A program made the translations under genes and the position numbers. Source: a candidate division WOR-3 bacterium (lineage in GTDB: Bacteria; Hydrothermota; Tepidihabitantia; Tepidihabitantales; Tepidihabitantaceae). From it: DNA of 64,000 bases. Below, piece by piece: positions 1 to 64,000 of this stretch; position 1 is the first letter of the stretch, and each line of letters starts with the position of its first letter. The notes under the pieces are model-generated. The model was not told the origin of the DNA. It saw nothing but the letters and a program-made list of their open reading frames with translations, and did no database searches. The stretch spans positions 912 to 64,911 of the forward strand of contig VGIR01000002.1 in the NCBI GenBank assembly GCA_016867815.1, given 5' to 3'.

Positions 1-339
1 GGAACCGGGACTCTTCGGCGCCATCGCGTTGTCACGATGCGCAAAGCCATGCATTGCGACTTCCACGAGACCGGTGCGAGCGGCGGCAGTCAATCTCCCT
101 GCGGTCCCCGGGTCTATGGCCGCGCAGTTCGCAGGGTCATCCGTAAACGTTTCGGATACGTACGGTATCACTCCATAGGTGCAGGGGATGTTGCGCTTCT
201 GGAAGACCGTGAGCAGCTCATCGCCGATACTCGAACCCGACCCCGCGTAGTCGTCGAAACGGAAGATGACTGTAATCCGTCGTGCCCGTGAGGCCGACGC
301 GGCCCGGGCAGGGACACGGCACGCAAGAGGCAGTAGCAC
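1..339 (-). CDS. Secreted polysaccharide-deacetylase-like protein, 5' portion only; continues past the window edge. The GTG start at 339 is tentative.
   Basis: The reverse-complement translation reads ...RCLALVLVLLPLACRVPARAASASRARRITVIFRFDDYAGSGSSIGDELLTVFQKRNIPCTYGVIPYVSE...EVAMHGFAH. It has a signal-peptide-like N-terminus, RFDDY and MHGFAH motifs reminiscent of NodB-type deacetylases, and no stop codon before position 1. Confidence 0.3.
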   Translation of the reverse strand, partial: MLLPLACRVPARAASASRARRITVIFRFDDYAGSGSSIGDELLTVFQKRNIPCTYGVIPYVSETFTDDPANCAAIDPGTAGRLTAAARTGLVEVAMHGFAHRDNAMAPKSPGS

Positions 340-707
340 GAGAACGAGCGCCAGGCACCGCTGCCAGCTTAGCCGGGCCAAGCGCATGCATTGGCCCGTG
401 CGCGAATTGTGCTGAGAGGTCATGGCTCGGGCGAGGCTTAAGGTTAGGTTGACGCCGACGGCGGTCCTTGGCTCACAGCTTCATTGTAGCGGAGTACCGT
501 GAGTCTGCAAGAACGCGATGACCAACCGGAGCGCGACCCTGTGACCCGGACGTGCCGGCCAGTATCCGGCAGGACGTCTTCAACCCGCTCGCGCCGGTCC
601 ACCAGCCTCTTTGTACGCGCGCACGGCAGCGGGGAAGGAAACGGACCGTCCGGCCGAAAAGCAGAGGGGAGGCGTGAGCCTCCCCCTTCGATAGTGCGGT
701 ACTGCTG

Positions 708-2660
708 CTACTTCTCTCCTAAGATCTTGAACTCAACCCGGCGGTTGAGTGCGCGGCCGGCGTCGGTGTCGTTTGTGGCAATCGGCATGCTCTCACCGTA
801 ACCCCTGGAAGTCAGGCGCGACACGTCGATACCCAGGTTCTGCACCAGGTAGGAGACCACTGAGGCGGCCCGCCGGTCGGAGAGCGACAGGTTGTATGAG
901 TCCGAGCCCTTGCTGTCGGTGTGGCCCTGGATCTCGACGTTGATCGTCGGGTTCTCGTTGAGCATGTTGGCAGCGGCCTCGAGCGCCGGCTTCGACTCAG
1001 GCTTGATGGTCGCCAGGTTGAAGTCGAAGTATATACCTTTGAGCGTAACCGACATACCCACCTTCAGCATCGCGAAGTCGCGTACGAACGGCTTGTCTTT
1101 CTCGACGATGAGCGCCGTGGTCTGCTTCACGTAGTCCTTCGACTCAACCACGACGGTGTAGGAGCCGGGCATCAACTGCGCCTTGTAGACGCCGGTGGCC
1201 GGGTCGGTATTGAAGAGAGCGTTGTCGAACGTAACCGTGGCCGACAGCCCCGCGTCCGTCTTCTTGTCGGAAACCCGGCCGGTAGCGGCGACGGCGACCT
1301 CGGCCGGCGAGAGCTTGAATGAGGCCGTAGCCAGCTTGTTGTCTTCGACCGCCAGGGTGATCGTCGCGGCGACGTGCCTGTCCGCGGTCGCGGTTATGGT
1401 GTAGACTCCGGTCTCCACCTGGTCGACCTGGAAGGCGCCGGTGACCGGGTCGGCGTTCACCGGAGCAAGTGCGGTGCCGGGGAACTCGATACGAGCACCC
1501 ATCGGCGCACTGCTCACCGCGTCGATGACGGTGCCGGCAATCGTGCCGTAGGTCTTGAGCGGCCGCAGCTTGAAAGCGTAGTTGGTGACCTTGTCTTCCT
1601 CGACGGCCAGCGGCACCGCCTGTCGGTTGTAGCCCTCGGCGCTGACCTCGACCGTAACCGCGCCCACCGGGGCTTTCCTGGCCTCGAAGACGCCATCGGC
1701 GTCGGTGGTTATGGATGCCATCTTGGGGTCGTCCGGGAAGGCGATGGTGGCGGCCACCGGCCTGCCGGTGCTGGCGTTGGTCACAGTGCCGACAATCGTG
1801 CCATACACGGCCGGCGTGCGCCTGCCGAACGGCGTCGCGAAGCCGAGGCCGACGATGACCTCGTTAGGCTGTTTCACGCTGTCCATCGTGCCGGAGCTGA
1901 ACGTGTAGCCAGCCTTGAGGAAACCACCGTTGGCGTTGCCGAGGACCACGCCCGGCGTGAGGTGGAGATGGCCGTCAGTAGTACCGAGGATGTCGGTTCC
2001 GTTCTGCAGCGAGACTCCCTCGACGAACAGGCCGAATCCTTTGCCCTGCAACTCGACCGCCGCCGCGTACTGGGTCTTGCCTCCGATCTTCCCGTAGTTG
2101 ACTATCAGGTTCGGAGCCGAAGGCAGCACATCCTGGAACTGGAGCGTGAGCAGACCACTCCACGCGAGCTTGCTGGCTGGGTCGTAGGGGAGGGCTCCAG
2201 GGTCGAGGAATCCTGCTGTGTCACGGTACATGAAGGTATAGCTGGCCGTGCCGCCGATCTTGAGCACGGGAATGACCGGAACCGAGAGCTTGCCGCCGGC
2301 CTTCAGATCGCCGAACTTCCAGGTGAATCCATCCTCGGCGTAGGACTTGGGCATCTGAATCGCTCCACCCGAGGATGCGAACAACTCCAGCCCGACGTAC
2401 TTTGTGGCGATTGGCGCGTAGCTAAGCTCGGGCGCGATGGCGTCGGCAACCCAGGCACTCGCGTTTGGGGAATCCTGGGGGGGCAGGAAATCGGCATTCC
2501 GGGCGAGCGCGTGAAGCGAGATCGTTAGACCGGCCTCTTCCTCGACCATCGCGTTCTGTACTCGGAACAACCCTTTGCCGCCACCGAACCCCGGGTACGC
2601 GAATACGAAGGCGGGTAGCACTGCCATCAGCAGCGCCAGTACTGACACCCTTGTTCTCAC
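708..2660 (-). CDS. OmpA-family outer membrane protein with central carboxypeptidase-regulatory-like (CarbopepD_reg) repeats and a C-terminal OmpA peptidoglycan-binding domain
   Basis: 650 aa. A GTG start at 2660 is preceded by AGAGGAG. There is a signal peptide (MRTRVSVLALLMAVLPAFVFA), repeated 'GTIAGTV..A..G.P..A.I.F' modules, and a C-terminus reading GIYFDFNLATIKPES...NVEIQGHTDSKGSDSYNLSLSDRRAASV...NRRVEFKILG, which is the OmpA_C-like signature. Confidence 0.8.
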   Translation of the reverse strand: MRTRVSVLALLMAVLPAFVFAYPGFGGGKGLFRVQNAMVEEEAGLTISLHALARNADFLPPQDSPNASAWVADAIAPELSYAPIATKYVGLELFASSGGAIQMPKSYAEDGFTWKFGDLKAGGKLSVPVIPVLKIGGTASYTFMYRDTAGFLDPGALPYDPASKLAWSGLLTLQFQDVLPSAPNLIVNYGKIGGKTQYAAAVELQGKGFGLFVEGVSLQNGTDILGTTDGHLHLTPGVVLGNANGGFLKAGYTFSSGTMDSVKQPNEVIVGLGFATPFGRRTPAVYGTIVGTVTNASTGRPVAATIAFPDDPKMASITTDADGVFEARKAPVGAVTVEVSAEGYNRQAVPLAVEEDKVTNYAFKLRPLKTYGTIAGTVIDAVSSAPMGARIEFPGTALAPVNADPVTGAFQVDQVETGVYTITATADRHVAATITLAVEDNKLATASFKLSPAEVAVAATGRVSDKKTDAGLSATVTFDNALFNTDPATGVYKAQLMPGSYTVVVESKDYVKQTTALIVEKDKPFVRDFAMLKVGMSVTLKGIYFDFNLATIKPESKPALEAAANMLNENPTINVEIQGHTDSKGSDSYNLSLSDRRAASVVSYLVQNLGIDVSRLTSRGYGESMPIATNDTDAGRALNRRVEFKILGEK

Positions 2661-3101
2661 CTTAGCTCCTCTGGCTCCTGCGAGCCGCTATGCCTGTTTG
2701 ACGGATTGTTGCTGGTGTAGCCAGGTCTCCGCGACAATGACTGCCGACTTCTGCGAGTGCTGAAGACCGGATTCACTGGGTCACCTCCAGGGCTCCGAGG
2801 AGCCTCGGTGGATGACGTGAAGGGTCTGTCGCACTGCAACCTGCCGGCACTAATATATTGACTCGCGGCAGCTTGTCAAGCCTTCGCCAGGACCCGCAAG
2901 ACGACGTTAGAGTCACGAAACGCACGAGACGAACGGGTGTTGGACGCTTCAAGCCCGTTTCCCTCGGTTTCAGTTTCCTCGGGGCCATCATGTCCGAAGT
3001 CGGGGCAAGAGAGAGCCGCAAGGCACGCAAGGGTCGCGACCCGTGCGCAGAAGCCGGGCACATTCTGTTTCAGCACGCAGACGTTGTGTTTCTGGGAGAC
3101 T

Positions 3102-3443
3102 CTAGACCGCAGTCTCTCCGCGCTCACCTGTGCTGATGCGGACGGCATCCTCAACGGGAGAGACATAGACCTTGCCGTCGGCACGCAACCCGGTGTGGGC
3201 GCCCGCTTGGATGGCGGATATCACGATCTCGACCAACTCGTCACGGCAGACAATCTCGATCTTCACGTGAGGCACCCAGCGGACACCGTTGTCCTCAATG
3301 TGTACCGGTTCGCTTTCGCCGCGGCTTCTGCCGAAGCCGTGGATATCGAAGACGCTCACGCCGGTCAGGCCCGCGAGTCCGTGCAAGCGCTCAATAACTG
3401 CCGCCAGCCGTTGGCGCTTGATATAGGCCTCTATCTTCTTCAC
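3102..3443 (-). CDS. P-II (GlnB-like) family protein of the efflux-associated type (PII-NG)
   Basis: 113 aa starting MKKIEAYIKRQRL..., with a GlnB-like N-terminus and length. It overlaps the czcA stop by 4 nt, so it sits in the same operon. Confidence 0.7.
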   Translation of the reverse strand: MKKIEAYIKRQRLAAVIERLHGLAGLTGVSVFDIHGFGRSRGESEPVHIEDNGVRWVPHVKIEIVCRDELVEIVISAIQAGAHTGLRADGKVYVSPVEDAVRISTGERGETAV

Positions 3444-6400
3444 GATCTACCTCCTGACAGAATCTGCGTTTCAGACCGCCGGTCCTCTTGGACGAAACGT
3501 GGCGCAAGCCACGGGTACATGGCGGGAATGAGGATGAGCGTTAGGATCGTCGATGTCACCAGCCCGAAAACCACGACTACCGCCAGTGGACGCTGGACTT
3601 CTGAACCCATCCCGGTCGACATCAGCAGCGGCACCAAACCCAGCACCGTGGTGATGGCTGTCATCAGCACCGGACGCAGGCGCAGCAGCCCGGCCTGGAT
3701 GATGGCCGTTCGCGTTTCGGTCCCCTCCTCACGCAGTTGGTTGATGCAGGTCACCAGGACGAGGGCATTCTGCACCGCGATTCCGAACAACGCGATGAAA
3801 CCGATTGCCGCCGGCACCGAGAGGTACTCGCCGAAAACCAGCAACCCCAGGACTCCACCGATGAGGGCGAGCGGCACGTTGGCAAAGATGAGCGCCGCCT
3901 GTCGGATGGAGCCGAGCGACAGGAATAGCATCAGGAAGATGAGCACCAAAGCGGTCGGGACGATGAAGGCAAGACGTCCCATGGCTCGCTGTTGGTTCTC
4001 GAACTGCCCCCCGTACTTCAGCCAGTAGCCCGGCGGCAGCTTGACCTTCGCCTCTACCTGCCGGCGCATGTCGGCCACAACGCTGCCTATGTCGCGGCCG
4101 CGCACGTTTGCCGCGATCGTCCAGCATCGCTGATTGTCCTCGCGGTTGACCTGTATCGGCCCGACCGTCGATCGCACGTCCGCCACCTGGCCAAGCGGCA
4201 CGAGCTTGCCGTCGCGGGAGCTCACCAGCAGGTTCCCGATGGCCTCCGCATCCCGGCGGTACTCCTCCTGCAAGCGAACATTGATGCCATAGCGGCGGGT
4301 GTTGAGGTAGATGTGGTCGACTACCTCGCCGCCGACACCCAGTTCCACCGCCTCCAGAATGTCGGCCACACTCACCCCGTGGCGGGAGCAAGCCTCGCGG
4401 TCCGCGACTACCTGGACCTGTGGCTGTCCGTAGCTCTGCTCCGCGGCCAGGTCGACGAGCCCGGGTACGCCCTTCACGACCGCCTGTATCTCCTCGGCCT
4501 TGAGCCGCAACGTGTCCAGGTCGTCACCGAAGAGCTTGACCGCGAGCTGGGTCTTGACGCCTGACAGCAGCTCGTCAAACATGTTCTGTATCGGCTGCGT
4601 GAATCCGACTTGTATCCCGGGGAACTCACCAAGCAGACGGCTCATGTCGTTGACCAGGGCCTCCTTGGAGGCCCAGCGCCGGCGCCAGCCCCGTTCCGGC
4701 TTGAGTTCCATCTGGATATGCGCGGAGTTCACCGGATGCGGATGGCTGCCGGCCTCGGGTCGGCCGATCTTGGCGATGGTCTGTTGAATCGCCTGCCCGT
4801 ACTCAGAGAGAAGCACGCGCTCGACCTGCTGCACCGTCGCGGTGGCCTTCTCCAGCGATATCGACGGCGCCATGGTGACGTTGACCTGAACAACACCTTC
4901 TTCCAGAACCGGGATGAACTCCGTGCCCAGCCGCGTCGCTGCGAAGATGCTCAGTGCCAGCGCAATACCGGCCGCGATCGCCACCCGGACCGGACGCCGC
5001 ACCGTCTGCTCGAGCAATGGCTGGTAGGCCTGCTTCAGCCAGCGGACCAGGAAGAAGTCGCCCCCGGCCCGTCCGCGCAGCAGGAACGATGAGAGCATCG
5101 GTGAGAAGACGAAGGCGAAGATGAGCGACCCGGCCAGCGCGAAGAGTATCGTGTAGGCCATCGGCGAGAACATCTTACCTTCCACGCCCTGCAGCGAGAA
5201 CAGCGGCAGAAAGACGATAGCAATGATCGCCACCGAGAAGAGTATTGGCCGCGCGACCTCGGCCGACGCCTGAGTGATCAGTTTCAGCCGGCTGGCGTTG
5301 CGACGGCTCGGTTCGGACATGTGGCGGTACGCGTTCTCCACCAGCACCGTCGCAGCGTCGCCGAGCATACCGATGGCGATGGCGACGCCGCCCAGTGACA
5401 TCAGGTTTGCGGAGAGCCCGGCAGCCCCCATGAAGATGACGGCAAAGAGCACGCACATCGGCAGGCTCAGGGCCACGACGATGGCGGCGCGCAGGTTGCC
5501 GAGGAACAGAATCAGCGTGATGATCACGAGGATTCCGCCGAGCACCAGCGAGGTCTTGACCGTGTTGGTGGCATTATTGACCAGCCGCTGTTGGTTGTAG
5601 TAGGGAATCAGTCTGACGCCCGCGGGCAGGGAGGACTGGACCGCAGGGACCTTCCGGTCCAGTCGAGCGATGACATCGGACGTGTTCTCCCCGAAGAGCT
5701 TCATGACGATGCCGGCAACAACCTCCTCTGCACCGTCTCGCGTCACGACACCGCGACGGACCTCGCGGCCGTAGTCGACGTCCGCGACATCACGCAAGTA
5801 GACCGGCGTGCCGCCGACGACCTTGACCTGGACGTCGCCAAGCTGGTCCCGGGTCTGGATCAGCCCGATACCCCGGACCAGGTACTCCTCGGAACCGACT
5901 ACCAGGAACTGACCGCCGGCACTGCCGTTGTTGGCGTTGATCGCCTCGACGACGTCGGCGAGCCCGATTTCGTACTTGGCCAGCGCGTGAGGGTCCAGTG
6001 CCACCTGGTACTGCAGTACATGGCCGCCCATCGAGAGGATCTCGGTGACGCCCGGCACCGTCTGCAGCTGGTACTTGACGATCCGGTCATTGATGTCGCG
6101 CAGGTACGTGTCGGCCGACTTCCCTTCAGTGTCCGCGGTAGAGTCGAGGATCAGATAGTACATGAAGACTTCACCGAGCCCGGTTGAGATCGGGCCGAGC
6201 GCAGGCGGTTCGTGCATCTCCGGCAGGTCCGCCATCGCCCCGGCCAGCCGTTCGGCGACGATCTGGCGGGCGAAGTAGATGTCGGTCTCGTCCCGGAAGT
6301 AGACATAGATGACAGCCATCCCGAAGGCGGATGTGGACTTCACCCGGGTGACGCCGGGCAGTCCGTTCATGGCCGACTCGATCGGGAACGTTATGAGTCG

Positions 6401-6583
6401 TTCGACTTCCTCCGGGGCCATACCATGAGCTTCGGCAAAGACCGGGACCATCACGGGCGAGACGTCGGGGAAAGCGTCGGTCGGCAGCTTCCGGTAGGCG
6501 ATGGCGCCCCAGACGATGACACCAAGCAGCACCGCGGCGGCGACGACTCGCTGCGTCTGGATGAACTCGAAGAAGCGGTTCAT
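3440..6583 (-). CDS. czcA: Heavy-metal efflux RND transporter, CusA/CzcA (HME) family
   Basis: 1047 aa with 12-TM RND architecture. The N-terminus reads ...LPTDAFPDVSPVMVPVFAEAHGMAPEEVERLITFPIESAMNGLPGVTRVKSTSAFGMAVIYVYFRDETDIYFARQIV, typical of HME-RND pumps. Confidence 0.93.
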   Translation of the reverse strand: MNRFFEFIQTQRVVAAAVLLGVIVWGAIAYRKLPTDAFPDVSPVMVPVFAEAHGMAPEEVERLITFPIESAMNGLPGVTRVKSTSAFGMAVIYVYFRDETDIYFARQIVAERLAGAMADLPEMHEPPALGPISTGLGEVFMYYLILDSTADTEGKSADTYLRDINDRIVKYQLQTVPGVTEILSMGGHVLQYQVALDPHALAKYEIGLADVVEAINANNGSAGGQFLVVGSEEYLVRGIGLIQTRDQLGDVQVKVVGGTPVYLRDVADVDYGREVRRGVVTRDGAEEVVAGIVMKLFGENTSDVIARLDRKVPAVQSSLPAGVRLIPYYNQQRLVNNATNTVKTSLVLGGILVIITLILFLGNLRAAIVVALSLPMCVLFAVIFMGAAGLSANLMSLGGVAIAIGMLGDAATVLVENAYRHMSEPSRRNASRLKLITQASAEVARPILFSVAIIAIVFLPLFSLQGVEGKMFSPMAYTILFALAGSLIFAFVFSPMLSSFLLRGRAGGDFFLVRWLKQAYQPLLEQTVRRPVRVAIAAGIALALSIFAATRLGTEFIPVLEEGVVQVNVTMAPSISLEKATATVQQVERVLLSEYGQAIQQTIAKIGRPEAGSHPHPVNSAHIQMELKPERGWRRRWASKEALVNDMSRLLGEFPGIQVGFTQPIQNMFDELLSGVKTQLAVKLFGDDLDTLRLKAEEIQAVVKGVPGLVDLAAEQSYGQPQVQVVADREACSRHGVSVADILEAVELGVGGEVVDHIYLNTRRYGINVRLQEEYRRDAEAIGNLLVSSRDGKLVPLGQVADVRSTVGPIQVNREDNQRCWTIAANVRGRDIGSVVADMRRQVEAKVKLPPGYWLKYGGQFENQQRAMGRLAFIVPTALVLIFLMLFLSLGSIRQAALIFANVPLALIGGVLGLLVFGEYLSVPAAIGFIALFGIAVQNALVLVTCINQLREEGTETRTAIIQAGLLRLRPVLMTAITTVLGLVPLLMSTGMGSEVQRPLAVVVVFGLVTSTILTLILIPAMYPWLAPRFVQEDRRSETQILSGGRS

Positions 6584-6598
6584 TGGCGGCTCGCCCTG

Positions 6599-7660
6599 TT
6601 AGTGGCCATGCCCGGCGTGCCCGCCGAGCGAGCTGGTGACGAGCTTGGCCTTCAGCTCGAATGCCCCGGCGGCCACGTAGGCGTCACCGGGAACAAGGCC
6701 GGCTTTGATCTCGGTGTGGGTCGGGCCAGTCGCGCCTACCGTTACCGGCACGGCACGGAACAGGCTGTCGCCAACCGGGACAAAGACAACTGCCTTCTCG
6801 TCCAGTCTCTGGACTGCCTCGGACTCGACCGCTGTGACTTGGTCTCCTCCCCCGACGCTGACCTCGGCCCTCACAAACATGCCCGGACGCCATTGGCCGT
6901 CAGGATTGGGGAGCACGACTCGCGCCAGGGCGACGCGGCGCTCGCGGTCGAACACCGGGGCCACGTAGGAGATGGTTCCGGTCGCGGACTGCGGGGAACC
7001 GACGCTCCGGACGACTGCACGCGCACCCTCCCGAACGTCCGCAAGGTGACGAGGATAGACAACGAGGTCGATCCATACTGTTGACAGGTCGGCAACCGTG
7101 AAGAGCGTTGTCTCCTCAGAGGCGTACGCACCGACCGCGCCCTCCCGGGCAACCACCCGACCGGAGAGCGGCGCACGGACCTCGTAAGAAGTCAGGTTCT
7201 CGTTCGATTCGACCACAGCGAGCACATCGTCCTTTTCGACCCTGGTGCCGAGAGTGGCATGCATCTCCCGGATGACACAACCGTAGCGCGGCGTGACGTG
7301 CACCCGCAGGTCCTCGTTGAAACCGACCTCTCCAGGTAGGACCACCGACCGACCGACGACGACCTTGGCAACCTTGGCAACCTTGATGCCGCCCAGTTCC
7401 TGGCCTCGGCTCGATAGTCGGACGGTAGCGTCGCTCTCGCCTTCGTGGAGGTCGGTATCTCCTTCTTCGTGCTCTCCGGGGTCTTCGTGCTTGTCCTGCT
7501 CCTCCGCTCTGTGCTCAATGTCCTCGTCATGGCCGTGGTCGGATTCGGCCGCCGGAAGTGGTCCGGCAAGCAGAAAGAGGGTGCCAAGGATGACGATCAC
7601 TAGCCGGCCGAGTCGCGGAAGCATATCACTCGCGCGGACTGGTACTGCATGTAGTTTCAC
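6599..7660 (-). CDS. czcB: RND efflux membrane fusion (periplasmic adaptor) protein, CusB/CzcB-like, with a His/Asp/Glu-rich metal-binding N-terminus and a C-terminal GHAGHGH tail
   Basis: 353 aa. It has a signal/anchor sequence, an N-terminal 'ESDHGHDEDIEHRAEEQDKHEDPGEHEEGDTDLHEGESD' segment, and the beta-barrel and lipoyl-like regions of the HlyD/MFP family. It lies immediately upstream of czcA on the same strand. Confidence 0.85.
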   Translation of the reverse strand: MKLHAVPVRASDMLPRLGRLVIVILGTLFLLAGPLPAAESDHGHDEDIEHRAEEQDKHEDPGEHEEGDTDLHEGESDATVRLSSRGQELGGIKVAKVAKVVVGRSVVLPGEVGFNEDLRVHVTPRYGCVIREMHATLGTRVEKDDVLAVVESNENLTSYEVRAPLSGRVVAREGAVGAYASEETTLFTVADLSTVWIDLVVYPRHLADVREGARAVVRSVGSPQSATGTISYVAPVFDRERRVALARVVLPNPDGQWRPGMFVRAEVSVGGGDQVTAVESEAVQRLDEKAVVFVPVGDSLFRAVPVTVGATGPTHTEIKAGLVPGDAYVAAGAFELKAKLVTSSLGGHAGHGH

Positions 7661-7663
7661 TTG

Positions 7664-8896
7664 CTACTCCTTGATGACTTCCGGCTCCACGCCGGTAATC
7701 TCGAGCAGGTCCGCAACGTGCGCTACCCGCTCGGCTTGGGACTCAATCAACTCCATCGTCGTCTCGTGAAGAACACGCTGGGCTGCTATCAGTTCAGCGA
7801 CACCAACGGCGCCCTGCTCGTAGTGCCGTGACAGATCATCGAGCACTCTTCGCTGCGCAGGCAGCAGGACCGAGTACCCGGTGTCGAGCTGTTCGGACCG
7901 GTTGGCCAGCTCTGCCAGCAGTCTGTCGATCTGCACCTCGATGTCCGATCGAGTCTGCTGCGCGGCCCACTCCGCTTCGGCAACCCCGAATCGCGCCGCC
8001 CGCACCGCACCCTGGTTCCAGTTGAGGACCGGAAGCGGCAGGGATGCCCCCACGCGGGTCGAACTCCCCCCCGACTCCGGGTCGCGCGTCCATGCTCCGA
8101 ACAGCGCCGGGGCGGGAAGCACGTCGGCTCGCGCCGCGCTCAAGCCGGCTCGGGCTGCGGCGACTTCGTTCACGGCCAGGATCACTGCCGGCTGGCTCAT
8201 GGCGAGTTTGACGAGCTCCGCCTGGCCGGGAAGCTTCGGGCCGATGACGAATGACCCGGCCGGTCGCCGGCAGGTGTCGGACGAGTCCGCCCACAACGAA
8301 GCGAGCGACCGGCAGGCAGCATCGTATCTGCGACGCAGTCCTGCAGCCTCGACATCAAGTGCGGTAAGCTCAAGTTGCTCCCTGACACGGTCGATGTCCC
8401 TGGCAGCCCCGGCTGCGACGCGGCGAGACATGTCCGCTACCGACGACCGCAGCAACGCTTGCAGCGTGTCGGCGGCCGCGAGTTGGTCGCGGAGTGCGAG
8501 CGCGGTTGCGAAACGTCGCAGTGTCTCGGCCCGCAGCCGCAGGCGCGTCGCGGATTCCTCCAGTCGCGCCGCCTTCAGACCGGCCTGTGCCGTCCGCACG
8601 CGTGCGCGCCGCTGACCCGCGATCTCCAGCGGAAGTGTGATCCCGACTTCCAGTGAACCACGGCCGAACTCCTCAGTTGCGAGTTCCAGCTCCGGATTGG
8701 GAGGCAGCTGGCCCTGCGTCAGCAACGCCTGGGCGGCTCGAACCGCGATGGCGGCTCGGGCGATCGACGGATTGCCTGCCTGGACACGATTCCAGGCCTC
8801 GGACAGCAGGATGTCCTGCGCTCCCGCAGCAACCGCCAGGCGGGCAAAGCAGAGCAGGGCAATGATTGCCACCCTGTCGCTGAAAGGACGTTTCAT
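7664..8896 (-). CDS. czcC: Outer membrane efflux protein (TolC/CzcC family)
   Basis: 410 aa with a signal peptide and two coiled-coil/OEP repeats rich in A/L/R/Q/E. It is the first gene of the czcCBA-like operon. Confidence 0.85.
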   Translation of the reverse strand: MKRPFSDRVAIIALLCFARLAVAAGAQDILLSEAWNRVQAGNPSIARAAIAVRAAQALLTQGQLPPNPELELATEEFGRGSLEVGITLPLEIAGQRRARVRTAQAGLKAARLEESATRLRLRAETLRRFATALALRDQLAAADTLQALLRSSVADMSRRVAAGAARDIDRVREQLELTALDVEAAGLRRRYDAACRSLASLWADSSDTCRRPAGSFVIGPKLPGQAELVKLAMSQPAVILAVNEVAAARAGLSAARADVLPAPALFGAWTRDPESGGSSTRVGASLPLPVLNWNQGAVRAARFGVAEAEWAAQQTRSDIEVQIDRLLAELANRSEQLDTGYSVLLPAQRRVLDDLSRHYEQGAVGVAELIAAQRVLHETTMELIESQAERVAHVADLLEITGVEPEVIKE

Positions 8897-9005
8897 ATCC
8901 TCTTCTCCTTTGAATCCATCTCACATCCAAGTTCGTGCATCTGATTTGTCGTCCAAACTGACCCGCGCAACGCGGGTCGGACTGAGGCAAAGTTGTGGAG
9001 CTAGT

Positions 9006-9425
9006 CTAGCAGCGTAGGACGGTCGAGCAGTCGGACGGGCTCAACGGAGTGTCGTGTCCGCCATCGAAAGAGGCGACAGACTGCCGGCACGGACCCACTA
9101 CCGCTAGTGCCATGCCGGACTCGGACTGACCGCCATCGTGACCGCCCATCCGGGAACCGCAGCACTGCTTGCGTGCCGCGACCACAGTCGCGGGCACTGA
9201 TACATACCTGCAGGTGCTCGACTTGGCTGGGCAGGGCTCCGACACATGGCCGACCTTAGGACTGCAGTCAGCGATGTCGCAACCAGCAAGGGGCCGGGAG
9301 AACGCTGTGTGCGGGAGATGGTCGTCGTTTGCGATGCAGTATGACATGTCGCTCAGCGCCACGCACCAGATGAGGATCACCACAGGCAGGGACCTGGCGA
9401 GAGCCGCGACGGTTGACATGACCAT
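9006..9425 (-). CDS. Small Cys/His-rich putatively secreted protein upstream of czcC; possible periplasmic metal-binding or CzcI-like accessory protein
   Basis: 139 aa with ATG at 9425. The signal-like N-terminus reads MVMSTVAALARSLPVVILIWCVAL. It contains 14 Cys and 7 His, has high GC3 codon bias, and sits on the same strand directly upstream of czcC. Confidence 0.3.
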   Translation of the reverse strand: MVMSTVAALARSLPVVILIWCVALSDMSYCIANDDHLPHTAFSRPLAGCDIADCSPKVGHVSEPCPAKSSTCRYVSVPATVVAARKQCCGSRMGGHDGGQSESGMALAVVGPCRQSVASFDGGHDTPLSPSDCSTVLRC

Positions 9426-9589
9426 GATACGATCTCATTCTACTCGCGGGACGAGTAGAGTCAACCTCCCCCTCTGTCGCTCCCCCTCTGTCGCTCACCA
9501 ATGATCTCCGTGAGAGCAGTGCAAGGAACTCGAGTTTCGTCACCGGTGCGCCGAACCACGGAGGAAGGCGCAGAAGTTCGTCCGCAGTA

Positions 9590-11320
9590 CTACCGGTCGG
9601 GCGAGGTCTTCCCGTCCTGGCCCAGGATCAAGAAGTCCACCCGGCGATTGATCCCGCGGCCGTCGGCCGTGGCGTTATCAGCGACCGGACGGGATTCGCC
9701 GTAGCCTTTTGCCGTCAAGCGACTCGGGTCCATTCCCAACTCATGGACGAGGTAGTCGACCACTGACTTGGCGCGCCTTCCGGAAAGCCCGAGGTTGTAC
9801 TCGTCCGACCCCTTGCTGTCGGTGTGGCCCTGTATCTCGACCCGGATGGTGGGATTCTGAATGAGAATCTTCGCGGCATCCTCGAGGGCAGGGCGCGATT
9901 CGGACTTGATGGCTGCCTGGTCGAAGTCGAAGTAGACGCCCTGCAGGGTGATGACCATCAGTTCACTCACGAGCTGGAAGTCCCGCGCCAGGGGCTTGTC
10001 CCGTTCGACCAGCACCGTCCCGAGCTGCTCCAGATAGTCGGGCGACTCGACGATCAGCGTGTAGAGGCCGGGCAGCAACTGCGCCTCGTAGATGCCGGTT
10101 GCCGCGTCCGTTGTGACCACGGCCGAATCGGCTTCCGGCACCCTGACCGTCGCGGCCAGCGACTTGCCGGTTTTCCGGTCGGTTACCCTGCCCGTGACCT
10201 TGACGACAGCGACTGCCCGTGGGAGCGCGATAGCCGCGACGGACGGCCTGCGACTCTCTACCATGAGCGGTATCGTTCGACTCTCGTAGCCCGGGGCACT
10301 GGCCTCGACGGTCACGGCGCCTGCCGGTACCTTCGTCGCCCTGAATCCGCCCGTGCTTGTGTCCGTCGCCATCCGGCCGAGTTTCGGATAGTCGGGAAAC
10401 GTGATGGTTGCGGCCATGGGCGCACCACTTGCGGCGTCCGCAACGGTGCCGACAATCTGCCCGTATTCGTCGGCATGCCCGCCAAGCGGTGTCCCGAAGC
10501 CGCCACCGACGACGATTTCGTTCGGGCGTCTGTTTCCATTCAGCCTGTTGTCGAGGCTCAATGTGTATCCCACCTTGAGGAACGCCGAGGTGGCCGTACC
10601 CAGGGTGATGCCCGGCGTCACCTGGACGTGACCGTTCTTCGTGTCCAGCACACCTTGCGACTTTCCGTCGGGTTGCCGGGAGAGAGCCTCCACGAAGAGA
10701 CAGAACTGGTCACCATGGAACTCGACGGCCGCGGCGTACTGCGTCTCGCTGCCAGCCCTGCCGCAGTTGACCATCACGTTCGGCACGGCCTTTGCGAGAT
10801 CCTGGAAGTGCAGAGTAAGCAGGCCGTTCCATGCCAGACCGGTTGCCGGTGGCAGGGCCGAGGGATCGAGCACCTCCCAGCCGGTTCCGGCCGCGCGCGA
10901 AATGAAGGTGTAGGACGCGCTGGCACCCAGCTTCAGCACGGGAATGACCGGAACCGAGAGTTTCCCACCTGCCTTCAGATCGTGTAGCCTCCACACCAGC
11001 TCATCTGAGGTTGCGGACATGGGCTTCTGGAGTATCCCGCCCCAGGAACCGAACAATTCGAGACCGAAGCGCTTCCCGGCGACGGGCGCGTAGCTAATTT
11101 CGGGGACGAGCAGGTCTGCTATCCAGCCGCGCCTGCCGTTCGTGCCCAGACCGACATTGCGGGTCAGCGAGTGGAGCGAGACGATCAGTCCTGCTTCCGG
11201 TTCGACCAACGCGCTCTGCGTACGGAACAGACCTCTGCCGCCTCCCAACCCCGGGTAGGCGAACAGGAGTGCGGGCAGCAGTGCCGTCACCAGGGCAGAC
11301 ATCTGTACTTTCACCCTCAT
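9590..11320 (-). CDS. OmpA-family outer membrane protein with CarbopepD_reg-like repeats; paralog of 708-2660
   Basis: The start is taken at the internal ATG (11320), which is preceded by AAGGAGAGG. The protein reads MRVKVQMSALVTALLPALLFAYPGLGGGRGLFRTQS..., and its C-terminus GVYFDFDQAAIKSESRPALE...IQGHTDSKGSDEYNLGLSGRRAKSV...NRRVDFLILG is an OmpA_C domain. Identity to the 708-2660 product is about 65-70% across the conserved blocks. Confidence 0.8.
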   Translation of the reverse strand: MRVKVQMSALVTALLPALLFAYPGLGGGRGLFRTQSALVEPEAGLIVSLHSLTRNVGLGTNGRRGWIADLLVPEISYAPVAGKRFGLELFGSWGGILQKPMSATSDELVWRLHDLKAGGKLSVPVIPVLKLGASASYTFISRAAGTGWEVLDPSALPPATGLAWNGLLTLHFQDLAKAVPNVMVNCGRAGSETQYAAAVEFHGDQFCLFVEALSRQPDGKSQGVLDTKNGHVQVTPGITLGTATSAFLKVGYTLSLDNRLNGNRRPNEIVVGGGFGTPLGGHADEYGQIVGTVADAASGAPMAATITFPDYPKLGRMATDTSTGGFRATKVPAGAVTVEASAPGYESRTIPLMVESRRPSVAAIALPRAVAVVKVTGRVTDRKTGKSLAATVRVPEADSAVVTTDAATGIYEAQLLPGLYTLIVESPDYLEQLGTVLVERDKPLARDFQLVSELMVITLQGVYFDFDQAAIKSESRPALEDAAKILIQNPTIRVEIQGHTDSKGSDEYNLGLSGRRAKSVVDYLVHELGMDPSRLTAKGYGESRPVADNATADGRGINRRVDFLILGQDGKTSPDR

Positions 11321-11494
11321 GTCCTCTCCTTGTGCGACTGCGGATTGCCGCCGATTCATGGCCGTGCAGGTCCGCTTGACTGGGTAGCCAGTCCGCCCGG
11401 GAATAGCGAAGCAGCCGCAGAGATGCGGCTGCTTCGACTGTCAGGAACCGTTATGCCTGGCTTCTCAGGCTCAATGGGACCTGGGTCCCGCTTT

Positions 11495-12109
11495 CTACTC
11501 GCCGAACCGGCTCAGGTCGTCGAAGAAATTGCCAAACTCGACCTGGAGGCTGCCAACGGCTCTCACGTCGCGGTTGGCCACGGAATCGAAGCCGGTGAAG
11601 GTGAACGTGGCGTCCGCGAGGTCGACGATGTCGTAGTCAGGTGGCTCAAGAAAGAAGTCGGCGAAGGTCAACTGCTTCCAGACAGCCGGTATGCAGGTCA
11701 TGTAGAACGTGGTCTGCGACTTTCCGGTGGCGTCGGCCATGACCGCCTGCCCCAGCGGAACCGTTACCTTCGTGTATATGGGGGGGTCATCGCCGCCGGG
11801 AGTATTGCTTCTGAAGCTGATGCTCGCCTTGTTGATGGTTGCCTGGTACGGGGTCCAGGTCGGCAGTCCGGCGCCGATCTCGACGTACTGCAGCACGACT
11901 TCGACCGAATCAGGCATATACTGGTAGAGAGTGACATAGTCGCTGTCGATCTTGTCGAAGTACTGCAGGAAATCTGAGATGTCGACCCGTAATGAATTGC
12001 CGCCATTGATCGAGACAACGCGAAGCACGCTGGCTCGCTCGCAGCCGGCCGTCAGGAGCAGGCCAGCTATGGCGACCACGGTCAAGAGGCCAAGCAGAGA
12101 ACGACGCAT
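11495..12109 (-). CDS. Lipoprotein of unknown function
   Basis: The start is the internal ATG at 12109, preceded by GGAGGAA. A lipobox is present (MRRSLLGLLTVVAIAGLLLTAGC). The mature protein is about 180 aa with no recognisable domain. Confidence 0.5.
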   Translation of the reverse strand: MRRSLLGLLTVVAIAGLLLTAGCERASVLRVVSINGGNSLRVDISDFLQYFDKIDSDYVTLYQYMPDSVEVVLQYVEIGAGLPTWTPYQATINKASISFRSNTPGGDDPPIYTKVTVPLGQAVMADATGKSQTTFYMTCIPAVWKQLTFADFFLEPPDYDIVDLADATFTFTGFDSVANRDVRAVGSLQVEFGNFFDDLSRFGE

Positions 12110-12541
12110 ACGGTTCCTCCTTAGTATAAAGCCGTCGCAGAATTTTACCCCGCAGGGGAGCAGTGTCAAGCGGATTCGGAGCTTACGACTGCTGCCTCCC
12201 GCCCGGCAATGTCTCCGGGCCGGTGGCGGCACGGCCGTATCCGTCTGATCTGTCCGCTGCCTGGAACGACCGGGCAAAGGGCGAGCCCGGATCGCACGAC
12301 TGCTGCCTGCATCCGGATCAGAGGAGCAATCGCCAGCTGGCGCAGGCGCAGGCCCCTTGCCCCGGTCCGGTCATGGGAGTGCCGGTTCGCATGTGTTGAC
12401 TGCCTGGGCCGGTGTGATATTTTCACACGACCCGGTGGTTGCCAATGGCGAGACCCGGTTGGACACAGCGCCTGGTGCGCGAACCGCTCCGGATGCGACG
12501 CGTTCACGGACTGAGAGAGATAGTGGAACCAAGGAGGAAGA

Positions 12542-14005
12542 ATGCGAAAGACAGTACTGGCTCTGATGCTCGTGGCGGCGACGGCCGGAGTCGCGCGTGC
12601 GGCCCGACCGACAACGGCGACGAACTCTACGTCTGACCCGGTCCGGACCGGGCGGGTCACCGGGCACATCGCCGTACTCTACGACCGGGCGGGCAAGCTG
12701 GTGGGTGGTAACAGCGACGCCGTGAGCGGCGACTCGCTCTACTGGAAGAGCTACAACAGCACGACCTACCTTAAATCGTCGGCCAAGGACCATGACCCGG
12801 CTCCTGCCGATAGGACGGCGATGGCGTTCCAGGACAATCAGACTGTCGTATGCATGGACCCGAGCGGTGACTATGTCTACGAGGTCCTCGGCAGCACTAT
12901 GCGGCGGTTCAGTACGACTGACGGTTCGGACACGAGCTTCACGCTTGCGTACCCCGGCAATGGCGCGTGCGGCACCGACGGCCAGTACGTCTACGTTCCC
13001 AGAATCGATTCCATCTACAAATACACTACAACCGGAACGTATGTCAACACGACGAAGATCAACTTCTCCACCAACCAGTACGCGTTCGCGGTGACTAATG
13101 ACACGCTCTGGGCGGGCGACTTCTCGGGCGTCACGTACTACGGGTACGCCTGCGCCAGGTTCGAGGGCGAGTCGCTCAACTATGACGCCACCTGGAACGT
13201 GGGTGGCGGTACCGGTGGCGCGGGGATGAACATAGCGTTTGACGGCACGTACTACTACTGGGCGATGGGCGGCTACCAATCGAACACCTTCAAGCGGTTC
13301 TACTCCGACCGGACGTTGTACACGGAGGGGATGGTTTCCACCGACTGCCGGGGCGTGATGTGCAAGGTCGTCGGGTCTCCGCGAGCGGACGTGGCCTGCG
13401 TCGAGCTCCTCGCGCCGGCCGACACGGTCGACTCGGGCGCGACGATTACACCCCAGGCCGTGATCCGAAACGTCGGCACGACCGACGAGTCCTTTGACGC
13501 GTGGTTCAGCATCGGTTCAGACTACGCGGATACGGTTTCCCTGAGGCTGGCGGCGGGTGCGAGCGACACGGTTGAATTCGCCGGCTGGGAGGCGCTCGAC
13601 CTCGGTACGTTGGCGGTGACTTGTTCTACGATGCTATCGGGCGACGTCGATTCGATGAACGATGCGGTTCACGACTCGGTCGAGGTCGTGCCGTTCACCG
13701 GGATTCGCGGGCGTTTTGACACACACGGCTTGTCTTTGCTCGACGAGGTACTTCCGAACCCGACCAGCGGCCGCGTCGCGGTAAGCTACAGGCTTCCGAA
13801 CCCGACCGAAGTCAGGCTGTCGGTGTACTCGTCGGCTGGCGTCCCGGTGTGGGTCCTGCAGCGCGGGGTGCAGGACGCAGGTCCCCACCAGGTATCATGG
13901 GACGGTCGGGACGAGCAGGGTCGCCGCGTAGCAGCGGGCGTGTACCTCCTGCGGCTCGAGGCCGGCAGGCTTGGCGCTACGCGCAAGCTGGTCGTGCATA
14001 GGTAG
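12542..14005 (+). CDS. Secreted protein with a C-terminal T9SS-type (Por secretion / FlgD-Ig-like) sorting domain
   Basis: 487 aa with a GGAGGAAG RBS and signal peptide MRKTVLALMLVAATAGVARA. The C-terminus reads LPNPTSGRVAVSYRLPNPTEVRLSVYSSAGVPVWVL...HQVSWDGRDEQGRRVAAGVYLLRLEAG..., which is the T9SS C-terminal-domain pattern. Confidence 0.7.
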   Translation: MRKTVLALMLVAATAGVARAARPTTATNSTSDPVRTGRVTGHIAVLYDRAGKLVGGNSDAVSGDSLYWKSYNSTTYLKSSAKDHDPAPADRTAMAFQDNQTVVCMDPSGDYVYEVLGSTMRRFSTTDGSDTSFTLAYPGNGACGTDGQYVYVPRIDSIYKYTTTGTYVNTTKINFSTNQYAFAVTNDTLWAGDFSGVTYYGYACARFEGESLNYDATWNVGGGTGGAGMNIAFDGTYYYWAMGGYQSNTFKRFYSDRTLYTEGMVSTDCRGVMCKVVGSPRADVACVELLAPADTVDSGATITPQAVIRNVGTTDESFDAWFSIGSDYADTVSLRLAAGASDTVEFAGWEALDLGTLAVTCSTMLSGDVDSMNDAVHDSVEVVPFTGIRGRFDTHGLSLLDEVLPNPTSGRVAVSYRLPNPTEVRLSVYSSAGVPVWVLQRGVQDAGPHQVSWDGRDEQGRRVAAGVYLLRLEAGRLGATRKLVVHR

Positions 14006-14080
14006 CAGATCGGCTGCGCAATGGAATGAGCAGGGGCAGGCGAGTGCCTGCCCTTGCGATTCAGCGCCGGCGCGACGGAC

Positions 14081-14503
14081 TCAGGTCTGGACTACTCGGA
14101 CGGTGTAGCCGATCGGGCAGGCCTTCTTGAGCATCGCCGAGACCGAGCAGTACTTCTCCTGCGAAAGCTCGACCGCGCGCTTGACTTTCTCCTCTTCGAG
14201 GGCTTTGCCCGTCACCACATACTCGATGTCGATTCGGGTGTAGACCTTCGGGTGTTCCTCTGAACGCTCCGCCGACACATTGAGTTCGAACGCGGTCACA
14301 TCCTGCCGCATCTTCCTGAGCAGCGGGACGACGTCCATGCCGGTACAGCCGCCAAGCGCGAGGAGCAGCAGTTCCAGCGGCTTGGTGGCAGAACTGTCGC
14401 CGTCGAACTCGGGCGCGGTATCCATCGGGACGAGGTGATTGGTCCCGGCCTTGCCGATGAACGTCATCCGGCCGGCCCAGCGGACGCTGGCTGCATGCTT
14501 CAT
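14081..14503 (-). CDS. OsmC/Ohr family peroxiredoxin-like protein
   Basis: 140 aa containing LELLLLALGGCTGMDVV...EKYCSVSAML, the OsmC-family two-Cys signature. Confidence 0.85.
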   Translation of the reverse strand: MKHAASVRWAGRMTFIGKAGTNHLVPMDTAPEFDGDSSATKPLELLLLALGGCTGMDVVPLLRKMRQDVTAFELNVSAERSEEHPKVYTRIDIEYVVTGKALEEEKVKRAVELSQEKYCSVSAMLKKACPIGYTVRVVQT

Positions 14504-14512
14504 TTGTCCCTC

Positions 14513-15241
14513 CTAGAACTTGCGGAGCAGGTTGAAACCGACACGGAAGTGGCCCCTGAGCAGGTCGAGTACGTCGGAGTTGGCGGTTGGTTCACCGAAG
14601 CTACGGAACATCGCCGGGGCTGACTGTTCGCGCGGAGTCCCGAGCGTGATGATGAAGTTGTGCCAGCCGATCTCTTTCTCAATGGCCAGGCTGGCAGCCA
14701 ATTGCCGCGTCGTTGAGTCCCGGCCCACGAGCACCGGCTCGGCCTCAAGCGAAAGCGACCAAGTGTTGATTACCTGTACCTTGGCGCCGAGTCCGAGCGA
14801 GACGAAGTGCTTGCTAGTGTTGGTCGTGTAGCGCGGCTGGGCCACTACCGCAAGCTTCTCGCCGAACGTACGATGGCAACAGAGCCCGATGTTGAACCAC
14901 GTGCTGTCGAGCTTGAAGCCGTAGAGGTGGGTGTTGATTTCCGGGTAGAGCGTGAGCCAGTCAACCGGGGCGTACGCTCCGCGCAGGCCGAGTTCCCGGC
15001 TGGAGATGGCGTCGGCGATGCCCACCAGCCACCGGTCCCCGAACGACTTGTCGAGAGTCACGCGGACGTTGGCGCCGGTGAATGCCCGCAATGGTTCGCG
15101 GGTCCACTCCGGTGCGGTCACTGCCCAGAGGAACCGGTGCGAGACGCAAACCTGCCAGACGTGCGATTCGGGCCGGACGCCGGTCGGCAGGTTGGCGATG
15201 CGCTGGCCGGGAAAGGCAAGAAACAGAAGAAGTAGAGTCAC
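14513..15241 (-). CDS. Putative outer membrane beta-barrel protein of unknown function
   Basis: 242 aa with a hydrophobic N-terminus. It shows alternating amphipathic beta-strand character and a C-terminal ...GFNLLRKF ending in an aromatic residue, typical of outer membrane proteins. Confidence 0.45.
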   Translation of the reverse strand: MTLLLLFLAFPGQRIANLPTGVRPESHVWQVCVSHRFLWAVTAPEWTREPLRAFTGANVRVTLDKSFGDRWLVGIADAISSRELGLRGAYAPVDWLTLYPEINTHLYGFKLDSTWFNIGLCCHRTFGEKLAVVAQPRYTTNTSKHFVSLGLGAKVQVINTWSLSLEAEPVLVGRDSTTRQLAASLAIEKEIGWHNFIITLGTPREQSAPAMFRSFGEPTANSDVLDLLRGHFRVGFNLLRKF

Positions 15242-15265
15242 GAAGCACCCCTTTCGCGCCGCATC

Positions 15266-16111
15266 TCAGCGGACAAACTGAATCCTGGCAACCGAACTGA
15301 TCTCTTCGCCAAAGCGGACAAAGTACGCCGCGGGCGGTACCAGCCGGCCAGCTGCATCGCGGCCGTTCCAAACGACGCGCACTAGCTCGCCGTCCGGCTG
15401 CGAAATCAGAGTCCTCACGAGCCGGCCCGAGCCTGCGTAGATTCGCACCGGTGAACCGGCCGGGCCCCAGTAGCTGATGACTACCCGATTGCGGGCCGGG
15501 CTTGCGTAGCGCCAGAAGTGGCGGCCCGGGGTCGAGCCCGGTTCGGCAACGCCGGTTTCGGAGACAACCAGGCTGTCACGGCAGATGCGGTCACCGGAGT
15601 TTCCGTTGTCGTTGTTGGCGGCGTTCGCGCACCAATAGAAGCGCACGGCGCCGGCGCCGGCAGCCGGCGCGCGCCAGCCGAAGGTCCAGGTTGTTGGTCC
15701 CGGCGTGCCGGGATGCGTGCCGCTGCTCCTGTGCTTCAAGTATCCCGGCGGCGACGAACTGTACTGGGTATTGGTCGAATCGGTGACGGTGAGCTGGCCG
15801 GCGCTGTTGTTCGCCTGGTCGACGATGGTCAGCTCGAACCCCCAGCGTGACTGGCCCGCGTAGCGAACCGATAGAGTCAGCGAGTAGAGCGAGTCAGGCT
15901 GGTACCAGTTGCCGACGAGACCCGCCAGCTCGGTCGAGTCGGCCGAACCGACGCCGGCATGGCAATCGTTGCACGTGCCCTCGCCCGGACGCCCGGTCTT
16001 GCCGTCCGGGGGCCCGCCCGAGTACGCCATCGCCAGCGCACACCACGAGCAGAGCGCAACCAGTATTCGCGTTTGCCAATCTGCAATCTGCAATCTGAAG
16101 TCTGAAACCAC
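15266..16111 (-). CDS. Secreted single-heme (CXXCH) protein with a T9SS-type C-terminal sorting domain
   Basis: 281 aa with a signal peptide (...RILVALCSWCALAMA) and a CNDCH heme-c binding motif. The C-terminus reads ...RVVISYWGPAGSPVRIYAGSGRLVRTL...VWNGRDAAGRLVPPAAYFVRF, a T9SS CTD pattern. Confidence 0.6.
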   Translation of the reverse strand: MVSDFRLQIADWQTRILVALCSWCALAMAYSGGPPDGKTGRPGEGTCNDCHAGVGSADSTELAGLVGNWYQPDSLYSLTLSVRYAGQSRWGFELTIVDQANNSAGQLTVTDSTNTQYSSSPPGYLKHRSSGTHPGTPGPTTWTFGWRAPAAGAGAVRFYWCANAANNDNGNSGDRICRDSLVVSETGVAEPGSTPGRHFWRYASPARNRVVISYWGPAGSPVRIYAGSGRLVRTLISQPDGELVRVVWNGRDAAGRLVPPAAYFVRFGEEISSVARIQFVR

Positions 16112-16483
16112 CTAGTTGTCCTTCGCGCCCTGGTTTATCCAGTTGCGGATGGTCGCGGTCTTGGTCGTGTCGAGCGGCGCGCCGCCAAGCGGCATCTGGG
16201 GAGTCTCAACGCCCATGATCTTGCGGTAGAGCTTGCTCGAGTCGGCTGAGTCAGGGGTCACGTTCGAAATCGTATCCGAGCCGGTGCCGGTGGCGCCGGC
16301 ATAGCTCGTCAGCGAGTAGCCGCCGGACGGACTAGAGTTACCGTGACAGGTGATGCAGTTGGCGCTGAAGATGGGCTGGACGTCGGTTGCGTACGACGGG
16401 TCAACCGGCACGTCGGACGGAGCGGCGTCGCAACCAAGAACAACCAGTACCAGCAGGATCGGGACCAGTACGAGGAGCTTCAC
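16112..16483 (-). CDS. Small c-type cytochrome lipoprotein, PSCyt1-like domain (planctomycete-type cytochrome c)
   Basis: 123 aa with lipobox LVVLGCD and a CITCHG heme motif. It has the conserved DSSKLY...MP...WI.QGAKD C-terminal pattern of the PSCyt1 domain. Confidence 0.65.
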   Translation of the reverse strand: MKLLVLVPILLVLVVLGCDAAPSDVPVDPSYATDVQPIFSANCITCHGNSSPSGGYSLTSYAGATGTGSDTISNVTPDSADSSKLYRKIMGVETPQMPLGGAPLDTTKTATIRNWINQGAKDN

Positions 16484-16596
16484 AGGTATTTCCTTTCGGT
16501 GCTTGCCGGACAGGAGATTATTGAGCAGCGGCCGCGGGAGTCAAGCAAGAGCGGGCCGGCGTTGCGCCGGCCCGCCCGATGACCGTAGAGAAGGGG

Positions 16597-16986
16597 CTAC
16601 TTGTCCTTGGCGCCTTCGCTGATCCACTTGTGGAAGGTGGCGAGCCTGGCCGAGTCGAGCTTGCCCGCGGGCGGCATCTTGCCGCTCGCCAGCACCTGGT
16701 ACAGCTTGCTGGAGTCGGGCTTGCCGGGGACGACCGGCTTGGCCAGCCCCTCGGGAGTGGTCAGGTCGTACTTGGCGGCGTTGCCGCCGGCCGCGTGGCA
16801 AGGCAGGCAGCTTGCCGTGATGATGGACTGGACCTCATGCGCAAGGACCGGGGCCGGCGCGGTTGTGTCCGCAACCGGAGCCTGTTCGGCCTTGGGGGCG
16901 GCCGGCGCCGCCGGCTGACTGCCGCAGCTGACGAGTAGCAGGACGATGGAAAACATGATCAGTATTCTCACGGTGGTTCCTTTCAT
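16597..16986 (-). CDS. Small c-type cytochrome lipoprotein, PSCyt1-like; paralog of 16112-16483
   Basis: The start is taken at the internal ATG (16986), giving MKGTTVRILIMFSIVLLLVSCGS. It carries a CLPCHAAGG heme motif and the DSSKLY...MPP...WISEGAKDK pattern. The longer ORF would overlap the upstream gene, so the shorter start is preferred. Confidence 0.6.
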   Translation of the reverse strand: MKGTTVRILIMFSIVLLLVSCGSQPAAPAAPKAEQAPVADTTAPAPVLAHEVQSIITASCLPCHAAGGNAAKYDLTTPEGLAKPVVPGKPDSSKLYQVLASGKMPPAGKLDSARLATFHKWISEGAKDK

Positions 16987-17045
16987 TGGCCCTGAGTGGT
17001 CAATCATCAGCCGTGCGAGCCGCCTGTCAAGCGACGGAAGTGCCG

Positions 17046-17966
17046 CTAGCCGTTGAATGCCGGCAGGAGTTTCTGGATGTCGCGGATGGCTTCCTGTTCC
17101 CATGCCTTTGCCTCTAGGACGACGCGAACCTTCTCGCCCGGTTCCATCTCCTTGTTGCTGACCGCCTCAAGCCGGGTTGCGATTCCCTTGTACGTGGAAC
17201 CAAGCTTGCGGGCCTGTGGCGAGACTCGGGCATACTTGTCGGCAATCTCGTCGAACCAGGCAGCGGCCATGGCCCGGCACTCGGACCAGACCATGGCATT
17301 CCACCAACTTCCGTGGCTGGCTCCATGCCCTGCTTCTACGGCCTTGACCCAGTTGTCATAGGCGGCCAGTCCGGTTGAGTACAGCTCTGGGCTGTGGTTT
17401 CTGGGATTCTCGAAGAGGTCCAAAGCGTAGCGCAGGCTGTCGCGGACGACCTTGGATTCGTCCGCGGCCGGTGCTTTCTTGAACGCCCAGAACGTGGCGT
17501 GGACTTCTTTGCCGAATTCCTTCCAGGAACCGTATGTCAGGCTCGGCGGCGTCGTGTCGACGCACGCGGACCAAGGCTGCAGTGCGAGCATCCGGTTGTC
17601 GTCATAGCCGTAGACCAGCTGGTTATCCATGTTGCCCATCCCGCACGGCTGTCCCTGGTCAATGTGCTCTCGCACTTTCCGCTCTATGGCCGCGCGCTCT
17701 TCAGGCGTGCTGCCACTGTGGCAGAACCCGAGTTCGATCATCTCCAGCCCCAGGTTGCGCACAAGCGGATAGAACTCGTCGTACTTCCAGCAGTACGGCC
17801 CGCTCGGGCAGAGCTGTTCGTGGATGTTCATCAGGAAGGCGTGTCCGGAGCCGCCGAAGGTCGCGGCGGCGCTCAGGTCGCCGCCGCAGTAGTCGAGCGC
17901 GCCTTTGACGACTCCTACCAGGCAGGCATTGAACGGCGGCTGGCGGAGACGCTCGAGTTTCTTCAT
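17046..17966 (-). CDS. Hypothetical protein with no recognised domain
   Basis: 306 aa ORF on the same strand as its neighbours and tightly spaced with the ALDH gene. Its composition is protein-like. Confidence 0.55.
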   Translation of the reverse strand: MKKLERLRQPPFNACLVGVVKGALDYCGGDLSAAATFGGSGHAFLMNIHEQLCPSGPYCWKYDEFYPLVRNLGLEMIELGFCHSGSTPEERAAIERKVREHIDQGQPCGMGNMDNQLVYGYDDNRMLALQPWSACVDTTPPSLTYGSWKEFGKEVHATFWAFKKAPAADESKVVRDSLRYALDLFENPRNHSPELYSTGLAAYDNWVKAVEAGHGASHGSWWNAMVWSECRAMAAAWFDEIADKYARVSPQARKLGSTYKGIATRLEAVSNKEMEPGEKVRVVLEAKAWEQEAIRDIQKLLPAFNG

Positions 17967-17987
17967 TCTACTCTCCTCGACTGATGT

Positions 17988-19475
17988 TCAAGCTATGTTG
18001 AAGGACACCATTCTGATATCGGTCATTTCCTCGATGGCGAAGCGCGGGCCTTCGCGGCCGATGCCGGAGTCCTTGACGCCACCGTAGGGCATCTGGTCGG
18101 CGCGGACTGTCGCCGAGTCATTGATGAGGACATTGCCGACCTCGAGCTGCTCGGCGGCGCGAAGCGCCCGGCCGATGTCGCGGGTGAAGACACCGCAGGC
18201 GAGGCCGTAGTCGTACTCACCCAGCGCCGACCCCTGGTTGAATGAGGCTATCGCCTCGTCGTAGTCGCGGAAGGTGTGGATGGTGACGATAGGGGCGAAG
18301 CTTTCCTCGCACACGACGGGCAGTTCCGGCCCGGCACCCAGCAGGATGGTAGGGAACATTATGGTTCCTTCGGCTGAGCCGCCGCACAGGACTTCCGCGC
18401 CCGCGGCCCGGGCTTCTTCGACCAGCGATAGACCGCGGCTGAGCGCGGTCCGGTCTATCATCGGCCCGATGTCGGTTTCGGGCAGAGCCGGGTTGCCGCA
18501 GACGAGTTTCTCGACGGCGTCTACGAACCGGGCTGTGAACTGCTCGGCCACTGACTCGTGCACGTAGAGCCGCTGGGTGTGGATGCAGACCTGGCCGGAG
18601 AAGGAGAAGCCGCCTACCAGGCAGCGGCCAAGTGCTTTGTCGATGTCCGCAGTCTCATCAATGATGGCGCCGGAATTGGAGCCGAGTTCGAGGGTCACGC
18701 GCTTCAGGCCGGAGTCGCGCTTGATCGCTTCCCCGACCGCCGGGCTACCGGTGAAAGTGACCATCCGGATGCGGGAGTCGCGGACCAGAGCCGCGCCGAC
18801 CGTGCCGCCCTCGCCGACGATGATGCTGAGCGCCCTGGGGGGCAGACCGGCGTCGAGTAGCGTCCTTCCCAGCAGCAGCGCGGTCAGCGGAGTCTTGGTC
18901 GCGGGCTTGAGGACCAAGGAATTGCCCGCGGCCAGTGCGGGCGCGACCTTGTGGAGCACCAGGTTGAGCGGGAAGTTGAAGGGCGTGATGGCGGCGATAG
19001 CGCCGAGCGGCACGCGGATGAAGAAGCCGCGGCGGTGCTCCGAGCCGCGCGCTGCGTCCATCGGCACAGTTTCGCCGTGGATGCGGAGTGCCTCGCCTGC
19101 GGCAAAGCGAAGGGTTTCGACGCCACGTGAGACCTCGACAGATGCGTACTTGCGCGGTTTGCCGGCCTCGGCGATGATGGACTCGGTGAACTCGTCGCCT
19201 CGCTGTTCGAGCAGTGCGGCGGCCTTCGCGAGAATCGCGGAGCGACTGTGGGCGGGTAACCGGCGCATATCGGCCGCGCCGGTCGCGGCGGCAGCGATGG
19301 CCGCGTCTGTGACCGACTCAGTGGCAACCGGGATTTCACAAATGACCGATTCATCATACGGATTGATGACCGGCAGAGCTCTCTCGGTGGCGACCCACTC
19401 GCCGGCAATCAGCAGCTTTGGTTGTTCCATCTTGGTGAGAGGATAGGCTGTCGCGTCAGGCAAGTCAAACGTCAT
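17988..19475 (-). CDS. NAD(P)+-dependent aldehyde dehydrogenase family protein
   Basis: 495 aa. ALDH family motifs are present (…FTGSPAVGEAI…, LELGSNSGAII, catalytic Cys region GQVCIHTQRLYVHE) and the length is typical. Confidence 0.9.
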   Translation of the reverse strand: MTFDLPDATAYPLTKMEQPKLLIAGEWVATERALPVINPYDESVICEIPVATESVTDAAIAAAATGAADMRRLPAHSRSAILAKAAALLEQRGDEFTESIIAEAGKPRKYASVEVSRGVETLRFAAGEALRIHGETVPMDAARGSEHRRGFFIRVPLGAIAAITPFNFPLNLVLHKVAPALAAGNSLVLKPATKTPLTALLLGRTLLDAGLPPRALSIIVGEGGTVGAALVRDSRIRMVTFTGSPAVGEAIKRDSGLKRVTLELGSNSGAIIDETADIDKALGRCLVGGFSFSGQVCIHTQRLYVHESVAEQFTARFVDAVEKLVCGNPALPETDIGPMIDRTALSRGLSLVEEARAAGAEVLCGGSAEGTIMFPTILLGAGPELPVVCEESFAPIVTIHTFRDYDEAIASFNQGSALGEYDYGLACGVFTRDIGRALRAAEQLEVGNVLINDSATVRADQMPYGGVKDSGIGREGPRFAIEEMTDIRMVSFNIA

Positions 19476-19552
19476 TTGCGGGACGGCTTCGGAAGGGACG
19501 CAGGGGTGTCCGTTCCATGCCGGCGGCGAAGCTGCGACCTGGTGCTTGGACG

Positions 19553-21181
19553 CTACGGCGCGGCACCCGGCCGTGCCGGTCCGTCTGCGGCCTGGTATGA
19601 CTCCGGCCGGTCCACGTCGTAGAAGCGATACGGACGGTCCAACCGGGAGTAGTAGCTCCGGTCCGGCAGGAGGGCCATCGTCGTGTCAAAGTACTGACTG
19701 AGGACGACCCGGAATGTGTTTACCGGTGAGATTGAGTCGTAGAGCAGGGCAGATGTCTCGGTCCGGCGGCCGGAAGGCGGGAGATACGCCGCGTAGAGAA
19801 TGGCCATACGCTCCTCCAACTGGCTCTGCGCGGAGTCGCCCCAGGAGACCGTTTCTCTCAGCCCGTGGTCGGCCTGGATGATGATGACCGGGGGGCGCTG
19901 CGACTGCGCCATGATTTGTCGCACTACGGCTTCGAGCAGCGAGCCGAGGTAGAGTGCCTGGCCGCCGTAGCTGCTAACGTTAGCAGGCAAACCGCGCGGG
20001 CGGAAGATAAAGGGCCGGTGCGGACTCAGGACGTGGGCGAAGACAAACACCGGGTGACGGCTCCGCCCCGCGTACGGCAGGTTCCGCAAGGTGTAGAGCA
20101 CGCGGTCGCGGTGCCGGTCGACCGAGGAGGCGTGCCGCATAATGAGGATGTCTCGGAGCAGCGTCGTGTTCACCAGGATGCCCTGGAACTCGGTCAGAGA
20201 CCAGGGCGGGGACAGGCGCACGTCGGCGGCGAACTGGTCGGTGCCGGCATCGCCCGAAGCAAACGACACGGTCTTGTAGCCTCGGCGGCGCAGAAAACCG
20301 GCCAGCCGGCTGTTCTTGATCATGCCGAGCAGCGGACCGCCGTTGTCTGATTCCGTGCCCACTGCCGCGGCCAGGCTGTCCAGGTAGGTGAAATTGAGCG
20401 ACGAGGCGAGTGAGGGATGGGTCCAGGCGTAGTTCGAGCGTGCCCGGTCGGCGACGAAGAAACCAAGGCTCTCGAGTTTGCCGAGGAACGCGCTATTGTC
20501 GGCGTTGTGGCCGGACTTAAGCACGTCGGACCGGACGTAGGAATCGGCAATGATGTAGTAGATGTCGGGGTAGCCGGCGCCGGTCGCCGCAGCTTCCTGT
20601 CCGGTTCCGTGCTCGGCGCGCGGCGGACGATGAGCGAAGGCGCGCAGGCCCGTCGCCAGATTGACGGTGAGGATGCCGCCGGCGACGCAGTTCAGCACGA
20701 CCGTGACCCCGGACAGAGAACGTCGAGCCCTGCGCTTCCGGCGTCGGACGACCAGCCAGACTCCGATGCCCAGCAACACGGTCCCTCCCAGGAGCAGTTC
20801 CGCGCTCGCAAACACCTCGGGCATGTATGAGCCGGCGACGTGCCCGTAGAGAAAGAAGAGCACGAGGAACAGCGACACGAGCAGTGCCGCCCGCGCCGCG
20901 CTGTGGAACAGAAGCCCGAGGATCGCCCAGAGGACGGCAGTCATTGCCAGGGAGAGCGCGATGGGCACCAGCAATTCGCGGGGGTCAATCGGGATCCGGG
21001 CGCCGTTGTAGGCGTAGACGAAGAGAACCGGAGCTATCGCGAACAGGACCGGGTGAAGCGGCAGCGCGCTACGGCCCGGTTTCTGGTTGGCTTGTTCTTC
21101 TCTCGCCGCTGGTAGGGTTCCGGAGCGGGCGCCCTGGAGATGGGGCGGCACCGGACGCTCAGGACCGGCTTTCCTCGTCAC
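19553..21181 (-). CDS. LtaS/MdoB-like membrane-anchored sulfatase-family protein (phosphoglycerol/phosphoethanolamine transferase superfamily)
   Basis: 542 aa with about 5 N-terminal TM helices followed by an alkaline-phosphatase/sulfatase-like domain (…YPDIYYIIADSYVRSD…). The start codon is uncertain. Confidence 0.65.
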   Translation of the reverse strand: MTRKAGPERPVPPHLQGARSGTLPAAREEQANQKPGRSALPLHPVLFAIAPVLFVYAYNGARIPIDPRELLVPIALSLAMTAVLWAILGLLFHSAARAALLVSLFLVLFFLYGHVAGSYMPEVFASAELLLGGTVLLGIGVWLVVRRRKRRARRSLSGVTVVLNCVAGGILTVNLATGLRAFAHRPPRAEHGTGQEAAATGAGYPDIYYIIADSYVRSDVLKSGHNADNSAFLGKLESLGFFVADRARSNYAWTHPSLASSLNFTYLDSLAAAVGTESDNGGPLLGMIKNSRLAGFLRRRGYKTVSFASGDAGTDQFAADVRLSPPWSLTEFQGILVNTTLLRDILIMRHASSVDRHRDRVLYTLRNLPYAGRSRHPVFVFAHVLSPHRPFIFRPRGLPANVSSYGGQALYLGSLLEAVVRQIMAQSQRPPVIIIQADHGLRETVSWGDSAQSQLEERMAILYAAYLPPSGRRTETSALLYDSISPVNTFRVVLSQYFDTTMALLPDRSYYSRLDRPYRFYDVDRPESYQAADGPARPGAAP

Positions 21182-21583
21182 TGTTTTTGTACCTGAAGAG
21201 ACGTTTGAAGAAAGTCAGGACCCGTCGCCAGAACACGCCCAGCGCAAACAGCCCGCCCAGCAGGCCGCCAATCAGCAGTTGCACGACGTAGCTGCCCGTT
21301 CCCGGGTCCAGATACGCCTGCGCGACCGAAGGCAGCGCCAGCGGCAACAACGTCAAGAGCAGCAGGGCTCGGGCCGGACTGCCGGGCGCAGGTTTCACGC
21401 GCCTACTTTAGCCGCGCAGATTCAGGCAGTCAAGAGACCCGTGACGTCCGATTGTGGCAAGCGGCCGTCACCAAGTCGGATTGCGGCGGAATGAAAGCGA
21501 CACAGTGGCAGTGTTGACGCCGGACTTGTTGCGGTTGCTGCTGATTTGACAGAGGCGGACAATGGCCTATAATTCAGGCGCGA

Positions 21584-21657
21584 GGGCGATTAGCTCAGTC
21601 GGCTAGAGCGCCTCTCTTACACGGAGGAGGCCATCTGTTCAATTCAGATATCGCCCA
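21584..21657 (+). tRNA. tRNA-Val (anticodon TAC)
   Basis: Cloverleaf folded by hand. The acceptor stem pairs GGGCGAT with ATCGCCC, the D-stem GCTC with GAGC, and the anticodon stem CCTCT with GGAGG around loop CTTACAC. The T-arm pairs ATCTG with CAGAT around loop TTCAATT. The discriminator is A and there is no encoded CCA. Confidence 0.8.
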
Positions 21658-21928
21658 TTTCCGTAACTTCTTTCAATCCAAGCTGTTAGGATTGTAGTCG
21701 GTCAGGCGCGGCAATTGCCGTGCCGCGGGAGCGAATCTGGGCCGCTCGGTTCGGGTCTAAGAAGATGGAAGGTTTTTGTATTACAGAAGTTAGCTGACAA
21801 ATCGCCGCGTTCCGGGAGGTCCCGGAATCAGGCGAGAGTAGTAGGTGTCGGTGCATTGCCGGGAGCGGCAATCCCGGCGAGTAGACTGCGGTTTTCAACT
21901 AGAACTCACAACGTCCTAAGGAGGAGTC

Positions 21929-22225
21929 ATGAAGATACGACCGCTACAGGACAGAATCCTGGTCGAGCGCATCGAAGAGGAAGTAAAGAAGGGTGGAATC
22001 ATCATTCCCGATTCCGCCAGGGAGAAGCCCCAGCAGGGGAAGGTGATCGCCGCCGGTCCGGGAAAAGTGGATGAGAAGGGCACCCGGATTCCGATGGAAG
22101 TGAAGAAGGGCGACATCATCCTGTTCGGGAAGTACTCCGGCAACGAGATCCGCATCGGCGAGGAAGAGCATCTCATCATGCGCGAGGACGACGTTCTCGC
22201 GGTGATCGAGAAGGAAGCGAAGTAA
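21929..22225 (+). CDS. groES: Co-chaperonin GroES
   Basis: 98 aa reading [14 protein letters not shown]...[22 protein letters not shown]...; an AGGAGGAG RBS is present. Confidence 0.96.
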
Positions 22226-22237
22226 GGAGGAGCGAGC

Positions 22238-23893
<1,656 letters not shown>

Positions 23894-23939
23894 AAACGCC
23901 TGACGCGTAACGCATAACGCCTGACGCATGACGCTGGAA

Positions 23940-23978
23940 CCACCCCCGCCGCTTCGCGGCGGGGGTGGTCCTCATTTC
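23940..23978 (+). terminator. Rho-independent terminator of groESL
   Basis: A 13-bp perfect GC-rich stem (ccacccccgccgc / gcggcgggggtgg) closes a ttcg loop and is followed by tcctcattt. Confidence 0.6.
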
Positions 23979-24019
23979 AGCGTGATGCGTGGTGCGTAGA
24001 GCGTAGCGCGTCTCCAGCC

Positions 24020-24280
24020 ATGCCTACCTACGAGTATCAGTGCCAGAAGTGCGGACACCGCTTCAGCGAGTTCCAGCGGATTGTTGACCCGCCCATCAAG
24101 GACTGCCCGAAGTGTAGGAAGAGGAACTGCGTGGAGCAGATCATTTCCGGCGGCAGCGGCCTGATATTCAAGGGCTCCGGTTTCTACACTACCGACTACA
24201 AGCGCAAGCCTTCCAGTGACAGCGGGACATCGGCCAAGTCCGATAGTCCCAAGCCTCCCACCGACACGAATAAGAGCTGA
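24020..24280 (+). CDS. FmdB-family zinc-ribbon putative regulatory protein
   Basis: 86 aa reading MPTYEYQCQKCGHRFSEF...CPKCR, the CxxC-CxxC zinc ribbon typical of the FmdB family, followed by a Ser-rich tail. Confidence 0.75.
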   Translation: MPTYEYQCQKCGHRFSEFQRIVDPPIKDCPKCRKRNCVEQIISGGSGLIFKGSGFYTTDYKRKPSSDSGTSAKSDSPKPPTDTNKS

Positions 24281-24625
24281 GTCAAGGCTTGCGGTCGCCG
24301 GCCGCGGCCTTGGTGGCCGCACAAGCTTCAGGCCGCAGTCTCCGGGTCAAGTACAGCCCCAGGCCGTCTCTCGGGCGCAAACCCAAGCGCAAGCCTTCCT
24401 GAGCTCGATCTCTACTCAGGCCTGAACCTGGATCGGGACAGGCTACTTTCGGCTGTGGTTCGGGTCTCTGTGACCCCACCAGTGGTGTTTCTGCCACGGT
24501 TTTCGAGGTGTCTGGGGACGATTTGCGACCCCTTCACGCTGTCGGTATCCGGGTCTGGCGCGATCCCGAGCTAAGTGTATGAACAGGCAGGATATGAGTG
24601 CCACAAGCTCTGTGCAAGTATGGGG

Positions 24626-24653
24626 TTGACAAAAGGCCGTTTCTCTGTATCCT
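24626..24653 (+). promoter_or_regulatory. Candidate sigma70-type promoter for the 16S rRNA gene
   Basis: A perfect TTGACA at 24626-24631 is followed by a 16-nt spacer and then TATCCT, about 120 bp upstream of the mature 16S 5' end. Confidence 0.3.
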
Positions 24654-24770
24654 TGGTCACAGGCATATCGTTCTTTGATAATTCGGATGTAACCCAAAGC
24701 GTGCTCGGGTTTGTGCCATAACTAGTTGATTCAAGACATCAGAGCAGACAGACCCCTAAGATTTTTTGCT

Positions 24771-26308
<1,538 letters not shown>

Positions 26309-26368
26309 CTACGAGTTTTGCACGAACCCGGGCACGCTTTTTGTCGTTACATCCAATTCTGAAAGATT

Positions 26369-26396
26369 GAAGGCCAAACGGCCTTCTTTCTTTTTG
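26369..26396 (+). terminator. Intrinsic terminator directly downstream of 16S rRNA; possibly bidirectional with rsmG
   Basis: A 7-bp stem (GAAGGCC / GGCCTTC) around an AAAC loop is followed by TTTCTTTTTG. Confidence 0.5.
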
Positions 26397-26406
26397 CGGG
26401 CAGTTC

Positions 26407-27081
26407 CTACTTCTGAGAGCCGAGGACGATGAAACGACGGGGGATGCTGGAAAGGGGGAGAAGGATGTCGTGCGAACCGGCGACACGCAGGAGATTGCGC
26501 GCCAGCAGCCTGCCGGCCTTTGAGAGTTCCGCCGAGCAATCTCGAGTCTTGTACAAGATGATGCTGCCGTTCGGCTTCCGGTGCCGACCCGCGTAGCGCA
26601 CCACGTCCTGGAGAGGCCCGGAAAGCCGGCTGAGGACGACGTCGCATTCCAGGGACGGCAGTGACTCCGCCCGCGCGTTCAGTACCTCAACATGGGCGAG
26701 GCCGAGTTCGGTCACCGCGGTCTGCAGGAAACGACTTCTCTTCTGTGACGATTCGATGAGCTGCATCCTGAGGTCGGGCCGGGCGATGGCGAGAGGTATG
26801 CCGGGCAGGCCGGCCCCGCTCCCGATATCGCATACCCGCGCGGCGGGAGGCAGCAAACGCTGCACGGCCAGGGAGTCAATCGCGTGATAGGAGAGGATGC
26901 GCCCGGTGTCGCGGCGCGAGACGAGGTTGATGCGCTGGTTCCAGTCCCGCAGCAGCTGCGCATAGCGGAGGAGCGAGTCGTATTGCGGCTGGGTCAATTC
27001 GACGCCGAGTTGCCGGCAGGCTGCCTCGAGGGTGGGAAAGTCGGGGTCGGGAACCGGCGACGCGATCGCGGGAGCGAACAT
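26407..27081 (-). CDS. rsmG: 16S rRNA (guanine527-N7)-methyltransferase RsmG (GidB)
   Basis: 224 aa containing ...LRDWNQRINLVSRRD...VCDIGSGAGLPGIPLAIARPDLRMQLIESSQKRSRFL..., the RsmG signature. Confidence 0.9.
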   Translation of the reverse strand: MFAPAIASPVPDPDFPTLEAACRQLGVELTQPQYDSLLRYAQLLRDWNQRINLVSRRDTGRILSYHAIDSLAVQRLLPPAARVCDIGSGAGLPGIPLAIARPDLRMQLIESSQKRSRFLQTAVTELGLAHVEVLNARAESLPSLECDVVLSRLSGPLQDVVRYAGRHRKPNGSIILYKTRDCSAELSKAGRLLARNLLRVAGSHDILLPLSSIPRRFIVLGSQK

Positions 27082-27088
27082 GGCTCGC

Positions 27089-28042
27089 CTATCCGGCGGG
27101 CGGGTCTTTTATGTAGACGTTCGTTTCCAGGTAGGTCTGGTAGTCGGTCCACTTGGTGCCCGGGTTCCTCTCGACCGCCTCGCGGAACATCGCCGCGCGG
27201 GCATCAAGATTGTCCAGGAAGTAGACAATGAACGCCTCGGCGAACTTCGGGGTCTTGGGCGAGCCGAATTCCATCTGGCCGTGGTGGGCCAGGATGATGT
27301 GGAGCAGCATCCGGGCCGTTTCCACCGGGAATCCCTCTATGCCTGCTATCTTGTCCTGGACCATCTGATACCCAAGCGTGATGTGGCCGAGAAGGCGCCC
27401 GTCATAGGAATGGTCAATCGCAACGTCGTAGACGTACTCGCGGATCTTGCCCACGTCGTGCAGTATGACGCCGGCAAGCAAGAGATCGGCGTCAATCTCC
27501 TCGTAGACCAAGGGGAAGCTCCGGGCAAGCCGAGCCATCAGTAGCGTATGCTCGAGCAATCCGCCAAGGTAGGCATGGTGAACCCGGGCGCCGCCCGGGG
27601 CGAGCGAGAACTGCTCGACGAACTTCTCGTCGGCGAAGAAGGAGTCCAGCAGGACGCGGAGATGCTGGTTCTTGACAGCGGCCATGTATCCCCGCAGCTC
27701 GGTCATCATCTCGGCGCGGTCATAGCGGGAGGCGGCGATGAAGTCGTCACGCGAGATGTCGGAAGGGGCGGCCGGGTGGATAACGCTGACGTTGAACTGC
27801 GGTTTGCCCTGGTAGTCTCCCATCCGGCCGGCGACTCGGTAGAAACCTCCGACCTCGACGCAGCGCAGGGCGTCCTCAATCCGGTCCCACATTATGGCTG
27901 CGACCGAGCCGGTCTTGTCACGCAGTTCGAGTGTCAGGAAGGCGCCGCCGTCGCGGCGTTCCTTCACGTCCCGGCGTGAGCAGTAGAAGACGTCATCGAC
28001 CTGCGAGCCGGGCTTGATGTCCTTGATGAACTGTCTCTTCAT
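27089..28042 (-). CDS. YhaM-like 3'-5' exoribonuclease (OB-fold + HD domain hydrolase)
   Basis: 317 aa. An N-terminal OB-fold region is followed by an HD motif (...LLEHTLLMARLA...GVILHDVGKIREY). It is immediately upstream of rsmG on the same strand. Confidence 0.75.
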   Translation of the reverse strand: MKRQFIKDIKPGSQVDDVFYCSRRDVKERRDGGAFLTLELRDKTGSVAAIMWDRIEDALRCVEVGGFYRVAGRMGDYQGKPQFNVSVIHPAAPSDISRDDFIAASRYDRAEMMTELRGYMAAVKNQHLRVLLDSFFADEKFVEQFSLAPGGARVHHAYLGGLLEHTLLMARLARSFPLVYEEIDADLLLAGVILHDVGKIREYVYDVAIDHSYDGRLLGHITLGYQMVQDKIAGIEGFPVETARMLLHIILAHHGQMEFGSPKTPKFAEAFIVYFLDNLDARAAMFREAVERNPGTKWTDYQTYLETNVYIKDPPAG

Positions 28043-28066
28043 GGTTGGTTTGCTGCCGCGAGCGGG

Positions 28067-28969
28067 CTAGAGGGAAAACGCCAGCGAGAGGCGATGGGCG
28101 ACGCCGAGTTCGACCATGGGGATGAAGCAGTAGTCGAGTTGGTATCCGCGCCAGCGGAAGCCGAGGCCGGTGGTCACGCCGGCAAGGATGTCTTCGCCGG
28201 CGCCGGCTCTGAGGTCAACACCTTCGGTTGTATAGCCGGCGCGCACCACCAGAAGGTCGGCAACCCAGCCTTCGACGCCGGCGCGGACGTTGATCCGGTT
28301 GTCAACCGGTTTACGCACGTCTAGTGCCACATTGAGCGCCGGGTTCGGCTGGTAGGCAAGCCCAAGTCCAAAGTCGATCGGCATCGGGTCCACGCTGTCC
28401 CGGAAAGCCCTGATCTGATAGCCGACGTTCTTCACCGCCAAACCGGCGGTCAGCCCAGCGACCGGCAGTCGGTAGGTAGCGCCTAGGTTGCCGGCTAGTC
28501 CCAATCCGAAAAAGGTGTCGATGGAGCCGTATAGCCCTTGCAGGGCAACGCCGACCGCGAAGTCATCGGCGAGCCGCATTGCTCCGCTGAGGTTGAGATT
28601 GGCATAAGAGACGCCGAACGTGCCAAGCTCCTCGCCTCGTTCGTTGGTGCGCTTCATCGTACCGGAGTTCAGGTAGACTATCCCGAACCCCACGCCCTTG
28701 TCAGTGCCGACCGGCTGGCTGTAAGCGGCGGAGCCGGTGTGGATACCTGCCACGTAGTTGAGGTAGCCGACATGGGCGCGCGGGCTTTCCGCCGTCAGCA
28801 CGTGCGCCGGGCTGAACCAGAAGCCCATCGGGCTGGAGGCGCTGCCGATTCCGGCGCCGCCCATTGCCGCCTCGCGGGCGGTCGGCGTTATACGGAGAAA
28901 GTCGAAGCCGGTGGTGCCGGCGTTCGGGTCGATCCCGACTAGAACCAAGGCCAGTGTCAGGGGGAGCAT
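28067..28969 (-). CDS. Putative outer-membrane beta-barrel protein of the PorQ/PorP(SprF)-like T9SS-associated type
   Basis: 300 aa. The N-terminal motif ...FDFLRITPTAREAAMGGAGIGSAS resembles the PorP/PorQ family signature. It has alternating beta-strand character and a C-terminal aromatic residue. Confidence 0.4.
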   Translation of the reverse strand: MLPLTLALVLVGIDPNAGTTGFDFLRITPTAREAAMGGAGIGSASSPMGFWFSPAHVLTAESPRAHVGYLNYVAGIHTGSAAYSQPVGTDKGVGFGIVYLNSGTMKRTNERGEELGTFGVSYANLNLSGAMRLADDFAVGVALQGLYGSIDTFFGLGLAGNLGATYRLPVAGLTAGLAVKNVGYQIRAFRDSVDPMPIDFGLGLAYQPNPALNVALDVRKPVDNRINVRAGVEGWVADLLVVRAGYTTEGVDLRAGAGEDILAGVTTGLGFRWRGYQLDYCFIPMVELGVAHRLSLAFSL

Positions 28970-29165
28970 GATGCTTCAAAGTTAAGGTCGTTTGCCGCAG
29001 TTGTCAAGCTTATTCGAGCGGCACGATGTTGACATCAGTGCCTCCAGCAATAGAATAGGGGCGAGAACACTAGACGATAATCCGAGTCCGGTGTCGTGAC
29101 GGGACTGTCGTTCAATTACTATGCGACAATCGGCGCCGCGGTGCCGGTTGCTGAGGAGGATAGTT

Positions 29166-29921
29166 ATGTCCGGGCATTCTAAATGGTCCACAATCAAGCA
29201 CAAGAAGGGCAAGGCAGACCAAGCGCGGGGCGCGGCCTTTTCGAAGCTGATTCGGGAAATCACTACGGCTGCCAGGATCGGCGGCGGCGACGTGAACGCC
29301 AACCCCAGGCTGCGCACGGCGGTCGAGTCGGCCAAGGCGATCAACATGCCGGCCGACAACGTCGACCGCGCCATCAAGAAAGGCACCGGCGAACTGCCGG
29401 GCGTCACCTATGAAGAGACCATTTACGAAGGCTACGGTCCGGGCGGAGTGGCCCTGATGATCCGAGCGCTGACCGACAACAAGAACCGGAGCACGGCGGA
29501 AGTCCGTCACGTCTTCGACAAGTACGGCGGCAGTATGGGCGCGGCCGGGTCGGTCGCGTGGCAGTTCAAACCGCAGGGACTGATAGTCGTGTCAAAGGAC
29601 AAGGCGAGCGAGGACGCCGTTCTGAACGCGGCGCTGGAGGCCGGGGCCGACGACGTGAAGACCGAAGCGAGCGCCTACTCGATCACGACCCCGATTGGTG
29701 CGCTTGAGAAGGTGAAGAAGCAACTCAAGGACGCCACCATCCCGTTTGAAAGCGCGGAATTGACCATGATCGCAGCCAACTCGGTCAAGCTGTCCGAGGC
29801 GGAAGCGCCCAAGGTCCTCAAGCTGATTGAGATGCTGGAGGAACTCGAAGAGGTCCAACAGGTCTACGACAACTCCGACATCCCCGAAGAGATACTGGAG
29901 AAGATAGCGGCCGAGGACTAG
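29166..29921 (+). CDS. yebC: YebC/PmpR family DNA-binding transcriptional regulator
   Basis: The start is the internal ATG after GAGGAGGA, giving MSGHSKWSTIKHKKGKADQARG...; this is the YebC signature N-terminus. Confidence 0.9.
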   Translation: MSGHSKWSTIKHKKGKADQARGAAFSKLIREITTAARIGGGDVNANPRLRTAVESAKAINMPADNVDRAIKKGTGELPGVTYEETIYEGYGPGGVALMIRALTDNKNRSTAEVRHVFDKYGGSMGAAGSVAWQFKPQGLIVVSKDKASEDAVLNAALEAGADDVKTEASAYSITTPIGALEKVKKQLKDATIPFESAELTMIAANSVKLSEAEAPKVLKLIEMLEELEEVQQVYDNSDIPEEILEKIAAED

Positions 29922-29927
29922 TCTGTC

Positions 29928-30407
29928 TTGAGGATTCTGGGGATTGACCCAGGGCTGGGCGCGACCGGATACGGGATCATCGAAGACGGCGAGGCCACCG
30001 AGTTCGGCCTCATCACGACTGACGCAGGTCAACCCACTCCAGAACGGCTCCGATCGCTGGGCGAGGGTCTCGAAGAGGTGGTCCGGCGCAACCGGCCGAC
30101 AATCTGCGCGCTTGAGACCCTCTTCTTCAAGTCGGTCGGGGCGAGGAGCGTGATTCGCTCGGCCGAGGCTCGCGGCACGATCATCTACGTTCTGGGCCGG
30201 AACCGCATACCGGTAACCGAGCTGACCCCAGCTACCATCAAGCTGGCCCTGACCGGGAGTGGCCGGGCGTCGAAACACCAGATGAATTACATGGTCAAAC
30301 GGCTGCTCTCTCTGGGGGAGAGGGTTTCTGAGCACGCGGCAGATGCCCTGGCCGCCGCCTACTGCCTCAGTCGTAGGCAGCCGGCGAGAGCGGGGCGGCG
30401 ATGCTAG
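29928..30407 (+). CDS. ruvC: Holliday junction resolvase RuvC
   Basis: The TTG start gives (M)RILGIDPGLGATGYGII..., the RuvC N-terminus with its catalytic Asp. Confidence 0.88.
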   Translation: MRILGIDPGLGATGYGIIEDGEATEFGLITTDAGQPTPERLRSLGEGLEEVVRRNRPTICALETLFFKSVGARSVIRSAEARGTIIYVLGRNRIPVTELTPATIKLALTGSGRASKHQMNYMVKRLLSLGERVSEHAADALAAAYCLSRRQPARAGRRC

Positions 30408-30961
30408 CACGACTACGCGGCCTCCTGGCAGAGAAGGACCCGACACGGGTCGTAGTTGACTGCCAGGGTATCGGGTTCGGCCTGAAAGTCCCGCTGTCCA
30501 CATCACGGCGGTTGGCCGATGACGGCGGCGAGGTCACTCTGCACGTGCACACCCATTTCACCCGGGAAGGGGTGGAGCTGTTCGGTTTCCTGGACAAGGA
30601 TGAGAGGACCGCGTTCCAGCGGCTGATGTCGGTGTCGGGAATCGGACCCAAGGCTGGCCTGAACCTGCTATCCCGATTCGCTCCCGCGGAGATAGAATCC
30701 ATAATAGCCAACGGCAAGGCTGACGTGTTGCGGACCGTGCCCGGTATCGGGCCGACCAAGGCAGACAGTATCATCAAGAAGCTGCAAGCCGAAGCCCTGC
30801 CGCCAGAAGGCGGCTCGGGTCTGCTGGCGGACGCGGAGTCGGCGCTGGTTTCGCTGGGGCTGACGCACCGCGAGGCCAAGGAACGTCTGCGTCGGGTTGG
30901 TTCGGCCGAGAGCCTCAGCCTGCAGGAGCTCCTGAAGCTGGCGCTGGCACATCGAGGCTAG
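30401..30961 (+). CDS. ruvA: Holliday junction branch migration protein RuvA
   Basis: 186 aa starting MLARLRGLLAEKDPTRVVVDCQGIGFGLKVP..., with a helix-hairpin-helix region GIGPKAGLNLL..VPGIGPTKAD. It overlaps the ruvC stop by 7 nt. Confidence 0.9.
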   Translation: MLARLRGLLAEKDPTRVVVDCQGIGFGLKVPLSTSRRLADDGGEVTLHVHTHFTREGVELFGFLDKDERTAFQRLMSVSGIGPKAGLNLLSRFAPAEIESIIANGKADVLRTVPGIGPTKADSIIKKLQAEALPPEGGSGLLADAESALVSLGLTHREAKERLRRVGSAESLSLQELLKLALAHRG

Positions 30962-30968
30962 CCGGGAC

Positions 30969-32000
30969 GTGGTTCAGACGGAACGGATTTCATCTCCTCA
31001 GCGGATGCGGGGAGAGGAGGCGTTGGACGAGGAAATCCGGCCCCGTACCCTAGATGACTTCATTGGCCAGGACCGTCTGAGGGACAACCTGCGGGTTTTC
31101 ATCGAGGCGGCCAAGCTGCGTGGGGAGCCGCTCGAGCACGTCTTGCTCTTCGGTCCGCCCGGCCTGGGCAAGACGACCCTCGCCTACATCATCGCGGGTG
31201 AGATGGGCGCAGCGCTCAGGGCTAGTTCGGGACCGATACTTGAACGACCCGTGGATCTTGCCGGCATCCTCACCGGTCTTGCTGCGAAGGACGTGCTGTT
31301 CATAGACGAGATACATCGGACCAACAAGTCAGTGGAAGAATACCTGTACCCCGCAATGGAGGACTTCTCGCTCGACGTGCTTATCGACAAGGGGCCAGGC
31401 GCCAGATCCGAGAAGATAGGCTTGCACGGTTTTACCCTGGTCGGAGCCACAACCCGTTCCGGTTTGCTGACTGCGCCATTGCGCTCCCGCTTCGGCATGT
31501 CTTTCCATCTCGACTACTATCCGGCTGAGGACCTCGTTCTCATCGTCCGGCGTACTGCGCGCATCCTCGGCGTGAAGGTCGAAGACGATGCGGCCGCGGA
31601 AATCGCCCGAAGGTCTCGCGGAACTCCCAGGATCGCCAACCGGCTGCTGCGGCGCGTCCGCGATTTCGCCCAGGTGGGTGGTAAAGAGCTGGTGGATAAA
31701 GAGATAACTCGCTATGCTCTGACCCAACTCGATGTCGACACGCTCGGACTGGATGAGATGGACAAGAAGATACTCACGACAATAATCGACCGGTTCAGTG
31801 GCGGACCAGTGGGTGCGTCATCGCTGGCAGTGGCCGTAGGAGAGGATGTCGGCACTCTGGAAGAGGTGTACGAGCCATTCCTGGTCCAGCAGGGGCTCAT
31901 TCAGAGGACGCCGCGAGGACGGATTGCCCAGAAACGGGCATACGATCACTTCTGCCGCAAGGCGTCGAACCACCGCCAGAGCGAACTGGACCTCGGCTAA
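30969..32000 (+). CDS. ruvB: Holliday junction branch migration ATPase RuvB
   Basis: 343 aa with Walker A GPPGLGKTTLA and the ...IRPRTLDDFIGQ... N-terminal block. A GTG start is preferred because the ERISSP residues align with the RuvB N-terminus. Confidence 0.93.
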   Translation: MVQTERISSPQRMRGEEALDEEIRPRTLDDFIGQDRLRDNLRVFIEAAKLRGEPLEHVLLFGPPGLGKTTLAYIIAGEMGAALRASSGPILERPVDLAGILTGLAAKDVLFIDEIHRTNKSVEEYLYPAMEDFSLDVLIDKGPGARSEKIGLHGFTLVGATTRSGLLTAPLRSRFGMSFHLDYYPAEDLVLIVRRTARILGVKVEDDAAAEIARRSRGTPRIANRLLRRVRDFAQVGGKELVDKEITRYALTQLDVDTLGLDEMDKKILTTIIDRFSGGPVGASSLAVAVGEDVGTLEEVYEPFLVQQGLIQRTPRGRIAQKRAYDHFCRKASNHRQSELDLG

Positions 32001-32252
32001 GCCCGTCCGCAATACGTGGAGAGGTGCGATTCCTCGTCGCGTGGCTGTGACCGAGGGCACAGCGGGAGTGCTGAGAACAAATGGTCTGAACGCTCTTCGT
32101 GGGGTCCGCGGCGGGTATCACGGCTATCCGGGCCGATCTTCCTGTTAGTTAAGTCTCAGTATTCAAATTACTTAGATTCAGTCACCGGACTTGGCTGAAG
32201 TCTGAGCCAAGGTATCTCTTGACATGGCGGGCAGTATCTGGACCATTGTACC

Positions 32253-32900
32253 ATGAGAAAATGGGCCGTCGGCCTGTTTCTGCTCATGTCGGCCTGTTTC
32301 CTGCCCAAGGCGCAGACCACTAGCAGCATGGTCCGGACGGGAGTCCGGCCTCCCGACTTCATGTTCGGCGGGCGGCAGGACAGCACGGGCACGCCGCGCG
32401 GGCGCTATCTTGGTCGATTCAAGGTCACTTACTATTGGGCGGTTGAGGAGGCGGAGTATCCTACCAGCCGGTCTTCGCCTCTCTACCTGGCCGATGGCCA
32501 GCTTCTCGGCCGATTCTCCTCGGCCTTTGTCAGGGCTTTCCGGCTCGAGGCCGCGGCTCAATTGAGAGACGGGCGGCGCATCAGCTACCTCAAGCGGGCG
32601 AATCGGGCCAAAGTCGTGGACCGATTCCTGGGGAGTGGCGGGCACAAGCTTACCGAACTTAAGTCCATCGCGGTAGATCCCCGTTTGATACCCTTGGGTT
32701 CGGTAGTCTACATCCCGCAAGCCGAAAACGTCTCGATCGACGACCATACCCTTGGCGGCGTCTTCTACGCCCAAGACGTAGGCAGTGCCATAAGGGGCAA
32801 GCACATAGACATCTTTGTCGGCCGCAAACAGAACATGGACGCCTTCGCGTCAGCGGGAATGGGGAGTGCGAGTGGCGTCGACGTCTACATCCTCGAATAG
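32253..32900 (+). CDS. 3D-domain protein (MltA-like peptidoglycan lytic transglycosylase family)
   Basis: 215 aa with a signal peptide and the motifs FKVTYYW...IAVDPRLIPLGSVVYIP...DHTLGGVFYAQDVGSAIRGKHIDIF.G, which is the 3D domain pattern. Confidence 0.75.
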   Translation: MRKWAVGLFLLMSACFLPKAQTTSSMVRTGVRPPDFMFGGRQDSTGTPRGRYLGRFKVTYYWAVEEAEYPTSRSSPLYLADGQLLGRFSSAFVRAFRLEAAAQLRDGRRISYLKRANRAKVVDRFLGSGGHKLTELKSIAVDPRLIPLGSVVYIPQAENVSIDDHTLGGVFYAQDVGSAIRGKHIDIFVGRKQNMDAFASAGMGSASGVDVYILE

Positions 32901-33707
32901 CCGGGTCGGGTCCGATCTGCCGACTGCCTCTACCAGGGCTCGGTTCAGCTTTTCGCGCCACCACTCCCGATAGAGTCCCGCCAGGGTGATGACCCGAACC
33001 TGGCGCCGGTGCATCCACTCCAGCAAGGCTCCGAAGTCATCAACCGACCATTCGGTGAAGACCCGGGGTGTCGGGACGATGCGATGGAGAAGGATGACCG
33101 TCGTCCGGTTCCGGCGGACATGGCCGATTATCTCCGGCAGCCGGGTCTCAATCCTCAGCTCCACCTCCGGTATCCGGTACGGCTCCACCCAGAGGTTCGG
33201 GGTACCCGGGCCGACCTTGCGAGCCAGTTTGTACCCGGCGCGGCGGACCAGGTTGCGGATCCGGCCGTTCATGTCGCCATAGGGATAGACGAACGTGATG
33301 ACTTCAGTGCCGAAGAGCGACTCAAGCTGGACCTTTGAGTCGGCGATCTCGTGCCAGGCGTGCTCAGTCTCCAGCTGACTGAGCCAGGGATGGGTCAGGG
33401 TGTGGCTGGCGATCTCGATGCCGCTGGAGTCCATCATCTCCCTGACCTCTTGTTCGTTCAGGAAGCGGTCGGAAGGACTGTAGGATGGCTTTCCTTCGCC
33501 AATGCAGCCGACGATCAGAGCGAGAGTCATGGTCATCCGGTAGCGCTTGAGCAAGGGGTAGACGTTCTCGTACACGCTGTGGTAGCCATCATCGACCGAC
33601 AGAACTACCGTGCGGTCTGAAAGGTCAATGGTATCCAGCCCCGGCGGGACCGCTGGAGCCGGCCGTGTCAGCTGTGCAGGCAGCAGGATGAGAAGAAGGT
33701 GGAGCAC
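32850..33707 (-). CDS. Polysaccharide deacetylase (NodB-homology) family protein
   Basis: 285 aa reading ...VVLSVDDGYHSVYENVYPLLKRY...SHTLTHPWLSQL... Confidence 0.8.
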   Translation of the reverse strand: MLHLLLILLPAQLTRPAPAVPPGLDTIDLSDRTVVLSVDDGYHSVYENVYPLLKRYRMTMTLALIVGCIGEGKPSYSPSDRFLNEQEVREMMDSSGIEIASHTLTHPWLSQLETEHAWHEIADSKVQLESLFGTEVITFVYPYGDMNGRIRNLVRRAGYKLARKVGPGTPNLWVEPYRIPEVELRIETRLPEIIGHVRRNRTTVILLHRIVPTPRVFTEWSVDDFGALLEWMHRRQVRVITLAGLYREWWREKLNRALVEAVGRSDPTRLFEDVDVDATRTPHSR

Positions 33708-33823
33708 GGGGCAGAGATGATAGGTGAAGCTACCTTTGTTGACAAGAGGTGCGGCTTTGGCAGACTGCTACAAGACAGACGATGAACGATGAGCGCTGCA
33801 CGATGAACGAAGGAAGATAACGA

Positions 33824-35464
33824 ATGAGGATTGGCCTCGCCCAGCTCAACCCGGTTGTCGGTGACTTGCCCGGAAACGTCCGGCGCGTGCAGCAGGCGCT
33901 GGAACACGCCAGCGAATCGAAGCCCGACCTGGTTGTTTTCTCTGAACTGATGCTGACCGGCTACCCGCCGCGGGACCTGTTGGCCCGCAGCTGGTTCATT
34001 GACCGTGTGGAGGCCGGTCTGGCCGACATCGCGCGGATTTCGGAACGATTCCCCGATATCGGCATCATCATCGGCGCTCCGGTACGTTCGTCGGGCGGGC
34101 TGGGAAAGGGTCTGCACAACGCCGCGATACTCTTTGTGGGAGGCAGGGAGCTGTCCCGGCAGGCCAAGTCTCTGCTTCCAACTTACGACGTCTTTGATGA
34201 GACGCGCTACTTCGCACCGGCTGAGGGAGTGCGGCTCGCAGAGTTCCGGGGTGAGAGAATCGGCATGTCCATCTGCGAAGACGCGTGGAACTCACCGGAG
34301 ATGTGGGAGAGGGCGGAGTATCAGCGAGACCCGGTAGCCGAACTCGCTTCGGCCGGTGCGACGCTGATGGTCAACATCTCGGCTTCGCCGTTCGCAGTCG
34401 GCAAGGAGGCTGTACGAAAGCGCCTGATTGCCGGCCACGCTGCGCGGCACCATGTGCCGTTCGTCTTCGTGAACCAGGTTGGCGGGAACGACGAACTGGT
34501 CTTTGACGGCCGCAGCATGGCGTTTGACCGGCAGGGCCGGCCCCAATTGGTGATGGCGTCATTCCAGGAGGGGCTGGCATTGGTCGAGGCGGGTGACGAC
34601 GGGAGCGACACCAACTACCGGGAACTGGAGTCTGTCGAGTCAATCCATGACGCACTTGTGCTCGGTCTACGCGACTACGTGCGGAAATGCGGGTTCACGA
34701 AGGTGGTGCTGGGGCTTTCCGGCGGCATCGACTCCGCGGTCGTCTGCTGCCTGGCTGCTTCGGCCATCGGGCCGGAGAACGTGCTGGGTATCACCATGCC
34801 GTCCGAGTATTCGTCACGCGGCAGTGTCGAGGACTCGCGCCGGCTGGCGGATAATCTCGGGATCGAGTTCCGCGAGGTCGGCATAACCGGGGCATATCAC
34901 GCCTACCTGGCGCTGCTTGAGCACGAGTTCACGGGCCGGAAGCCAGACGCGACGGAGGAGAACATCCAGGCGCGTGTCCGGGGCAACATCCTGATGGCGG
35001 TCTCCAACAAACTCGGGCATCTGGTGCTGGCGACGGGCAACAAGAGCGAGCTGGCGGTCGGGTATTGCACGTTGTACGGCGACATGAGCGGCGGTCTCTG
35101 CGTGCTGGCAGACGTGCCAAAGACCACTGTCTACTCTCTTGCGGACCACATCAATCGCCGGGGCGAGGTGATTCCGGCGGCTGTCATCCGGAAACCGCCG
35201 TCGGCCGAGCTAAGGCCCGACCAGACCGACCAGGACACCCTGCCGCCGTACGATGTGCTCGATGCTGTCATCGCCGGCTATGTGGACGAGGGCCTATCCG
35301 CGGACCAGATCGTGGCGTCCGGACTGGAGCGTAAGACCGTTGAGTGGGTCATCGGCGCCGTGAACCGGAATGAGTACAAGCGACGCCAGGCCGCACCAGG
35401 ACTGAAGGTGACCAGCCGGGCGTTCGGGACCGGCTGGCGCATGCCGATTGCAGCGCGGTACTGA
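33824..35464 (+). CDS. nadE: Glutamine-dependent NAD+ synthetase (nitrilase-like domain + NadE domain)
   Basis: 546 aa. The N-terminal CN-hydrolase domain reads MRIGLAQLNPVVGDL...FSELMLTGYPP and the C-terminal NAD synthetase domain carries the GLSGGIDSAVV PP-loop. Confidence 0.9.
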   Translation: MRIGLAQLNPVVGDLPGNVRRVQQALEHASESKPDLVVFSELMLTGYPPRDLLARSWFIDRVEAGLADIARISERFPDIGIIIGAPVRSSGGLGKGLHNAAILFVGGRELSRQAKSLLPTYDVFDETRYFAPAEGVRLAEFRGERIGMSICEDAWNSPEMWERAEYQRDPVAELASAGATLMVNISASPFAVGKEAVRKRLIAGHAARHHVPFVFVNQVGGNDELVFDGRSMAFDRQGRPQLVMASFQEGLALVEAGDDGSDTNYRELESVESIHDALVLGLRDYVRKCGFTKVVLGLSGGIDSAVVCCLAASAIGPENVLGITMPSEYSSRGSVEDSRRLADNLGIEFREVGITGAYHAYLALLEHEFTGRKPDATEENIQARVRGNILMAVSNKLGHLVLATGNKSELAVGYCTLYGDMSGGLCVLADVPKTTVYSLADHINRRGEVIPAAVIRKPPSAELRPDQTDQDTLPPYDVLDAVIAGYVDEGLSADQIVASGLERKTVEWVIGAVNRNEYKRRQAAPGLKVTSRAFGTGWRMPIAARY

Positions 35465-35473
35465 AGAGAGGGA

Positions 35474-37534
35474 CTAGGGACCTGGGACCGGGGGTGATGA
35501 ATCCGGCGCCAGGTGGTCGCAGAGTTCCTTGACTGCCTGGAGGTCGGGCCGCAGGCGGAGCGCCCGTTCAGCCAGGACGCGGGCCGCGACCGATTCGCCT
35601 TTCGCAGCAGTGAGTACTGCCAGGTTGTACAAGGTCGGCACGTACGTTGAGTCCAGCCGCAGGGCTGACCGGTAGATCCCTTCCGCCCGGTCGGAGTCGC
35701 CGGCGGCGACCAGCAGGCTGCCCAGCTGGTTGAAGTACCGGGCAGTCGGATAGTCGTCGACCACGGCCTGGACCATTGCTGCGGCGCTATCGTACCGCCC
35801 GCGCAGCTTCAGCCGCTCGGCGAGCTGCAGCCGCGCCGATGGCAGCGTGCTGTCCAGCGCCAGGGAGCGGTGCAGTTCTGCTTCTGCCTCTCCCGCTCGT
35901 CCGACTGCAACGAGCGCATTGGAGCGGTTGAGGTGGAGCAGGGCCGAGCCGGGATGGACGGAGATGGCGCGGTCGAAGGTAGCCAGGGCGCTCTCGGCCT
36001 GACCGGCGGCGACAAATGCCAGTCCCAGTACGTTGACGGCGAGTTCCGAGTTAGGCTCCAGTTCGTTGGCAAGGCGCAGATTGTGAATTGCCTGGCGGTG
36101 GTCACCCTTCTCGCTGAGCAGCATCCCGGCGTGTATGTAGGCATGGACGAAACCCTGGTCGAGCCGGAGCGCGTGGTTGTACAGCGCGAGCGCGGAATCC
36201 GGCCGGAGCCCGGCAATCGCGTCACCAAGGTTCGCGTAGGCGCTGGGCGCGTCCGGCGCTTCGCGGACCATCGCCGTGAAGAGCGTCTCGTTGCTTCTCC
36301 AGATCCGGGTGCGTGCCATCGCATCGGCGCCGAGCACCACGATAACCGCGGCGAGCGCGAAGCCGACCACTTTCCGCGTCTTGACCCGGAAAGTGAGCAG
36401 GCGCGAGAGTGCAATCACCAGCACCATCACCATGCCGGCCGAGGGCAGGCAGAGCAGCCGTTCCGCGGCCAGCGGGCCGATGGAAGCGATGTTGGAGACC
36501 GGCAGCAGGAAGGCCAGGGTCCAGGCGTAGCCCCAGAGCGTGGCCGTGAACCGCCGCTTCAGCGCGAGGAGCGGAACCGAGACGATGAAGAGCAGGGCGA
36601 AGAGCAGATGCTGGGTCGGGACGAGGAACGCGTCACTGGCCGGGTACTTGGCGCGGTGCTCGAACGGCCAGAAGAACATCCTGATGTAGAGCCCCAGGGT
36701 GTTGGCGACGGCCGCGAGCCTGCCCCAGATTCCGACTCCGCGCTCGACCGGGATGGGCACCGGAACCGCGACGGCCCGCAGCAGCAGGTAGCCGGCAAGA
36801 ATCGCCACCGCCGCCAGGGTCAGCAGCCAGTAGCGCCGGTCGAACCTGACGCCCAACAGGAACGGGGCAAGCGCGATGAGCAGCGGGAAGAGCACTGCCG
36901 TTTCCTTGCTCAGCAGGGCAAGGCCGAATGCAGGCAGAACCACAAACCACCACCAGCGGTTGTGCTTGCGGAAGGACCGAAGCAGGGAGAAGGAGGCTAC
37001 CCCCACGAACAGGGTCAGCATGATGTCGGTTCGTCCCGATACGAACGCGACTGACTCAACGTGCGACGGATGGGCGGCAAAGAGCATGCCGCCGATCAGT
37101 GCCCAGACTCCCGAATGAAGCAACTCCCACAGCACCAGGGTCACCGCGGCGGCAGCCAGTGCGTAGAGCAGCAGGTTGACGACATGGAACCAGTGCGCGT
37201 TGTTGCGGGACAGGGCCTGGTCCAGCCAGAAGCTCAGGGTTACCAGCGGCCGGTAGTAGGCGGCGCCCGACCCGGCAGCCGGCTCCGGACTGCCGGCCCA
37301 GAATCCGCGCGAGAAGATGTCAGCCGGCCGGGAATGAGCCAGCAGCGAGTTGCCGGCGATAAGCGAGTTATCGTCCCAAACGAAGCCGAACCGCGCAGCC
37401 GGCAGATAGAGAGCAAGCGAAACGAAGGCGACCGCGGCCAACACGACGGCCATGCCGCCCCGGGTGCGCAGCTTCTCCTGGAGGGATTTGCCGTCCATCG
37501 CCCAAAGTCTTGCGGGAAACAGACGGTATGTCAA
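35474..37534 (-). CDS. TMTC-like membrane protein: N-terminal polytopic (PMT/GT-C-like) domain + C-terminal TPR repeats
   Basis: 686 aa with about 11 predicted TM helices followed by multiple TPR-like 34-aa repeats (…AYIHAGMLLSEKGDHRQAIHNLRLANELEPN…). Confidence 0.7.
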   Translation of the reverse strand: MTYRLFPARLWAMDGKSLQEKLRTRGGMAVVLAAVAFVSLALYLPAARFGFVWDDNSLIAGNSLLAHSRPADIFSRGFWAGSPEPAAGSGAAYYRPLVTLSFWLDQALSRNNAHWFHVVNLLLYALAAAAVTLVLWELLHSGVWALIGGMLFAAHPSHVESVAFVSGRTDIMLTLFVGVASFSLLRSFRKHNRWWWFVVLPAFGLALLSKETAVLFPLLIALAPFLLGVRFDRRYWLLTLAAVAILAGYLLLRAVAVPVPIPVERGVGIWGRLAAVANTLGLYIRMFFWPFEHRAKYPASDAFLVPTQHLLFALLFIVSVPLLALKRRFTATLWGYAWTLAFLLPVSNIASIGPLAAERLLCLPSAGMVMVLVIALSRLLTFRVKTRKVVGFALAAVIVVLGADAMARTRIWRSNETLFTAMVREAPDAPSAYANLGDAIAGLRPDSALALYNHALRLDQGFVHAYIHAGMLLSEKGDHRQAIHNLRLANELEPNSELAVNVLGLAFVAAGQAESALATFDRAISVHPGSALLHLNRSNALVAVGRAGEAEAELHRSLALDSTLPSARLQLAERLKLRGRYDSAAAMVQAVVDDYPTARYFNQLGSLLVAAGDSDRAEGIYRSALRLDSTYVPTLYNLAVLTAAKGESVAARVLAERALRLRPDLQAVKELCDHLAPDSSPPVPGP

Positions 37535-37558
37535 GCCAGCCGAGCGACGAGGGAAGGA

Positions 37559-38125
37559 CTACCGGCCGGGCGGTTCGTTCCACGACGCGATGTCGGGGAG
37601 CGGTTTGCGGGGGCGCTCATTGGGGGAGACGTCCGGGGCCGGATAGCCGAGCGCGATGAGCGCCACCGGCTTGTACCCCTTGCCGCGCAGACCCATGTGC
37701 TTGAGCAGCGCCCGGCCGTCATACCAGCCTATCCAGCACGTGCCCAGTCCCTGCTCGGCCGCGGCCAGCACGAAGTGCTCGCCGCCGATGCCGACGTCCA
37801 CCAACTGATACTGCGTGCCCTGAACCGCGCCGGCCACCCTGTTGACCAGCAGGTTCTCCTTCATGAGCAGGGCGACGAGGACCGGGGCGGCGGCGAACTT
37901 CTTCGACGCCGCATATGCGCCCACAAACACGGCGTCAGCCAGCTTCGCCTTCTTCTCCGGGTCGTCGAAGACGATGAACCGCCAAGGCTGCATGTTGTCC
38001 GCTGAGGGCGCGCGCCGCGCCGCCTCAAGGCAGAGTTCAAGTTTCTCGCGTTCCACCGGCCGGTCGGCAAACCGGCGCACCGACCGCCGGGTCCAGCAGA
38101 GCTTCAGGAAATGCAGATCACCCAC
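37559..38125 (-). CDS. Nitroreductase family protein
   Basis: 188 aa reading ...RRSVRRFADRPVEREKLELCLEAARRAPSADNMQPWRFIVF... Confidence 0.85.
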   Translation of the reverse strand: MGDLHFLKLCWTRRSVRRFADRPVEREKLELCLEAARRAPSADNMQPWRFIVFDDPEKKAKLADAVFVGAYAASKKFAAAPVLVALLMKENLLVNRVAGAVQGTQYQLVDVGIGGEHFVLAAAEQGLGTCWIGWYDGRALLKHMGLRGKGYKPVALIALGYPAPDVSPNERPRKPLPDIASWNEPPGR

Positions 38126-38129
38126 TGTT

Positions 38130-38235
38130 AGACCTCATTTCAGATTGCAGACTTCAGGTATCAAATTGCAGATTGAGGAAGCGGGATTCCGCCCGACATT
38201 CTGCACTCTGCATTCTGCAATCTGCATTTTGACTT
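38130..38235. repeat. Intergenic short tandem repeats of a TCTGCA / ATCTGCA motif, with partial inverted symmetry
   Basis: The sequence reads ...cagattgcagacttcaggtatcaaattgcagattgagg...ttctgcactctgcattctgcaatctgcatttt. The same heptamer family recurs at 16076-16105. Confidence 0.6.
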
Positions 38236-38242
38236 CGCCGAA

Positions 38243-38989
38243 TCAGCTAATCAGCCTCGGCAGCAACTCTCCTGCCTTCTCCTTGAAATGTACGTCCACA
38301 ATCGAACCCAACCCGGTATCGCGCGGATTCACGTCAACGAGCATGGCCGCGGCCTCGTGCGCGAGCAGCGCCCACTGCAGGATATACCCGAACGACGCCT
38401 CCGTGCCGATGACGAAGCAAAGGTCAATCCGGCCCTCAAGGAAATAGTGGTGGATTTGCTCGACCGGCTGCCGCGGCAGGTTCTCGCCGAACCAGACAAT
38501 GTCCGGCCGCAAGACATTGCCGCACATACACAATGGCGGGATTTCCGAAAGCGGTGTTTCGCGGTTCTCGAGAACGGTGCCGTCGCGCTCGCACCGCGTG
38601 TGCCAGAGCGAGCCGTGGATGCGCACCACTTCCTTCGAACCGGCCTGCTCGTGCAGGTCATCAACGTTCTGGGTCACGACGAACACCCGCCTGCCCGGCT
38701 TCTCCAGCGCAGCCAGTGCCAGGTGTCCCGGGTTCGGCCTCGCCTGCGCCATGTTGCCCCGGCGCTCATCATACCACTTCCAGACCTTCACCGGGTCGCG
38801 CTTGAAAGCCTCGCGGGTCGCGTAGTCGAGCGGGTTGAACTCCCTCCATAGTCCCCGGTCGTCGCGGAACGTCGGGACGCCGGACTCGGCCGAAATGCCC
38901 GCGCCGGAGATGACCATGATGTTTTTCGCCCTGGCCACCCGCTCGCGCACCAGCGCGATGTCCTCAGTCGTGGTCGTTTCGGTCTTCAT
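38243..38989 (-). CDS. cobB: NAD-dependent protein deacylase (sirtuin, CobB/Sir2 family)
   Basis: 248 aa with ISGAGISAESGVPTFRD..., catalytic His, and zinc-ribbon cysteines. Confidence 0.9.
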   Translation of the reverse strand: MKTETTTTEDIALVRERVARAKNIMVISGAGISAESGVPTFRDDRGLWREFNPLDYATREAFKRDPVKVWKWYDERRGNMAQARPNPGHLALAALEKPGRRVFVVTQNVDDLHEQAGSKEVVRIHGSLWHTRCERDGTVLENRETPLSEIPPLCMCGNVLRPDIVWFGENLPRQPVEQIHHYFLEGRIDLCFVIGTEASFGYILQWALLAHEAAAMLVDVNPRDTGLGSIVDVHFKEKAGELLPRLIS

Positions 38990-39280
38990 TGCCGCGTGAT
39001 TCTACCGGCTCGCTCAGCCCAGTCAAACGACAGAAGCGAAACGGAAGCCGGAAGCCGCGGGCCTCTCAGAAGAAACCCCTCCATCAACGTCGAGGCGACG
39101 GCAGGACCGTCGTCTAGAATGCCTATCGAGGCACTGGAATCCTTGAATCCTCGATTCCTGGAATCCTTCCGCAGTGAACGCTGAACGTTGGACGATGGAC
39201 GAGCTGACGTTGTACGATGTCGCGTTGGGCGGAGAAAGACTCTTGCCGTCCCCGGAATTACTGAACTAAATGATGTTTGG

Positions 39281-40171
39281 CTAGAGCCCAGGCGGTTTGT
39301 CGCCGAACTGCCATCCGTCCGCGAGGAGCCGTTTCACTGCCGGAAAGTGGCTCTTTTCCGATATCGACTTGCTGGTGATTGGCGGCATGTTGTCTTTGGC
39401 AATTGTGCGGGCGACCAGCAGGCCAACAACAGGACCTGCTTGGATGGCGATGACTCCTAGCCATGCATTGACGAAGAACGCTGCAACACCAAACACGATG
39501 CCGATGGCCAAGCCGATGTATCCCGCCTTGTTGACGGAGTCATAGCCATGAACGTGCTCCTTCTGGCAGGCGGGACACCGTGGTACTGCGACGGTGGACT
39601 TCCTCCATTGGTAGTGCGTCCCGTATTGCGTTCCCCTATAGATGGGCGTCTTGCTCGTTACCTTATGCATTGACACTGGGACGGTCGCAGCAGCGTCAGG
39701 CGGGTGCTGCCCGCAGAACCAGCAGCTTCTGGTCTCGATCTCGGCTCGCGCGTCATCGAGCCACTCTTGATCTTGCGGGTTGTCACGCATCGCGACAGCC
39801 TTCTCCAAAAACGGAATCGCCTCTTCTGGTTTTCCCAACTGAACGAGCGTACTCCCCAGCCAATGAAAGTCTATGGCTGTGGCTCGCAGCTCTACGGCGG
39901 CGCGGAGATACAGAAGCGAGTGTTCTTTCTGTCCGTCCCGGGACAAGCTCTGACCGATCTTGGCAAGCCGCGCCGCGACTTCTGCGACACCCTCGTGCGC
40001 AAGAACAGTCTCGGCGCGGTTGAGTGCAGTGATGGTCTCCGGATGTGACTTGTTCTCGACCAGTAGGCGCATGTGCGCCCGCCTAATGTCGGCTCGCGTT
40101 GGCCGCAAGGGCAGTCCCAAAGCCTCCTCGTAGCGTTCGTCGGCGAGCAACAGAGCAACAGCGGCTGACAC
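39281..40171 (-). CDS. Membrane-anchored J-domain-like protein (HPE variant) with TPR repeats and a CxxC...CxxC zinc ribbon; putative co-chaperone of the adjacent Hsp70
   Basis: 296 aa. The N-terminus ...LGLPLRPTRADIRRAHMRLLVENKSHPE aligns with J-domain helix II/III, but HPD is replaced by HPE. TPR-like helices follow (LYLRAAVELR...LGKPEEAIPFLEKAV). It contains CWFC...CPAC and two C-terminal TM helices (IGLAIGIVFGVAAFFVNAWLGVIAI). It lies 7 nt downstream of the Hsp70 gene. Confidence 0.6.
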   Translation of the reverse strand: MSAAVALLLADERYEEALGLPLRPTRADIRRAHMRLLVENKSHPETITALNRAETVLAHEGVAEVAARLAKIGQSLSRDGQKEHSLLYLRAAVELRATAIDFHWLGSTLVQLGKPEEAIPFLEKAVAMRDNPQDQEWLDDARAEIETRSCWFCGQHPPDAAATVPVSMHKVTSKTPIYRGTQYGTHYQWRKSTVAVPRCPACQKEHVHGYDSVNKAGYIGLAIGIVFGVAAFFVNAWLGVIAIQAGPVVGLLVARTIAKDNMPPITSKSISEKSHFPAVKRLLADGWQFGDKPPGL

Positions 40172-40177
40172 GGGAGC

Positions 40178-42217
40178 CTACTTTTTCTCGTCCACCTTGC
40201 TAGGGATAGCGCTGAGCTCGTCAAGAAGCTCACGGAATCGTTTCGGCTCGATGTCCCCTGTGTCCAGTAGGACAGAAAGCAGCTCTCCCGTGCGGTGCAT
40301 GAGGTCAGGGCAGTCGTCATTCGGAGACCCCCCGGCACCCCCAGGCTGCGCTCTTTCGGCAAGTGCCTCCAGTTCCGCGGCCTTGCTCTTCACTCGATCG
40401 TCCCGCGACGACACCATGTCCAGCGCTCGGCGTGCCGTTCGGAGAAGACGCTCCCGGTGGGACTCAGTCCAACTCCCGCTCCGCCCCTTTGCAGCTTCCA
40501 GCCATCCCGCAACATCCTCCTTGGTCAGCGGATCTTCGTGTTCCTCTTGCGCCACGATTTCGCTACCATCGAGCTTGTCCAATCCAACGTAGGTCACCGT
40601 CTTCCCGGACTGGCGATGCTGCAGCGCAAGCGACAGTTTGCGGTTCTCGTCCAGCGACACCTTCACGTCCACCAAGGGCAATTCGCTGTTCGGCCTAAGG
40701 CCAACGGGGACATGACCGAGGAGTTGGTATGACCAGACATCGCTTCCTACCGTCGACTTCGCTGCGTCCGGCACCTTGGAGACAAGACGGAATTTCACTT
40801 GCAGGAGTGTCGGGTCGCCGTATACGACTGAAACGGTGCCATCAATGGGGTATGTTGAGTTCGGGGGGATCGCAGTGTCGAAACGCGGGGCATGGCCCTT
40901 GACGAAGAACGTGGTCCCATACCCGTAGGGCGACCGCTTGACGACTGGCTCGATCACACGACCAGCCTTCAGGGCTGCTCCCTGAGCTACACACTCCATT
41001 GGGTTCACAGGGAAGCCACGCTGTTCAATCTGGTCAATCTGGGTTAGCACCTCTGCTCGGACACCGAGTGTGGCAAGCTCTTCTCGCACAGCCTTTCTGA
41101 TACACGGCATGTGCACAGGCCCGCCGACAAATAGCACATGGTCCAGCTCCTTCGCGGCGACATTGGCCTGACGCAGAGCAACGCCTATCGGTGTGCGGCT
41201 CTTCGCAAGAAACGACTGGTCATCCCCGCTGGCAGACTCAGAGAGAAGCCGCTCCAGGTCTGCACGGGTCAGCTCTAGCGACTGACCATCGGGTGACTCC
41301 ACGACCGTGGATTGTCTCTTGGAGAGTCTGATTTTCGCTCGCTCGACCTCGCTACGCAGCATGGCTTTCATCTTCGGGTCGGCATCAACGTCGTTGAGGC
41401 CGTGCTCATCAACCAAGTGGCTATACAGAACGTCGTCCATGTCGAGCCCGCCGAGCTTCTCGTTACCTGACGTCGCCGCCTCTCCGGGCGCGAGCTTGCC
41501 GCCGACCTCGGTAATGTGCAGGACCGTCACGTCCAGGGTACCCGCACCCATGTCGTAGGCAAGAATAACGGATTCCTTCTGAAGCTGAAGTCCGTACTTG
41601 ACCGCCGCTGCAGTCGGCTCAGCAATCGTGCCGAAATCGGTGAACCCGGCGTCGGCCGCCGCTCTCTGTATGGGTTGAACCCGAGTGTCCTTGAAGTACG
41701 CAGGTACGCTGATGACAGCCCGGCTGATCAGACCTCCGCCGGTGAACAGGTTGAGCGCCCGGTTCTCGGCGTCCTCCTTCACCTCGCGGAGTATGAACGT
41801 CAGAACCTCGGTTGGCGTAAGCGTACGGCCAGCCACGTTGATGAGTATGCCTCGATCAGGCCCTTCGATGATGTCGTACTGGAATCGCCTCACGTCACCG
41901 CTCTTGCATGCGGCGGCGTATGACAGGCCGACGAGCCGTTTGACGCCCCAGATGACGTGTTTGGGATTGATGGCCCAATCTTCCTTCGCCTTCTGGCCAA
42001 CGTACTTGACGTTGCCGTCAGCGCCAAAAGAGACGAACGACGGGAACTGCTTGCCGTAGAGAGTCTTCCCGTAACGACTTTCTATCATAGCTGGTGTGCT
42101 ATCGCGGGCGAATGCCGCAGCCGAGTTGAAAGTCCCGAGGTCGATGCCTATTGTGCGTTCTTCCACATGTTCTCCTTCAAGCGGCGGGAGCCACCTTCTC
42201 CTGGCCTGCACTGACAA
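40178..42217 (-). CDS. Atypical Hsp70-family ATPase (DnaK/HscC-like nucleotide-binding domain with a divergent C-terminal region)
   Basis: 679 aa. Hsp70 nucleotide-binding-domain motifs are present: IGIDLGTFNSAAA (phosphate 1), VISVPAYF, DMGAGTLDV (phosphate 2) and LFVGGPVHMP (adenosine). The C-terminal ~250 aa lack the canonical substrate-binding-domain signature. The start is uncertain: the annotated ATG overlaps the upstream gene by 41 nt, and an in-frame GTG lies about 50 nt downstream. Confidence 0.85.
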   Translation of the reverse strand: MSVQARRRWLPPLEGEHVEERTIGIDLGTFNSAAAFARDSTPAMIESRYGKTLYGKQFPSFVSFGADGNVKYVGQKAKEDWAINPKHVIWGVKRLVGLSYAAACKSGDVRRFQYDIIEGPDRGILINVAGRTLTPTEVLTFILREVKEDAENRALNLFTGGGLISRAVISVPAYFKDTRVQPIQRAAADAGFTDFGTIAEPTAAAVKYGLQLQKESVILAYDMGAGTLDVTVLHITEVGGKLAPGEAATSGNEKLGGLDMDDVLYSHLVDEHGLNDVDADPKMKAMLRSEVERAKIRLSKRQSTVVESPDGQSLELTRADLERLLSESASGDDQSFLAKSRTPIGVALRQANVAAKELDHVLFVGGPVHMPCIRKAVREELATLGVRAEVLTQIDQIEQRGFPVNPMECVAQGAALKAGRVIEPVVKRSPYGYGTTFFVKGHAPRFDTAIPPNSTYPIDGTVSVVYGDPTLLQVKFRLVSKVPDAAKSTVGSDVWSYQLLGHVPVGLRPNSELPLVDVKVSLDENRKLSLALQHRQSGKTVTYVGLDKLDGSEIVAQEEHEDPLTKEDVAGWLEAAKGRSGSWTESHRERLLRTARRALDMVSSRDDRVKSKAAELEALAERAQPGGAGGSPNDDCPDLMHRTGELLSVLLDTGDIEPKRFRELLDELSAIPSKVDEKK

Positions 42218-43490
42218 TTACGTCCGCTGGGCGTAGCACTTCAAGTTCTTCAGGCGAGCCACCTCTGATGCAGTAGCCTTTGCGGGCTACAGACAGCACC
42301 GTGCCCGTCGGTGATGAATCTGGGCGCTTCTCCAAGATGTTGTGTTGCAGATGGACGAACGGCCGACCCATCTCCACGCGGATTTCCTCGATTCCTACGT
42401 CTTCGATCGTCCGTCGTGCGACGCGCAGTTCCCTCGCAAGCTCGCTGTTCATGCCACCGCGCGTCTCGGTCAGTTCGAGGTTGTCTAAGAGCGTGAACAG
42501 GCCGTTCGCAACTGCGTGGTAGCGCGAGCGGGCCTCCCTTGTGACCTCGCCGCCTTCCACTCCGAAGCGCCAGATGCTCGCCCCTAGGTCTCGCATCTTC
42601 TCACGCGCAGCGTCCATCGTTTCCGCAACAGCCGACGCCGTGTCAGCCAGCTCGCCGGCGGTCTGCCCTTCTCGGGCGACGTCAGCAGCGGATCGAGTTT
42701 CAGCGCGCCCCTCTCGTGGTCCAGCAACGAACCGCACAACGAAAGCTGTGACCAAGCATGCCAGAAGCAACCCCCCAACGATGGGAATCCAGAGGGGGAT
42801 ACCCCGGGACGAGCGAGACGGTTGGTTGGATGTGGTCACTAGAGTGCGAGCGAGCATCCGAAGTCTATCGCGGAGTGTGGCTAGATCAGGGGCACTGGAC
42901 ATGTGACCGCCTGCGGCTCGCGCCAAGTCTGCAAGCAGTGACGTGTTAGCGCCCTCTGCGCCGGCGAGCCCGGTTACTAGCACCCGGGATGCTGTCCGGC
43001 GCAGACGCGGGGCCGTCTGTTCAAGGAGGACGGCCGCTGCCGAGTCTGTTGCCCTAGCTCCCCCCGGGACATCAAGCCAGCCGTCGGTGAGCAGAACGAT
43101 GACTCTGTTGGCCATCGGGCGAGCAGCGGCGAGCAGCGAGTCGGACATCATCAGCCCAGGATTCACGTCAGTATAGCCGTCTGCGAACTTGAGACCTTTG
43201 GATTTGAGACCCTTCAGTATCGCTGCGCTGACGCCATCACGGCTAGAGTCGGCCATGACGGTCCACGGTACTATCAGTCTGGCCTCTGACCCGAAGGCCA
43301 CGACTGCAAGTCGGCATTGCGCATCAAGGGAGTCAGCAAACTCCGCCACTGCCGCCGCGGTTGACGCCGGTACGGAGCCGGAGTTGTCAATCACTAGCAC
43401 AACATCGGTCAGTCTCTCGGTCGGAGCCTGCGCTGAGAGAGCGATCGCTACGGCTACCAACAGCAGTACGAACGTGCGCACGGCGGTCAT
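42177..43490 (-). CDS. Fusion protein: signal peptide + periplasmic vWA (MIDAS) domain + single TM + cytoplasmic GrpE-like nucleotide-exchange domain
   Basis: 437 aa. It has signal peptide MTAVRTFVLLLVAVAIALSAQA, vWA MIDAS motif VLVIDNSGS...LLTDG, and TM helix IPLWIPIVGGLLLACLVTAFVV. The C-terminus ...DVGIEEIRVEMGRPFVHLQHNIL...PTGTVLSVARKGYCIRGG...EVLRPADVIVSAG matches the GrpE C-terminal block (G.PFDP..H.A...PGTV..V.QKGY.L..R.LRPA.V.V). It overlaps the AAA+ gene by 4 nt (ATGA). Confidence 0.7.
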   Translation of the reverse strand: MTAVRTFVLLLVAVAIALSAQAPTERLTDVVLVIDNSGSVPASTAAAVAEFADSLDAQCRLAVVAFGSEARLIVPWTVMADSSRDGVSAAILKGLKSKGLKFADGYTDVNPGLMMSDSLLAAARPMANRVIVLLTDGWLDVPGGARATDSAAAVLLEQTAPRLRRTASRVLVTGLAGAEGANTSLLADLARAAGGHMSSAPDLATLRDRLRMLARTLVTTSNQPSRSSRGIPLWIPIVGGLLLACLVTAFVVRFVAGPREGRAETRSAADVAREGQTAGELADTASAVAETMDAAREKMRDLGASIWRFGVEGGEVTREARSRYHAVANGLFTLLDNLELTETRGGMNSELARELRVARRTIEDVGIEEIRVEMGRPFVHLQHNILEKRPDSSPTGTVLSVARKGYCIRGGSPEELEVLRPADVIVSAGQEKVAPAA

Positions 43491-45658
43491 GAGTTCTCCT
43501 TCTTCTCTGCCCCGAAGCCGATGCGCTTTGGCTTCAGCTTCTTGGTTCCTTCCTGAACTCTGGCAATAGCCGCAGTGAGGTGAGCCATTTTCACCACAAT
43601 CCCGCGCGGCGCGAACTTGTTGTCACGCAGGGCGGAGAATGCGGCCTCGCGGCATACCTCGGCCAACTCGGCCCCGGAGAAGCCTTCCGTGATGGCCACA
43701 AGCCGGTCGACACGCACGTCGTCCGCCAGCGGTTTGCGCTTCAGGTGTACGTTCAAGACGGCCTTGCGCGCTCCGGCGTCCGGCAGTGGGACTTCAACTT
43801 GGTAGTCGAATCTGCCGGGCCGAAGCAGCGCGGGGTCGAGGATGTCCGGTCGGTTGGTGGCCCCGATGACGAACACGCCGTCCGCAGACTCGGCGCCGTC
43901 TATCTCGGACAGAATCTGGTTGACCACCGTGGCGTCCGCGCGTTCGCCGTAGCTGCCGAGTCCCTCCGACCTTGCGGCGGCCACCGCGTCAATCTCATCG
44001 AAGAAGACCACGCAGGGGGCGTTCTGCCGGGCTTTGGAGAAGATGAACCGGACACGGTGTTCAGATTCTCCGTACCACTTGGAGCGGATTTCCGGGCCTT
44101 TGACGAAAATGAAGTTGGCACCGCACTCGGCTGCCGCGGCCTTGGCGAGCAGGGTCTTTCCTGTCCCCGGTGGGCCGTACAGAAGGATGCCCTTGGCGGG
44201 CTTCACATCGGCGGCCTCGAAAGCCTCACGCTTGGTCATCGCGTAGGTGATGTTCTCGACCAGGAGTCGTTTCACGTTGTCGAGCCCGCCGACTTCGTCC
44301 CAACTCACGTGCGGGATTTCAATCATGAACTCGCGCATTGCGGATGGCGAGACTGTGGCCAGCGCCTGGTTGAAGTCAGCCTGTGTCACCTGCGTGTCGG
44401 CCGGGACTTCCTTGAGTTCCTCCATACCGGCCACGGGCATCACGCGCCGGAGTGCGTCATACGCCGCCTCACGGCACAGAGAGGCCAGGTCAGCCCCAAC
44501 GTAGCCGACGGCACGCTCTGCCACCGACGCCAAGTCGACCTCAGGTGACAGGGGCATGCCACGCGTGTGTATGAGCAGAATCTCCCGGCGCCCCGAGGGG
44601 TCCGGAACTCCAATCTGGATCTCGTGTTCGAACCGCCCTCCCCGTCTGAGCGCGGGGTCGATCGCGTCGATGCGGTTCGTAGTGCCGATAACCACGACAG
44701 GCCCCTTCTTCTGCTTCAGACCGTCCATTTGAGCAAGGAAAGTCGCAACAACCCGCTGCTCAAGGTCACCGTGCGCAGACTCGCGCTTTGGGACCAGGGA
44801 GTCGAGTTCGTCGACGACTACGATGGCTGGTGCGTGGTTCTCGGCTTCGTCGAAGATACCGCGAACGTTCTCTTCCGTCTTGCCGTACATCGACGTGAAC
44901 AACTCCGGCCCGCTCACGCAGTAGAAGTTGGCCTTGATCTGGCTGGCAAGAGCCTTGGCAATCAGCGTCTTTCCGGTTCCGGGCGGACCATGGAGGATGA
45001 TGCCGCGCGGCGGCGTAATCCCCATGCGCTGGAGGACTTGTGGAAACCGCAGTGGATACTCCACGATCTCGCGAACTCTCGCGATTTCACGGCCCAGGCC
45101 GCCGATGTCGTGATAGCCCAGGGGAGTCTGCACGACCGCCTCTGGCTTCGTAGTGACCTGCGTGTCAGCGGTAATGGCGCAGACCCCCTTTGGATCGGTG
45201 CGTACCACCACGACCGGTCTCGGCTCCCCTGTGAAAGTGAAGAAGGCAGTCTCCTCGCCATCGGTGATAGGCTTGCCCATTATCCCTTCGCGTTCCTTGT
45301 CGCTGAAGTCTACCGGTACGTTCAGTTGTACTCTGCGGGCCTTGCTCGGGGACGAGAACTCAACCGACACGCGGTCCGTAGTCTCGACAGCGAGACAGCG
45401 TAGCTTGTATCTGTCAATCTGCAGGCGGGTCCGCGTGCCCGTTCTTACGTCGTCAATGATGCAGCCGCAGGCGCGGCCGTGAGCCCGGATGGTGGCGTAG
45501 CAGAGGCCGCCACTTGCGCGAGCGGATTCGAAAGCTCTGCGCGCGTCTACGTGCACGTCGGTCACGCATTCCAGCAGGCCGCGGTGCGTGCCGTCCAGGT
45601 CTATGCGACCCGACACCTCGGCAGTCAGCTTGGCCTGCGTCAACAGACTGCCCCACAA
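43487..45658 (-). CDS. CDC48/VCP/VAT-like AAA+ ATPase (N-domain + tandem D1 and D2 AAA modules)
   Basis: 723 aa with a TTG start. It has an N-terminal double-psi-barrel-like region and two complete AAA cassettes (GPPGTGKTLIAKA...DELD...; GPPGTGKTLLAKA...DEID...), each with second-region-of-homology arginines. Confidence 0.9.
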   Translation of the reverse strand: MWGSLLTQAKLTAEVSGRIDLDGTHRGLLECVTDVHVDARRAFESARASGGLCYATIRAHGRACGCIIDDVRTGTRTRLQIDRYKLRCLAVETTDRVSVEFSSPSKARRVQLNVPVDFSDKEREGIMGKPITDGEETAFFTFTGEPRPVVVVRTDPKGVCAITADTQVTTKPEAVVQTPLGYHDIGGLGREIARVREIVEYPLRFPQVLQRMGITPPRGIILHGPPGTGKTLIAKALASQIKANFYCVSGPELFTSMYGKTEENVRGIFDEAENHAPAIVVVDELDSLVPKRESAHGDLEQRVVATFLAQMDGLKQKKGPVVVIGTTNRIDAIDPALRRGGRFEHEIQIGVPDPSGRREILLIHTRGMPLSPEVDLASVAERAVGYVGADLASLCREAAYDALRRVMPVAGMEELKEVPADTQVTQADFNQALATVSPSAMREFMIEIPHVSWDEVGGLDNVKRLLVENITYAMTKREAFEAADVKPAKGILLYGPPGTGKTLLAKAAAAECGANFIFVKGPEIRSKWYGESEHRVRFIFSKARQNAPCVVFFDEIDAVAAARSEGLGSYGERADATVVNQILSEIDGAESADGVFVIGATNRPDILDPALLRPGRFDYQVEVPLPDAGARKAVLNVHLKRKPLADDVRVDRLVAITEGFSGAELAEVCREAAFSALRDNKFAPRGIVVKMAHLTAAIARVQEGTKKLKPKRIGFGAEKKENS

Positions 45659-45855
45659 TCGTCATTGTGATGGATGATGACTCGGTCTAGCATGTGGAGG
45701 TCATAGCGGAAGGCTAGTTCAAGTCAAGCAGCGCGTCGGCGCCGTGGCGGTGGTGAAGAGTTACCGGACGACCCAGCGGAGGACGCGTCGGAGCGACGCG
45801 AGCTTCCAGTTTCCAGTCTGCAGGTTGCAGTGCAAAGGACCAATCGAAGAGATGC

Positions 45856-45893
45856 CGCGCAGGTCAAAGGTCAAAAGGCAAAGGTCAAAGGTC
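45856..45893. repeat. Tandem heptamer repeat (AAGGTCA-like) x5
   Basis: The sequence reads aggtcaaaggtcaaaaggcaaaggtcaaaggtcaag. Confidence 0.6.
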
Positions 45894-46335
45894 AAGATTG
45901 CCGGATGTCCAGGCCGGGTCGGGTCAAGTTCCGGCGCCGGAAATGGCGAGAAGAGAATCAGCCGGAAGGGGGTCCTGACCGAGTAGCGCGCGAAGGGGAA
46001 GAACCTTGAGGGGCAAGCGAAAATCTGCCCCTCGTCTTTCACGAGGCACGCCCAATCGCAGGCAGCAGTGCCCGCGTCCGTCTTCTCGGCCCTGAACTCG
46101 CCCCGCATCGCCCAGCGACCCACTGCGTCAGTTGCAGCCGGGTTTGCGGCTCGCCATTCAGCAGTAGTCACGCTCTCGGGCAGACTCTCACCTCCCTCTT
46201 CGCTGGCCGCCTTAGCTACGACCTAGCTCAGGGCTTGACCCCGAGCCTTGCTTGCGACCCGCAACACCCGTCTGCCCGCACTTCAACCCACGCCCTGACT
46301 CGCGGCCCCGCTTAGGACTCGACCCAGGATTCCGC

Positions 46336-46455
46336 ATCTCAATCGGCACTTCACTCGGCATTTCACTCAGCACTTGAGTCGGCAACTCAGTTAACCACTC
46401 AATTGGCATCTCACTCAGCTACTCATTCGGTATTTCACTAGTCCAGTCAATCGAG
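46336..46455. repeat. Degenerate 12-nt tandem array (~10 units, consensus AyTTCACTCGGC) in a long low-GC non-coding spacer
   Basis: The units are atctcaatcggc, acttcactcggc, atttcactcagc, acttgagtcggc, aactcagttaac, cactcaattggc, atctcactcagc, tactcattcggt, atttcactagtc and cagtcaatcgag. Related 'attcagtc' and 'gagtcact' motifs recur up to about 46620. Confidence 0.65.
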
Positions 46456-46919
46456 TAGTAACTAAAGCATTCAATCCTCGATTCAGTCGGCAAGTCAGCC
46501 GGAGATTCAGTCCTTACTTCACTTGCCAGGTCGCTGCTCGATTCAGTCGAGAGATTACCTGTCTACTCATCTGGGAAATCAGGCGGGGAGTCACTCCCGG
46601 TGTGACTGGGGGAGTCACTGGGGGATTCCTGATGTCAGTGCTGATGCAGGCGCTGGGGCGAATAGGATAGTATATTGATTCTATGATGGTTAGGCAGTCA
46701 CACCGCCGCGCTTGACCGTCGATTCTCTGTGCAGTACTGTGTTGAGCTAGGGTCACGTCTCTGTGAAGCGTGCTGATGGGCTCTGAGTACTGCATTCCGT
46801 GGTCCTCGGTGAACAAAGCCCGGCCGGTAACGGTGAAGACCACGCAATATGGATATGACCCGAGCAGTCTTTAGGGAAGTCAACCCGCGGGGGTGAGGCC
46901 CTGCGAATGGAGGAGAACA

Positions 46920-47444
46920 ATGAGTGACCCGGTGAAGCGAGCGGAGCGGTGGAAGGCAAAGTACAAGACCCAGCGGGTGAAAGAGACGCTGGACGACATC
47001 CGTGAAGACATGGCCAAGCGCTACGAAGCCGCGATTGCCGACGTCTGCGTGATGGAGGGCAAGGTCAAAGAGGTCATCAACGCGGCCGGGGTTTCGACCT
47101 CGCTGTACGTGCCCTACCTCAACTTCGGTCGGCAGCTCTACAAACTGACGCGTCAGCAGAACATCACGGGCGAGAGCTTTGCGATGGCTGCCCAGGTGCT
47201 CCTCGACAAATGGGCGGCGCGCGGCTGCGACGCCTGCACCGGGACACGAGCGGGCAGGCACTGCTCGAAACCGTGGTCGCCTTTCCGGTGCTCCTGTTCT
47301 TCATGCTGGTCGTCATGGAGTTGTCGCTGCTGTACAATGCCAAGCAGTTGGCAAACTACGCCGCGTTCTGCGCGGCCCGCACGGCAGCGGTCAACGGCGT
47401 CAGCGCTACCGGGAAAACGCACTTCGCCGCGGCGATGGCGATGA
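46920..47444 (+). CDS. Hypothetical protein at the head of the Tad locus; the 3' part is questionable because of a frame overlap with the next gene
   Basis: The ATG at 46920 is preceded by GGAGGAG. The first ~100 aa (MSDPVKRAERWKAKYKTQRVKETLDDIREDMAKRYEAAIADV...) are protein-like. The last ~75 aa are Cys/Ser/Trp-rich, junk-like, and overlap the TadE-like gene by 234 nt. Confidence 0.3.
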   Translation: MSDPVKRAERWKAKYKTQRVKETLDDIREDMAKRYEAAIADVCVMEGKVKEVINAAGVSTSLYVPYLNFGRQLYKLTRQQNITGESFAMAAQVLLDKWAARGCDACTGTRAGRHCSKPWSPFRCSCSSCWSSWSCRCCTMPSSWQTTPRSARPARQRSTASALPGKRTSPRRWR

Positions 47445-47842
47445 GTCCGCTTTCCTCCGCGACCAACGTCAATGCCAACGAGATCCTGCTCGACTACGGC
47501 CTGACGAACCCGACCCAGACGGTCGCGGCCATCTGCAGCATCCCCGGTTTCCAGGGCGACAACGACAAGTGGCTGGCTCGTCTCGCCAACGCCTACCTGA
47601 GGACCGGTGCGCCTTCTTTTGCCGTGGCAAACTACGGGACGCGGAAGAACGTCACCGCGAACGTCACCTACGTCTATCGCTGCAGCTTCTGGCCGTTCGG
47701 CATCGTCTGGGGCCAGTCGGCAATCACCACCTACTACAACTCGCTCCCGGCCATCATCAAGCCTTTCGCCACGTTCGTCAATACGTGGCGCTGGAACATT
47801 GTGATTCACGGCCGCGCCGTGACCGACTACTGGTCATCCTAG
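47210..47842 (+). CDS. TadE-like pilus assembly / pseudopilin protein
   Basis: 210 aa reading ...HRDTSGQALLETVVAFPVLLFFMLVVMELSLLYNAKQLANYAAFCAAR, the TadE N-terminal motif with a class-III signal-like hydrophobic helix. Confidence 0.7.
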   Translation: MGGARLRRLHRDTSGQALLETVVAFPVLLFFMLVVMELSLLYNAKQLANYAAFCAARTAAVNGVSATGKTHFAAAMAMSPLSSATNVNANEILLDYGLTNPTQTVAAICSIPGFQGDNDKWLARLANAYLRTGAPSFAVANYGTRKNVTANVTYVYRCSFWPFGIVWGQSAITTYYNSLPAIIKPFATFVNTWRWNIVIHGRAVTDYWSS

Positions 47843-47869
47843 CGGCATGAGGGTACAGGGGGAAACAAC

Positions 47870-49492
47870 ATGAAGCCGTCTTTCAGCCAACGATCGCCGG
47901 TCGCTCTCGGCCGGCGATTGCTCTCTGACACCAGCGGGCAGGTGCTGCTGTTCGGCGCCGTGCTGGTAGTGGCGATTCTGGCATTCCTGTTCGTGATACC
48001 GAACGGAACCCAGATTACCACCAAGAAGATGCGCGCGCAGACCGCGGCCGATGCCGGCGCCTTCACCGGTTCGGTCTGGCTGGCCCGCGCCACCAACCTG
48101 AGCTCGAACATGAACATCGGCATCAAGAGCGTATACGAGTGGACAACGGTGCTGACCGTAGGCTCGGCCCTGGCACAGGCGCTCTATTCCGACACGCTCG
48201 ACTCTTCGGTCCATGCTTTGGGCGGGCAGATCACGCTGGCATTGTTCGGCAGCTCGAACCCGGTGACGGTGCACACCACCGAGTACCCGAGTGCGATCCG
48301 GAAGCTGGATACCGCCGCGCAGTGGCTCTACTCGCTGCAGGGCGACATCGCTACCAGCTTCCACAGCGTGGCAGCCACGCTCGGCACCCAGCAGGCCTGC
48401 AGCAACGTGGGCGTGGCGTATCCGCCGACTCAGGCGGCGGGAGGCTGGGCGATTGTCCGGACCAACGACACGATACCGCTGCTGTTACCGACCACGGCCG
48501 GCGACAGCGTGATCTACGCCGGTCTGAGCCAGCTAGCGCTTGCTCTGGATACTCTTCCGACCCTGGATCCCAACATCACGCCCGCCTACGGGCAGGTGAT
48601 AGTCAGCCCGTCCACCTGGGACGTCTGGGCCTACTATTCCGATACGAGCCTCTGGTTTGACCGCGTCGACAGTATCTACCACTGCTACAAGAAACCCGTC
48701 ATTTTTGAGTTCCAGAACAACTACAGCGGGAAGGTCGACACCGGGATCCAGTACATGGACCCGAGTGACAAGGGATACCCCGACTACAATCGCGGAGACA
48801 GCTGGCCGAAGTGGGTCTTGTACTGTTCCGAGGGTGAAGGGAATCACCACGTCTTCATCTGGCCCAACGGGGTCGGCAATCCTCCCTACAAGAACACCGA
48901 CCAATGGACCTTGATCAACAACCCTCATCCCGGCAACAACCGCTACAAGTTCGACACCGTCTGGACGCATGTACACCTGGCCAAGAGCACGGATACGTCC
49001 AGCCTGAGTGACTACGTGAGCCCCGAGGAGTCGATCTGGCTCGAGGAACACGAAGACGAAATCCGCAGCCACTACTGGAAATCCACCGGGTTCTACACCG
49101 GCGTCGAATCCACCGTCCCCTACAAGGGACCGAAGGTCCGGCCCCGCCGGGTCAATCCCGGCCGGGAGTTTCGCACCGTATGCTATGTCTGGCGGCAGGG
49201 AGCCTCAAGTGCTCCCTACGGCCTGGGCGCGCCGCTGGGCGGTACTTTCTTCCCGCGTAACGCGGTGGCGGCGTCAAGCCCGATGTTCGCGGTTGCCCGG
49301 TCAGTGCCCTACCAGACCCTCAGCAGTCCCACCCAGAACGAGCTTTTCTTTGAACCATCCTGGGACGTCAAGCTAACTCCGTTTGATTCGCTGGCGGTCG
49401 TGGAGATCACCGGCGATACGGCGTATTGCGGGCGGACTGGGTACTGCTTCGACAACCTTGAGGAGCTGCGCAAGTATGCGTTGCTGCCATAG
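47870..49492 (+). CDS. TadG-like large Flp-pilus assembly protein (Tad/PF13400-like N-terminus)
   Basis: 540 aa reading ...LSDTSGQVLLFGAVLVVAILAFLFVIP...KKMRAQTAADAGAFTGSVWLARA... Confidence 0.7.
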   Translation: MKPSFSQRSPVALGRRLLSDTSGQVLLFGAVLVVAILAFLFVIPNGTQITTKKMRAQTAADAGAFTGSVWLARATNLSSNMNIGIKSVYEWTTVLTVGSALAQALYSDTLDSSVHALGGQITLALFGSSNPVTVHTTEYPSAIRKLDTAAQWLYSLQGDIATSFHSVAATLGTQQACSNVGVAYPPTQAAGGWAIVRTNDTIPLLLPTTAGDSVIYAGLSQLALALDTLPTLDPNITPAYGQVIVSPSTWDVWAYYSDTSLWFDRVDSIYHCYKKPVIFEFQNNYSGKVDTGIQYMDPSDKGYPDYNRGDSWPKWVLYCSEGEGNHHVFIWPNGVGNPPYKNTDQWTLINNPHPGNNRYKFDTVWTHVHLAKSTDTSSLSDYVSPEESIWLEEHEDEIRSHYWKSTGFYTGVESTVPYKGPKVRPRRVNPGREFRTVCYVWRQGASSAPYGLGAPLGGTFFPRNAVAASSPMFAVARSVPYQTLSSPTQNELFFEPSWDVKLTPFDSLAVVEITGDTAYCGRTGYCFDNLEELRKYALLP

Positions 49493-49496
49493 GGCC

Positions 49497-50102
49497 GTGA
49501 AGGTCAATCGTCCCGCTTCCATCTTCCATCGCCTGTGTTCCGACGACAGGGGATTGGCGGTGGTCGAAGGGATACTCGTCTTCGTGCTCCTTGCCGGAGT
49601 ACTGCTGGGCTGCGTCCTGCTGGGACAGTGGGGAACGCACCTGCAGAATTCGCAGATGGGCTCGCGGCTGCTGGCATTCAATGCCGGCAGCGCTTCGCTC
49701 GCTAAGTTCGGGAGAGCGGCCGACACTGCTACACAGACGCTTTCCAGTTCGAGCTGGGACACGCTGGCCGCCGGCCTGCCGGCAGGCTGGCTGAACACCA
49801 TGTTCGTGCTGCCGAACGAGAGCTACCGGGGCCGCGTGAAGGGCACGCAGCGGGGGCGGCTGCCGACTGCGGGCCCGTCCACGTTCAGCTTTTCGCCGTC
49901 GTCCGTGGGATACTTCACCAGCTCGGGCGCGGCGACGAACCCATGGAAGACGACGGTGACAGATGCCCGGACGACCTTCATGGGCATAGCCTACTACGTT
50001 GGGCGCTACCGGGTGAGTCCGCAGTCAATCGGTTCAAAACAGACAATCCCGCCCGCGATCCCGGTTGTGGAGAGCATCTACAGCCGTATGGGAGGCCGGT
50101 AG
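49497..50102 (+). CDS. TadE-like pseudopilin (second copy)
   Basis: The GTG start at 49497 gives VKVNRPASIFHRLCSDDRGLAVVEGILVFVLLAGVLLGCVLLGQW, the TadE N-terminal pattern. The longer ATG ORF would overlap the upstream gene. Confidence 0.55.
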   Translation: MKVNRPASIFHRLCSDDRGLAVVEGILVFVLLAGVLLGCVLLGQWGTHLQNSQMGSRLLAFNAGSASLAKFGRAADTATQTLSSSSWDTLAAGLPAGWLNTMFVLPNESYRGRVKGTQRGRLPTAGPSTFSFSPSSVGYFTSSGAATNPWKTTVTDARTTFMGIAYYVGRYRVSPQSIGSKQTIPPAIPVVESIYSRMGGR

Positions 50103-50107
50103 CAGCC

Positions 50108-50848
50108 GTGAAGGTAGTGCTGCGTGTGGTCCTGACGGTGCTGGTGGTCGTGCTCGGGCTGGTGGTCGGTATCAAGCTGACCCCGGGGCTGGCCTCCTGG
50201 ACCGGCCTCGGACGGCGGGCGACGGCTCCCGAACTTCAGTCCGCGCTGGCCGGCGGGACGCAGCCGGACTGGGGCGGCGGACGGGTGACGTTTTCCAACC
50301 GTTCTGCGGCGGGGAGTATTGACTCGGCCAGGACGGCATCGCCGGGAGATAAGTCAAGCCAGCAGACCTTCTCCGGTTCCGCCGGCGGGGTCCTGCTAAG
50401 GCAGAAGTCGGACTCCGACTACGCGCTCACACTGGCGCTGCGGTCCCGCGGCCAGGAGAAGACCACGTTGTTTGAGGTGCCATCATCCGGACGTTTCCGG
50501 AAAGAGATGCTTCCCGGAGAAGCAGATGCCGAGCCCCCGGCCGCGGACATACCTCTCTACCCACAGTCGAGCTGTCGGATGCAGGTGGGCCGCGGCACCG
50601 CTACTTTCATCGGGTTCTACCTGACACCCGACAGCGTGGAAGCGGTGCGTTCCTTCTACATCCGGGCCTTGACTCGACTTGGCTGGCAGCACCTGGCCGC
50701 CGGCGGCCCCGGATTCGTGGAGACTTTCACCAAGCGCAAAGATGACCGGTCGGTCGTTGTGCAGTTGAGGAGACAGGACTCGGTGACGACGCGCATCGGC
50801 CTGGTGGCAACGACCTCGGGCGGTCCTACCCCAAGCGAAAGGAAATGA
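50108..50848 (+). CDS. Membrane-anchored hypothetical protein in the Tad locus
   Basis: The GTG start gives VKVVLRVVLTVLVVVLGLVVGI, an N-terminal TM anchor. The rest is a ~220 aa soluble domain with no recognisable motif and no Walker A, so it is not TadZ/CpaE. Confidence 0.45.
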   Translation: MKVVLRVVLTVLVVVLGLVVGIKLTPGLASWTGLGRRATAPELQSALAGGTQPDWGGGRVTFSNRSAAGSIDSARTASPGDKSSQQTFSGSAGGVLLRQKSDSDYALTLALRSRGQEKTTLFEVPSSGRFRKEMLPGEADAEPPAADIPLYPQSSCRMQVGRGTATFIGFYLTPDSVEAVRSFYIRALTRLGWQHLAAGGPGFVETFTKRKDDRSVVVQLRRQDSVTTRIGLVATTSGGPTPSERK

Positions 50849-50854
50849 ACTGAT

Positions 50855-51610
50855 ATGGCGGATGAGCAGAAAGCCAGTCTGATTCCCTCGGGTTCCCTGC
50901 GGACGCTGATTATCGCCGTGCTGCTGGGCGTAGTCGGCATCGCCCTCATGAACATGTACTTCCGCTCCCGAACCAAGAAAGTGCAGTGGGTTTCGGTCGC
51001 GGTCGCCACCAAGCAGATTACCGGCGGGGACACCATCCGCAACGGCTCGCTGGTAGCCAAGGACCTGCCCAAGGAAGTGATCGGCGGCAAGTTCGTCGAA
51101 GGCAAGGACATCGTTGCCGTTACCGGCAGGGTCGTCGGCGTGGAAATGGACCCCGGTCAGCCTCTCTATTGGAACGCCATTCCGCTTTCGGCCCAGGGCG
51201 GCTACGACAAGTACCTGAGGCCGGAGCTCAGGGAGAGGGCGTTTGCGCTGACCCTGGGCGGAGTGCTCAGTTCCGGAACCAGGGCCGGGGACGTGATCGA
51301 CATCCTGGGCACCTATTCTTCCGAAGGGAGCCGCCGGACGGCATTTGAGGTGCTGCCCGCGGTGACGGTCATCGACAAGATCGGCTCAGTGCTGGTGCTC
51401 AGCGTCACGCCGGAGGAGCAGTTGCTGCTCCTTGCCGCTCAGCCTTTCGAGCTGACCATGTCCATTCGCAGCAAGCTGGAGCCGAATACGGACCTGAAGA
51501 TGACGCCGGTCAGCATGAACGAAGTCCTGCCCCGGGCCAAAGAACTGGGAACGGCAAGAGCGGCGAGACTGCGCAAGGAGGCGGCGGATGGGAAGATCCA
51601 ACGTGACTGA
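50855..51610 (+). CDS. cpaB: Flp pilus assembly protein CpaB/RcpC
   Basis: 251 aa with an N-terminal TM helix (LRTLIIAVLLGVVGIALMNMYF) and SAF-like domains (…VAVATKQITGGDTI…). Confidence 0.8.
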   Translation: MADEQKASLIPSGSLRTLIIAVLLGVVGIALMNMYFRSRTKKVQWVSVAVATKQITGGDTIRNGSLVAKDLPKEVIGGKFVEGKDIVAVTGRVVGVEMDPGQPLYWNAIPLSAQGGYDKYLRPELRERAFALTLGGVLSSGTRAGDVIDILGTYSSEGSRRTAFEVLPAVTVIDKIGSVLVLSVTPEEQLLLLAAQPFELTMSIRSKLEPNTDLKMTPVSMNEVLPRAKELGTARAARLRKEAADGKIQRD

Positions 51611-51629
51611 TACTCGAAAGGGACACGGC

Positions 51630-52790
51630 ATGCGATATCTGATTTCGCTGGCAATCCTGCTCCTGGCCGTCGGCGGCACGGCCCGCGCCGGCTACGAAGA
51701 ATTGACCGTCGGGGTGGGCGAGCAGAGAATCGTCGGCGTCCCCTCCGGCAGCGACATCACCTTCACCGGCCCGCTCCGCATCAAGCGGCTGGACGCTGGA
51801 AGCGTCAAGGTCATCGGCGACGCCCCGGGCTGGGGGTCGGTGACCATCAAGAGCGGCAGTGACATCACGCAGTATTCGGTCACGGTCGTCGAAATCCCGC
51901 CGGAGCAGACGATTTCCCGGCTGAGAGCGCTGCTGCCGGACGTGCCGCTCACCTACTCCACCGGCGGCGGAAAGGTGATCGTCGGCGGCCGCGTCGAAAC
52001 CAGCCGGGACCTGATGCGCTTCAACCGGATAATGGAGATGTTCCCCGGGGTGGTGAATATGGTCACCATCGCCGCCAAGGAACCACTGATCGACATTGCC
52101 GTGACTCTCGTCGAGGTGGACGCGTCGTCCGGCTCGGGCGTGGACCTGCTCAACATCGGCTCGCCTGCCGGCGGGGCCGGCCTGACCGGGTCGATCCCCC
52201 TGGGCGACATAACCGGTGGAACAATCAACCAGGACGATTTCCAGGTTCAACTCAATCTGTCCAGTGCGATTCTCAGCGCGCTGAAAGCGCAGATCGAGGA
52301 TGGCCGGGCCAGAATCGTGGCCAGCCCGAGAGTCGTCACGCAGAACCTGAAGCAGGCGGAGATCACCTCCGGCGGAATGATACCCTATCCCGTCGTCAAC
52401 GCCAACGGGGGGGTGTCCGTCGAATACAAGCCGTACGGCATCAAGCTGACGGTGACGCCGGAAGAACGGGACCAGGACATCCTGCTGCAGTTGCGCCTTG
52501 AGTCGAGCGAACCGGTCGGGACGGTGACAGGCGGTAGCCAGAACCCGCTGACCGCCCGCAGCCTGGATGTGAGCATCGCGGTCGAGAAGGACCGGACCCT
52601 GGCAATCGCCGGGCTGTTCAACGCGGTCACGGCCCGCCAGACCCGCGGCGGCTGCCTCTTCCCTTTGTTCTCCGCCTCCGCCTCCACCCGCCAGCGTGAG
52701 TTGATCGTCCTGGTGACCCCGCGCGTGTCGCTTGACGGCATCCAGCAGGATTTCTTCAAGCTGGTCACGCCCCGGGACCTGACGAAGTAG
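51630..52790 (+). CDS. cpaC: Flp pilus secretin CpaC/RcpA (type II/III secretion system secretin family)
   Basis: The start is the internal ATG giving MRYLISLAILLLAVGGTARA. The secretin C-domain reads ...RIVASPRVVTQNLKQAEITSGGMIPYPVV...YKPYGIKLTVTPE... Confidence 0.85.
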   Translation: MRYLISLAILLLAVGGTARAGYEELTVGVGEQRIVGVPSGSDITFTGPLRIKRLDAGSVKVIGDAPGWGSVTIKSGSDITQYSVTVVEIPPEQTISRLRALLPDVPLTYSTGGGKVIVGGRVETSRDLMRFNRIMEMFPGVVNMVTIAAKEPLIDIAVTLVEVDASSGSGVDLLNIGSPAGGAGLTGSIPLGDITGGTINQDDFQVQLNLSSAILSALKAQIEDGRARIVASPRVVTQNLKQAEITSGGMIPYPVVNANGGVSVEYKPYGIKLTVTPEERDQDILLQLRLESSEPVGTVTGGSQNPLTARSLDVSIAVEKDRTLAIAGLFNAVTARQTRGGCLFPLFSASASTRQRELIVLVTPRVSLDGIQQDFFKLVTPRDLTK

Positions 52791-52803
52791 GGAGTAACGG
52801 ACA

Positions 52804-54447
52804 GTGGCTGACCCGGAAGCGCCGGACAAGAAGCAGGTGCCGTCCGATGTCGGCAGTCGGATTGCGGACGACAAGTCGGACGTGATTGCCGACTCGGAGG
52901 CCTCAAAGGACCTGGCCGAACTACTCGACCGGACCGACCGTCTGCTGGGTACCGGCCCCGGCCGGGGCCGCCGCGCGTCACCGGCAGGCCCGGAACGCAC
53001 CGCGGCTCGTTCGGCGGAAGTCCGGGATGGCGACCGTCTGAGCGCCGGGTCGCCCGGGACGATGCTGGACCTGCTGACGCCGTCCGGGGTGCGGCAAACC
53101 AAACGTGAAGACCTGCAGGAGTCGGAGCCGGGCACGTCCGGTGGATGGTCGCCCACGGGAGCGCCCGGCGACAACGTGGACGACCTCAAGCAGCGAGTCC
53201 AGGACGAGCTGCTGAAGCGCGTGAACAAGCACAAGGCAAGTTTCGAAGGTGTCAGCGACGAGGAGTTCCGGGCCAAGGTCCGCGAGATAGTGGTGGCGAT
53301 ACTCTCGGAGCCCACCACGGTTATTCCCTCCGGCTGGTCACCGGAGGCGCTCCTGACCGAGCTGCTGCACGACTTCCTTGGTCTGGGCGCCCTCGAGCAG
53401 TTCATCGCCGACGATACGATTACCGAAATCATGGTCAACCGGCCCGACCGGATCTACATCGAGCGCGATGGCCGGCTGGAGCTTACCAAGGCCCGGTTCC
53501 TGAACGAGGGGCAGGTTCGAGCCGTCATTCAGAGGATCATCCAGCCCCTGGGCCGGCACGTGGACGAGAGTGTCCCCTACGTCGATGCGAGGTTGTCGGA
53601 CGGTTCGCGCGTGCACGCCATCATCCCGCCCCTCGCCATTGACGGCGCGAAGATCACGATCCGCAAGTTCTTCAAGAACCGCCTGACCACTGAGGACCTG
53701 CTCCGGCTGGGCTCGCTCAACCGACAGATCGCCCGGTTCCTGGAGATGGCAGTCCGCTACCGCGCGAACATCATGATCTCGGGCGGAACCGGCACCGGTA
53801 AGACCACCCTGCTCAACGTCCTCTCCAACTTCATCCCGGACAATCAGCGGATCATCACCGTCGAGGACGCGGCGGAGTTGAAGATCAACAAGCAGCACGT
53901 CATCTCGCTGGAGGCGCGCAACCCGAACACCGAGGGCACCGGCGCCGTGAACATACGCGAACTGGTCAGGAACACGCTCCGCATGCGGCCGGACCGGATC
54001 GTGGTCGGCGAGTGCCGCGGCGGCGAAGCCCTGGACATGTTGCAGGCGATGAACACCGGGCACGACGGGTCGCTCACCACCATTCACGCCAACTCTTCTC
54101 GGGATGCGCTCTCCCGGCTGGAGACGCTGGTGCTCATGGCCGGCGTGGATCTCCCGTCGCGCGCCATCCGGGAACAGGTCGCGGCGGCAATCCATCTCGT
54201 GGTCCAGGTGTCGCGCATGCCTGACGGCTCGCGCAAGGTAACCGACATCACGGAGATCGCCGGCCTCGGCGAGAACAACGTCTTCCTGACCCAGGAGATA
54301 TTCACTTTCAAACAGCAGGGATTCGATGCCGCCGGTCGCGTCATCGGCCGCTTCCGGCCGACCGGCACGGTCCCGAGGATGGTGGAGCGGCTGCGCGCCC
54401 GCGGCGTCAAGTTCCCCATGGAGGTGTTCGCTGCTCCTTCTGCTTAG
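52804..54447 (+). CDS. cpaF: Tad/Flp pilus assembly ATPase CpaF/TadA with a ~180-aa low-complexity N-terminal extension
   Basis: 547 aa with the VirB11/CpaF core ...ITEIMVNRPDRIYIERDGRL..., Walker A ISGGTGTGKTTLLN, and the Asp/His boxes. Confidence 0.9.
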   Translation: MADPEAPDKKQVPSDVGSRIADDKSDVIADSEASKDLAELLDRTDRLLGTGPGRGRRASPAGPERTAARSAEVRDGDRLSAGSPGTMLDLLTPSGVRQTKREDLQESEPGTSGGWSPTGAPGDNVDDLKQRVQDELLKRVNKHKASFEGVSDEEFRAKVREIVVAILSEPTTVIPSGWSPEALLTELLHDFLGLGALEQFIADDTITEIMVNRPDRIYIERDGRLELTKARFLNEGQVRAVIQRIIQPLGRHVDESVPYVDARLSDGSRVHAIIPPLAIDGAKITIRKFFKNRLTTEDLLRLGSLNRQIARFLEMAVRYRANIMISGGTGTGKTTLLNVLSNFIPDNQRIITVEDAAELKINKQHVISLEARNPNTEGTGAVNIRELVRNTLRMRPDRIVVGECRGGEALDMLQAMNTGHDGSLTTIHANSSRDALSRLETLVLMAGVDLPSRAIREQVAAAIHLVVQVSRMPDGSRKVTDITEIAGLGENNVFLTQEIFTFKQQGFDAAGRVIGRFRPTGTVPRMVERLRARGVKFPMEVFAAPSA

Positions 54448-54466
54448 GTTCGCGTCATACGCCGCC

Positions 54467-55279
54467 GTGTTCATAGCCGTGGCCCTTATCGGCCAGCTCG
54501 CGCTGCAGGCCCTGGACGTCTACCGCCGCCGATTCATCGTCCAGACCGAGGAGAAGGTCGAGTCGCTCTACCTGGGCGTTTCACCGCAGCGGTTGTGGCT
54601 CTTCTCGCTCATGGCCGCGGGCGGCGGCGCGCTCCTGCTGGGCCTGGTGTCGGATTTCGCGATCGTGCTGGTCGGGGCGGGGGCCGTGGGCGGGTTCATG
54701 GCACCGCGTTTCTACCTGAATGCCATGGAGCAGCAACGGCGCAAGAAGTTCGACGCCCAGTTGCTTGACGCCATCCCCATGCTGGCCGGCGCCATGAAAG
54801 CCGGCATGAGCCTGATGCAGGCGATGGAGCAGGTCACCAGGGAAATGGGAGCGCCGATACGGCAGGAATTCGCCCACGCCCTGCAGGAGAACCGGGTCGG
54901 CAAGCCGATCATCCAGGCACTTCTGGATATGAAGAACCGCATTCGCTCGGATGACCTCGATATCACCGTGAACGCCATCAGCATCTCGCAGGAGACCGGC
55001 GGAGTGCTGTCCGACCTGCTGGTCAAGATGGGCGAGACAATCCGCACTCGAAACCGGGTGCGGTCGAAGATAGTGACGTTGTCTTCTCAGGGACGCCTGC
55101 AGGGCATCATCATGATCTTCATCCCCTGGTTTCTGGCGCTGGTCGTGTCAATGCTCGACCCGGGCATGATACGTCCGATGTTCACTACCAGTACCGGGCA
55201 GTTGATGCTGGTGGTGATTATCATACTCGAGGGCCTGGGGTGGCTGGTAATCCGACGGATCGTGGCTATCGACGTCTAG
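54467..55279 (+). CDS. tadB: Flp pilus assembly inner membrane protein TadB
   Basis: A GTG start after the cpaF stop is chosen. The protein has an N-terminal TM helix and a GspF/T2SSF-like domain (…LLDAIPMLAGAMKAGMSLMQAMEQV…) plus C-terminal TM helices. Confidence 0.75.
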   Translation: MFIAVALIGQLALQALDVYRRRFIVQTEEKVESLYLGVSPQRLWLFSLMAAGGGALLLGLVSDFAIVLVGAGAVGGFMAPRFYLNAMEQQRRKKFDAQLLDAIPMLAGAMKAGMSLMQAMEQVTREMGAPIRQEFAHALQENRVGKPIIQALLDMKNRIRSDDLDITVNAISISQETGGVLSDLLVKMGETIRTRNRVRSKIVTLSSQGRLQGIIMIFIPWFLALVVSMLDPGMIRPMFTTSTGQLMLVVIIILEGLGWLVIRRIVAIDV

Positions 55280-55286
55280 GAGGCAC

Positions 55287-56162
55287 ATGATAGTCGTAGC
55301 GTTCGCAATCTTCGTGGTCGCCGCCTTTCTCGTCATCCGCTCGTTCGCGCAACGGAAGAAGCCGAAGGCAGCCGCGCCGGTGGCGGAGCTGACCGGCCCG
55401 TCGGACGTACTGCGGTCTGCCCGGCCTCTGCTGCGGCAACTCGGCGGCTACAGCCAGCGAGTGCCGCTGCTCGGGCTCAAGGAGAGGTACGCGAGTCAGC
55501 TGGAGCGAGCCGGTCTGCGCTTCGAGTTGAGCGTCGACGAGTTTCTGGCGTTGAAGGTCGGCGCTTTGGTGGTCGCCATGGTACTCGCTTTCGCTTTCTA
55601 CGCCGGCGTATCGCAGAGCGTTCTGGTCGTGGTCTTCATCATGTTCCTGGGACTGGTTCTGCCCGACCTGCGGTTGTCTTCCGCGGTGCAGAAGCAGCAA
55701 CACGCCCTGTTGCGATCCCTGCCCGGTTTTCTGGACCTGCTGGCGCTCTCCGTGGAAGCCGGAATGGGTTTTGACTCGGCGGTGCTGCGGCTGACCGAGG
55801 TGCTGGAGTCCGGCCCGCTTATCTGGCGCTTCCAGACTTTCCTGCGGAGTGTGAACGTGGGCAAGACCCGCGTCGAGGCATTGAGGGAAATGGCCAAGAA
55901 AGTGGATCTTCCGGACTTCACGACCTTCACCAACACCGTGGTACAGGCAACCGAGACCGGCGCGAGCATGGGACCGGTGTTGCGGGCCGTATCAGGCGAC
56001 ATCCTGTCCCGCCGGTTCGACCGGGCCGAGAAGGCTGCGCACGAACTCCCCATCCGGATATTGCTGCCCCTTTTCGTCTTCGTTTTCCCCGCTACCTTCA
56101 TCATGATTCTCGGGCCCGTCTATTTCCAGTTCCTGGCTTCGGGCGCGGCAGGTGCGCTGTGA
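55287..56162 (+). CDS. tadC: Flp pilus assembly inner membrane protein TadC
   Basis: 291 aa with a T2SSF-like domain (…LPGFLDLLALSVEAGMGFDSAV…) and 3-4 TM helices. Confidence 0.78.
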   Translation: MIVVAFAIFVVAAFLVIRSFAQRKKPKAAAPVAELTGPSDVLRSARPLLRQLGGYSQRVPLLGLKERYASQLERAGLRFELSVDEFLALKVGALVVAMVLAFAFYAGVSQSVLVVVFIMFLGLVLPDLRLSSAVQKQQHALLRSLPGFLDLLALSVEAGMGFDSAVLRLTEVLESGPLIWRFQTFLRSVNVGKTRVEALREMAKKVDLPDFTTFTNTVVQATETGASMGPVLRAVSGDILSRRFDRAEKAAHELPIRILLPLFVFVFPATFIMILGPVYFQFLASGAAGAL

Positions 56163-56791
56163 TACAGGATTCAGATCTCAACGGCATCGAACCGGACTAT
56201 GGTGAGCTGGCGACCATCGAGGATCCGCAGCCTCTTCGGAGGAAACGTCCCGGCAAGGTCATCAGGCTGGCCGGCATTGCGTTCCTTGCCTTTGTCCTGA
56301 TAGCCGGCGTGATCGTGTTCACGCCGAGCCTGAGGCGGGACTTCCTGCCGGAGCTTGCCGCCAGGGCGGGGTTGGTGCGGCGCGCGCCGAAGCCGGCGGA
56401 CCCGGAAGCGCTGCTGCCTGTGCCTGTTCTCTGGGCGAGGCTTGAACTCCGATCGCTGCCGGAAAGCGTCGTCCAGAACCTGACGCAGGGGAGGTACTAC
56501 TATGACAAACGCCTTCCCGGCAACTTCGGCCTGGCAATCGACTACTGGAAGAAGGCCCTGGCCGGCATGGGAGAAGCTGAGAAGGTCGGCGTGCAGCGCC
56601 TCGTTGTTTCGGCCGAGCGAGAGCTGGCCCGGCACTTCAGCGCCGACTCGGCGGACGCGTTCGTCTTGCTCAAGCAGGGCAAGCGCGACGAGGCCGTCGC
56701 CTTGCTGGAGAAGATGCGGGCCGACTACCTCGACGTGAACTCGCCGCAGTACAATTGGGCTTCGCAGATGCTCTACAAGAGGCGACGCTGA
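56159..56791 (+). CDS. TadD-like membrane-anchored TPR protein
   Basis: 210 aa with an N-terminal TM helix (VIRLAGIAFLAFVLIAGVIVF) and TPR-like segments (GRYYYDKRLPGNFGLAIDYWKKALAGMGEAE). It overlaps the tadC stop by 4 nt. Confidence 0.5.
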   Translation: MIQDSDLNGIEPDYGELATIEDPQPLRRKRPGKVIRLAGIAFLAFVLIAGVIVFTPSLRRDFLPELAARAGLVRRAPKPADPEALLPVPVLWARLELRSLPESVVQNLTQGRYYYDKRLPGNFGLAIDYWKKALAGMGEAEKVGVQRLVVSAERELARHFSADSADAFVLLKQGKRDEAVALLEKMRADYLDVNSPQYNWASQMLYKRRR

Positions 56792-56824
56792 GTTGACATG
56801 GTCCGCTATGGCCAGGGGGAGCGT

Positions 56825-57046
56825 ATGACGACAGCCGGGCATGGACACGCGAAGAGCAGAGGTGGGGTTATCACTGTTCTGGCCGGGAGACTGCTTGGCG
56901 ACGAGACCGGTGTCACTACCTTGGAGTACGTGGTAGCCGGCGTCGCCCTCGCGCTGGCGGCCGTGGCTGCCTCCAGGGTATTGGCCAGCGTGCTGAAGAG
57001 CTATCTCCACCGCATCTATCTGGTCGTCCATCTGCCGATACCCTGA
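56825..57046 (+). CDS. flp: Flp/Fap family pilin (class III prepilin)
   Basis: The ATG at 56825 is preceded by GGGGGAG. The sequence ...RLLGDETGVTTLEYVVAGVALALAAVAA matches the Flp motif (G/xxxxEY followed by a hydrophobic helix). The product is 73 aa. Confidence 0.75.
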   Translation: MTTAGHGHAKSRGGVITVLAGRLLGDETGVTTLEYVVAGVALALAAVAASRVLASVLKSYLHRIYLVVHLPIP

Positions 57047-57087
57047 TCTCCAGACCTGGTCCGCGCAGCTTCCTGGTTCGTGCGTTC

Positions 57088-58560
57088 GTGCCCAGCCCCG
57101 CGGTCGGCGTAGCCCTCGCCGCATTCGCCGCCGCGCTGGCACGTCCCGGCAACTCCGACACCCTCTGGCATCTGGCACTAGGCCGGTGGATTCTCACCCG
57201 CCGCGCGATTCCCGACATCAGTAGTTTCTACTATTCGGGGACGACGGGCTTCGGCTACGACTACTCCTGGCTGGCCCAGGCGCTCCTGTATGGCGCGTAC
57301 CGGCTGCTCGGGGGAGCCGGCATCGCCATCCTGAATGCGGTCGTGGCCGGCTTCATCTTCTACTTCCTCTACAAACTGCTGGAACGGAACAGCGTGAACA
57401 TGCTGGTGAACTTCGTCGCTCTCTGCCTGGCACTGGCGACTACCACCGCATATCTGTCGGGGCGGCCGGCGATGTTCACCGTGGCGCTGTTCACTCTGGA
57501 GCTCTTCATCCTCTCCGGCTGGGCCGCGTCCGGCGGCGCGGGCGGGAGCACACGGCCTTTCCGCCTCCTCATCTGGCTGATTCCACCATTGACGGCCCTT
57601 TGGGCCAACCTGCACCCCGGTTTCCCGGTTGCCCCGCTCCTGATCCTGCTCTTCCTGCCCCTGGGGGAAAGAGCGAGGGACCGATGGGTCATGGCCGCGT
57701 GCCTGGCCGCCACCTGCGCTGCCATTGCCCTCAATCCCTACGGCTGGAGGATGTACCTGATGCCGCTGGAGATGGCGCGCGCCCTGCCGATGTTGCGCGG
57801 GCTGACAGAGTGGACGGGCGTGTCGGGTGTGGAGGCAGTGCTCTGGGGTGGTTTCGTGGCGCTCGTCACCTGCGGGCTGGCGCTGCGCCGGCAGCCGCTG
57901 CCGCTGGTCGTCTTGACCGCGGGGGCTGCGTTGGCTGCCGGCGTCAGCAACCGCAACATGCCGCTCTTCGGGGTAGTCGCAGTTTTCATACTCGGCCGCA
58001 CCCTGATCCCCGTTCTCGCACCCGGACTTGGACGCGTGAGGCTGGTGCGGAAGTTCGAGGTGAAGTTCGAGGCTGTCGGCGGTTGGTTCTGGGTGATCGC
58101 GGTTCCTCTGTTCGTGGCCGGGGCAGAGCGGTTGGGGATGCCCCTGACTGACCTCTCGTTCAATTTCTCCATCTATCCGTCAGCCGCGGTCCAATACCTC
58201 GAAAAGCACGCCTGCCCGGAGCGGATCTTCGTCCGCGAGGACTGGAGCGGGTATCTGTTGTGGACGTTTCCGGACCGGCAGCTCTTCTACGACGCGAAGG
58301 GCGGCTTCAGCCGCGAGGCAACGCTGGCTCACTCCCAGCTCGTCAAGCCGAAGGCCGAATGGCGCGGAGTGGTAGATCGCTTTGGCCTCTCCACGATGCT
58401 GCTGGATAGAGGTAGCCCGCTTGCCGTTCTACTCAGCGAAGCCTCCGGCTGGAGACGAGAGTACTCCGATTCGCTGTTCGAGGTCTTCGTGCGCCGGCCC
58501 CGTGACCCGGAGCAGGCTCTCTTCCCGTCCTCTCCCGGCCCGGTGACTACGGAACAATGA
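57088..58560 (+). CDS. Polytopic membrane protein, putative GT-C-type glycosyltransferase
   Basis: 490 aa with at least 11 predicted TM helices, an N-terminal ...LWHLALGRWIL... motif, and a C-terminal soluble domain. Confidence 0.5.
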   Translation: MPSPAVGVALAAFAAALARPGNSDTLWHLALGRWILTRRAIPDISSFYYSGTTGFGYDYSWLAQALLYGAYRLLGGAGIAILNAVVAGFIFYFLYKLLERNSVNMLVNFVALCLALATTTAYLSGRPAMFTVALFTLELFILSGWAASGGAGGSTRPFRLLIWLIPPLTALWANLHPGFPVAPLLILLFLPLGERARDRWVMAACLAATCAAIALNPYGWRMYLMPLEMARALPMLRGLTEWTGVSGVEAVLWGGFVALVTCGLALRRQPLPLVVLTAGAALAAGVSNRNMPLFGVVAVFILGRTLIPVLAPGLGRVRLVRKFEVKFEAVGGWFWVIAVPLFVAGAERLGMPLTDLSFNFSIYPSAAVQYLEKHACPERIFVREDWSGYLLWTFPDRQLFYDAKGGFSREATLAHSQLVKPKAEWRGVVDRFGLSTMLLDRGSPLAVLLSEASGWRREYSDSLFEVFVRRPRDPEQALFPSSPGPVTTEQ

Positions 58561-58576
58561 GGGCCGGTATCTAGGG

Positions 58577-60091
58577 GTGAGACACCTGGCTGAGAAGCTG
58601 CGCGCCCTGGTACGGGGCGCGGTTTCCGCTTCCGGTGACGGGCCCGTTGTCGCGGCTGGTGTGGCGGCCGGAGTCCTTTACCTCCTACTGCCGGCAGCGA
58701 CGGGACTCGACTATCGGTTGCTGGCCCAGAGGGGACCGTATCAGTTGATGTGGCTGAATCTGCTGGGCGCACACTATCAGCTTCCCATAGAAACGCCCAA
58801 ACCCCTGAGCGTCCTGCTGGCCGGGATACTCGGGTCCGGGCCGGCCTTCTACGCCGCGACTTGCATAGCAGTTGGACTGTGTGTTGCCGCGGCGCTGCGC
58901 CTGGGAAGGGCCATCAGCGGGAGCTACTGGCCCGGCCTGGTGACAGCGGTGACCGTGTTCGCCCTCAGGGGGGAGGGCATATACTACGTCCTGGTCGGCA
59001 ACGCCGAACCATTTCATGCCGCGCTCGTTCTTCTTGCCCTGGCCGCCATTGCCGAAGGTCGCCTTCGCCTGGCGGCGTTCGTAGTCCTGCTTGCCTGTCT
59101 CCAGAGGCCGGAAGCCTGGGCGCTCGCACCGCTGCCTTTGCTGTTCGCTTTGGCGTCCAGGCGGCGTTTCGATCCGGCGCTGTCGCTGCCGTTCATCGCA
59201 CCTTTCGTCTGGGCGGCTTTTGACCGGGCAATGACAGGAGACTGGCTCTACTCGTTGCACGTGACCGCGTACTACCCGGTTGCCGCCGCCCTTTCCACCA
59301 CTTCGCCCGGCAGCTACTGGGGCGACATGCTCCTTGAGCTGACAAAGGTAGCGGGCGATGTTCCGTTCCTCCTCGGCCTGGTCGGGTTGGGCATCTCGGC
59401 ATGGAAGACCGCCCGCTCTCGTCCGGCCCTGACCGACAGCGAGCGGCCGTTGCGGCCGGCCGGGCGTCCCGCAATCCTCATCGGTCTCGCGCTGGTGCTG
59501 CCGCTCATGACGTCCTGGCTGACTTCCCTGTCCGGGCGCGTGCTGCAAATGGGGAGATTCCAGTTCCCATCCGCTCTGTTACTTGTGCTCTTGGCGACCT
59601 CGGCGCCTTTCCTCCTGCTCAGCGGTCGTGCTCCGCGCTGGCTGGTTGTGGCGATGTCCGCAGTGGTCGGTCTCAGCGCCTTTGCCCCGGGGCAGGTCGT
59701 CAAGTCGATACGCAGGGCCCGAGGCGATGGGCTCCGGGCCGTCGCCTACGCTCCCATAGCCGGTACCGTGAAGCAACTGATTGAGAACGGCACCGCCGAG
59801 GTGGCGGTGGTGTCGGAACGCCGCCTGTTCTATTTTGCCAGGTTGCTTGGCCCGGCCAATTCATGGAAGCTGCATTCGATCCGCAAAGTGAGGAATCTGT
59901 CGGGGGCCGTCCCGGCCACGACCCGGACCGGACTCCTTGCATACTACAACCAGGACGAGATAAACACACCGCCGACCGACAGCGTCTGCCGCTGGGTGCT
60001 GCGAGCCTGGCCGATACCGGCAGTTCTCGAACCGGTCGCGATGACGCCGGACAGTCTGGGCGGTGTCTGGCTGATCAGGCCTTCGCCCTAG
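58577..60091 (+). CDS. Polytopic membrane protein, putative GT-C-type glycosyltransferase (second)
   Basis: 504 aa with a GTG start, about 12 TM helices and a C-terminal soluble domain. Confidence 0.45.
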   Translation: MRHLAEKLRALVRGAVSASGDGPVVAAGVAAGVLYLLLPAATGLDYRLLAQRGPYQLMWLNLLGAHYQLPIETPKPLSVLLAGILGSGPAFYAATCIAVGLCVAAALRLGRAISGSYWPGLVTAVTVFALRGEGIYYVLVGNAEPFHAALVLLALAAIAEGRLRLAAFVVLLACLQRPEAWALAPLPLLFALASRRRFDPALSLPFIAPFVWAAFDRAMTGDWLYSLHVTAYYPVAAALSTTSPGSYWGDMLLELTKVAGDVPFLLGLVGLGISAWKTARSRPALTDSERPLRPAGRPAILIGLALVLPLMTSWLTSLSGRVLQMGRFQFPSALLLVLLATSAPFLLLSGRAPRWLVVAMSAVVGLSAFAPGQVVKSIRRARGDGLRAVAYAPIAGTVKQLIENGTAEVAVVSERRLFYFARLLGPANSWKLHSIRKVRNLSGAVPATTRTGLLAYYNQDEINTPPTDSVCRWVLRAWPIPAVLEPVAMTPDSLGGVWLIRPSP

Positions 60092-60173
60092 CGGGGGCAA
60101 CCCGGACAAGACGATACCCCGGACTGCGCCTTTGCGCATTTGACAAGCGGGAAGGGAAGCTTAACATCTGAAC

Positions 60174-61160
60174 ATGGTGAACAATAGAATCAGGATTCTG
60201 TCGTCAGCTATTGCCGTGGTAGCGTGCCTGGCAGCGACGAGCTGTTCGAGCAACATCAACCCCGATACGCCGCCGCCCCCCGGGGGTACCGTGATCAGCA
60301 AGGTCGGCGTGAACTGTCCGTTCCAGGTGACGGCGAGTGATCCGGATTTTGACCGTGTTTCGGTGCGGATTGACTGGAACAACGGCGACACGTCGGACTG
60401 GAGCGCGGCGTTCTGGTCGGGCGACACGTTGACGCTCGAGCATGCGTGGTCGGCGCCGGGTACGTTCAGGATATCGGCACAGGCCAGGGATGAGAAGGGC
60501 GCATTCTCGGCCTGGTCAAACTGGCATGCGGTCACTATCGCAGACACGGTGAATGCACCTCCCGGACTGCCGTCCGCGCCGGCCGGCCCTGACACGGGCT
60601 TCATAGATTCGACCTACGAGTTCTCGACGCTCGCAGGTGACCCGAACGGCGACCGCATACGACTGCAGTTCGACTGGGGTGACGGCGACACGTCGGGCTG
60701 GAGCAGCCTGGTCCCGGAGAATACTACCGTGACGATGTCGCACGGCTGGTTTCTGCCCGGCGAGTACTCGCTTGTCGCTCGGGCCAAGGACGAGAAGGGG
60801 TTGGTTTCCGACTGGTCCAATGTGCACGTCATGGTTGTTGTCGGCGACTCCGTAAGCCGGCCGCCGGGCATTCCGCTCGTGCCCATCGGCCCCGACACCG
60901 GGTACGTTGATTCGGCGTACGAGTTCCGGACCGCGGGTGGCGATGCCAACGGCGACAGCATCATGCTCCAGTTCGATTGGGGGAATGGCGATACGTCGGC
61001 CTGGAGCGCCCCGGTCGCGGAAAGCACGATCGTCAGCCTCAGCCATTCGTGGACTGCCGCCGGCGATTTCTCGATTCGGGCCAGGGCCAGGGACGTGGGG
61101 GACCTGGTCTCGGATTGGTCCAGCTTCCACGTCTTGACGGTCAGGGACTCGCTCAAGTAG
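60174..61160 (+). CDS. Lipoprotein with three tandem PKD-like repeats
   Basis: A lipobox is present (VVACLAATSCSS). There are three ~95-aa repeats, each reading ...P.GPDTG..DS.YEF.T..GD.NGD.I.LQFDWG.GDTS.WS...T...H.W...G.....ARA.D..G.VSDWS..H... Confidence 0.65.
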   Translation: MVNNRIRILSSAIAVVACLAATSCSSNINPDTPPPPGGTVISKVGVNCPFQVTASDPDFDRVSVRIDWNNGDTSDWSAAFWSGDTLTLEHAWSAPGTFRISAQARDEKGAFSAWSNWHAVTIADTVNAPPGLPSAPAGPDTGFIDSTYEFSTLAGDPNGDRIRLQFDWGDGDTSGWSSLVPENTTVTMSHGWFLPGEYSLVARAKDEKGLVSDWSNVHVMVVVGDSVSRPPGIPLVPIGPDTGYVDSAYEFRTAGGDANGDSIMLQFDWGNGDTSAWSAPVAESTIVSLSHSWTAAGDFSIRARARDVGDLVSDWSSFHVLTVRDSLK

Positions 61161-61289
61161 GGGAGAGGTAGCCCCACACCGCCGCAGCCGCTGGCGCGCC
61201 CGTTGACAGCGGGCTCGGCCTTTCTATAATACAAACGATTGTTTGAAACAAACGTATGATTGCCAACGTCCTATTCGAAAGGTGCTGAT

Positions 61290-61991
61290 ATGAAGACTGA
61301 ACATGCCGAGGCCAAGCAGAGGCTGTTCGACGCTGCCGTATCTCTTTTTGCGCGAGAGGGTTACGCGGCGGTCGGTGTGCGCGAGATCGCCAAGACCGCC
61401 GGGGTGAACATATCCAGCGTCTCCTACTACTACGGCGGCAAGGCCGGGCTGCTCTTGGCTATCATCGATGAGACATACTCCCGCTATGGCAGGATGCTGG
61501 CCGAGGCGGGGGATGATTCGACTCCGGCCGAGGAACACGTGCGCAGGATGGTTAGAGGCATCGTTCGGTTCTTCCGAGAGAACACGGAACTGGGGCTGGT
61601 GGCATTCGACTCCTTCCCGCCGGTGGATGATGCCAACACGATTGCGCTGAGGGTGAAGTGGGCCGAGGAAATCGGTGCCAGGCTGGCCGGCTTCTTCGGA
61701 AAGCTCGGGCTTGACACCAGCGACCCGGTGCAGATGGGCGTGGTACGCCGTTCGCTGCCGATGAGCGTCAAGGCTTTCTTCGAGGGCATCTTTGCGCTGG
61801 AGCAGAGCGGGGCAAGGGACCGGCTCGGGCCGCTGCCCAGTCTCGACGACGCGTTCTTCGAACACTACGCCGAACACCTTGCTGAACTCTTCCTGTACGG
61901 CGTGACTGGCATGACCAGGATGAGCCGCGAAAGGAAGAGCAAGCGCAGTTCCCGAGGTTCGAAGCCGAGGGGCAGGGCCAAGCCCAGATGA
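61290..61991 (+). CDS. TetR/AcrR family transcriptional regulator
   Basis: The ATG at 61290 gives MKTEHAEAKQRLFDAAVSLFAREGYAAVGVREIAKTAGVNISSVSYYYGGKAGLL, a TetR N-terminal HTH. Confidence 0.85.
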   Translation: MKTEHAEAKQRLFDAAVSLFAREGYAAVGVREIAKTAGVNISSVSYYYGGKAGLLLAIIDETYSRYGRMLAEAGDDSTPAEEHVRRMVRGIVRFFRENTELGLVAFDSFPPVDDANTIALRVKWAEEIGARLAGFFGKLGLDTSDPVQMGVVRRSLPMSVKAFFEGIFALEQSGARDRLGPLPSLDDAFFEHYAEHLAELFLYGVTGMTRMSRERKSKRSSRGSKPRGRAKPR

Positions 61992-63148
61992 AGAGAGCGG
62001 TGATGACACGTCACGCAACCGGATGCGGCGCTCGATTGCTGCTTGTTGTCACGGCTGCCGGCGCCTGGGCCGCGACGTTGGACTTCAACGGCCGGGCATC
62101 AGGCTGGCTGGGCGCGAGTCGCGACAGTTCATATCGCGTCTTGGCGGGACTACGGTATCTGCCCGAGGCTCGGTTCTCCACGCCCATAGGCGAGCAGTTC
62201 GCCTTTGATGCCGAGGCGTCGGTCAATGCCCTCCTTGCCGCCGACGTCCGCAGCCGAGCTTGTTCGCTTGCCGCACGACTCAAGCCGTACCGCGGATTCG
62301 TGCGGCTGTCGTCTTCGCAGTTCGAAGCTCGCGCCGGTCTGCAGAAGATCAACTTCGGCTCGGCGACACTGCTCAGGCCGCTGATGTGGTTCGACCGGGT
62401 TGACCCGCGCGACCCGCTGGAACTGACCGACGGCGTGTACGGCCTGCTTGGGCGCTACTACTTTCAGAACAACATCAACGTCTGGGCGTGGGGCTTGCTG
62501 GGCAACAGCGCAGCCAAAGGCTGGGAGCAGCTTGGCGCGGTGCGCTGGAAGCCGGAACTCGGCGGGCGAGTACAGGTCCCGTTTCCTCGGGGCGAAGCAG
62601 CCGCAACCTACCATCATCGGATAGTAGACTACCACCACGTGGTGAAGATACCGGAGGCGCTGGACGAGCAGGACGAAGACAGGTTTGCCGTCGATACGAA
62701 GGTGGATATTGGGATTGGCCTTTGGGTTGAGGGAGCACTATCCCGCGAGACGCGGAGACTGGACTACAAGGAACTCCCGCCGATGTGGACGCGCGCGGCT
62801 GTCGTGGGCGCGGACTACACTTTCGGCATCGGCAGCGGACTGGGTGTCATGGCCGAGCACATGCTGGTCGGCAGCGCGAGTGAGCCGTTTGGCAGGGGAA
62901 CCGACGTCCAACTCTCGGCCCTGATGCTCGGTTTACCGCTCGGGCTGCTCGACAACCTGCGGGGAATGGTCTACTACGACTGGACGAACCATGATCCCTA
63001 CAGCTACCTTGGCTGGCAGCGGACGCTGGACAACTGGGTATTCAGCGTCGGGGCGTTCTGGAATCCGGATACGCCGGTTTCCCTCGGAGCGCCCGGCGGA
63101 GGCGCCGCGGGCAAGGGGATTCAATTGACGGTGGTCTTCAACCACTGA
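61988..63148 (+). CDS. Putative outer membrane beta-barrel protein
   Basis: 386 aa with a signal peptide (…RLLLVVTAAGAWA). It is amphipathic-strand rich and its start overlaps the TetR stop, indicating an operon. Confidence 0.5.
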   Translation: MKRAVMTRHATGCGARLLLVVTAAGAWAATLDFNGRASGWLGASRDSSYRVLAGLRYLPEARFSTPIGEQFAFDAEASVNALLAADVRSRACSLAARLKPYRGFVRLSSSQFEARAGLQKINFGSATLLRPLMWFDRVDPRDPLELTDGVYGLLGRYYFQNNINVWAWGLLGNSAAKGWEQLGAVRWKPELGGRVQVPFPRGEAAATYHHRIVDYHHVVKIPEALDEQDEDRFAVDTKVDIGIGLWVEGALSRETRRLDYKELPPMWTRAAVVGADYTFGIGSGLGVMAEHMLVGSASEPFGRGTDVQLSALMLGLPLGLLDNLRGMVYYDWTNHDPYSYLGWQRTLDNWVFSVGAFWNPDTPVSLGAPGGGAAGKGIQLTVVFNH

Positions 63149-63158
63149 GGAGTGACAA

Positions 63159-63881
63159 ATGGTGAACAACGGCGTGGTGATAGCTACGGACAAGCTGGTG
63201 AAGAAGTACCCGATGGGCAGGAACGAGCTGGTTGCGCTGAAAGGCGTGAGTCTGGCCTTCGAGAGGGGCGAGTTCGCCGGACTGGTCGGCCCTTCCGGGT
63301 CGGGCAAGACCACGTTGCTGAACATCATCGGCTCGCTCGATGCGCCGACCGCCGGCAGCGCCACTGTGCTTGGCAGCCAGGTTGAATGTCTGAGCCACGC
63401 GCAGGCGGCCGAGCTGCGAAACCGCCACATCGGCTTCATATTCCAGACCTTCAACCTGCTGCCGGTCTACACCGCGTTCGAGAACGTTGAGTTTCCCCTG
63501 CTGCTGCTTGGCATGGCGGGAGCCGACCGGCGCAAGGCGGTGATGGAGGCGCTGGAGTGGGTCGGGTTGGCAGATAGGGCCAGGTCCAAGCCGGCGCAGC
63601 TCTCCGGCGGGGAAGGGCAGCGGGTGGCGATTGCCCGGGCAATGGTGAAGAAGCCCGAGGTTGTGCTCGCCGACGAGCCGACCGCCAACCTCGACGCCGA
63701 GAACTCGCACAACATCCTCCATACGATGGAGAAGCTGAACCTCGACCTCGGCACGACCTTCGTCTTCTCGACCCATGACCAGAAGGTAATCGAGCATCTG
63801 CGCCGGAAGATTGTGCTGGTTGACGGCAAGATAGCTGCCGACGAGCGGCTGCAGCCCGAGCCGGACAGGAGCAAGCCATGA
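63159..63881 (+). CDS. ABC transporter ATP-binding protein (LolD/MacB-type)
   Basis: 240 aa with Walker A GPSGSGKTT, an LSGGEGQRVAIARA signature, and Walker B VVLADEPTANLD. Confidence 0.9.
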   Translation: MVNNGVVIATDKLVKKYPMGRNELVALKGVSLAFERGEFAGLVGPSGSGKTTLLNIIGSLDAPTAGSATVLGSQVECLSHAQAAELRNRHIGFIFQTFNLLPVYTAFENVEFPLLLLGMAGADRRKAVMEALEWVGLADRARSKPAQLSGGEGQRVAIARAMVKKPEVVLADEPTANLDAENSHNILHTMEKLNLDLGTTFVFSTHDQKVIEHLRRKIVLVDGKIAADERLQPEPDRSKP

Positions 63882-64000
63882 CCGTTCTCAGACTGGCCTG
63901 GCGCAACCTGATCGGCGCCGGTATCAGGACCTGGCTCAACGTCCTCGTGCTGTCGCTGAGCTTCGTCGTCATCGTCTGGATGCAGGGGTTCCTTGAAGGG
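63878..64000 (+). CDS. ABC transporter permease (FtsX/MacB-like), 5' partial; continues past the window
   Basis: The ATG overlaps the ATPase stop. The sequence MTVLRLAWRNLIGAGIRTWLNVLVLSLSFVVIVWMQGFLEG is typical of an FtsX-like permease N-terminus. Confidence 0.6.
   Translation, partial: MTVLRLAWRNLIGAGIRTWLNVLVLSLSFVVIVWMQGFLEG

Follow-up and report, generated by a model that had tools for sequence, protein, structure and literature searches.

Sporadic archaeal-like Cdc48 genes occur in non-actinobacterial bacteria (Ziemski et al. 2018, PMC6017811). The Cdc48-family protein Cpa is confined to Actinobacteria; its gene shares a transcript with psd and pssA, and the 20S proteasome is an interaction partner (PMC6017811). 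The MoxR-vWA/Hsp70 conflict systems have MoxR-type AAA+ proteins, GTPases or McrB at their core (Kaur et al. 2020, PMC7159879; CoCoNuT type III, PMC11090510). The CoCoNuT-associated p97-like ATPases have one active ring only and carry other fusions (PMC11090510).

A 64,000-nucleotide stretch of DNA from a candidate division WOR-3 bacterium, referred to as the window, was analysed. A Cdc48-type ATPase gene directly upstream of an Hsp70 module in a bacterium had been proposed there from the sequence alone (the original prediction), and the 16S rRNA gene present in the window is indeed bacterial. Proteins identical to those of the window are deposited under a 'candidate division WOR-3 bacterium' MAG. 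As listed in Table 1, four tightly packed genes were found on the minus strand, in the order ATPase, GrpE-like protein, Hsp70 and J-like protein. No description of this four-gene operon was found in the literature searched.

Table 1. Features of the operon in the window (nucleotide positions counted from the first letter of the window)
Feature	Position	Strand	Basis
Cdc48/VAT-like N-D1-D2 AAA+ ATPase gene	43487..45658	minus	723-codon longest ORF; Pfam, NCBIfam, PDB search, homologue starts
N-domain, Cdc48-type double-psi barrel and beta-clam (aa 15-186)	45101..45616	minus	Pfam CDC48_2, profile search, predicted fold
D1 AAA module	44294..45100	minus	motif scan and family conservation; Pfam AAA and AAA_lid_3
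D2 AAA module and C-terminal tail	43544..44293	minus	motif scan; alignment to CDC48A
Putative membrane-anchored nucleotide-exchange factor gene (437 aa)	42177..43490	minus	Pfam, NCBIfam, hydropathy, overlap with ATPase gene
Signal peptide or TM1 of exchange factor (aa 1-19)	within 42177..43490	minus	hydropathy
vWA domain of exchange factor (aa 29-207), DxSxS MIDAS	42870-43406	minus	Pfam
TM helix of exchange factor (aa 237-255)	42726-42782	minus	hydropathy
GrpE-like region of exchange factor, predicted cytoplasmic (aa 279-429)	42204-42656	minus	NCBIfam GrpE alignment
Non-canonical full-length Hsp70 gene (662 aa)	40178..42166	minus	GTG 42166 start, AGGAG 6 nt upstream; Pfam, PDB, fold
Putative J-like co-chaperone/adaptor gene (296 aa)	39281..40171	minus	BLASTP, profile, TPR Pfam, hydropathy
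Degenerate J-like domain (aa 9-57)	40001-40147	minus	HPE instead of HPD
Hydrophobic hairpin of J-like protein (aa 220-255)	39407-39514	minus	hydropathy

The ATPase is a divergent member of the Cdc48 family

The longest ORF of the ATPase opens at TTG 45658, and it lies exactly where a Type II AAA+ ATPase had been predicted. The starts of homologues, together with the NCBI (709 aa) and Logan (718 aa) entries, suggest that TTG 45643 (718 aa) or GTG 45616 (709 aa, the NCBI call) is likelier to be the true start. Pfam identified two AAA domains (PF00004, 296 bits) and two AAA_lid_3 domains. Among the NCBIfam models, TIGR01243 (CDC48) ranked first with 705.5 bits over aa 78-681, followed by PAN (515), FtsH (472) and Mpa/ARC (364). 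The score was lower than the curated TIGR01243 cut-off of 802.65 bits, and for this reason the identical protein at NCBI is labelled merely as an 'AAA family ATPase'. In the PDB, the best matches were plant CDC48A and p97 (~590 bits) and archaeal VAT, with 583 bits in an alignment that begins at aa 17, and the bit scores descended from p97/CDC48/VAT (580-590) through Afg2/SPATA5 (420-482) to NVL/Rix7 (344-400). On these scores, the ATPase is best treated as a putative divergent sister subfamily of TIGR01243 CDC48.

Two other identities were considered and rejected. For ClpB/Hsp104, there were no Clp-specific Pfam or NCBIfam matches to the ATPase, and ClpA reached just 29.8 bits; AAA_2 was marginal, at 29.6 bits against a cut-off of 27 with no single matched stretch passing alone. 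For a MoxR-type protein, AAA_3 stayed under its cut-off of 27 with 24.6 bits, and the ATPase is Cdc48-like of the classic clade.

The motifs of D1 comprised Walker A GPPGTGKT (aa 224), Walker B VVDE (aa 283-284), the pore loop SMYG, sensor-1 TNR and the Arg fingers RRGGRFE, and those of D2 comprised Walker A GPPGTGKT (aa 495), Walker B FFDE, the pore loop KWYG and the Arg fingers RPGRFD. The catalytic residues were approximately 100% conserved among 113 homologues, and both rings were intact in the window copy. The family consensus after D2 is a conserved tail, KLxP[KR]xIGF, followed by variable residues, and the C-terminus of the window ATPase reads ...KKLKPKRIGFGAEKKENS. The HbYX motif for 20S proteasome docking was absent from the C-terminus of the window copy and from the family consensus.

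When the N-domain alone was used in a single-sequence search, no match was obtained, and Pfam CDC48_N (PF02359) was also unmatched. The Pfam model CDC48_2 matched aa 127-173 of the ATPase with 24.1 bits (cut-off 22.4), and a profile constructed from 29 N-domains matched only the N-domains of p97/CDC48 (best E 2.3e-4). Furthermore, the AlphaFold2 model of the N-domain (pLDDT 87.8, pTM 0.81) was submitted to Foldseek, and the top 50 matches were all p97 N-domain (E ~3e-9, TM 0.62-0.69). The predicted Cdc48-like N-domain was thus recovered by the family model, the profile and the fold. It also contains an invariant, clade-specific motif, GRxDLDGTHR. Taken together, the profile scores, motifs and fold model confirm the predicted protein as a divergent N-D1-D2 AAA+ member of the Cdc48/p97/VAT family.

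Phylogeny of the ATPase and codon usage of the cassette

Neighbour-joining trees were constructed with a limited sampling that left out NSF, PEX1/6 and Cpa. The module-linked ATPases were monophyletic in 200/200 (D1) and 198/200 (D2) bootstraps and were separate from VAT, plant CDC48A and the stand-alone Rhizobium CDC48. With this limited neighbour-joining sampling, D1 joined VAT, CDC48A and archaeal CDC48 as opposed to the membrane-bound archaeal group at 200/200, and D2 did so at 24/200. An FtsH/ClpC-like affiliation or the lack of N-domain similarity would have spoken against the original prediction; NCBIfam, the PDB ranking and the tree all placed the ATPase elsewhere than FtsH/ClpC, and both profile and fold pointed to the p97/CDC48 N-domains. 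As judged from its sequence, the ATPase is a distinct bacterial subfamily, not the archaeal-like Cdc48 already noted in bacteria.

The GC3 of the cassette was atypically low (p = 0.0007), with three of the four operon genes having the lowest GC3 in the window, which fits horizontal acquisition. Moreover, the genes flanking the operon differed in every locus. Horizontal acquisition of the whole cassette, as proposed originally, is plausible in view of both the codon usage and the variable flanks.

The downstream genes encode a putative non-canonical Hsp70 set

The stop codon of the ATPase gene and the start codon of the GrpE-like gene share 4 nt (ATGA, in the context ...AAC TCA TGA), preceded by AAGGAG. 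The gap between the GrpE-like gene and the Hsp70 gene is 10 nt, with AGGAG inside, and that between the Hsp70 stop and the J-like gene is 6 nt. The ATPase gene is thus directly upstream of the vWA-GrpE gene and overlaps it, with the Hsp70 gene next.

The exchange factor matched the Pfam models VWA_2 (45.8 bits), VWA (39.2 bits) and GrpE (PF01025, 29.1 bits), all above their cut-offs (25.8 for GrpE), and the GrpE model was matched by 8/8 orthologous partners with 27-54 bits. The window protein did not reach the NCBIfam GrpE equivalog cut-offs; the title of the identical protein at NCBI is 'nucleotide exchange factor GrpE'. The membrane topology of the co-chaperones was derived from a simple hydropathy scan, which predicts an extracytoplasmic vWA domain.

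The Hsp70 of the window has an NBD, an SBD-beta and a helical lid. It matched Pfam HSP70 with 231 bits, its best PDB match was DnaK (175 bits), and its catalytic residues were invariant in 46 homologues. Its AlphaFold2 model (pLDDT 92.1) matched full-length DnaK in Foldseek over ~680 columns (E 7e-38). It scored 224 bits against DnaK equivalog cut-offs of 648-822, and the DnaK-type interdomain linker DVLLLD was absent from the family consensus.

A BLASTP comparison of the J-like protein with the J-domain of E. coli DnaJ gave an E of 3e-5, and a profile from eight orthologous J-like N-termini matched J-domains almost exclusively (best E 2.5e-5). Pfam DnaJ did not match the protein, which also has TPR (Pfam) and a CxxC...CxxC zinc-ribbon-like motif. 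Canonical J-domains require an HPD motif for stimulating Hsp70; in its place, the window and one further locus (L003) have HPE, and the remaining six aligned sequences lack the tripeptide. Since HPD is not conserved and the DnaK-type linker is missing, the Hsp70 cycle may run differently, or the J-like domain may merely tether. By these matches, the three downstream genes are a predicted complete but non-canonical Hsp70 set. The identity of the fourth gene as a J-like co-chaperone, the predicted membrane anchoring of the co-chaperones and the distinctness of the ATPase subfamily were lacking in the initial reading of the locus.

The operon is conserved across bacteria

Wherever the DNA of a distinct related locus reached far enough downstream, the four-gene order was present, in 14 loci including the window; synteny in relatives, suggested earlier as a check, was thus found in 13 further loci (L003, L048, L006, L008, L009, L013, L037, L046, L028, L030, L033, L036 and L041). 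These loci carry at least four phylum-level labels, and their ATPases are just 47-58% identical. Three truncated loci (L001, L031 and L053) had matching signal peptide-vWA starts. The ATPase and Hsp70 distances co-varied (Mantel r 0.82, p 0.0002), and in at least 34 of the 120 listed Hsp70 clusters the longest contig was equal in size to that of a listed ATPase cluster. One locus (L027) held a related Hsp70 and J-like pair without the ATPase and GrpE-like genes, and L051/L052 held a fragmented ATPase copy without partners. Because the gene order is conserved across such divergent ATPases and several phylum labels, the functional linkage first argued from the overlap is backed far beyond that overlap alone. 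At the level of gene order, the recurrence of the operon in several bacterial phyla shows a conserved and co-inherited module.

In all loci but L028, where the J-like protein bears it, the GrpE-like protein has a predicted TM helix, and at least one co-chaperone has a predicted membrane anchor in nearly all versions of the operon. By predicted topology, an outward protein-binding domain is often present, namely a vWA domain with an intact MIDAS in the window and an RCC1 propeller in other loci. What varies in the fourth gene are interaction modules of the TPR or RCC1 type rather than enzymes.

A possible two-chaperone machine at the membrane

As in archaeal VAT, aromatic pore loops and active-site motifs are present in both rings of the ATPase. 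With a rough probability of 55%, we consider that the ATPase is a divergent hexameric unfoldase of the Cdc48/p97/VAT lineage, encoded by the first cistron of a horizontally mobile operon with a private membrane-tethered Hsp70 system, and that the two make up a two-chaperone machine. On the cytoplasmic side of the membrane, the tethered exchange factor together with the J-like/TPR adaptor would position and cycle Hsp70 on a membrane-associated client, and the ATPase would thread this client, unfolding or extracting it. Such a scheme would be analogous to DnaK with ClpB, or to eukaryotic Hsp70 with Cdc48. We infer the physical cooperation of the two chaperones, the direction of hand-over, the membrane topology, the client and the biological role; a relay of segregase and Hsp70, the form originally given to the linkage, may operate in this manner.

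We tentatively speculate that the membrane-tethered Hsp70 feeds the Cdc48-type unfoldase, so that proteins would be pulled from or through the cytoplasmic membrane in an ERAD-like way, or that external binding (vWA MIDAS or RCC1) would be coupled to internal ATP-driven remodelling. If true, a hard-wired link between an Hsp70 system and a Cdc48-family ATPase would be known for the first time, and the Hsp70-Cdc48 partnership would not be a eukaryotic invention. It would also represent a prokaryotic counterpart of ERAD-like dislocation and a previously unrecognised bacterial machine.

It is rather unlikely, in our estimation, that the module is a conflict or stress sensor, for instance in anti-phage defence, whose vWA or RCC1 ectodomains would detect an invader or envelope damage and gate the cytoplasmic ATPases. 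The targets that these ATPases unfold or sequester would be proteins of the host or of the invader; such a role is compatible with the same molecular mechanism. The patchy distribution across phyla, the variable flanks and the atypical codon usage agree with such a role, although in many cases the flanking genes are ordinary metabolic or housekeeping ones and no module copy was found in viral contigs. One flank (L006) holds a SIR2_2-NACHT-TPR protein and HepT/MNT, and another (L003) holds an RHS toxin and a transposase; however, neither a nuclease, protease or pore-former nor any further recognisable effector is encoded in the operon itself, whose variable parts are TPR or RCC1. vWA, AAA+ and Hsp70 proteins recur in predicted conflict systems (PMC7159879, PMC11090510), but the ATPase here is not MoxR-type. 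In PADLOC-DB v2, moreover, the Hsp70, GrpE-like and J-like proteins had no match, and the ATPase obtained generic IetA/TRIP13 AAA matches only, with no IetS-type protease partner.

That the ATPase is a protease activator like VAT/Cdc48 or Cpa with the 20S proteasome, with the Hsp70 genes merely supplying degradation substrates, appears improbable. No protease gene was present in or beside any operon examined, the tail is KLxP[KR]xIGF with no HbYX or similar C-terminal docking motif, and Cpa has a different context, a psd-pssA operon in Actinobacteria (PMC6017811). The closeness to VAT in sequence (583 bits) and the VAT-like aromatic pore loops of both rings would nevertheless suit an activator.

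There is very little chance that the module is dedicated to the assembly or quality control of the Tad/Flp pilus encoded next to it in the window. The TadE, Tad, secretin, CpaF and TadB/C genes of this pilus begin on the opposite strand, ~1.5 kb upstream of the module, and vWA-containing pilins are part of Tad systems, which would favour such a role; however, there were no Tad genes near the module in any other locus, and since the linkage is not conserved, this explanation is largely refuted. Fortuitous adjacency, with the ATPase and Hsp70 genes acting independently, is always a general possibility but is contradicted by the synteny data, as the reading frames overlap or nearly abut, the order is identical in 14 distinct loci across phyla, the ATPase and Hsp70 distances co-vary, and the ATPase clade is defined by Hsp70 linkage.

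Comparison with known systems

The conflict systems resemble the operon in combining AAA+ and vWA proteins, some with Hsp70/GrpE/DnaJ-TPR, and in their patchy distribution (PMC7159879, PMC11090510). Unlike in the MoxR-vWA ternary systems, the vWA domain of the window is fused to a TM helix and GrpE, and the ATPase is Cdc48-like. The available parts of these two papers do not describe an N-D1-D2 Cdc48-like ATPase followed by TM-GrpE, Hsp70 and J-like genes.

Compared with VAT/Cdc48/p97 (TIGR01243), the window ATPase has the same arrangement of N (double-psi barrel and beta-clam), D1 and D2, ~45% identity over D1-D2, and Walker A/B, sensor-1 and Arg fingers in both rings. Its pore loops are aromatic in both rings, as in VAT (KYYG and KWVG), whereas p97 and CDC48A have KLAG in D1. 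However, the ATPase falls under the TIGR01243 cut-off, and its N-domain is so diverged that only profile and fold detect the relation. The module clade is separate, with the motifs GRxDLDGTHR and KLxP[KR]xIGF of its own and no HbYX, and it is linked to Hsp70 genes (14 loci), which is not a feature of VAT/p97.

The CDC48 of Rhizobium leguminosarum pR132502 shares the bacterial host, the N-D1-D2 architecture and a probable horizontal origin, but it stands alone, has no GrpE/Hsp70 nearby and possesses a canonical N-domain. Its D1 distance was 0.38 to VAT and 0.67 to the module clade, and it grouped with the module clade in 0/200 (D1) and 2/200 (D2) bootstraps. Cpa likewise belongs to the Cdc48 family as a bacterial N-D1-D2 ATPase and lacks an HbYX motif; as described, it is set apart by host and context, the ATPase here belonging to a WOR-3 host and a Hsp70 co-chaperone operon with no proteasome in sight.

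As a functional analogy, DnaK-DnaJ-GrpE with ClpB, the two-chaperone disaggregase of bacteria, unites an Hsp70, J-type and GrpE-type cofactors and a double-ring AAA+ threading motor, as the operon would. However, ClpB is a Clp/Hsp100 protein with a DnaK-binding M-domain coiled coil, whereas the window ATPase is a classic AAA protein with a Cdc48 N-domain and no M-domain. The window Hsp70 scores far under the DnaK cut-offs, the J-like domain is without conserved HPD, the cofactors are predicted to be membrane-anchored, and all four genes form one operon.

Membrane-tethered Hsp70 motors are known from organelles, namely the mitochondrial PAM (Pam18/Pam16/mtHsp70/Mge1) and Sec63/BiP of the ER. 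Their likeness to the operon lies in a membrane-anchored J or J-like protein (including the HPD-less Pam16), an Hsp70 and a GrpE-type exchange factor, which in these motors handle polypeptides at a membrane. In contrast to these motors, the window operon has no translocon gene, its exchange factor is itself anchored and fused to an external vWA domain by predicted topology, and a Cdc48-type ATPase belongs to the operon.

The ATPase is of the Cdc48 type

The ATPase gave its highest NCBIfam score with the CDC48 subfamily model TIGR01243 (705.5 bits, aa 78-681), which missed the curated cut-off of 802.65, and scored 515 bits with PAN, 472 with FtsH and 364 with the Mpa/ARC model. In Pfam, two AAA and two AAA_lid_3 domains were assigned, together with CDC48_2 (aa 127-173) marginally over its gathering score. 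Of all solved structures, those of plant CDC48A and mammalian p97 scored best, at about 590 bits across D1-D2, together with VAT of Thermoplasma at 583 bits, where the alignment began at residue 17; Afg2/SPATA5 (420-482 bits) and NVL/Rix7 (344-400 bits) scored lower. Walker A (GPPGTGKT twice), Walker B, sensor-1 and arginine fingers were present in both rings and were kept at about 100% in 113 homologues. Pore loop 1 was aromatic in both rings, being SMYG in D1 (family consensus KWYG) and KWYG in D2. These loops are like those of VAT (KYYG/KWVG), whereas CDC48A and p97 have KLAG in D1. As in VAT, the ATPase has two rings, and none of the catalytic or pore-loop residues is missing. Its C-terminal tail, KLxP[KR]xIGF, is family-specific and might serve to dock the TPR partner.

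When the N-domain alone (aa 1-178) was searched against the PDB as a single sequence, no significant match was obtained. Therefore, the N-domains of 29 homologues were aligned. With the resulting profile, all 60 listed chains were p97/CDC48 N-domains (best E 2.3e-4) and the register was correct. An AlphaFold2 model from the same alignment reached a pLDDT of 87.8 and a pTM of 0.81; its top 50 Foldseek matches were all p97 N-domain structures (E about 3e-9), with TM-scores against isolated p97 N-domains of 0.62-0.69 in both normalisations. From the profile and Foldseek matches, the N-domain has a Cdc48 fold and is strongly diverged. The original prediction of a Cdc48-type protein with a Cdc48-like N-domain, as opposed to an FtsH-like one, was thus borne out by the family scores, the 29-sequence profile and the predicted fold.

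The motif GRxDLDGTHR was invariant at the start of the N-domain and is missing from canonical Cdc48 proteins. Its DLDGTH stretch resembles HAD motif I in sequence only; the fold is that of a Cdc48 N-domain, not a Rossmann-like HAD. The homologues start 6-10 residues ahead of the GR motif, and the database entries for the window ATPase have 718 and 709 aa. Therefore, the start was assigned to TTG 45643 or GTG 45616, and the longest ORF is probably over-extended at its 5' end.

Features of the cassette, its surroundings and the related loci
Feature	Sequence	Positions	Strand	Basis or remark
tRNA-Val	window	21584-21657		
groEL	window	22238-23893		
16S rRNA gene	window	24767-26308		bacterial, complete
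Nitroreductase gene	window	37559-38125	minus	
CobB-type sirtuin gene	window	38243-38989	minus	PF02146, 152 bits
Sigma-70-like site	window	39026-38999		
Gene 4, J-like/TPR	window	39281-40171	minus	annotated solely as TPR protein
Gene 3, Hsp70	window	40178-42166	minus	Pfam, PDB match to DnaK
Gene 2, GrpE-like exchange factor	window	42177-43490	minus	Pfam, NCBIfam, hydropathy
ATPase gene, longest ORF (723 codons)	window	43487-45658	minus	ORF list
ATPase tail KLxP[KR]xIGF	window	43514-43540	minus	aa 707-715
ATPase motif GRxDLDGTHR	window	45574-45603	minus	aa 19-28
Heptamer array	window	45861-45895		AGGTCAA, five copies (TTGACCT on cassette strand)
Degenerate 24-nt repeat	window	46334-46439		4.4 copies
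Tad/Flp pilus cluster	window	47210-56791	plus	TadE, TadG-like, secretin, CpaF, TadB/C
Module	L003, sediment metagenome contig			full module order
Module	L006, Sedimentisphaerales, Planctomycetota			full module order
Module	L008, MAG labelled Saccharimonadales			full module order
Module	L009, Deltaproteobacteria MAG			full module order
Module	L013, Candidatus Sulfotelmatobacter, Acidobacteriota			full module order
Module	L028, no taxon label			full module order
Hsp70 and J-like/TPR genes	L027	7001-10216		
Gene 4 counterpart	L048	5601-7076		
Fragmented ATPase	L051	6334-8420		
'CDC48 family AAA ATPase'	L058, Rhizobium leguminosarum plasmid pR132502	6539-8782		canonical, 747 aa

The partner genes encode an Hsp70 set

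The four cassette genes were arranged head to tail and tightly packed. The stop of the ATPase gene overlaps the start of gene 2 (ATGA, with AAGGAG upstream), the 10-nt gap between gene 2 and the Hsp70 gene contains AGGAG followed by a GTG start at 42166, and the gap between the Hsp70 gene and gene 4 is 6 nt. The product of gene 2 begins like a signal peptide, continues with a vWA domain whose DxSxS MIDAS is intact and with a TM helix (aa 237-255), and ends in a GrpE domain over the Pfam cut-off; the predicted topology places GrpE in the cytoplasm and vWA outside.

The nucleotide-binding domain of gene 3 matched DnaK, and its catalytic residues were invariant in 46 homologues. Its AlphaFold2 model (pLDDT 92.1) could be superposed on DnaK in full length, across about 680 columns (E 7e-38); this Hsp70 thus has the substrate-binding domain and the lid as well as an intact active site. 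It scored well under the DnaK and HscA equivalog cut-offs of NCBIfam, and the DVLLLD linker was missing.

The N-terminus of gene 4 matched the J-domain of E. coli DnaJ in BLASTP (E 3e-5), with HPE opposite HPD, and a profile of eight orthologous N-termini matched J-domain structures nearly exclusively (best E 2.5e-5). These matches point to a degenerate J-domain; the HPD tripeptide is not kept across the J-like family. The domain is followed by TPR, a CxxC...CxxC motif and a hydrophobic hairpin. Thus, by its domain content, the operon encodes a predicted unfoldase and a complete, non-canonical, membrane-tethered Hsp70 set, in which the GrpE and J-like domains reside in membrane-anchored proteins.

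The module is conserved at other loci

Searching 5.8 billion proteins yielded over 110 clusters of ATPase homologues, about 700 aa long and 47-58% identical. The order ATPase, GrpE-like, Hsp70 and J-like recurs outside the window, mostly with 4-nt overlaps. HMMs of the four components were scanned across 57 fetched loci for partner architectures, and the module was found in every distinct locus with sufficient downstream DNA (14, window included); three truncated loci open with the expected signal peptide-vWA gene. The operon linkage is strict, with exceptions at L051/L052 and L027. At L051 and L052, the ATPase is fragmented and lacks partners: the N-domain is a separate 176-aa ORF, D1-D2 are a truncated 473-aa ORF, and no GrpE-like or Hsp70 gene was found downstream. 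This ATPase is probably a decaying copy. L027 carries a more distant member of the Hsp70 subfamily (36% identity) and then a J-like/TPR gene, without an ATPase or GrpE-like gene; these two genes may represent an older core, with the ATPase and the tethered exchange factor as later additions.

GrpE was over the Pfam cut-off in all eight further partners, and vWA was present in five of them. The TM helix was found in the GrpE-like protein at all loci except L028, where the anchor is in the J-like protein. In gene 4, the part that varies consists of TPR, of an RCC1 propeller placed after a TM helix, or of unassigned sequence; a recognisable enzyme never occurs there. At L048, a close relative of L003, gene 4 encodes a J-like domain, a TM helix and an RCC1 beta-propeller (408 bits) in place of the 109-aa J-like/TM protein of L003. 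These near-identical operons differ by an exchange of the client-binding or ectodomain part.

At least 34 of the 120 listed Hsp70 clusters had a longest contig of the same size as that of a listed ATPase cluster. The pairwise distances of the ATPase and the Hsp70 were correlated (Mantel r 0.82, p 0.0002, 11 systems), partly through three groups of close relatives. The functional linkage proposed in the original prediction is therefore supported by the four-gene order kept across the 14 loci, the co-varying distances and the ATGA overlap, and a chance adjacency of the ATPase and Hsp70 genes is unlikely.

When genome contigs were scanned with a single protein, only two close relatives and a different archaeal group were found, so that few named genomes are represented. 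The N-domain profile retrieved 25 protein representatives at E <= 1e-10, mostly fragments, a number that is not an abundance measure since the family collapses at 50% identity clustering. No relative was found in the viral contigs scanned. The module labelled Saccharimonadales (L008/L014) was nearly the same as that of Candidatus Sulfotelmatobacter (L013/L034; ATPase distance 0.16), suggesting that the contig was binned wrongly or the module transferred very recently; the Saccharimonadales label should therefore not count as an independent phylum.

Placement of the ATPase clade

The D1 and D2 trees were built by neighbour-joining with reciprocal rooting (244 columns, 200 bootstraps). In these trees, the bacterial ATPases linked to the module came out as monophyletic in 199-200 of 200 replicates for D1 and 195-198 of 200 for D2. 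In the D1 tree, this module clade was grouped with VAT, Arabidopsis CDC48A and archaeal CDC48 (200/200), apart from an archaeal membrane-integral group of about 875 aa; in the D2 tree, bootstrap support for its placement was low (24/200). Since the trees are distance-based and NSF, PEX and Cpa were unsampled, the deep position of the module clade is provisional.

The archaeal proteins of about 875 aa (L015-L025, from MAGs of Methanosuratincola/Methanomethylicia, Thermoproteota and Nitrososphaerota) have 4-10 predicted N-terminal transmembrane helices followed by tandem Cdc48-like D1-D2. They share 35-38% identity with the window ATPase, make up a clade of their own and have the appearance of Cdc48-like ATPases integrated in the membrane.

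Archaeal-like Cdc48 genes have been described as sporadic in bacteria, with no context given (Ziemski et al. 2018, PMC6017811). The canonical Rhizobium CDC48 (L058), carried on a megaplasmid, is VAT-like and stand-alone, with no Hsp70 gene found nearby; its D1 distance was 0.38 to VAT versus 0.67 to the module clade, which it never joined. CDC48 genes also occur on haloarchaeal megaplasmids. By the trees and the placement of L058, the window ATPase is therefore not one of these archaeal-like genes. Its sequence places it in a separate bacterial subfamily.

Base composition and surroundings

Three of the four cassette genes had the lowest GC3 among the 49 genes called (0.66-0.69 versus 0.80 +/- 0.04; z -2.8 to -3.5; Mann-Whitney p 0.0007), and the ATPase gene was milder at 0.76. 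The flanks of the module differed at each locus. The low GC3 and the varied flanks fit a module that spreads horizontally as one unit and has been partly ameliorated in the window, so that the acquisition suggested earlier is plausible; low expression could also cause the low GC3. No integrase was found, and no att-like flanking repeat in the 38-48 kb part of the window, where counts of repeats, promoters and terminators were not over the shuffled expectation.

The 1.5 kb or so upstream of the cassette (45659-47209) held no convincing gene. A heptamer array about 200-240 nt before the ATPase start and a degenerate repeat lie there, and the region is possibly a regulator binding array or an insertion remnant. 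After the cassette, a sigma-70-like site separates it from the sirtuin and nitroreductase genes, which had normal GC3 and no link to the module at other loci. The bacterial 16S rRNA gene has tRNA-Val and groEL just before it, and the next feature after it is a protein gene at 26407 on the minus strand. Neither a 23S nor a 5S rRNA gene was found anywhere in the 64-kb window, so the rRNA genes appear unlinked. GroEL, NAD synthase, the ATPase, the GrpE-like protein and the TPR protein of the window have identical database entries from a MAG labelled 'candidate division WOR-3 bacterium'.

Discussion

No description of the operon was found in the full-text literature; since most subscription journals were outside the coverage, this is not a proof of absence and an earlier description is possible. 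Other vWA/AAA+/Hsp70 combinations appear in passages of Kaur et al. 2020 (PMC7159879) and of the CoCoNuT study (PMC11090510), and bacterial DnaK derivatives are largely unexplored according to a 2026 review. We rate as new the Cdc48 subfamily and its operonic pairing with an Hsp70 set; the kinds of components were already known.

A defence or stress-sensing role of the module is a serious, if less probable, alternative for the biology; PADLOC gave no system-level match and the operon lacks an effector. Activation of a proteasome by the ATPase is unlikely, and no HbYX motif was found at its C-terminus. A service to the Tad pilus, whose cluster adjoins the cassette, was rejected because the linkage is not conserved at other loci.

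By analogy with DnaK-ClpB and with eukaryotic Hsp70-Cdc48 cooperation, we propose that the tethered exchange factor, together with the J-like/TPR adaptor, would gather the Hsp70 on the inner side of the membrane and drive its cycle there, and that the hexameric ATPase would unfold or extract the client. The Hsp70 cycle may be unconventional, given that there is neither a conserved HPD nor the DnaK linker. With vWA and RCC1 domains predicted to be external, the module may bind or sense something beyond the cytoplasm, and the fusion of the exchange factor to an external vWA suggests that the Hsp70 cycle could be controlled from outside the cell.

Cdc48/p97 is usually viewed as an archaeal-eukaryotic segregase, and the few bacterial homologues have so far been seen as isolated archaeal transfers or, in the case of Cpa, as proteasome partners. 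What defines the bacterial subfamily found here is its genetic linkage to a dedicated Hsp70 with an exchange factor and a J-like adaptor, both of these co-chaperones being membrane-anchored, and its interest for the AAA+ and chaperone fields is moderately high. If the four proteins cooperate, they would offer a simple four-gene system for substrate hand-over between Hsp70 and a Cdc48-type motor at the membrane. Hsp70 motors that act on polypeptides at membranes, such as mitochondrial PAM and Sec63-BiP of the ER, have as their hallmark cofactors of the J or J-like and GrpE types that are tethered to the membrane. Cooperation of the four proteins would also make the module a second bacterial AAA+/Hsp70 two-chaperone solution beside ClpB-DnaK, with a different motor.

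Follow-up and report, generated by a model that had tools for sequence, protein, structure and literature searches.

A 12-bp repeat array in register with the promoter of a predicted capsid-protein homolog in WOR-3-related bacteria: a candidate assembly and autoregulation track

In type II plasmid partition systems of the ParR/parC type (plasmid R1, with 10 iterons of 11 bp around the parMR promoter, and pSK41), ParR dimers bind cooperatively to the iterons, form a superhelical nucleoprotein filament and autoregulate. ParR is a ribbon-helix-helix protein with an adjacent ParM motor gene. The Omega repressor of pSM19035 and ParG of TP228 bind upstream of promoters, to arrays made up of 7-bp heptads or ACTC boxes. 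Nucleoid proteins that coat DNA from nucleation sites include H-NS, Lsr2, ParB (by spreading from parS) and the DNA-coating Bdellovibrio histone; to our knowledge, none of these has a phased array with the period of its footprint and none has the SIRV2 fold.

In the virions of the archaeal filamentous viruses SIRV2, AFV1 and SFV1, the asymmetric unit consists of one capsid-protein dimer and 12 bp of A-form DNA (PMC5517147; PMC6105669). The viral capsid proteins of SIRV2 type bind DNA without sequence specificity (PMC5517147). Their fold defines a virus realm (Adnaviria) and has been described as unique to archaeal viruses (ICTV profile PMC12282232), and no published report of bacterial or cellular homologs of this fold was found in the literature. 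Here we describe a 12-bp array upstream of a small gene in a 64-kb stretch of DNA from a candidate division WOR-3 bacterium (64,000 nucleotides, hereafter the window), and compare both with related loci and with these systems.

A 12-bp array in a self-contained module

The array (46338..46625, not assigned to a strand) comprises 24 units of 12 bp in perfect register and can be written in rows of 12 without an indel. It is the only lag-12 periodicity of the window, with a self-match of 0.59 against a mean of 0.30 (sd 0.048), and nowhere else in the 64 kb does the lag-12 self-match reach 0.5. TRF reported period 12 or 24 in three segments (46334-46439, 46480-46510, and 46585-46625), which form a single 24-unit array when set out in 12-nt rows. 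The 12-nt array described in an earlier note on this DNA is therefore real, with 24 units instead of about 10, and the 'attcagtc' and 'gagtcact' repeats, which that note had listed separately, are present as parts of the same array. All 18 occurrences of T[C/G]ANT within the 288 nt lie in a single phase (18/18); 5000 shuffles that preserved the dinucleotides gave a mean total of 4.4 and never more than 6 in phase. The unit consensus of the window, nTCAsTCGGCAn, is its version of the family consensus AAGTCACTCGGC with the palindromic core AGTsACT, and the unit position frequencies of the window array agree with those of the family. The units are contiguous and have no spacers, so that the array is not a CRISPR, as had been recognized before. 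The GC content of 0.49-0.53 at 46300-46700, compared with 0.60-0.66 in the flanks, bears out the local AT-richness noted earlier. Searched against plasmids, the array DNA gave only chance matches to coding repeats. The region 45000-48500 of the window was 100% identical in four independent assemblies (different samples, two pipelines); the repeats are not an assembly artefact.

The array is part of a self-contained module (46291-47231) and not of the CDC48 or Tad operons. In this module the array is followed by a conserved AT-rich block, a sigma-70-type promoter, a leader, a GGAGG ribosome site and the small gene (46920). A lead-in of degenerate units (46291..46337, plus strand) constitutes the left boundary of the conserved module, with DNA similarity to the related loci L025 and L028 beginning at 46291, and the position of the array start is common to other loci. 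The units closest to the promoter (46585..46625, not assigned to a strand) are the best sites and have G-run spacers: GGGGAGTCACTCCC (46585-46598), then GTGACTGGGGGA and GTCACTGGGGGA. A conserved linker of 86 bp (46626..46711, plus strand), recognized by gap-free column conservation in 46 loci anchored on the -35 box, connects the array to this box. It contains CAGTGC (46636-46641), the AT-rich block (46662-46690), a TTAG box (46690-46693) and an extra core CAGTCACACCG (46695-46705), which is the inverted partner of 46598-46608 (inverted repeat I9, 11 nt, 100% complementary). The AT-rich patch of the earlier note is real and corresponds to this conserved block upstream of the promoter.

The promoter (46712..46740, plus strand) consists of the -35 box TTGACC (46712-46717), a spacer of 17 nt and the -10 box TACTGT (46735-46740). 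Of 60 distinct upstream regions, 51 carry the pattern TTGACN-N17-TANNNT, and in each case the spacer has 17 nt and the offsets are fixed. This conserved promoter surfaced through the comparison of loci; a stricter consensus scan missed it, and a generic promoter and terminator scan of the spacer region found neither element. Judging from the conserved boxes, transcription would start here. The leader (46741..46919, plus strand), with the ribosome-binding site GGAGGAG at 46909-46915, differs in length between clades (from about 45 nt to about 290 nt) and showed neither unusual RNA structure (z -0.99) nor an Rfam match.

The identical layout of array, AT-rich block, promoter and gene was found in every related metagenomic locus whose upstream DNA spans at least 700 nt (51 of 51 distinct loci), so that array and gene are strictly linked. 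In each of these 51 loci the 12-nt self-match has its locus-wide maximum just upstream of the homolog, reaching at least 0.5 in 45 of them; in 228 kb of flanking DNA it never reaches 0.5. Gap-free anchoring of 46 distinct loci on the -35 box placed the cores in identical columns. Among class I loci, each of 23 successive units has the T-S-A centre in 53-94% of loci, and 22 of the 23 have it in at least 69%; beyond the 23rd unit the share falls to 19%. Across 32 distinct loci, unit number is conserved. The promoter-proximal units are the most conserved part of the array, with at least two GGGG/CCCC runs in 43 of 46 loci, and a complete palindrome occurs in 53-59% of loci at the two proximal units versus at most 25% at the remaining units. 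GG/CC steps are the most A-philic.

By position frequency, the half-sites of the core mirror each other: T at -1 is matched by A at +1, G at -2 by C at +2, and A at -3 by T at +3. Most loci have the core AGTsACT, whereas a sister clade has GTTsAAC (GGTT-S-AACC), altered at +/-2 and +/-3 and hence in both half-sites. With a biased centre base (C 0.73, G 0.14) and asymmetric flanks, the units fall short of perfect palindromes and are direct repeats whose core is palindromic. The symmetry of the core suggests that double-stranded DNA is bound by a symmetric protein dimer. The two core clades also differ in the basic N-terminal helix of the protein (RWKAKY versus RW(M/L)(V/T)KY), a clade-to-clade covariation that represents essentially a single evolutionary event. 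Array DNA diverges faster than the gene, with 65-72% versus 85-93% identity in the closest relatives. Distant family members (43-48% identity) lack the array, which is therefore clade-specific and not needed for the function of the family. One distant relative has a single GGGGGAGTCACTTCCCC upstream of the gene and another has GGGTCACCC beside a TTGAC box; by their sequence, these elements in arrayless relatives would fit an operator-like ancestry of the array.

The left half of the spacer (45659..46290, not assigned to a strand) is lineage-specific and lies outside the module, since none of more than 80 related loci aligns left of about 46291. These 630 nt are unrelated to the array. They contain the longest ORF of the spacer, an orphan (45761-46171, minus strand) with a single database match from the same population, and a hidden gene in this half was ruled out because the only candidate is confined to one population. 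The candidate ORFs of the spacer had no Pfam match and did not show the distribution of GC over codon positions that marks the real genes nearby. Gene callers called no gene in the corresponding upstream gap of about 640 nt in any related locus. The interval 45659-46919 thus has no credible or conserved ORF, in agreement with the earlier note, which had named a conserved protein in related genomes as the finding that would speak against its reading. The heptamer repeated five times that it had reported was also found, as an (AGGTCAA)x5 microsatellite outside the module (45861..45895, plus strand; TRF period 7, 5.0 copies, score 56) with 85% matches and four perfect AGGTCAA copies, some 200 nt ahead of the CDC48-like gene. 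The CDC48-like relatives L001 and L002 (52% identity) lack the motif in their upstream DNA; at only 52% identity, the nearest relatives of the CDC48-like protein are too distant for synteny.

The small gene and its relation to viral capsid proteins

The small gene of the window (46920..47231, plus strand) comprises the first 104 codons of a gene whose intact relatives encode 123 amino acids. Its family, with proteins of about 123 amino acids, carries no annotation. Relatives are 97% identical to the window gene over the first 104 amino acids, and comparison with one of them (L022) gave 16 synonymous and 3 nonsynonymous codon differences, a ratio that indicates purifying selection. The AlphaFold model of the protein (pLDDT 90.4) is all-helical, without any strand, and agrees with the SIRV2-like fold, in which a long N-terminal helix that wraps DNA is joined to a C-terminal helical bundle. 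In a Foldseek search of the PDB, the best 10 matches were all capsid proteins of Adnaviria, with SIRV2 (3j9x) as the best (probability 1.00, TM 0.74, 125 columns). A structure search of BFVD agreed with this result, its best match being a SIRV coat protein.

The superfamily considered in the sequence comparison was that of the SIRV2-like major capsid proteins (Adnaviria; Pfam PF12193 Sulf_coat_C, PF21660, and PF25647). A broad family profile (A4) searched against PDB sequences matched the capsid proteins of SSRV1 (6wq0, E 4.4e-8), SIRV2 (3j9x, 1.1e-7), SFV1 (6d5f, 9.4e-5) and AFV1 (5w7g_B, 4.7e-4), and nothing unrelated under E 0.1. A direct hhalign comparison with the SIRV2 capsid protein gave a probability of 95.4% (E 1.8e-8, 109 columns). 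The broader alignment was required for this, as a narrow profile (A3) was insignificant both against the PDB and against the SIRV2 capsid protein. At E <= 1, 44 of 75 family members matched PF12193, the best with 1e-7; the 123-aa member P0006 scored 18.4 bits (E 0.0025) and missed the gathering cut-off of 25.2, and the family is therefore an outlying branch left unannotated by Pfam. Moreover, the motif R..(K/R)W.AK(Y/F)N in the basic N-terminal helix is common to the family and the viral capsid proteins. NCBIfam and PHROGs gave no informative match for the protein, and no relatives were found in IMG/VR, GenBank phages or plasmids. The family comprises 837 clusters at 50% identity, and at least some of its members are encoded in bacterial chromosomes. 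By profile similarity and predicted structure, the small protein is homologous to the major capsid proteins of the archaeal filamentous viruses SIRV2, SSRV1, AFV1 and SFV1. Both this homology and the coupling of the array to the gene had been missed by the earlier note.

No second conserved gene adjoins the module in 77 loci, neither an NTPase nor a virus hallmark gene. The neighbourhoods of the module vary from locus to locus, and beyond the 3' end of the gene follows hypervariable DNA that carries toxin-antitoxin, restriction-modification and Abi genes; an rve integrase adjoins one distant family member. The flanks of the module are housekeeping genes such as tRNA synthetases. The window itself is bacterial chromosome and not an Adnaviria genome, with 16S rRNA, AcrB, NadE and Tad genes.

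In the window, the gene breaks off after codon 104, and the start of the Tad locus stands in place of the last 19 conserved codons. Alignments to relatives all end at 47231-47234, and the remainder of the ORF (47232..47444, plus strand) is a spurious out-of-frame tail, in which GC by codon position (0.44/0.89/0.61) shows that the real frame is that of tadE. The TadE-like gene (47210..47842, plus strand; PF07811 TadE, E 1.6e-8) is the first of the Tad pilus locus and lies outside the module. Because of the truncation at this junction, the window gene lacks its last helix and the 174-aa window ORF was absent from the record in an exact look-up. The junction sequence, which was compared with intact copies, is identical in the four independent assemblies, and a chimera at 47231 was ruled out. 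An intact paralog may serve the window array in trans; alternatively, the array may have become a relic only recently. The array had been placed between two divergent operons; since it is coupled to the gene at 46920, which the earlier note had taken for the beginning of the Tad locus but which is outside that locus (TadE-like gene from about 47210), this placement is wrong on the right side.

A proposed assembly track and its alternatives

On balance, we consider it somewhat more probable than the opposite that the array serves the capsid-like protein as a track for cooperative assembly and autoregulation, with one dimer per 12 bp. It would offer about 24 phased binding sites at the DNA level, one per 12 bp and each with a palindromic core of 7-9 bp. 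Dimers of the capsid-like protein would bind these cores, best at the promoter-proximal units flanked by G-runs, and would polymerise along the track in a cooperative manner, each dimer taking up 12 bp, which is the stoichiometry of the viral relatives wrapping A-form DNA. About 24 dimers would in this way form a short nucleoprotein filament on the 288 bp. Its occupancy could serve as a readout of the free protein pool and feed back on the promoter of the gene, to which the filament would report because its register is fixed relative to the -35 box, 86 bp further downstream. The gene would thereby be autoregulated and the protein titrated, and the track might also nucleate further spreading. 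With 86 bp between the end of the array and the -35 box, a simple occlusion of RNA polymerase would require spreading past the specific sites. That the capsid-like protein is the binder is suggested by co-occurrence, period and symmetry, on which the link between protein and array rests. The stoichiometry of one dimer per 12 bp and the A-form of the DNA are proposed by analogy with the virions, and the sign of the regulation is likewise presumptive. As the viral relatives bind DNA non-specifically, a sequence-specific phasing would be a new property. The suggestion of the earlier note that the repeats form a multi-site binding array or a nucleation site for a nucleoid protein is indirectly supported by the palindromic core, the symmetric change between clades and the fixed promoter register.

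The array might instead be a multi-site operator or enhancer through which a different DNA-binding protein encoded elsewhere, such as a global regulator or a nucleoid protein, controls the conserved small gene, the agreement between the 12-bp period and the capsid footprint being coincidental. Palindromic cores in a fixed promoter register suit any dimeric regulator, but 23-24 contiguous sites far exceed the number used by typical regulators. The neighbouring protein is tied to the sites indirectly, and its viral relatives lack specificity (PMC5517147); nevertheless, the period of the array equals the footprint of these relatives, the core motif and the N-terminal helix change together, and none of the 77 loci has a second conserved gene with the module. 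We regard this explanation as unlikely.

It is likewise improbable that the module is a remnant or a working part of a mobile or virus-like element, in which the array would be a packaging or assembly signal or resemble a terminal repeat and the window copy would be a decaying fragment. The relation of the protein to capsid proteins, the changing neighbourhoods, the hypervariable DNA downstream with its toxin-antitoxin, restriction-modification and Abi genes, the rve integrase beside one distant member and the truncation of the window copy at a rearrangement junction are in keeping with such an element. However, relatives are absent from IMG/VR, GenBank phages and plasmids, virus hallmark genes are not conserved as neighbours, and housekeeping genes flank the module. 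The gene is under purifying selection, the register of the array is locked to the promoter and not to a genome end, and SIRV2 itself has no such array upstream of its capsid gene.

An action of the array as RNA, within a long leader or an ncRNA transcribed from further upstream and serving, for instance, as a sponge for an RNA-binding protein, is very unlikely. Short repeated motifs are typical of protein-sequestering RNAs, and the array may be transcribed, but the conserved promoter lies downstream of the array, the folding energy of the array RNA equals that of shuffles (z -0.10), and a palindromic core with symmetric half-site changes would be pointless in single-stranded RNA. Rfam 15 gave no match at the gathering score and, at E <= 10, only two chance-level matches, both outside the array; the ncRNA gene considered in the earlier note is thus not supported. 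A slippage minisatellite of neutral or structural nature without a partner, or a decayed coding sequence for tetrapeptide repeats, is highly improbable: slippage readily yields tandem arrays, the period of 12 is divisible by 3, and the array DNA diverges faster than the gene, but the mutually diverged units keep T-S-A at 23 positions without indels, in conserved number and in fixed register with the -35 box, and the six-frame translation of 46338-46625, with tetrapeptide-like repeats on both strands, has stops in 6/6 frames and no called gene in any locus, which rules out a protein-coding tetrapeptide repeat.

Comparison with known nucleoprotein systems

A further-reaching reading of the assembly track, which we put forward tentatively as possible rather than probable, is that WOR-3-related bacteria have a cellular, chromosomal relative of the Adnaviria capsid protein that builds a virion-like A-form filament on a dedicated, sequence-phased track with one dimer per 12 bp. 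If so, the protein would be the first cellular homolog of a fold considered virus-only, and would represent the cellular ancestor of the capsid that has long been sought, or else a capsid that was domesticated; a large unannotated family with bacterial chromosomal members bears directly on the origin of the capsid protein. In the array, a natural DNA sequence would for the first time have evolved as the template of such a filament, serving as a protein counter in autoregulation or chromatin, and 23-24 sites in fixed promoter register would make an unusual feedback device that counts protein. The 12-bp track provides a defined substrate for DNA binding by the cellular relative, for the stoichiometry of one dimer per 12 bp and for the B-to-A transition.

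ParB, H-NS/Lsr2 and the Bdellovibrio histone share with the proposed system the concept of nucleation at preferred sites by a small, abundant protein, followed by polymerisation along the DNA. Omega and ParG resemble the proposed system in their many contiguous short sites upstream of promoters, direct or inverted, and in the cooperative binding of dimers, which is proposed here; we also take the ACTC half-site of the array to resemble the ParG boxes. These proteins differ in their ribbon-helix-helix fold, periods of 7-8 bp, 7-12 units and plasmid context. With ParR-parC, the locus has in common contiguous short direct repeats beside the promoter of the (presumptive) binding protein, the array lying 86 bp upstream of the -35 box in fixed register, and a cooperative dimer filament, again proposed here. 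It differs in the all-helical, SIRV2-like predicted fold, the lack of a conserved NTPase partner, the period of 12 bp and the number of at least 23-24 units.

The nucleocapsids of Adnaviria differ in that their proteins are encoded in archaeal virus genomes and coat a whole linear genome, whereas the present system has a single gene in bacterial chromosomal contexts without viral neighbours and a short, presumably sequence-specific track locked to the promoter of that gene. They agree in the predicted fold and the significant profile similarity of the protein adjacent to the array, and in the period of the array, as 12 bp is the length of DNA per capsid dimer in three solved virions.

A 12-bp array in the spacer ahead of a small gene

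The spacer at 45659-46919 lies between the CDC48-like AAA+ gene (43487-45658, minus strand) and the ATG at 46920. Tandem Repeats Finder reported a period of 12/24 at 46334-46439, 46480-46510 and 46585-46625, and laid out in rows of 12 nt these three pieces form a single array of 24 units (46338-46625) without indels. A 12-nt tandem array had been described in the earlier note, which put its size at about ten units; 'attcagtc' and 'gagtcact', listed there as further repeats, are later units of the same array. The motif T[C/G]ANT occurs 18 times within the 288 nt of the array, all 18 in one phase, versus a mean of 4.4 occurrences and a maximal in-phase count of 6 in 5000 dinucleotide-preserving shuffles. 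Over the whole 64-kb window, the 12-nt self-match (mean 0.30, sd 0.048) reached 0.5 or more only at the array, where it peaked at 0.59. Stop codons interrupt the array in all reading frames. The spacer is indeed AT-richer, with a GC of 0.49-0.53 around 46300-46700 versus 0.60-0.66 in the flanks. Since 45000-48500 is identical in four independent assemblies, nothing in this region is an assembly artefact, a caution that the earlier note had raised.

The left 630 nt of the spacer (45659-46290) are without a counterpart elsewhere and include an orphan ORF (45761-46171, minus strand), which public assemblies of this population annotate as a 115-aa gene; no homolog outside this population was found among 5.8 billion proteins, and its codon-position GC (0.59/0.56/0.72) is ambiguous. 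The heptamer repeat noticed previously is present as an (AGGTCAA)x5 microsatellite of period 7 (45861-45895, Tandem Repeats Finder; TTGACCT on the minus strand), located about 200 nt upstream of the CDC48-like gene and not seen upstream of CDC48-like relatives of 52% identity. The minus-strand operon at 40178-45658 encodes an Hsp70-like protein and a VWA protein whose C-terminus is GrpE-like, in addition to the CDC48-like double AAA+ ATPase. In genomes, the ATPase has its closest relatives, at just 52% identity, in MAGs of Acidobacteria and Saccharimonadales; archaeal ones come next, at 35-38%. Elsewhere the window carries a tRNA (21584-21657) and a complete bacterial 16S rRNA gene standing alone (24767-26308, plus strand). 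No 23S or 5S rRNA gene was found anywhere in the 64 kb, and the rRNA genes are therefore unlinked.

Array, promoter and small gene across related loci

For the ORF at 46920, metagenomes yielded more than 300 homologs of about 123 aa without Pfam annotation; two of them, in candidate division WOR-3 MAGs, are labelled 'hypothetical protein'. For comparison, 80 loci were fetched from metagenomes and several more were obtained by exact look-up. The count took in the 51 distinct loci that extend at least 700 nt upstream of the small gene. In all of them the locus-wide maximum of 12-nt periodicity was just upstream of that gene; it was at least 0.5 in 45 of them and nowhere so across 228 kb of other flanking DNA. 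The adjoining genes vary between loci, no conserved partner gene was found among the loci compared, and the DNA 3' of the small gene is hypervariable in relatives (toxin-antitoxin, restriction-modification and secreted-protein genes). The window and its relatives resemble each other at the DNA level only over 46291-47231/47234. The unit of conservation is therefore the array with its promoter and small gene, and not the CDC48/Tad intergenic region to which the array had been assigned. At one locus (L098, 410-2440) the small gene adjoins a homolog of the sulfatase-like gene located 25 kb away in the window (19575-21441), which indicates genome rearrangement within the lineage.

Of 60 distinct upstream regions, 51 have a sigma-70-type promoter (TTGACN-N17-TANNNT), whose spacer is 17 nt long in every case; in the window, cross-locus comparison predicts it at TTGACC (46712-46717) and TACTGT (46735-46740) on the plus strand. 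In a gap-free stack of 46 distinct loci on the -35 hexamer, the array cores share columns, and within the 86-bp linker CAGTGC, an AT-rich, TATA-like block and a TTAG box are conserved. The leader ranges from about 45 to about 290 nt among loci and is without notable structure. Among 32 class I loci, which have the core AGTsACT, the T-S-A centre is found in 53-94% of loci at each of 23 consecutive unit positions (in at least 69% at 22 of the 23) and falls sharply to 19% beyond them; the unit number itself is therefore conserved. Some loci have longer arrays, with about 58 units in L069. The best palindromes are the two promoter-proximal units, which have G/C runs on either side (GGGGAGTsACTCCCC), and at least two GGGG/CCCC-type runs occur at promoter-proximal units in 43 of 46 loci.

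In the window, a perfect 11-nt inverted repeat (CGGTGTGACTG at 46598-46608 and CAGTCACACCG at 46695-46705) lies on both sides of the AT-rich block, and its second arm has an extra GTCAC core, 7 nt ahead of the -35 box. This repeat may be particular to the window's clade and act in looping or as a promoter-proximal operator. In L030 (1234-1470), L032, L037, L046, L066 and L082, a second, distal 12-bp array with the core rAGCTC....GAA adjoins the main array on its upstream side and keeps to its register; its trace in the window is faint (AGCT at 12-nt spacing, around 46205-46260).

The similarity of the window copy of the small gene to every relative ends after codon 104, at 47231, and the remainder of the 'ORF' to 47444 runs out of frame over tadE (codon-position GC 0.44/0.89/0.61). 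The 47231/47232 junction recurs unchanged in four independent assemblies. Compared with its closest relative, the retained part has 16 synonymous and 3 nonsynonymous codon changes. The array cores are preserved as well as at loci with intact genes, and intact copies, 91-93% identical, are present on contigs from the same metagenome series. The window copy may thus be a paralog that was clipped recently, with its track served in trans, or it may be a young relic. The junction is a rearrangement breakpoint, at which the 19 further conserved codons of intact relatives are lost exactly where the TadE-like gene and the Tad locus start. Taken with the hypervariable downstream DNA of relatives, this breakpoint points to an insertion hotspot in the 3' flank of the small gene.

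Homology of the small protein to filamentous virus capsid proteins

The AlphaFold2 model (60 homologs) is all-helical and confident, with a pLDDT of 90.4. When it was compared with the PDB by Foldseek, all of the top ten places went to major capsid proteins of archaeal filamentous viruses, among them SIRV2 (3j9x; probability 1.00, TM 0.74 over 125 columns), SSRV1, AFV1 ORF132 and ORF140, SFV1 and the C-terminal domain of the SIRV coat protein; a library of predicted viral structures agreed with this result. A search of 1.84 billion representatives yielded a family of 837 clusters at E <= 1e-3. Against PDB sequences, a 75-member profile matched SSRV1 (E 4.4e-8), SIRV2 (1.1e-7), SFV1 (9.4e-5) and AFV1 (4.7e-4 and 3e-3), with no unrelated match below E 0.1, and its alignment to the capsid protein of SIRV2 had a probability of 95.4%. 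Of the 75 members, 44 are matched by Pfam PF12193 (Sulfolobus virus coat protein); the intact relative closest to the window gene scores 18.4 bits, below the curated threshold of 25.2. By predicted fold and profile, the protein thus belongs to the SIRV2-type capsid superfamily, as an outlier that lacks annotation.

The window itself is bacterial chromosome, with bacterial 16S rRNA, AcrB, OmpA, NadE and a Tad/secretin locus, and no relatives were found in IMG/VR, GenBank phages or plasmids. A distant member (33% identity; L111, 171-2489) lies without an array in a tight cluster of small genes beside an rve-family integrase, a hint that some of the wider family may travel on mobile elements.

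Core symmetry, proposed mechanism and known systems

Pooled over 800 class I units, the unit reads C-(A/G)-A-G-T-[C>G]-A-C-T-C-G-G, with the symmetric pairs -1 T/+1 A (0.88/0.90), -2 G/+2 C and -3 A/+3 T. In the sister clade (core GTTsAAC; proteins about 70% identical) this core is replaced by GGTT-[C/G]-AACC, so that positions +/-2 and +/-3 differ on both half-sites. Such a symmetric change would be expected of a double-stranded DNA site read by a two-fold symmetric dimer. The basic N-terminal helix also differs between the two clades (RWKAKY versus RW(M/L)(V/T)KY, plus residues 28-34); this covariation is only suggestive because it represents a single evolutionary event. More distant relatives (43-48% identity) have no array upstream, and one of them has a single GGGGGAGTCACTTCCCC there and another GGGTCACCC beside a TTGAC box, which points to the array as a clade-specific expansion of an operator-like site.

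In SIRV2, AFV1 and SFV1 virions, the asymmetric unit is one capsid-protein dimer with 12 bp of A-form DNA (PMC5517147; PMC6105669). The track is found only beside the gene for a homolog of these 12-bp-per-dimer proteins, and its approximately 24 palindromic sites at exact 12-bp spacing would most simply be read as a template for side-by-side dimer assembly. What the data show is the phased array, its linkage and register to the promoter, the symmetric core and the homology of the protein. In the mechanism that we infer from them, the small protein would be the array binder, at a stoichiometry, in a DNA form and with a sign of regulation that are all presumed: about 24 dimers would assemble cooperatively on the track and, via the fixed 86-bp linker, feed back on the promoter of their own gene, resulting in autoregulation and titration and possibly in nucleation of further spreading. 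GG/CC steps favour the A form, which would make the G-run spacers around the best, promoter-proximal sites a suitable place for nucleation.

Three features count against this mechanism. The viral capsid relatives bind DNA without sequence specificity, whereas the track here is sequence-phased; the centre base is biased (C 0.73), which makes the units direct repeats whose core is palindromic; and the array ends 86 bp before the -35 box. Binding of the array by another regulator in place of the small protein is unlikely, and to the same degree so is a role of the module as a packaging signal of a mobile element. An RNA element, an option in the earlier note, is very improbable: Rfam gave no match, the array folded no better than shuffles, and a symmetric change of both half-sites would have no rationale in an RNA motif. 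We give just as little credence to a neutral minisatellite.

A bolder reading, separate from the mechanism above, is that a 'virus-only' capsid here has a cellular relative, which would form an A-form filament along the sequence-phased track; we put it forward tentatively, as a possibility with the balance somewhat against it. SIRV2 has no such array ahead of its capsid gene, and in full-text literature searches neither bacterial or cellular homologs nor an array of this type turned up. Arrays of tandem operator or centromere sites through which a binder autoregulates its own gene are a known kind, as in ParR-parC and omega, and the array described here may be likened to them as a variant.
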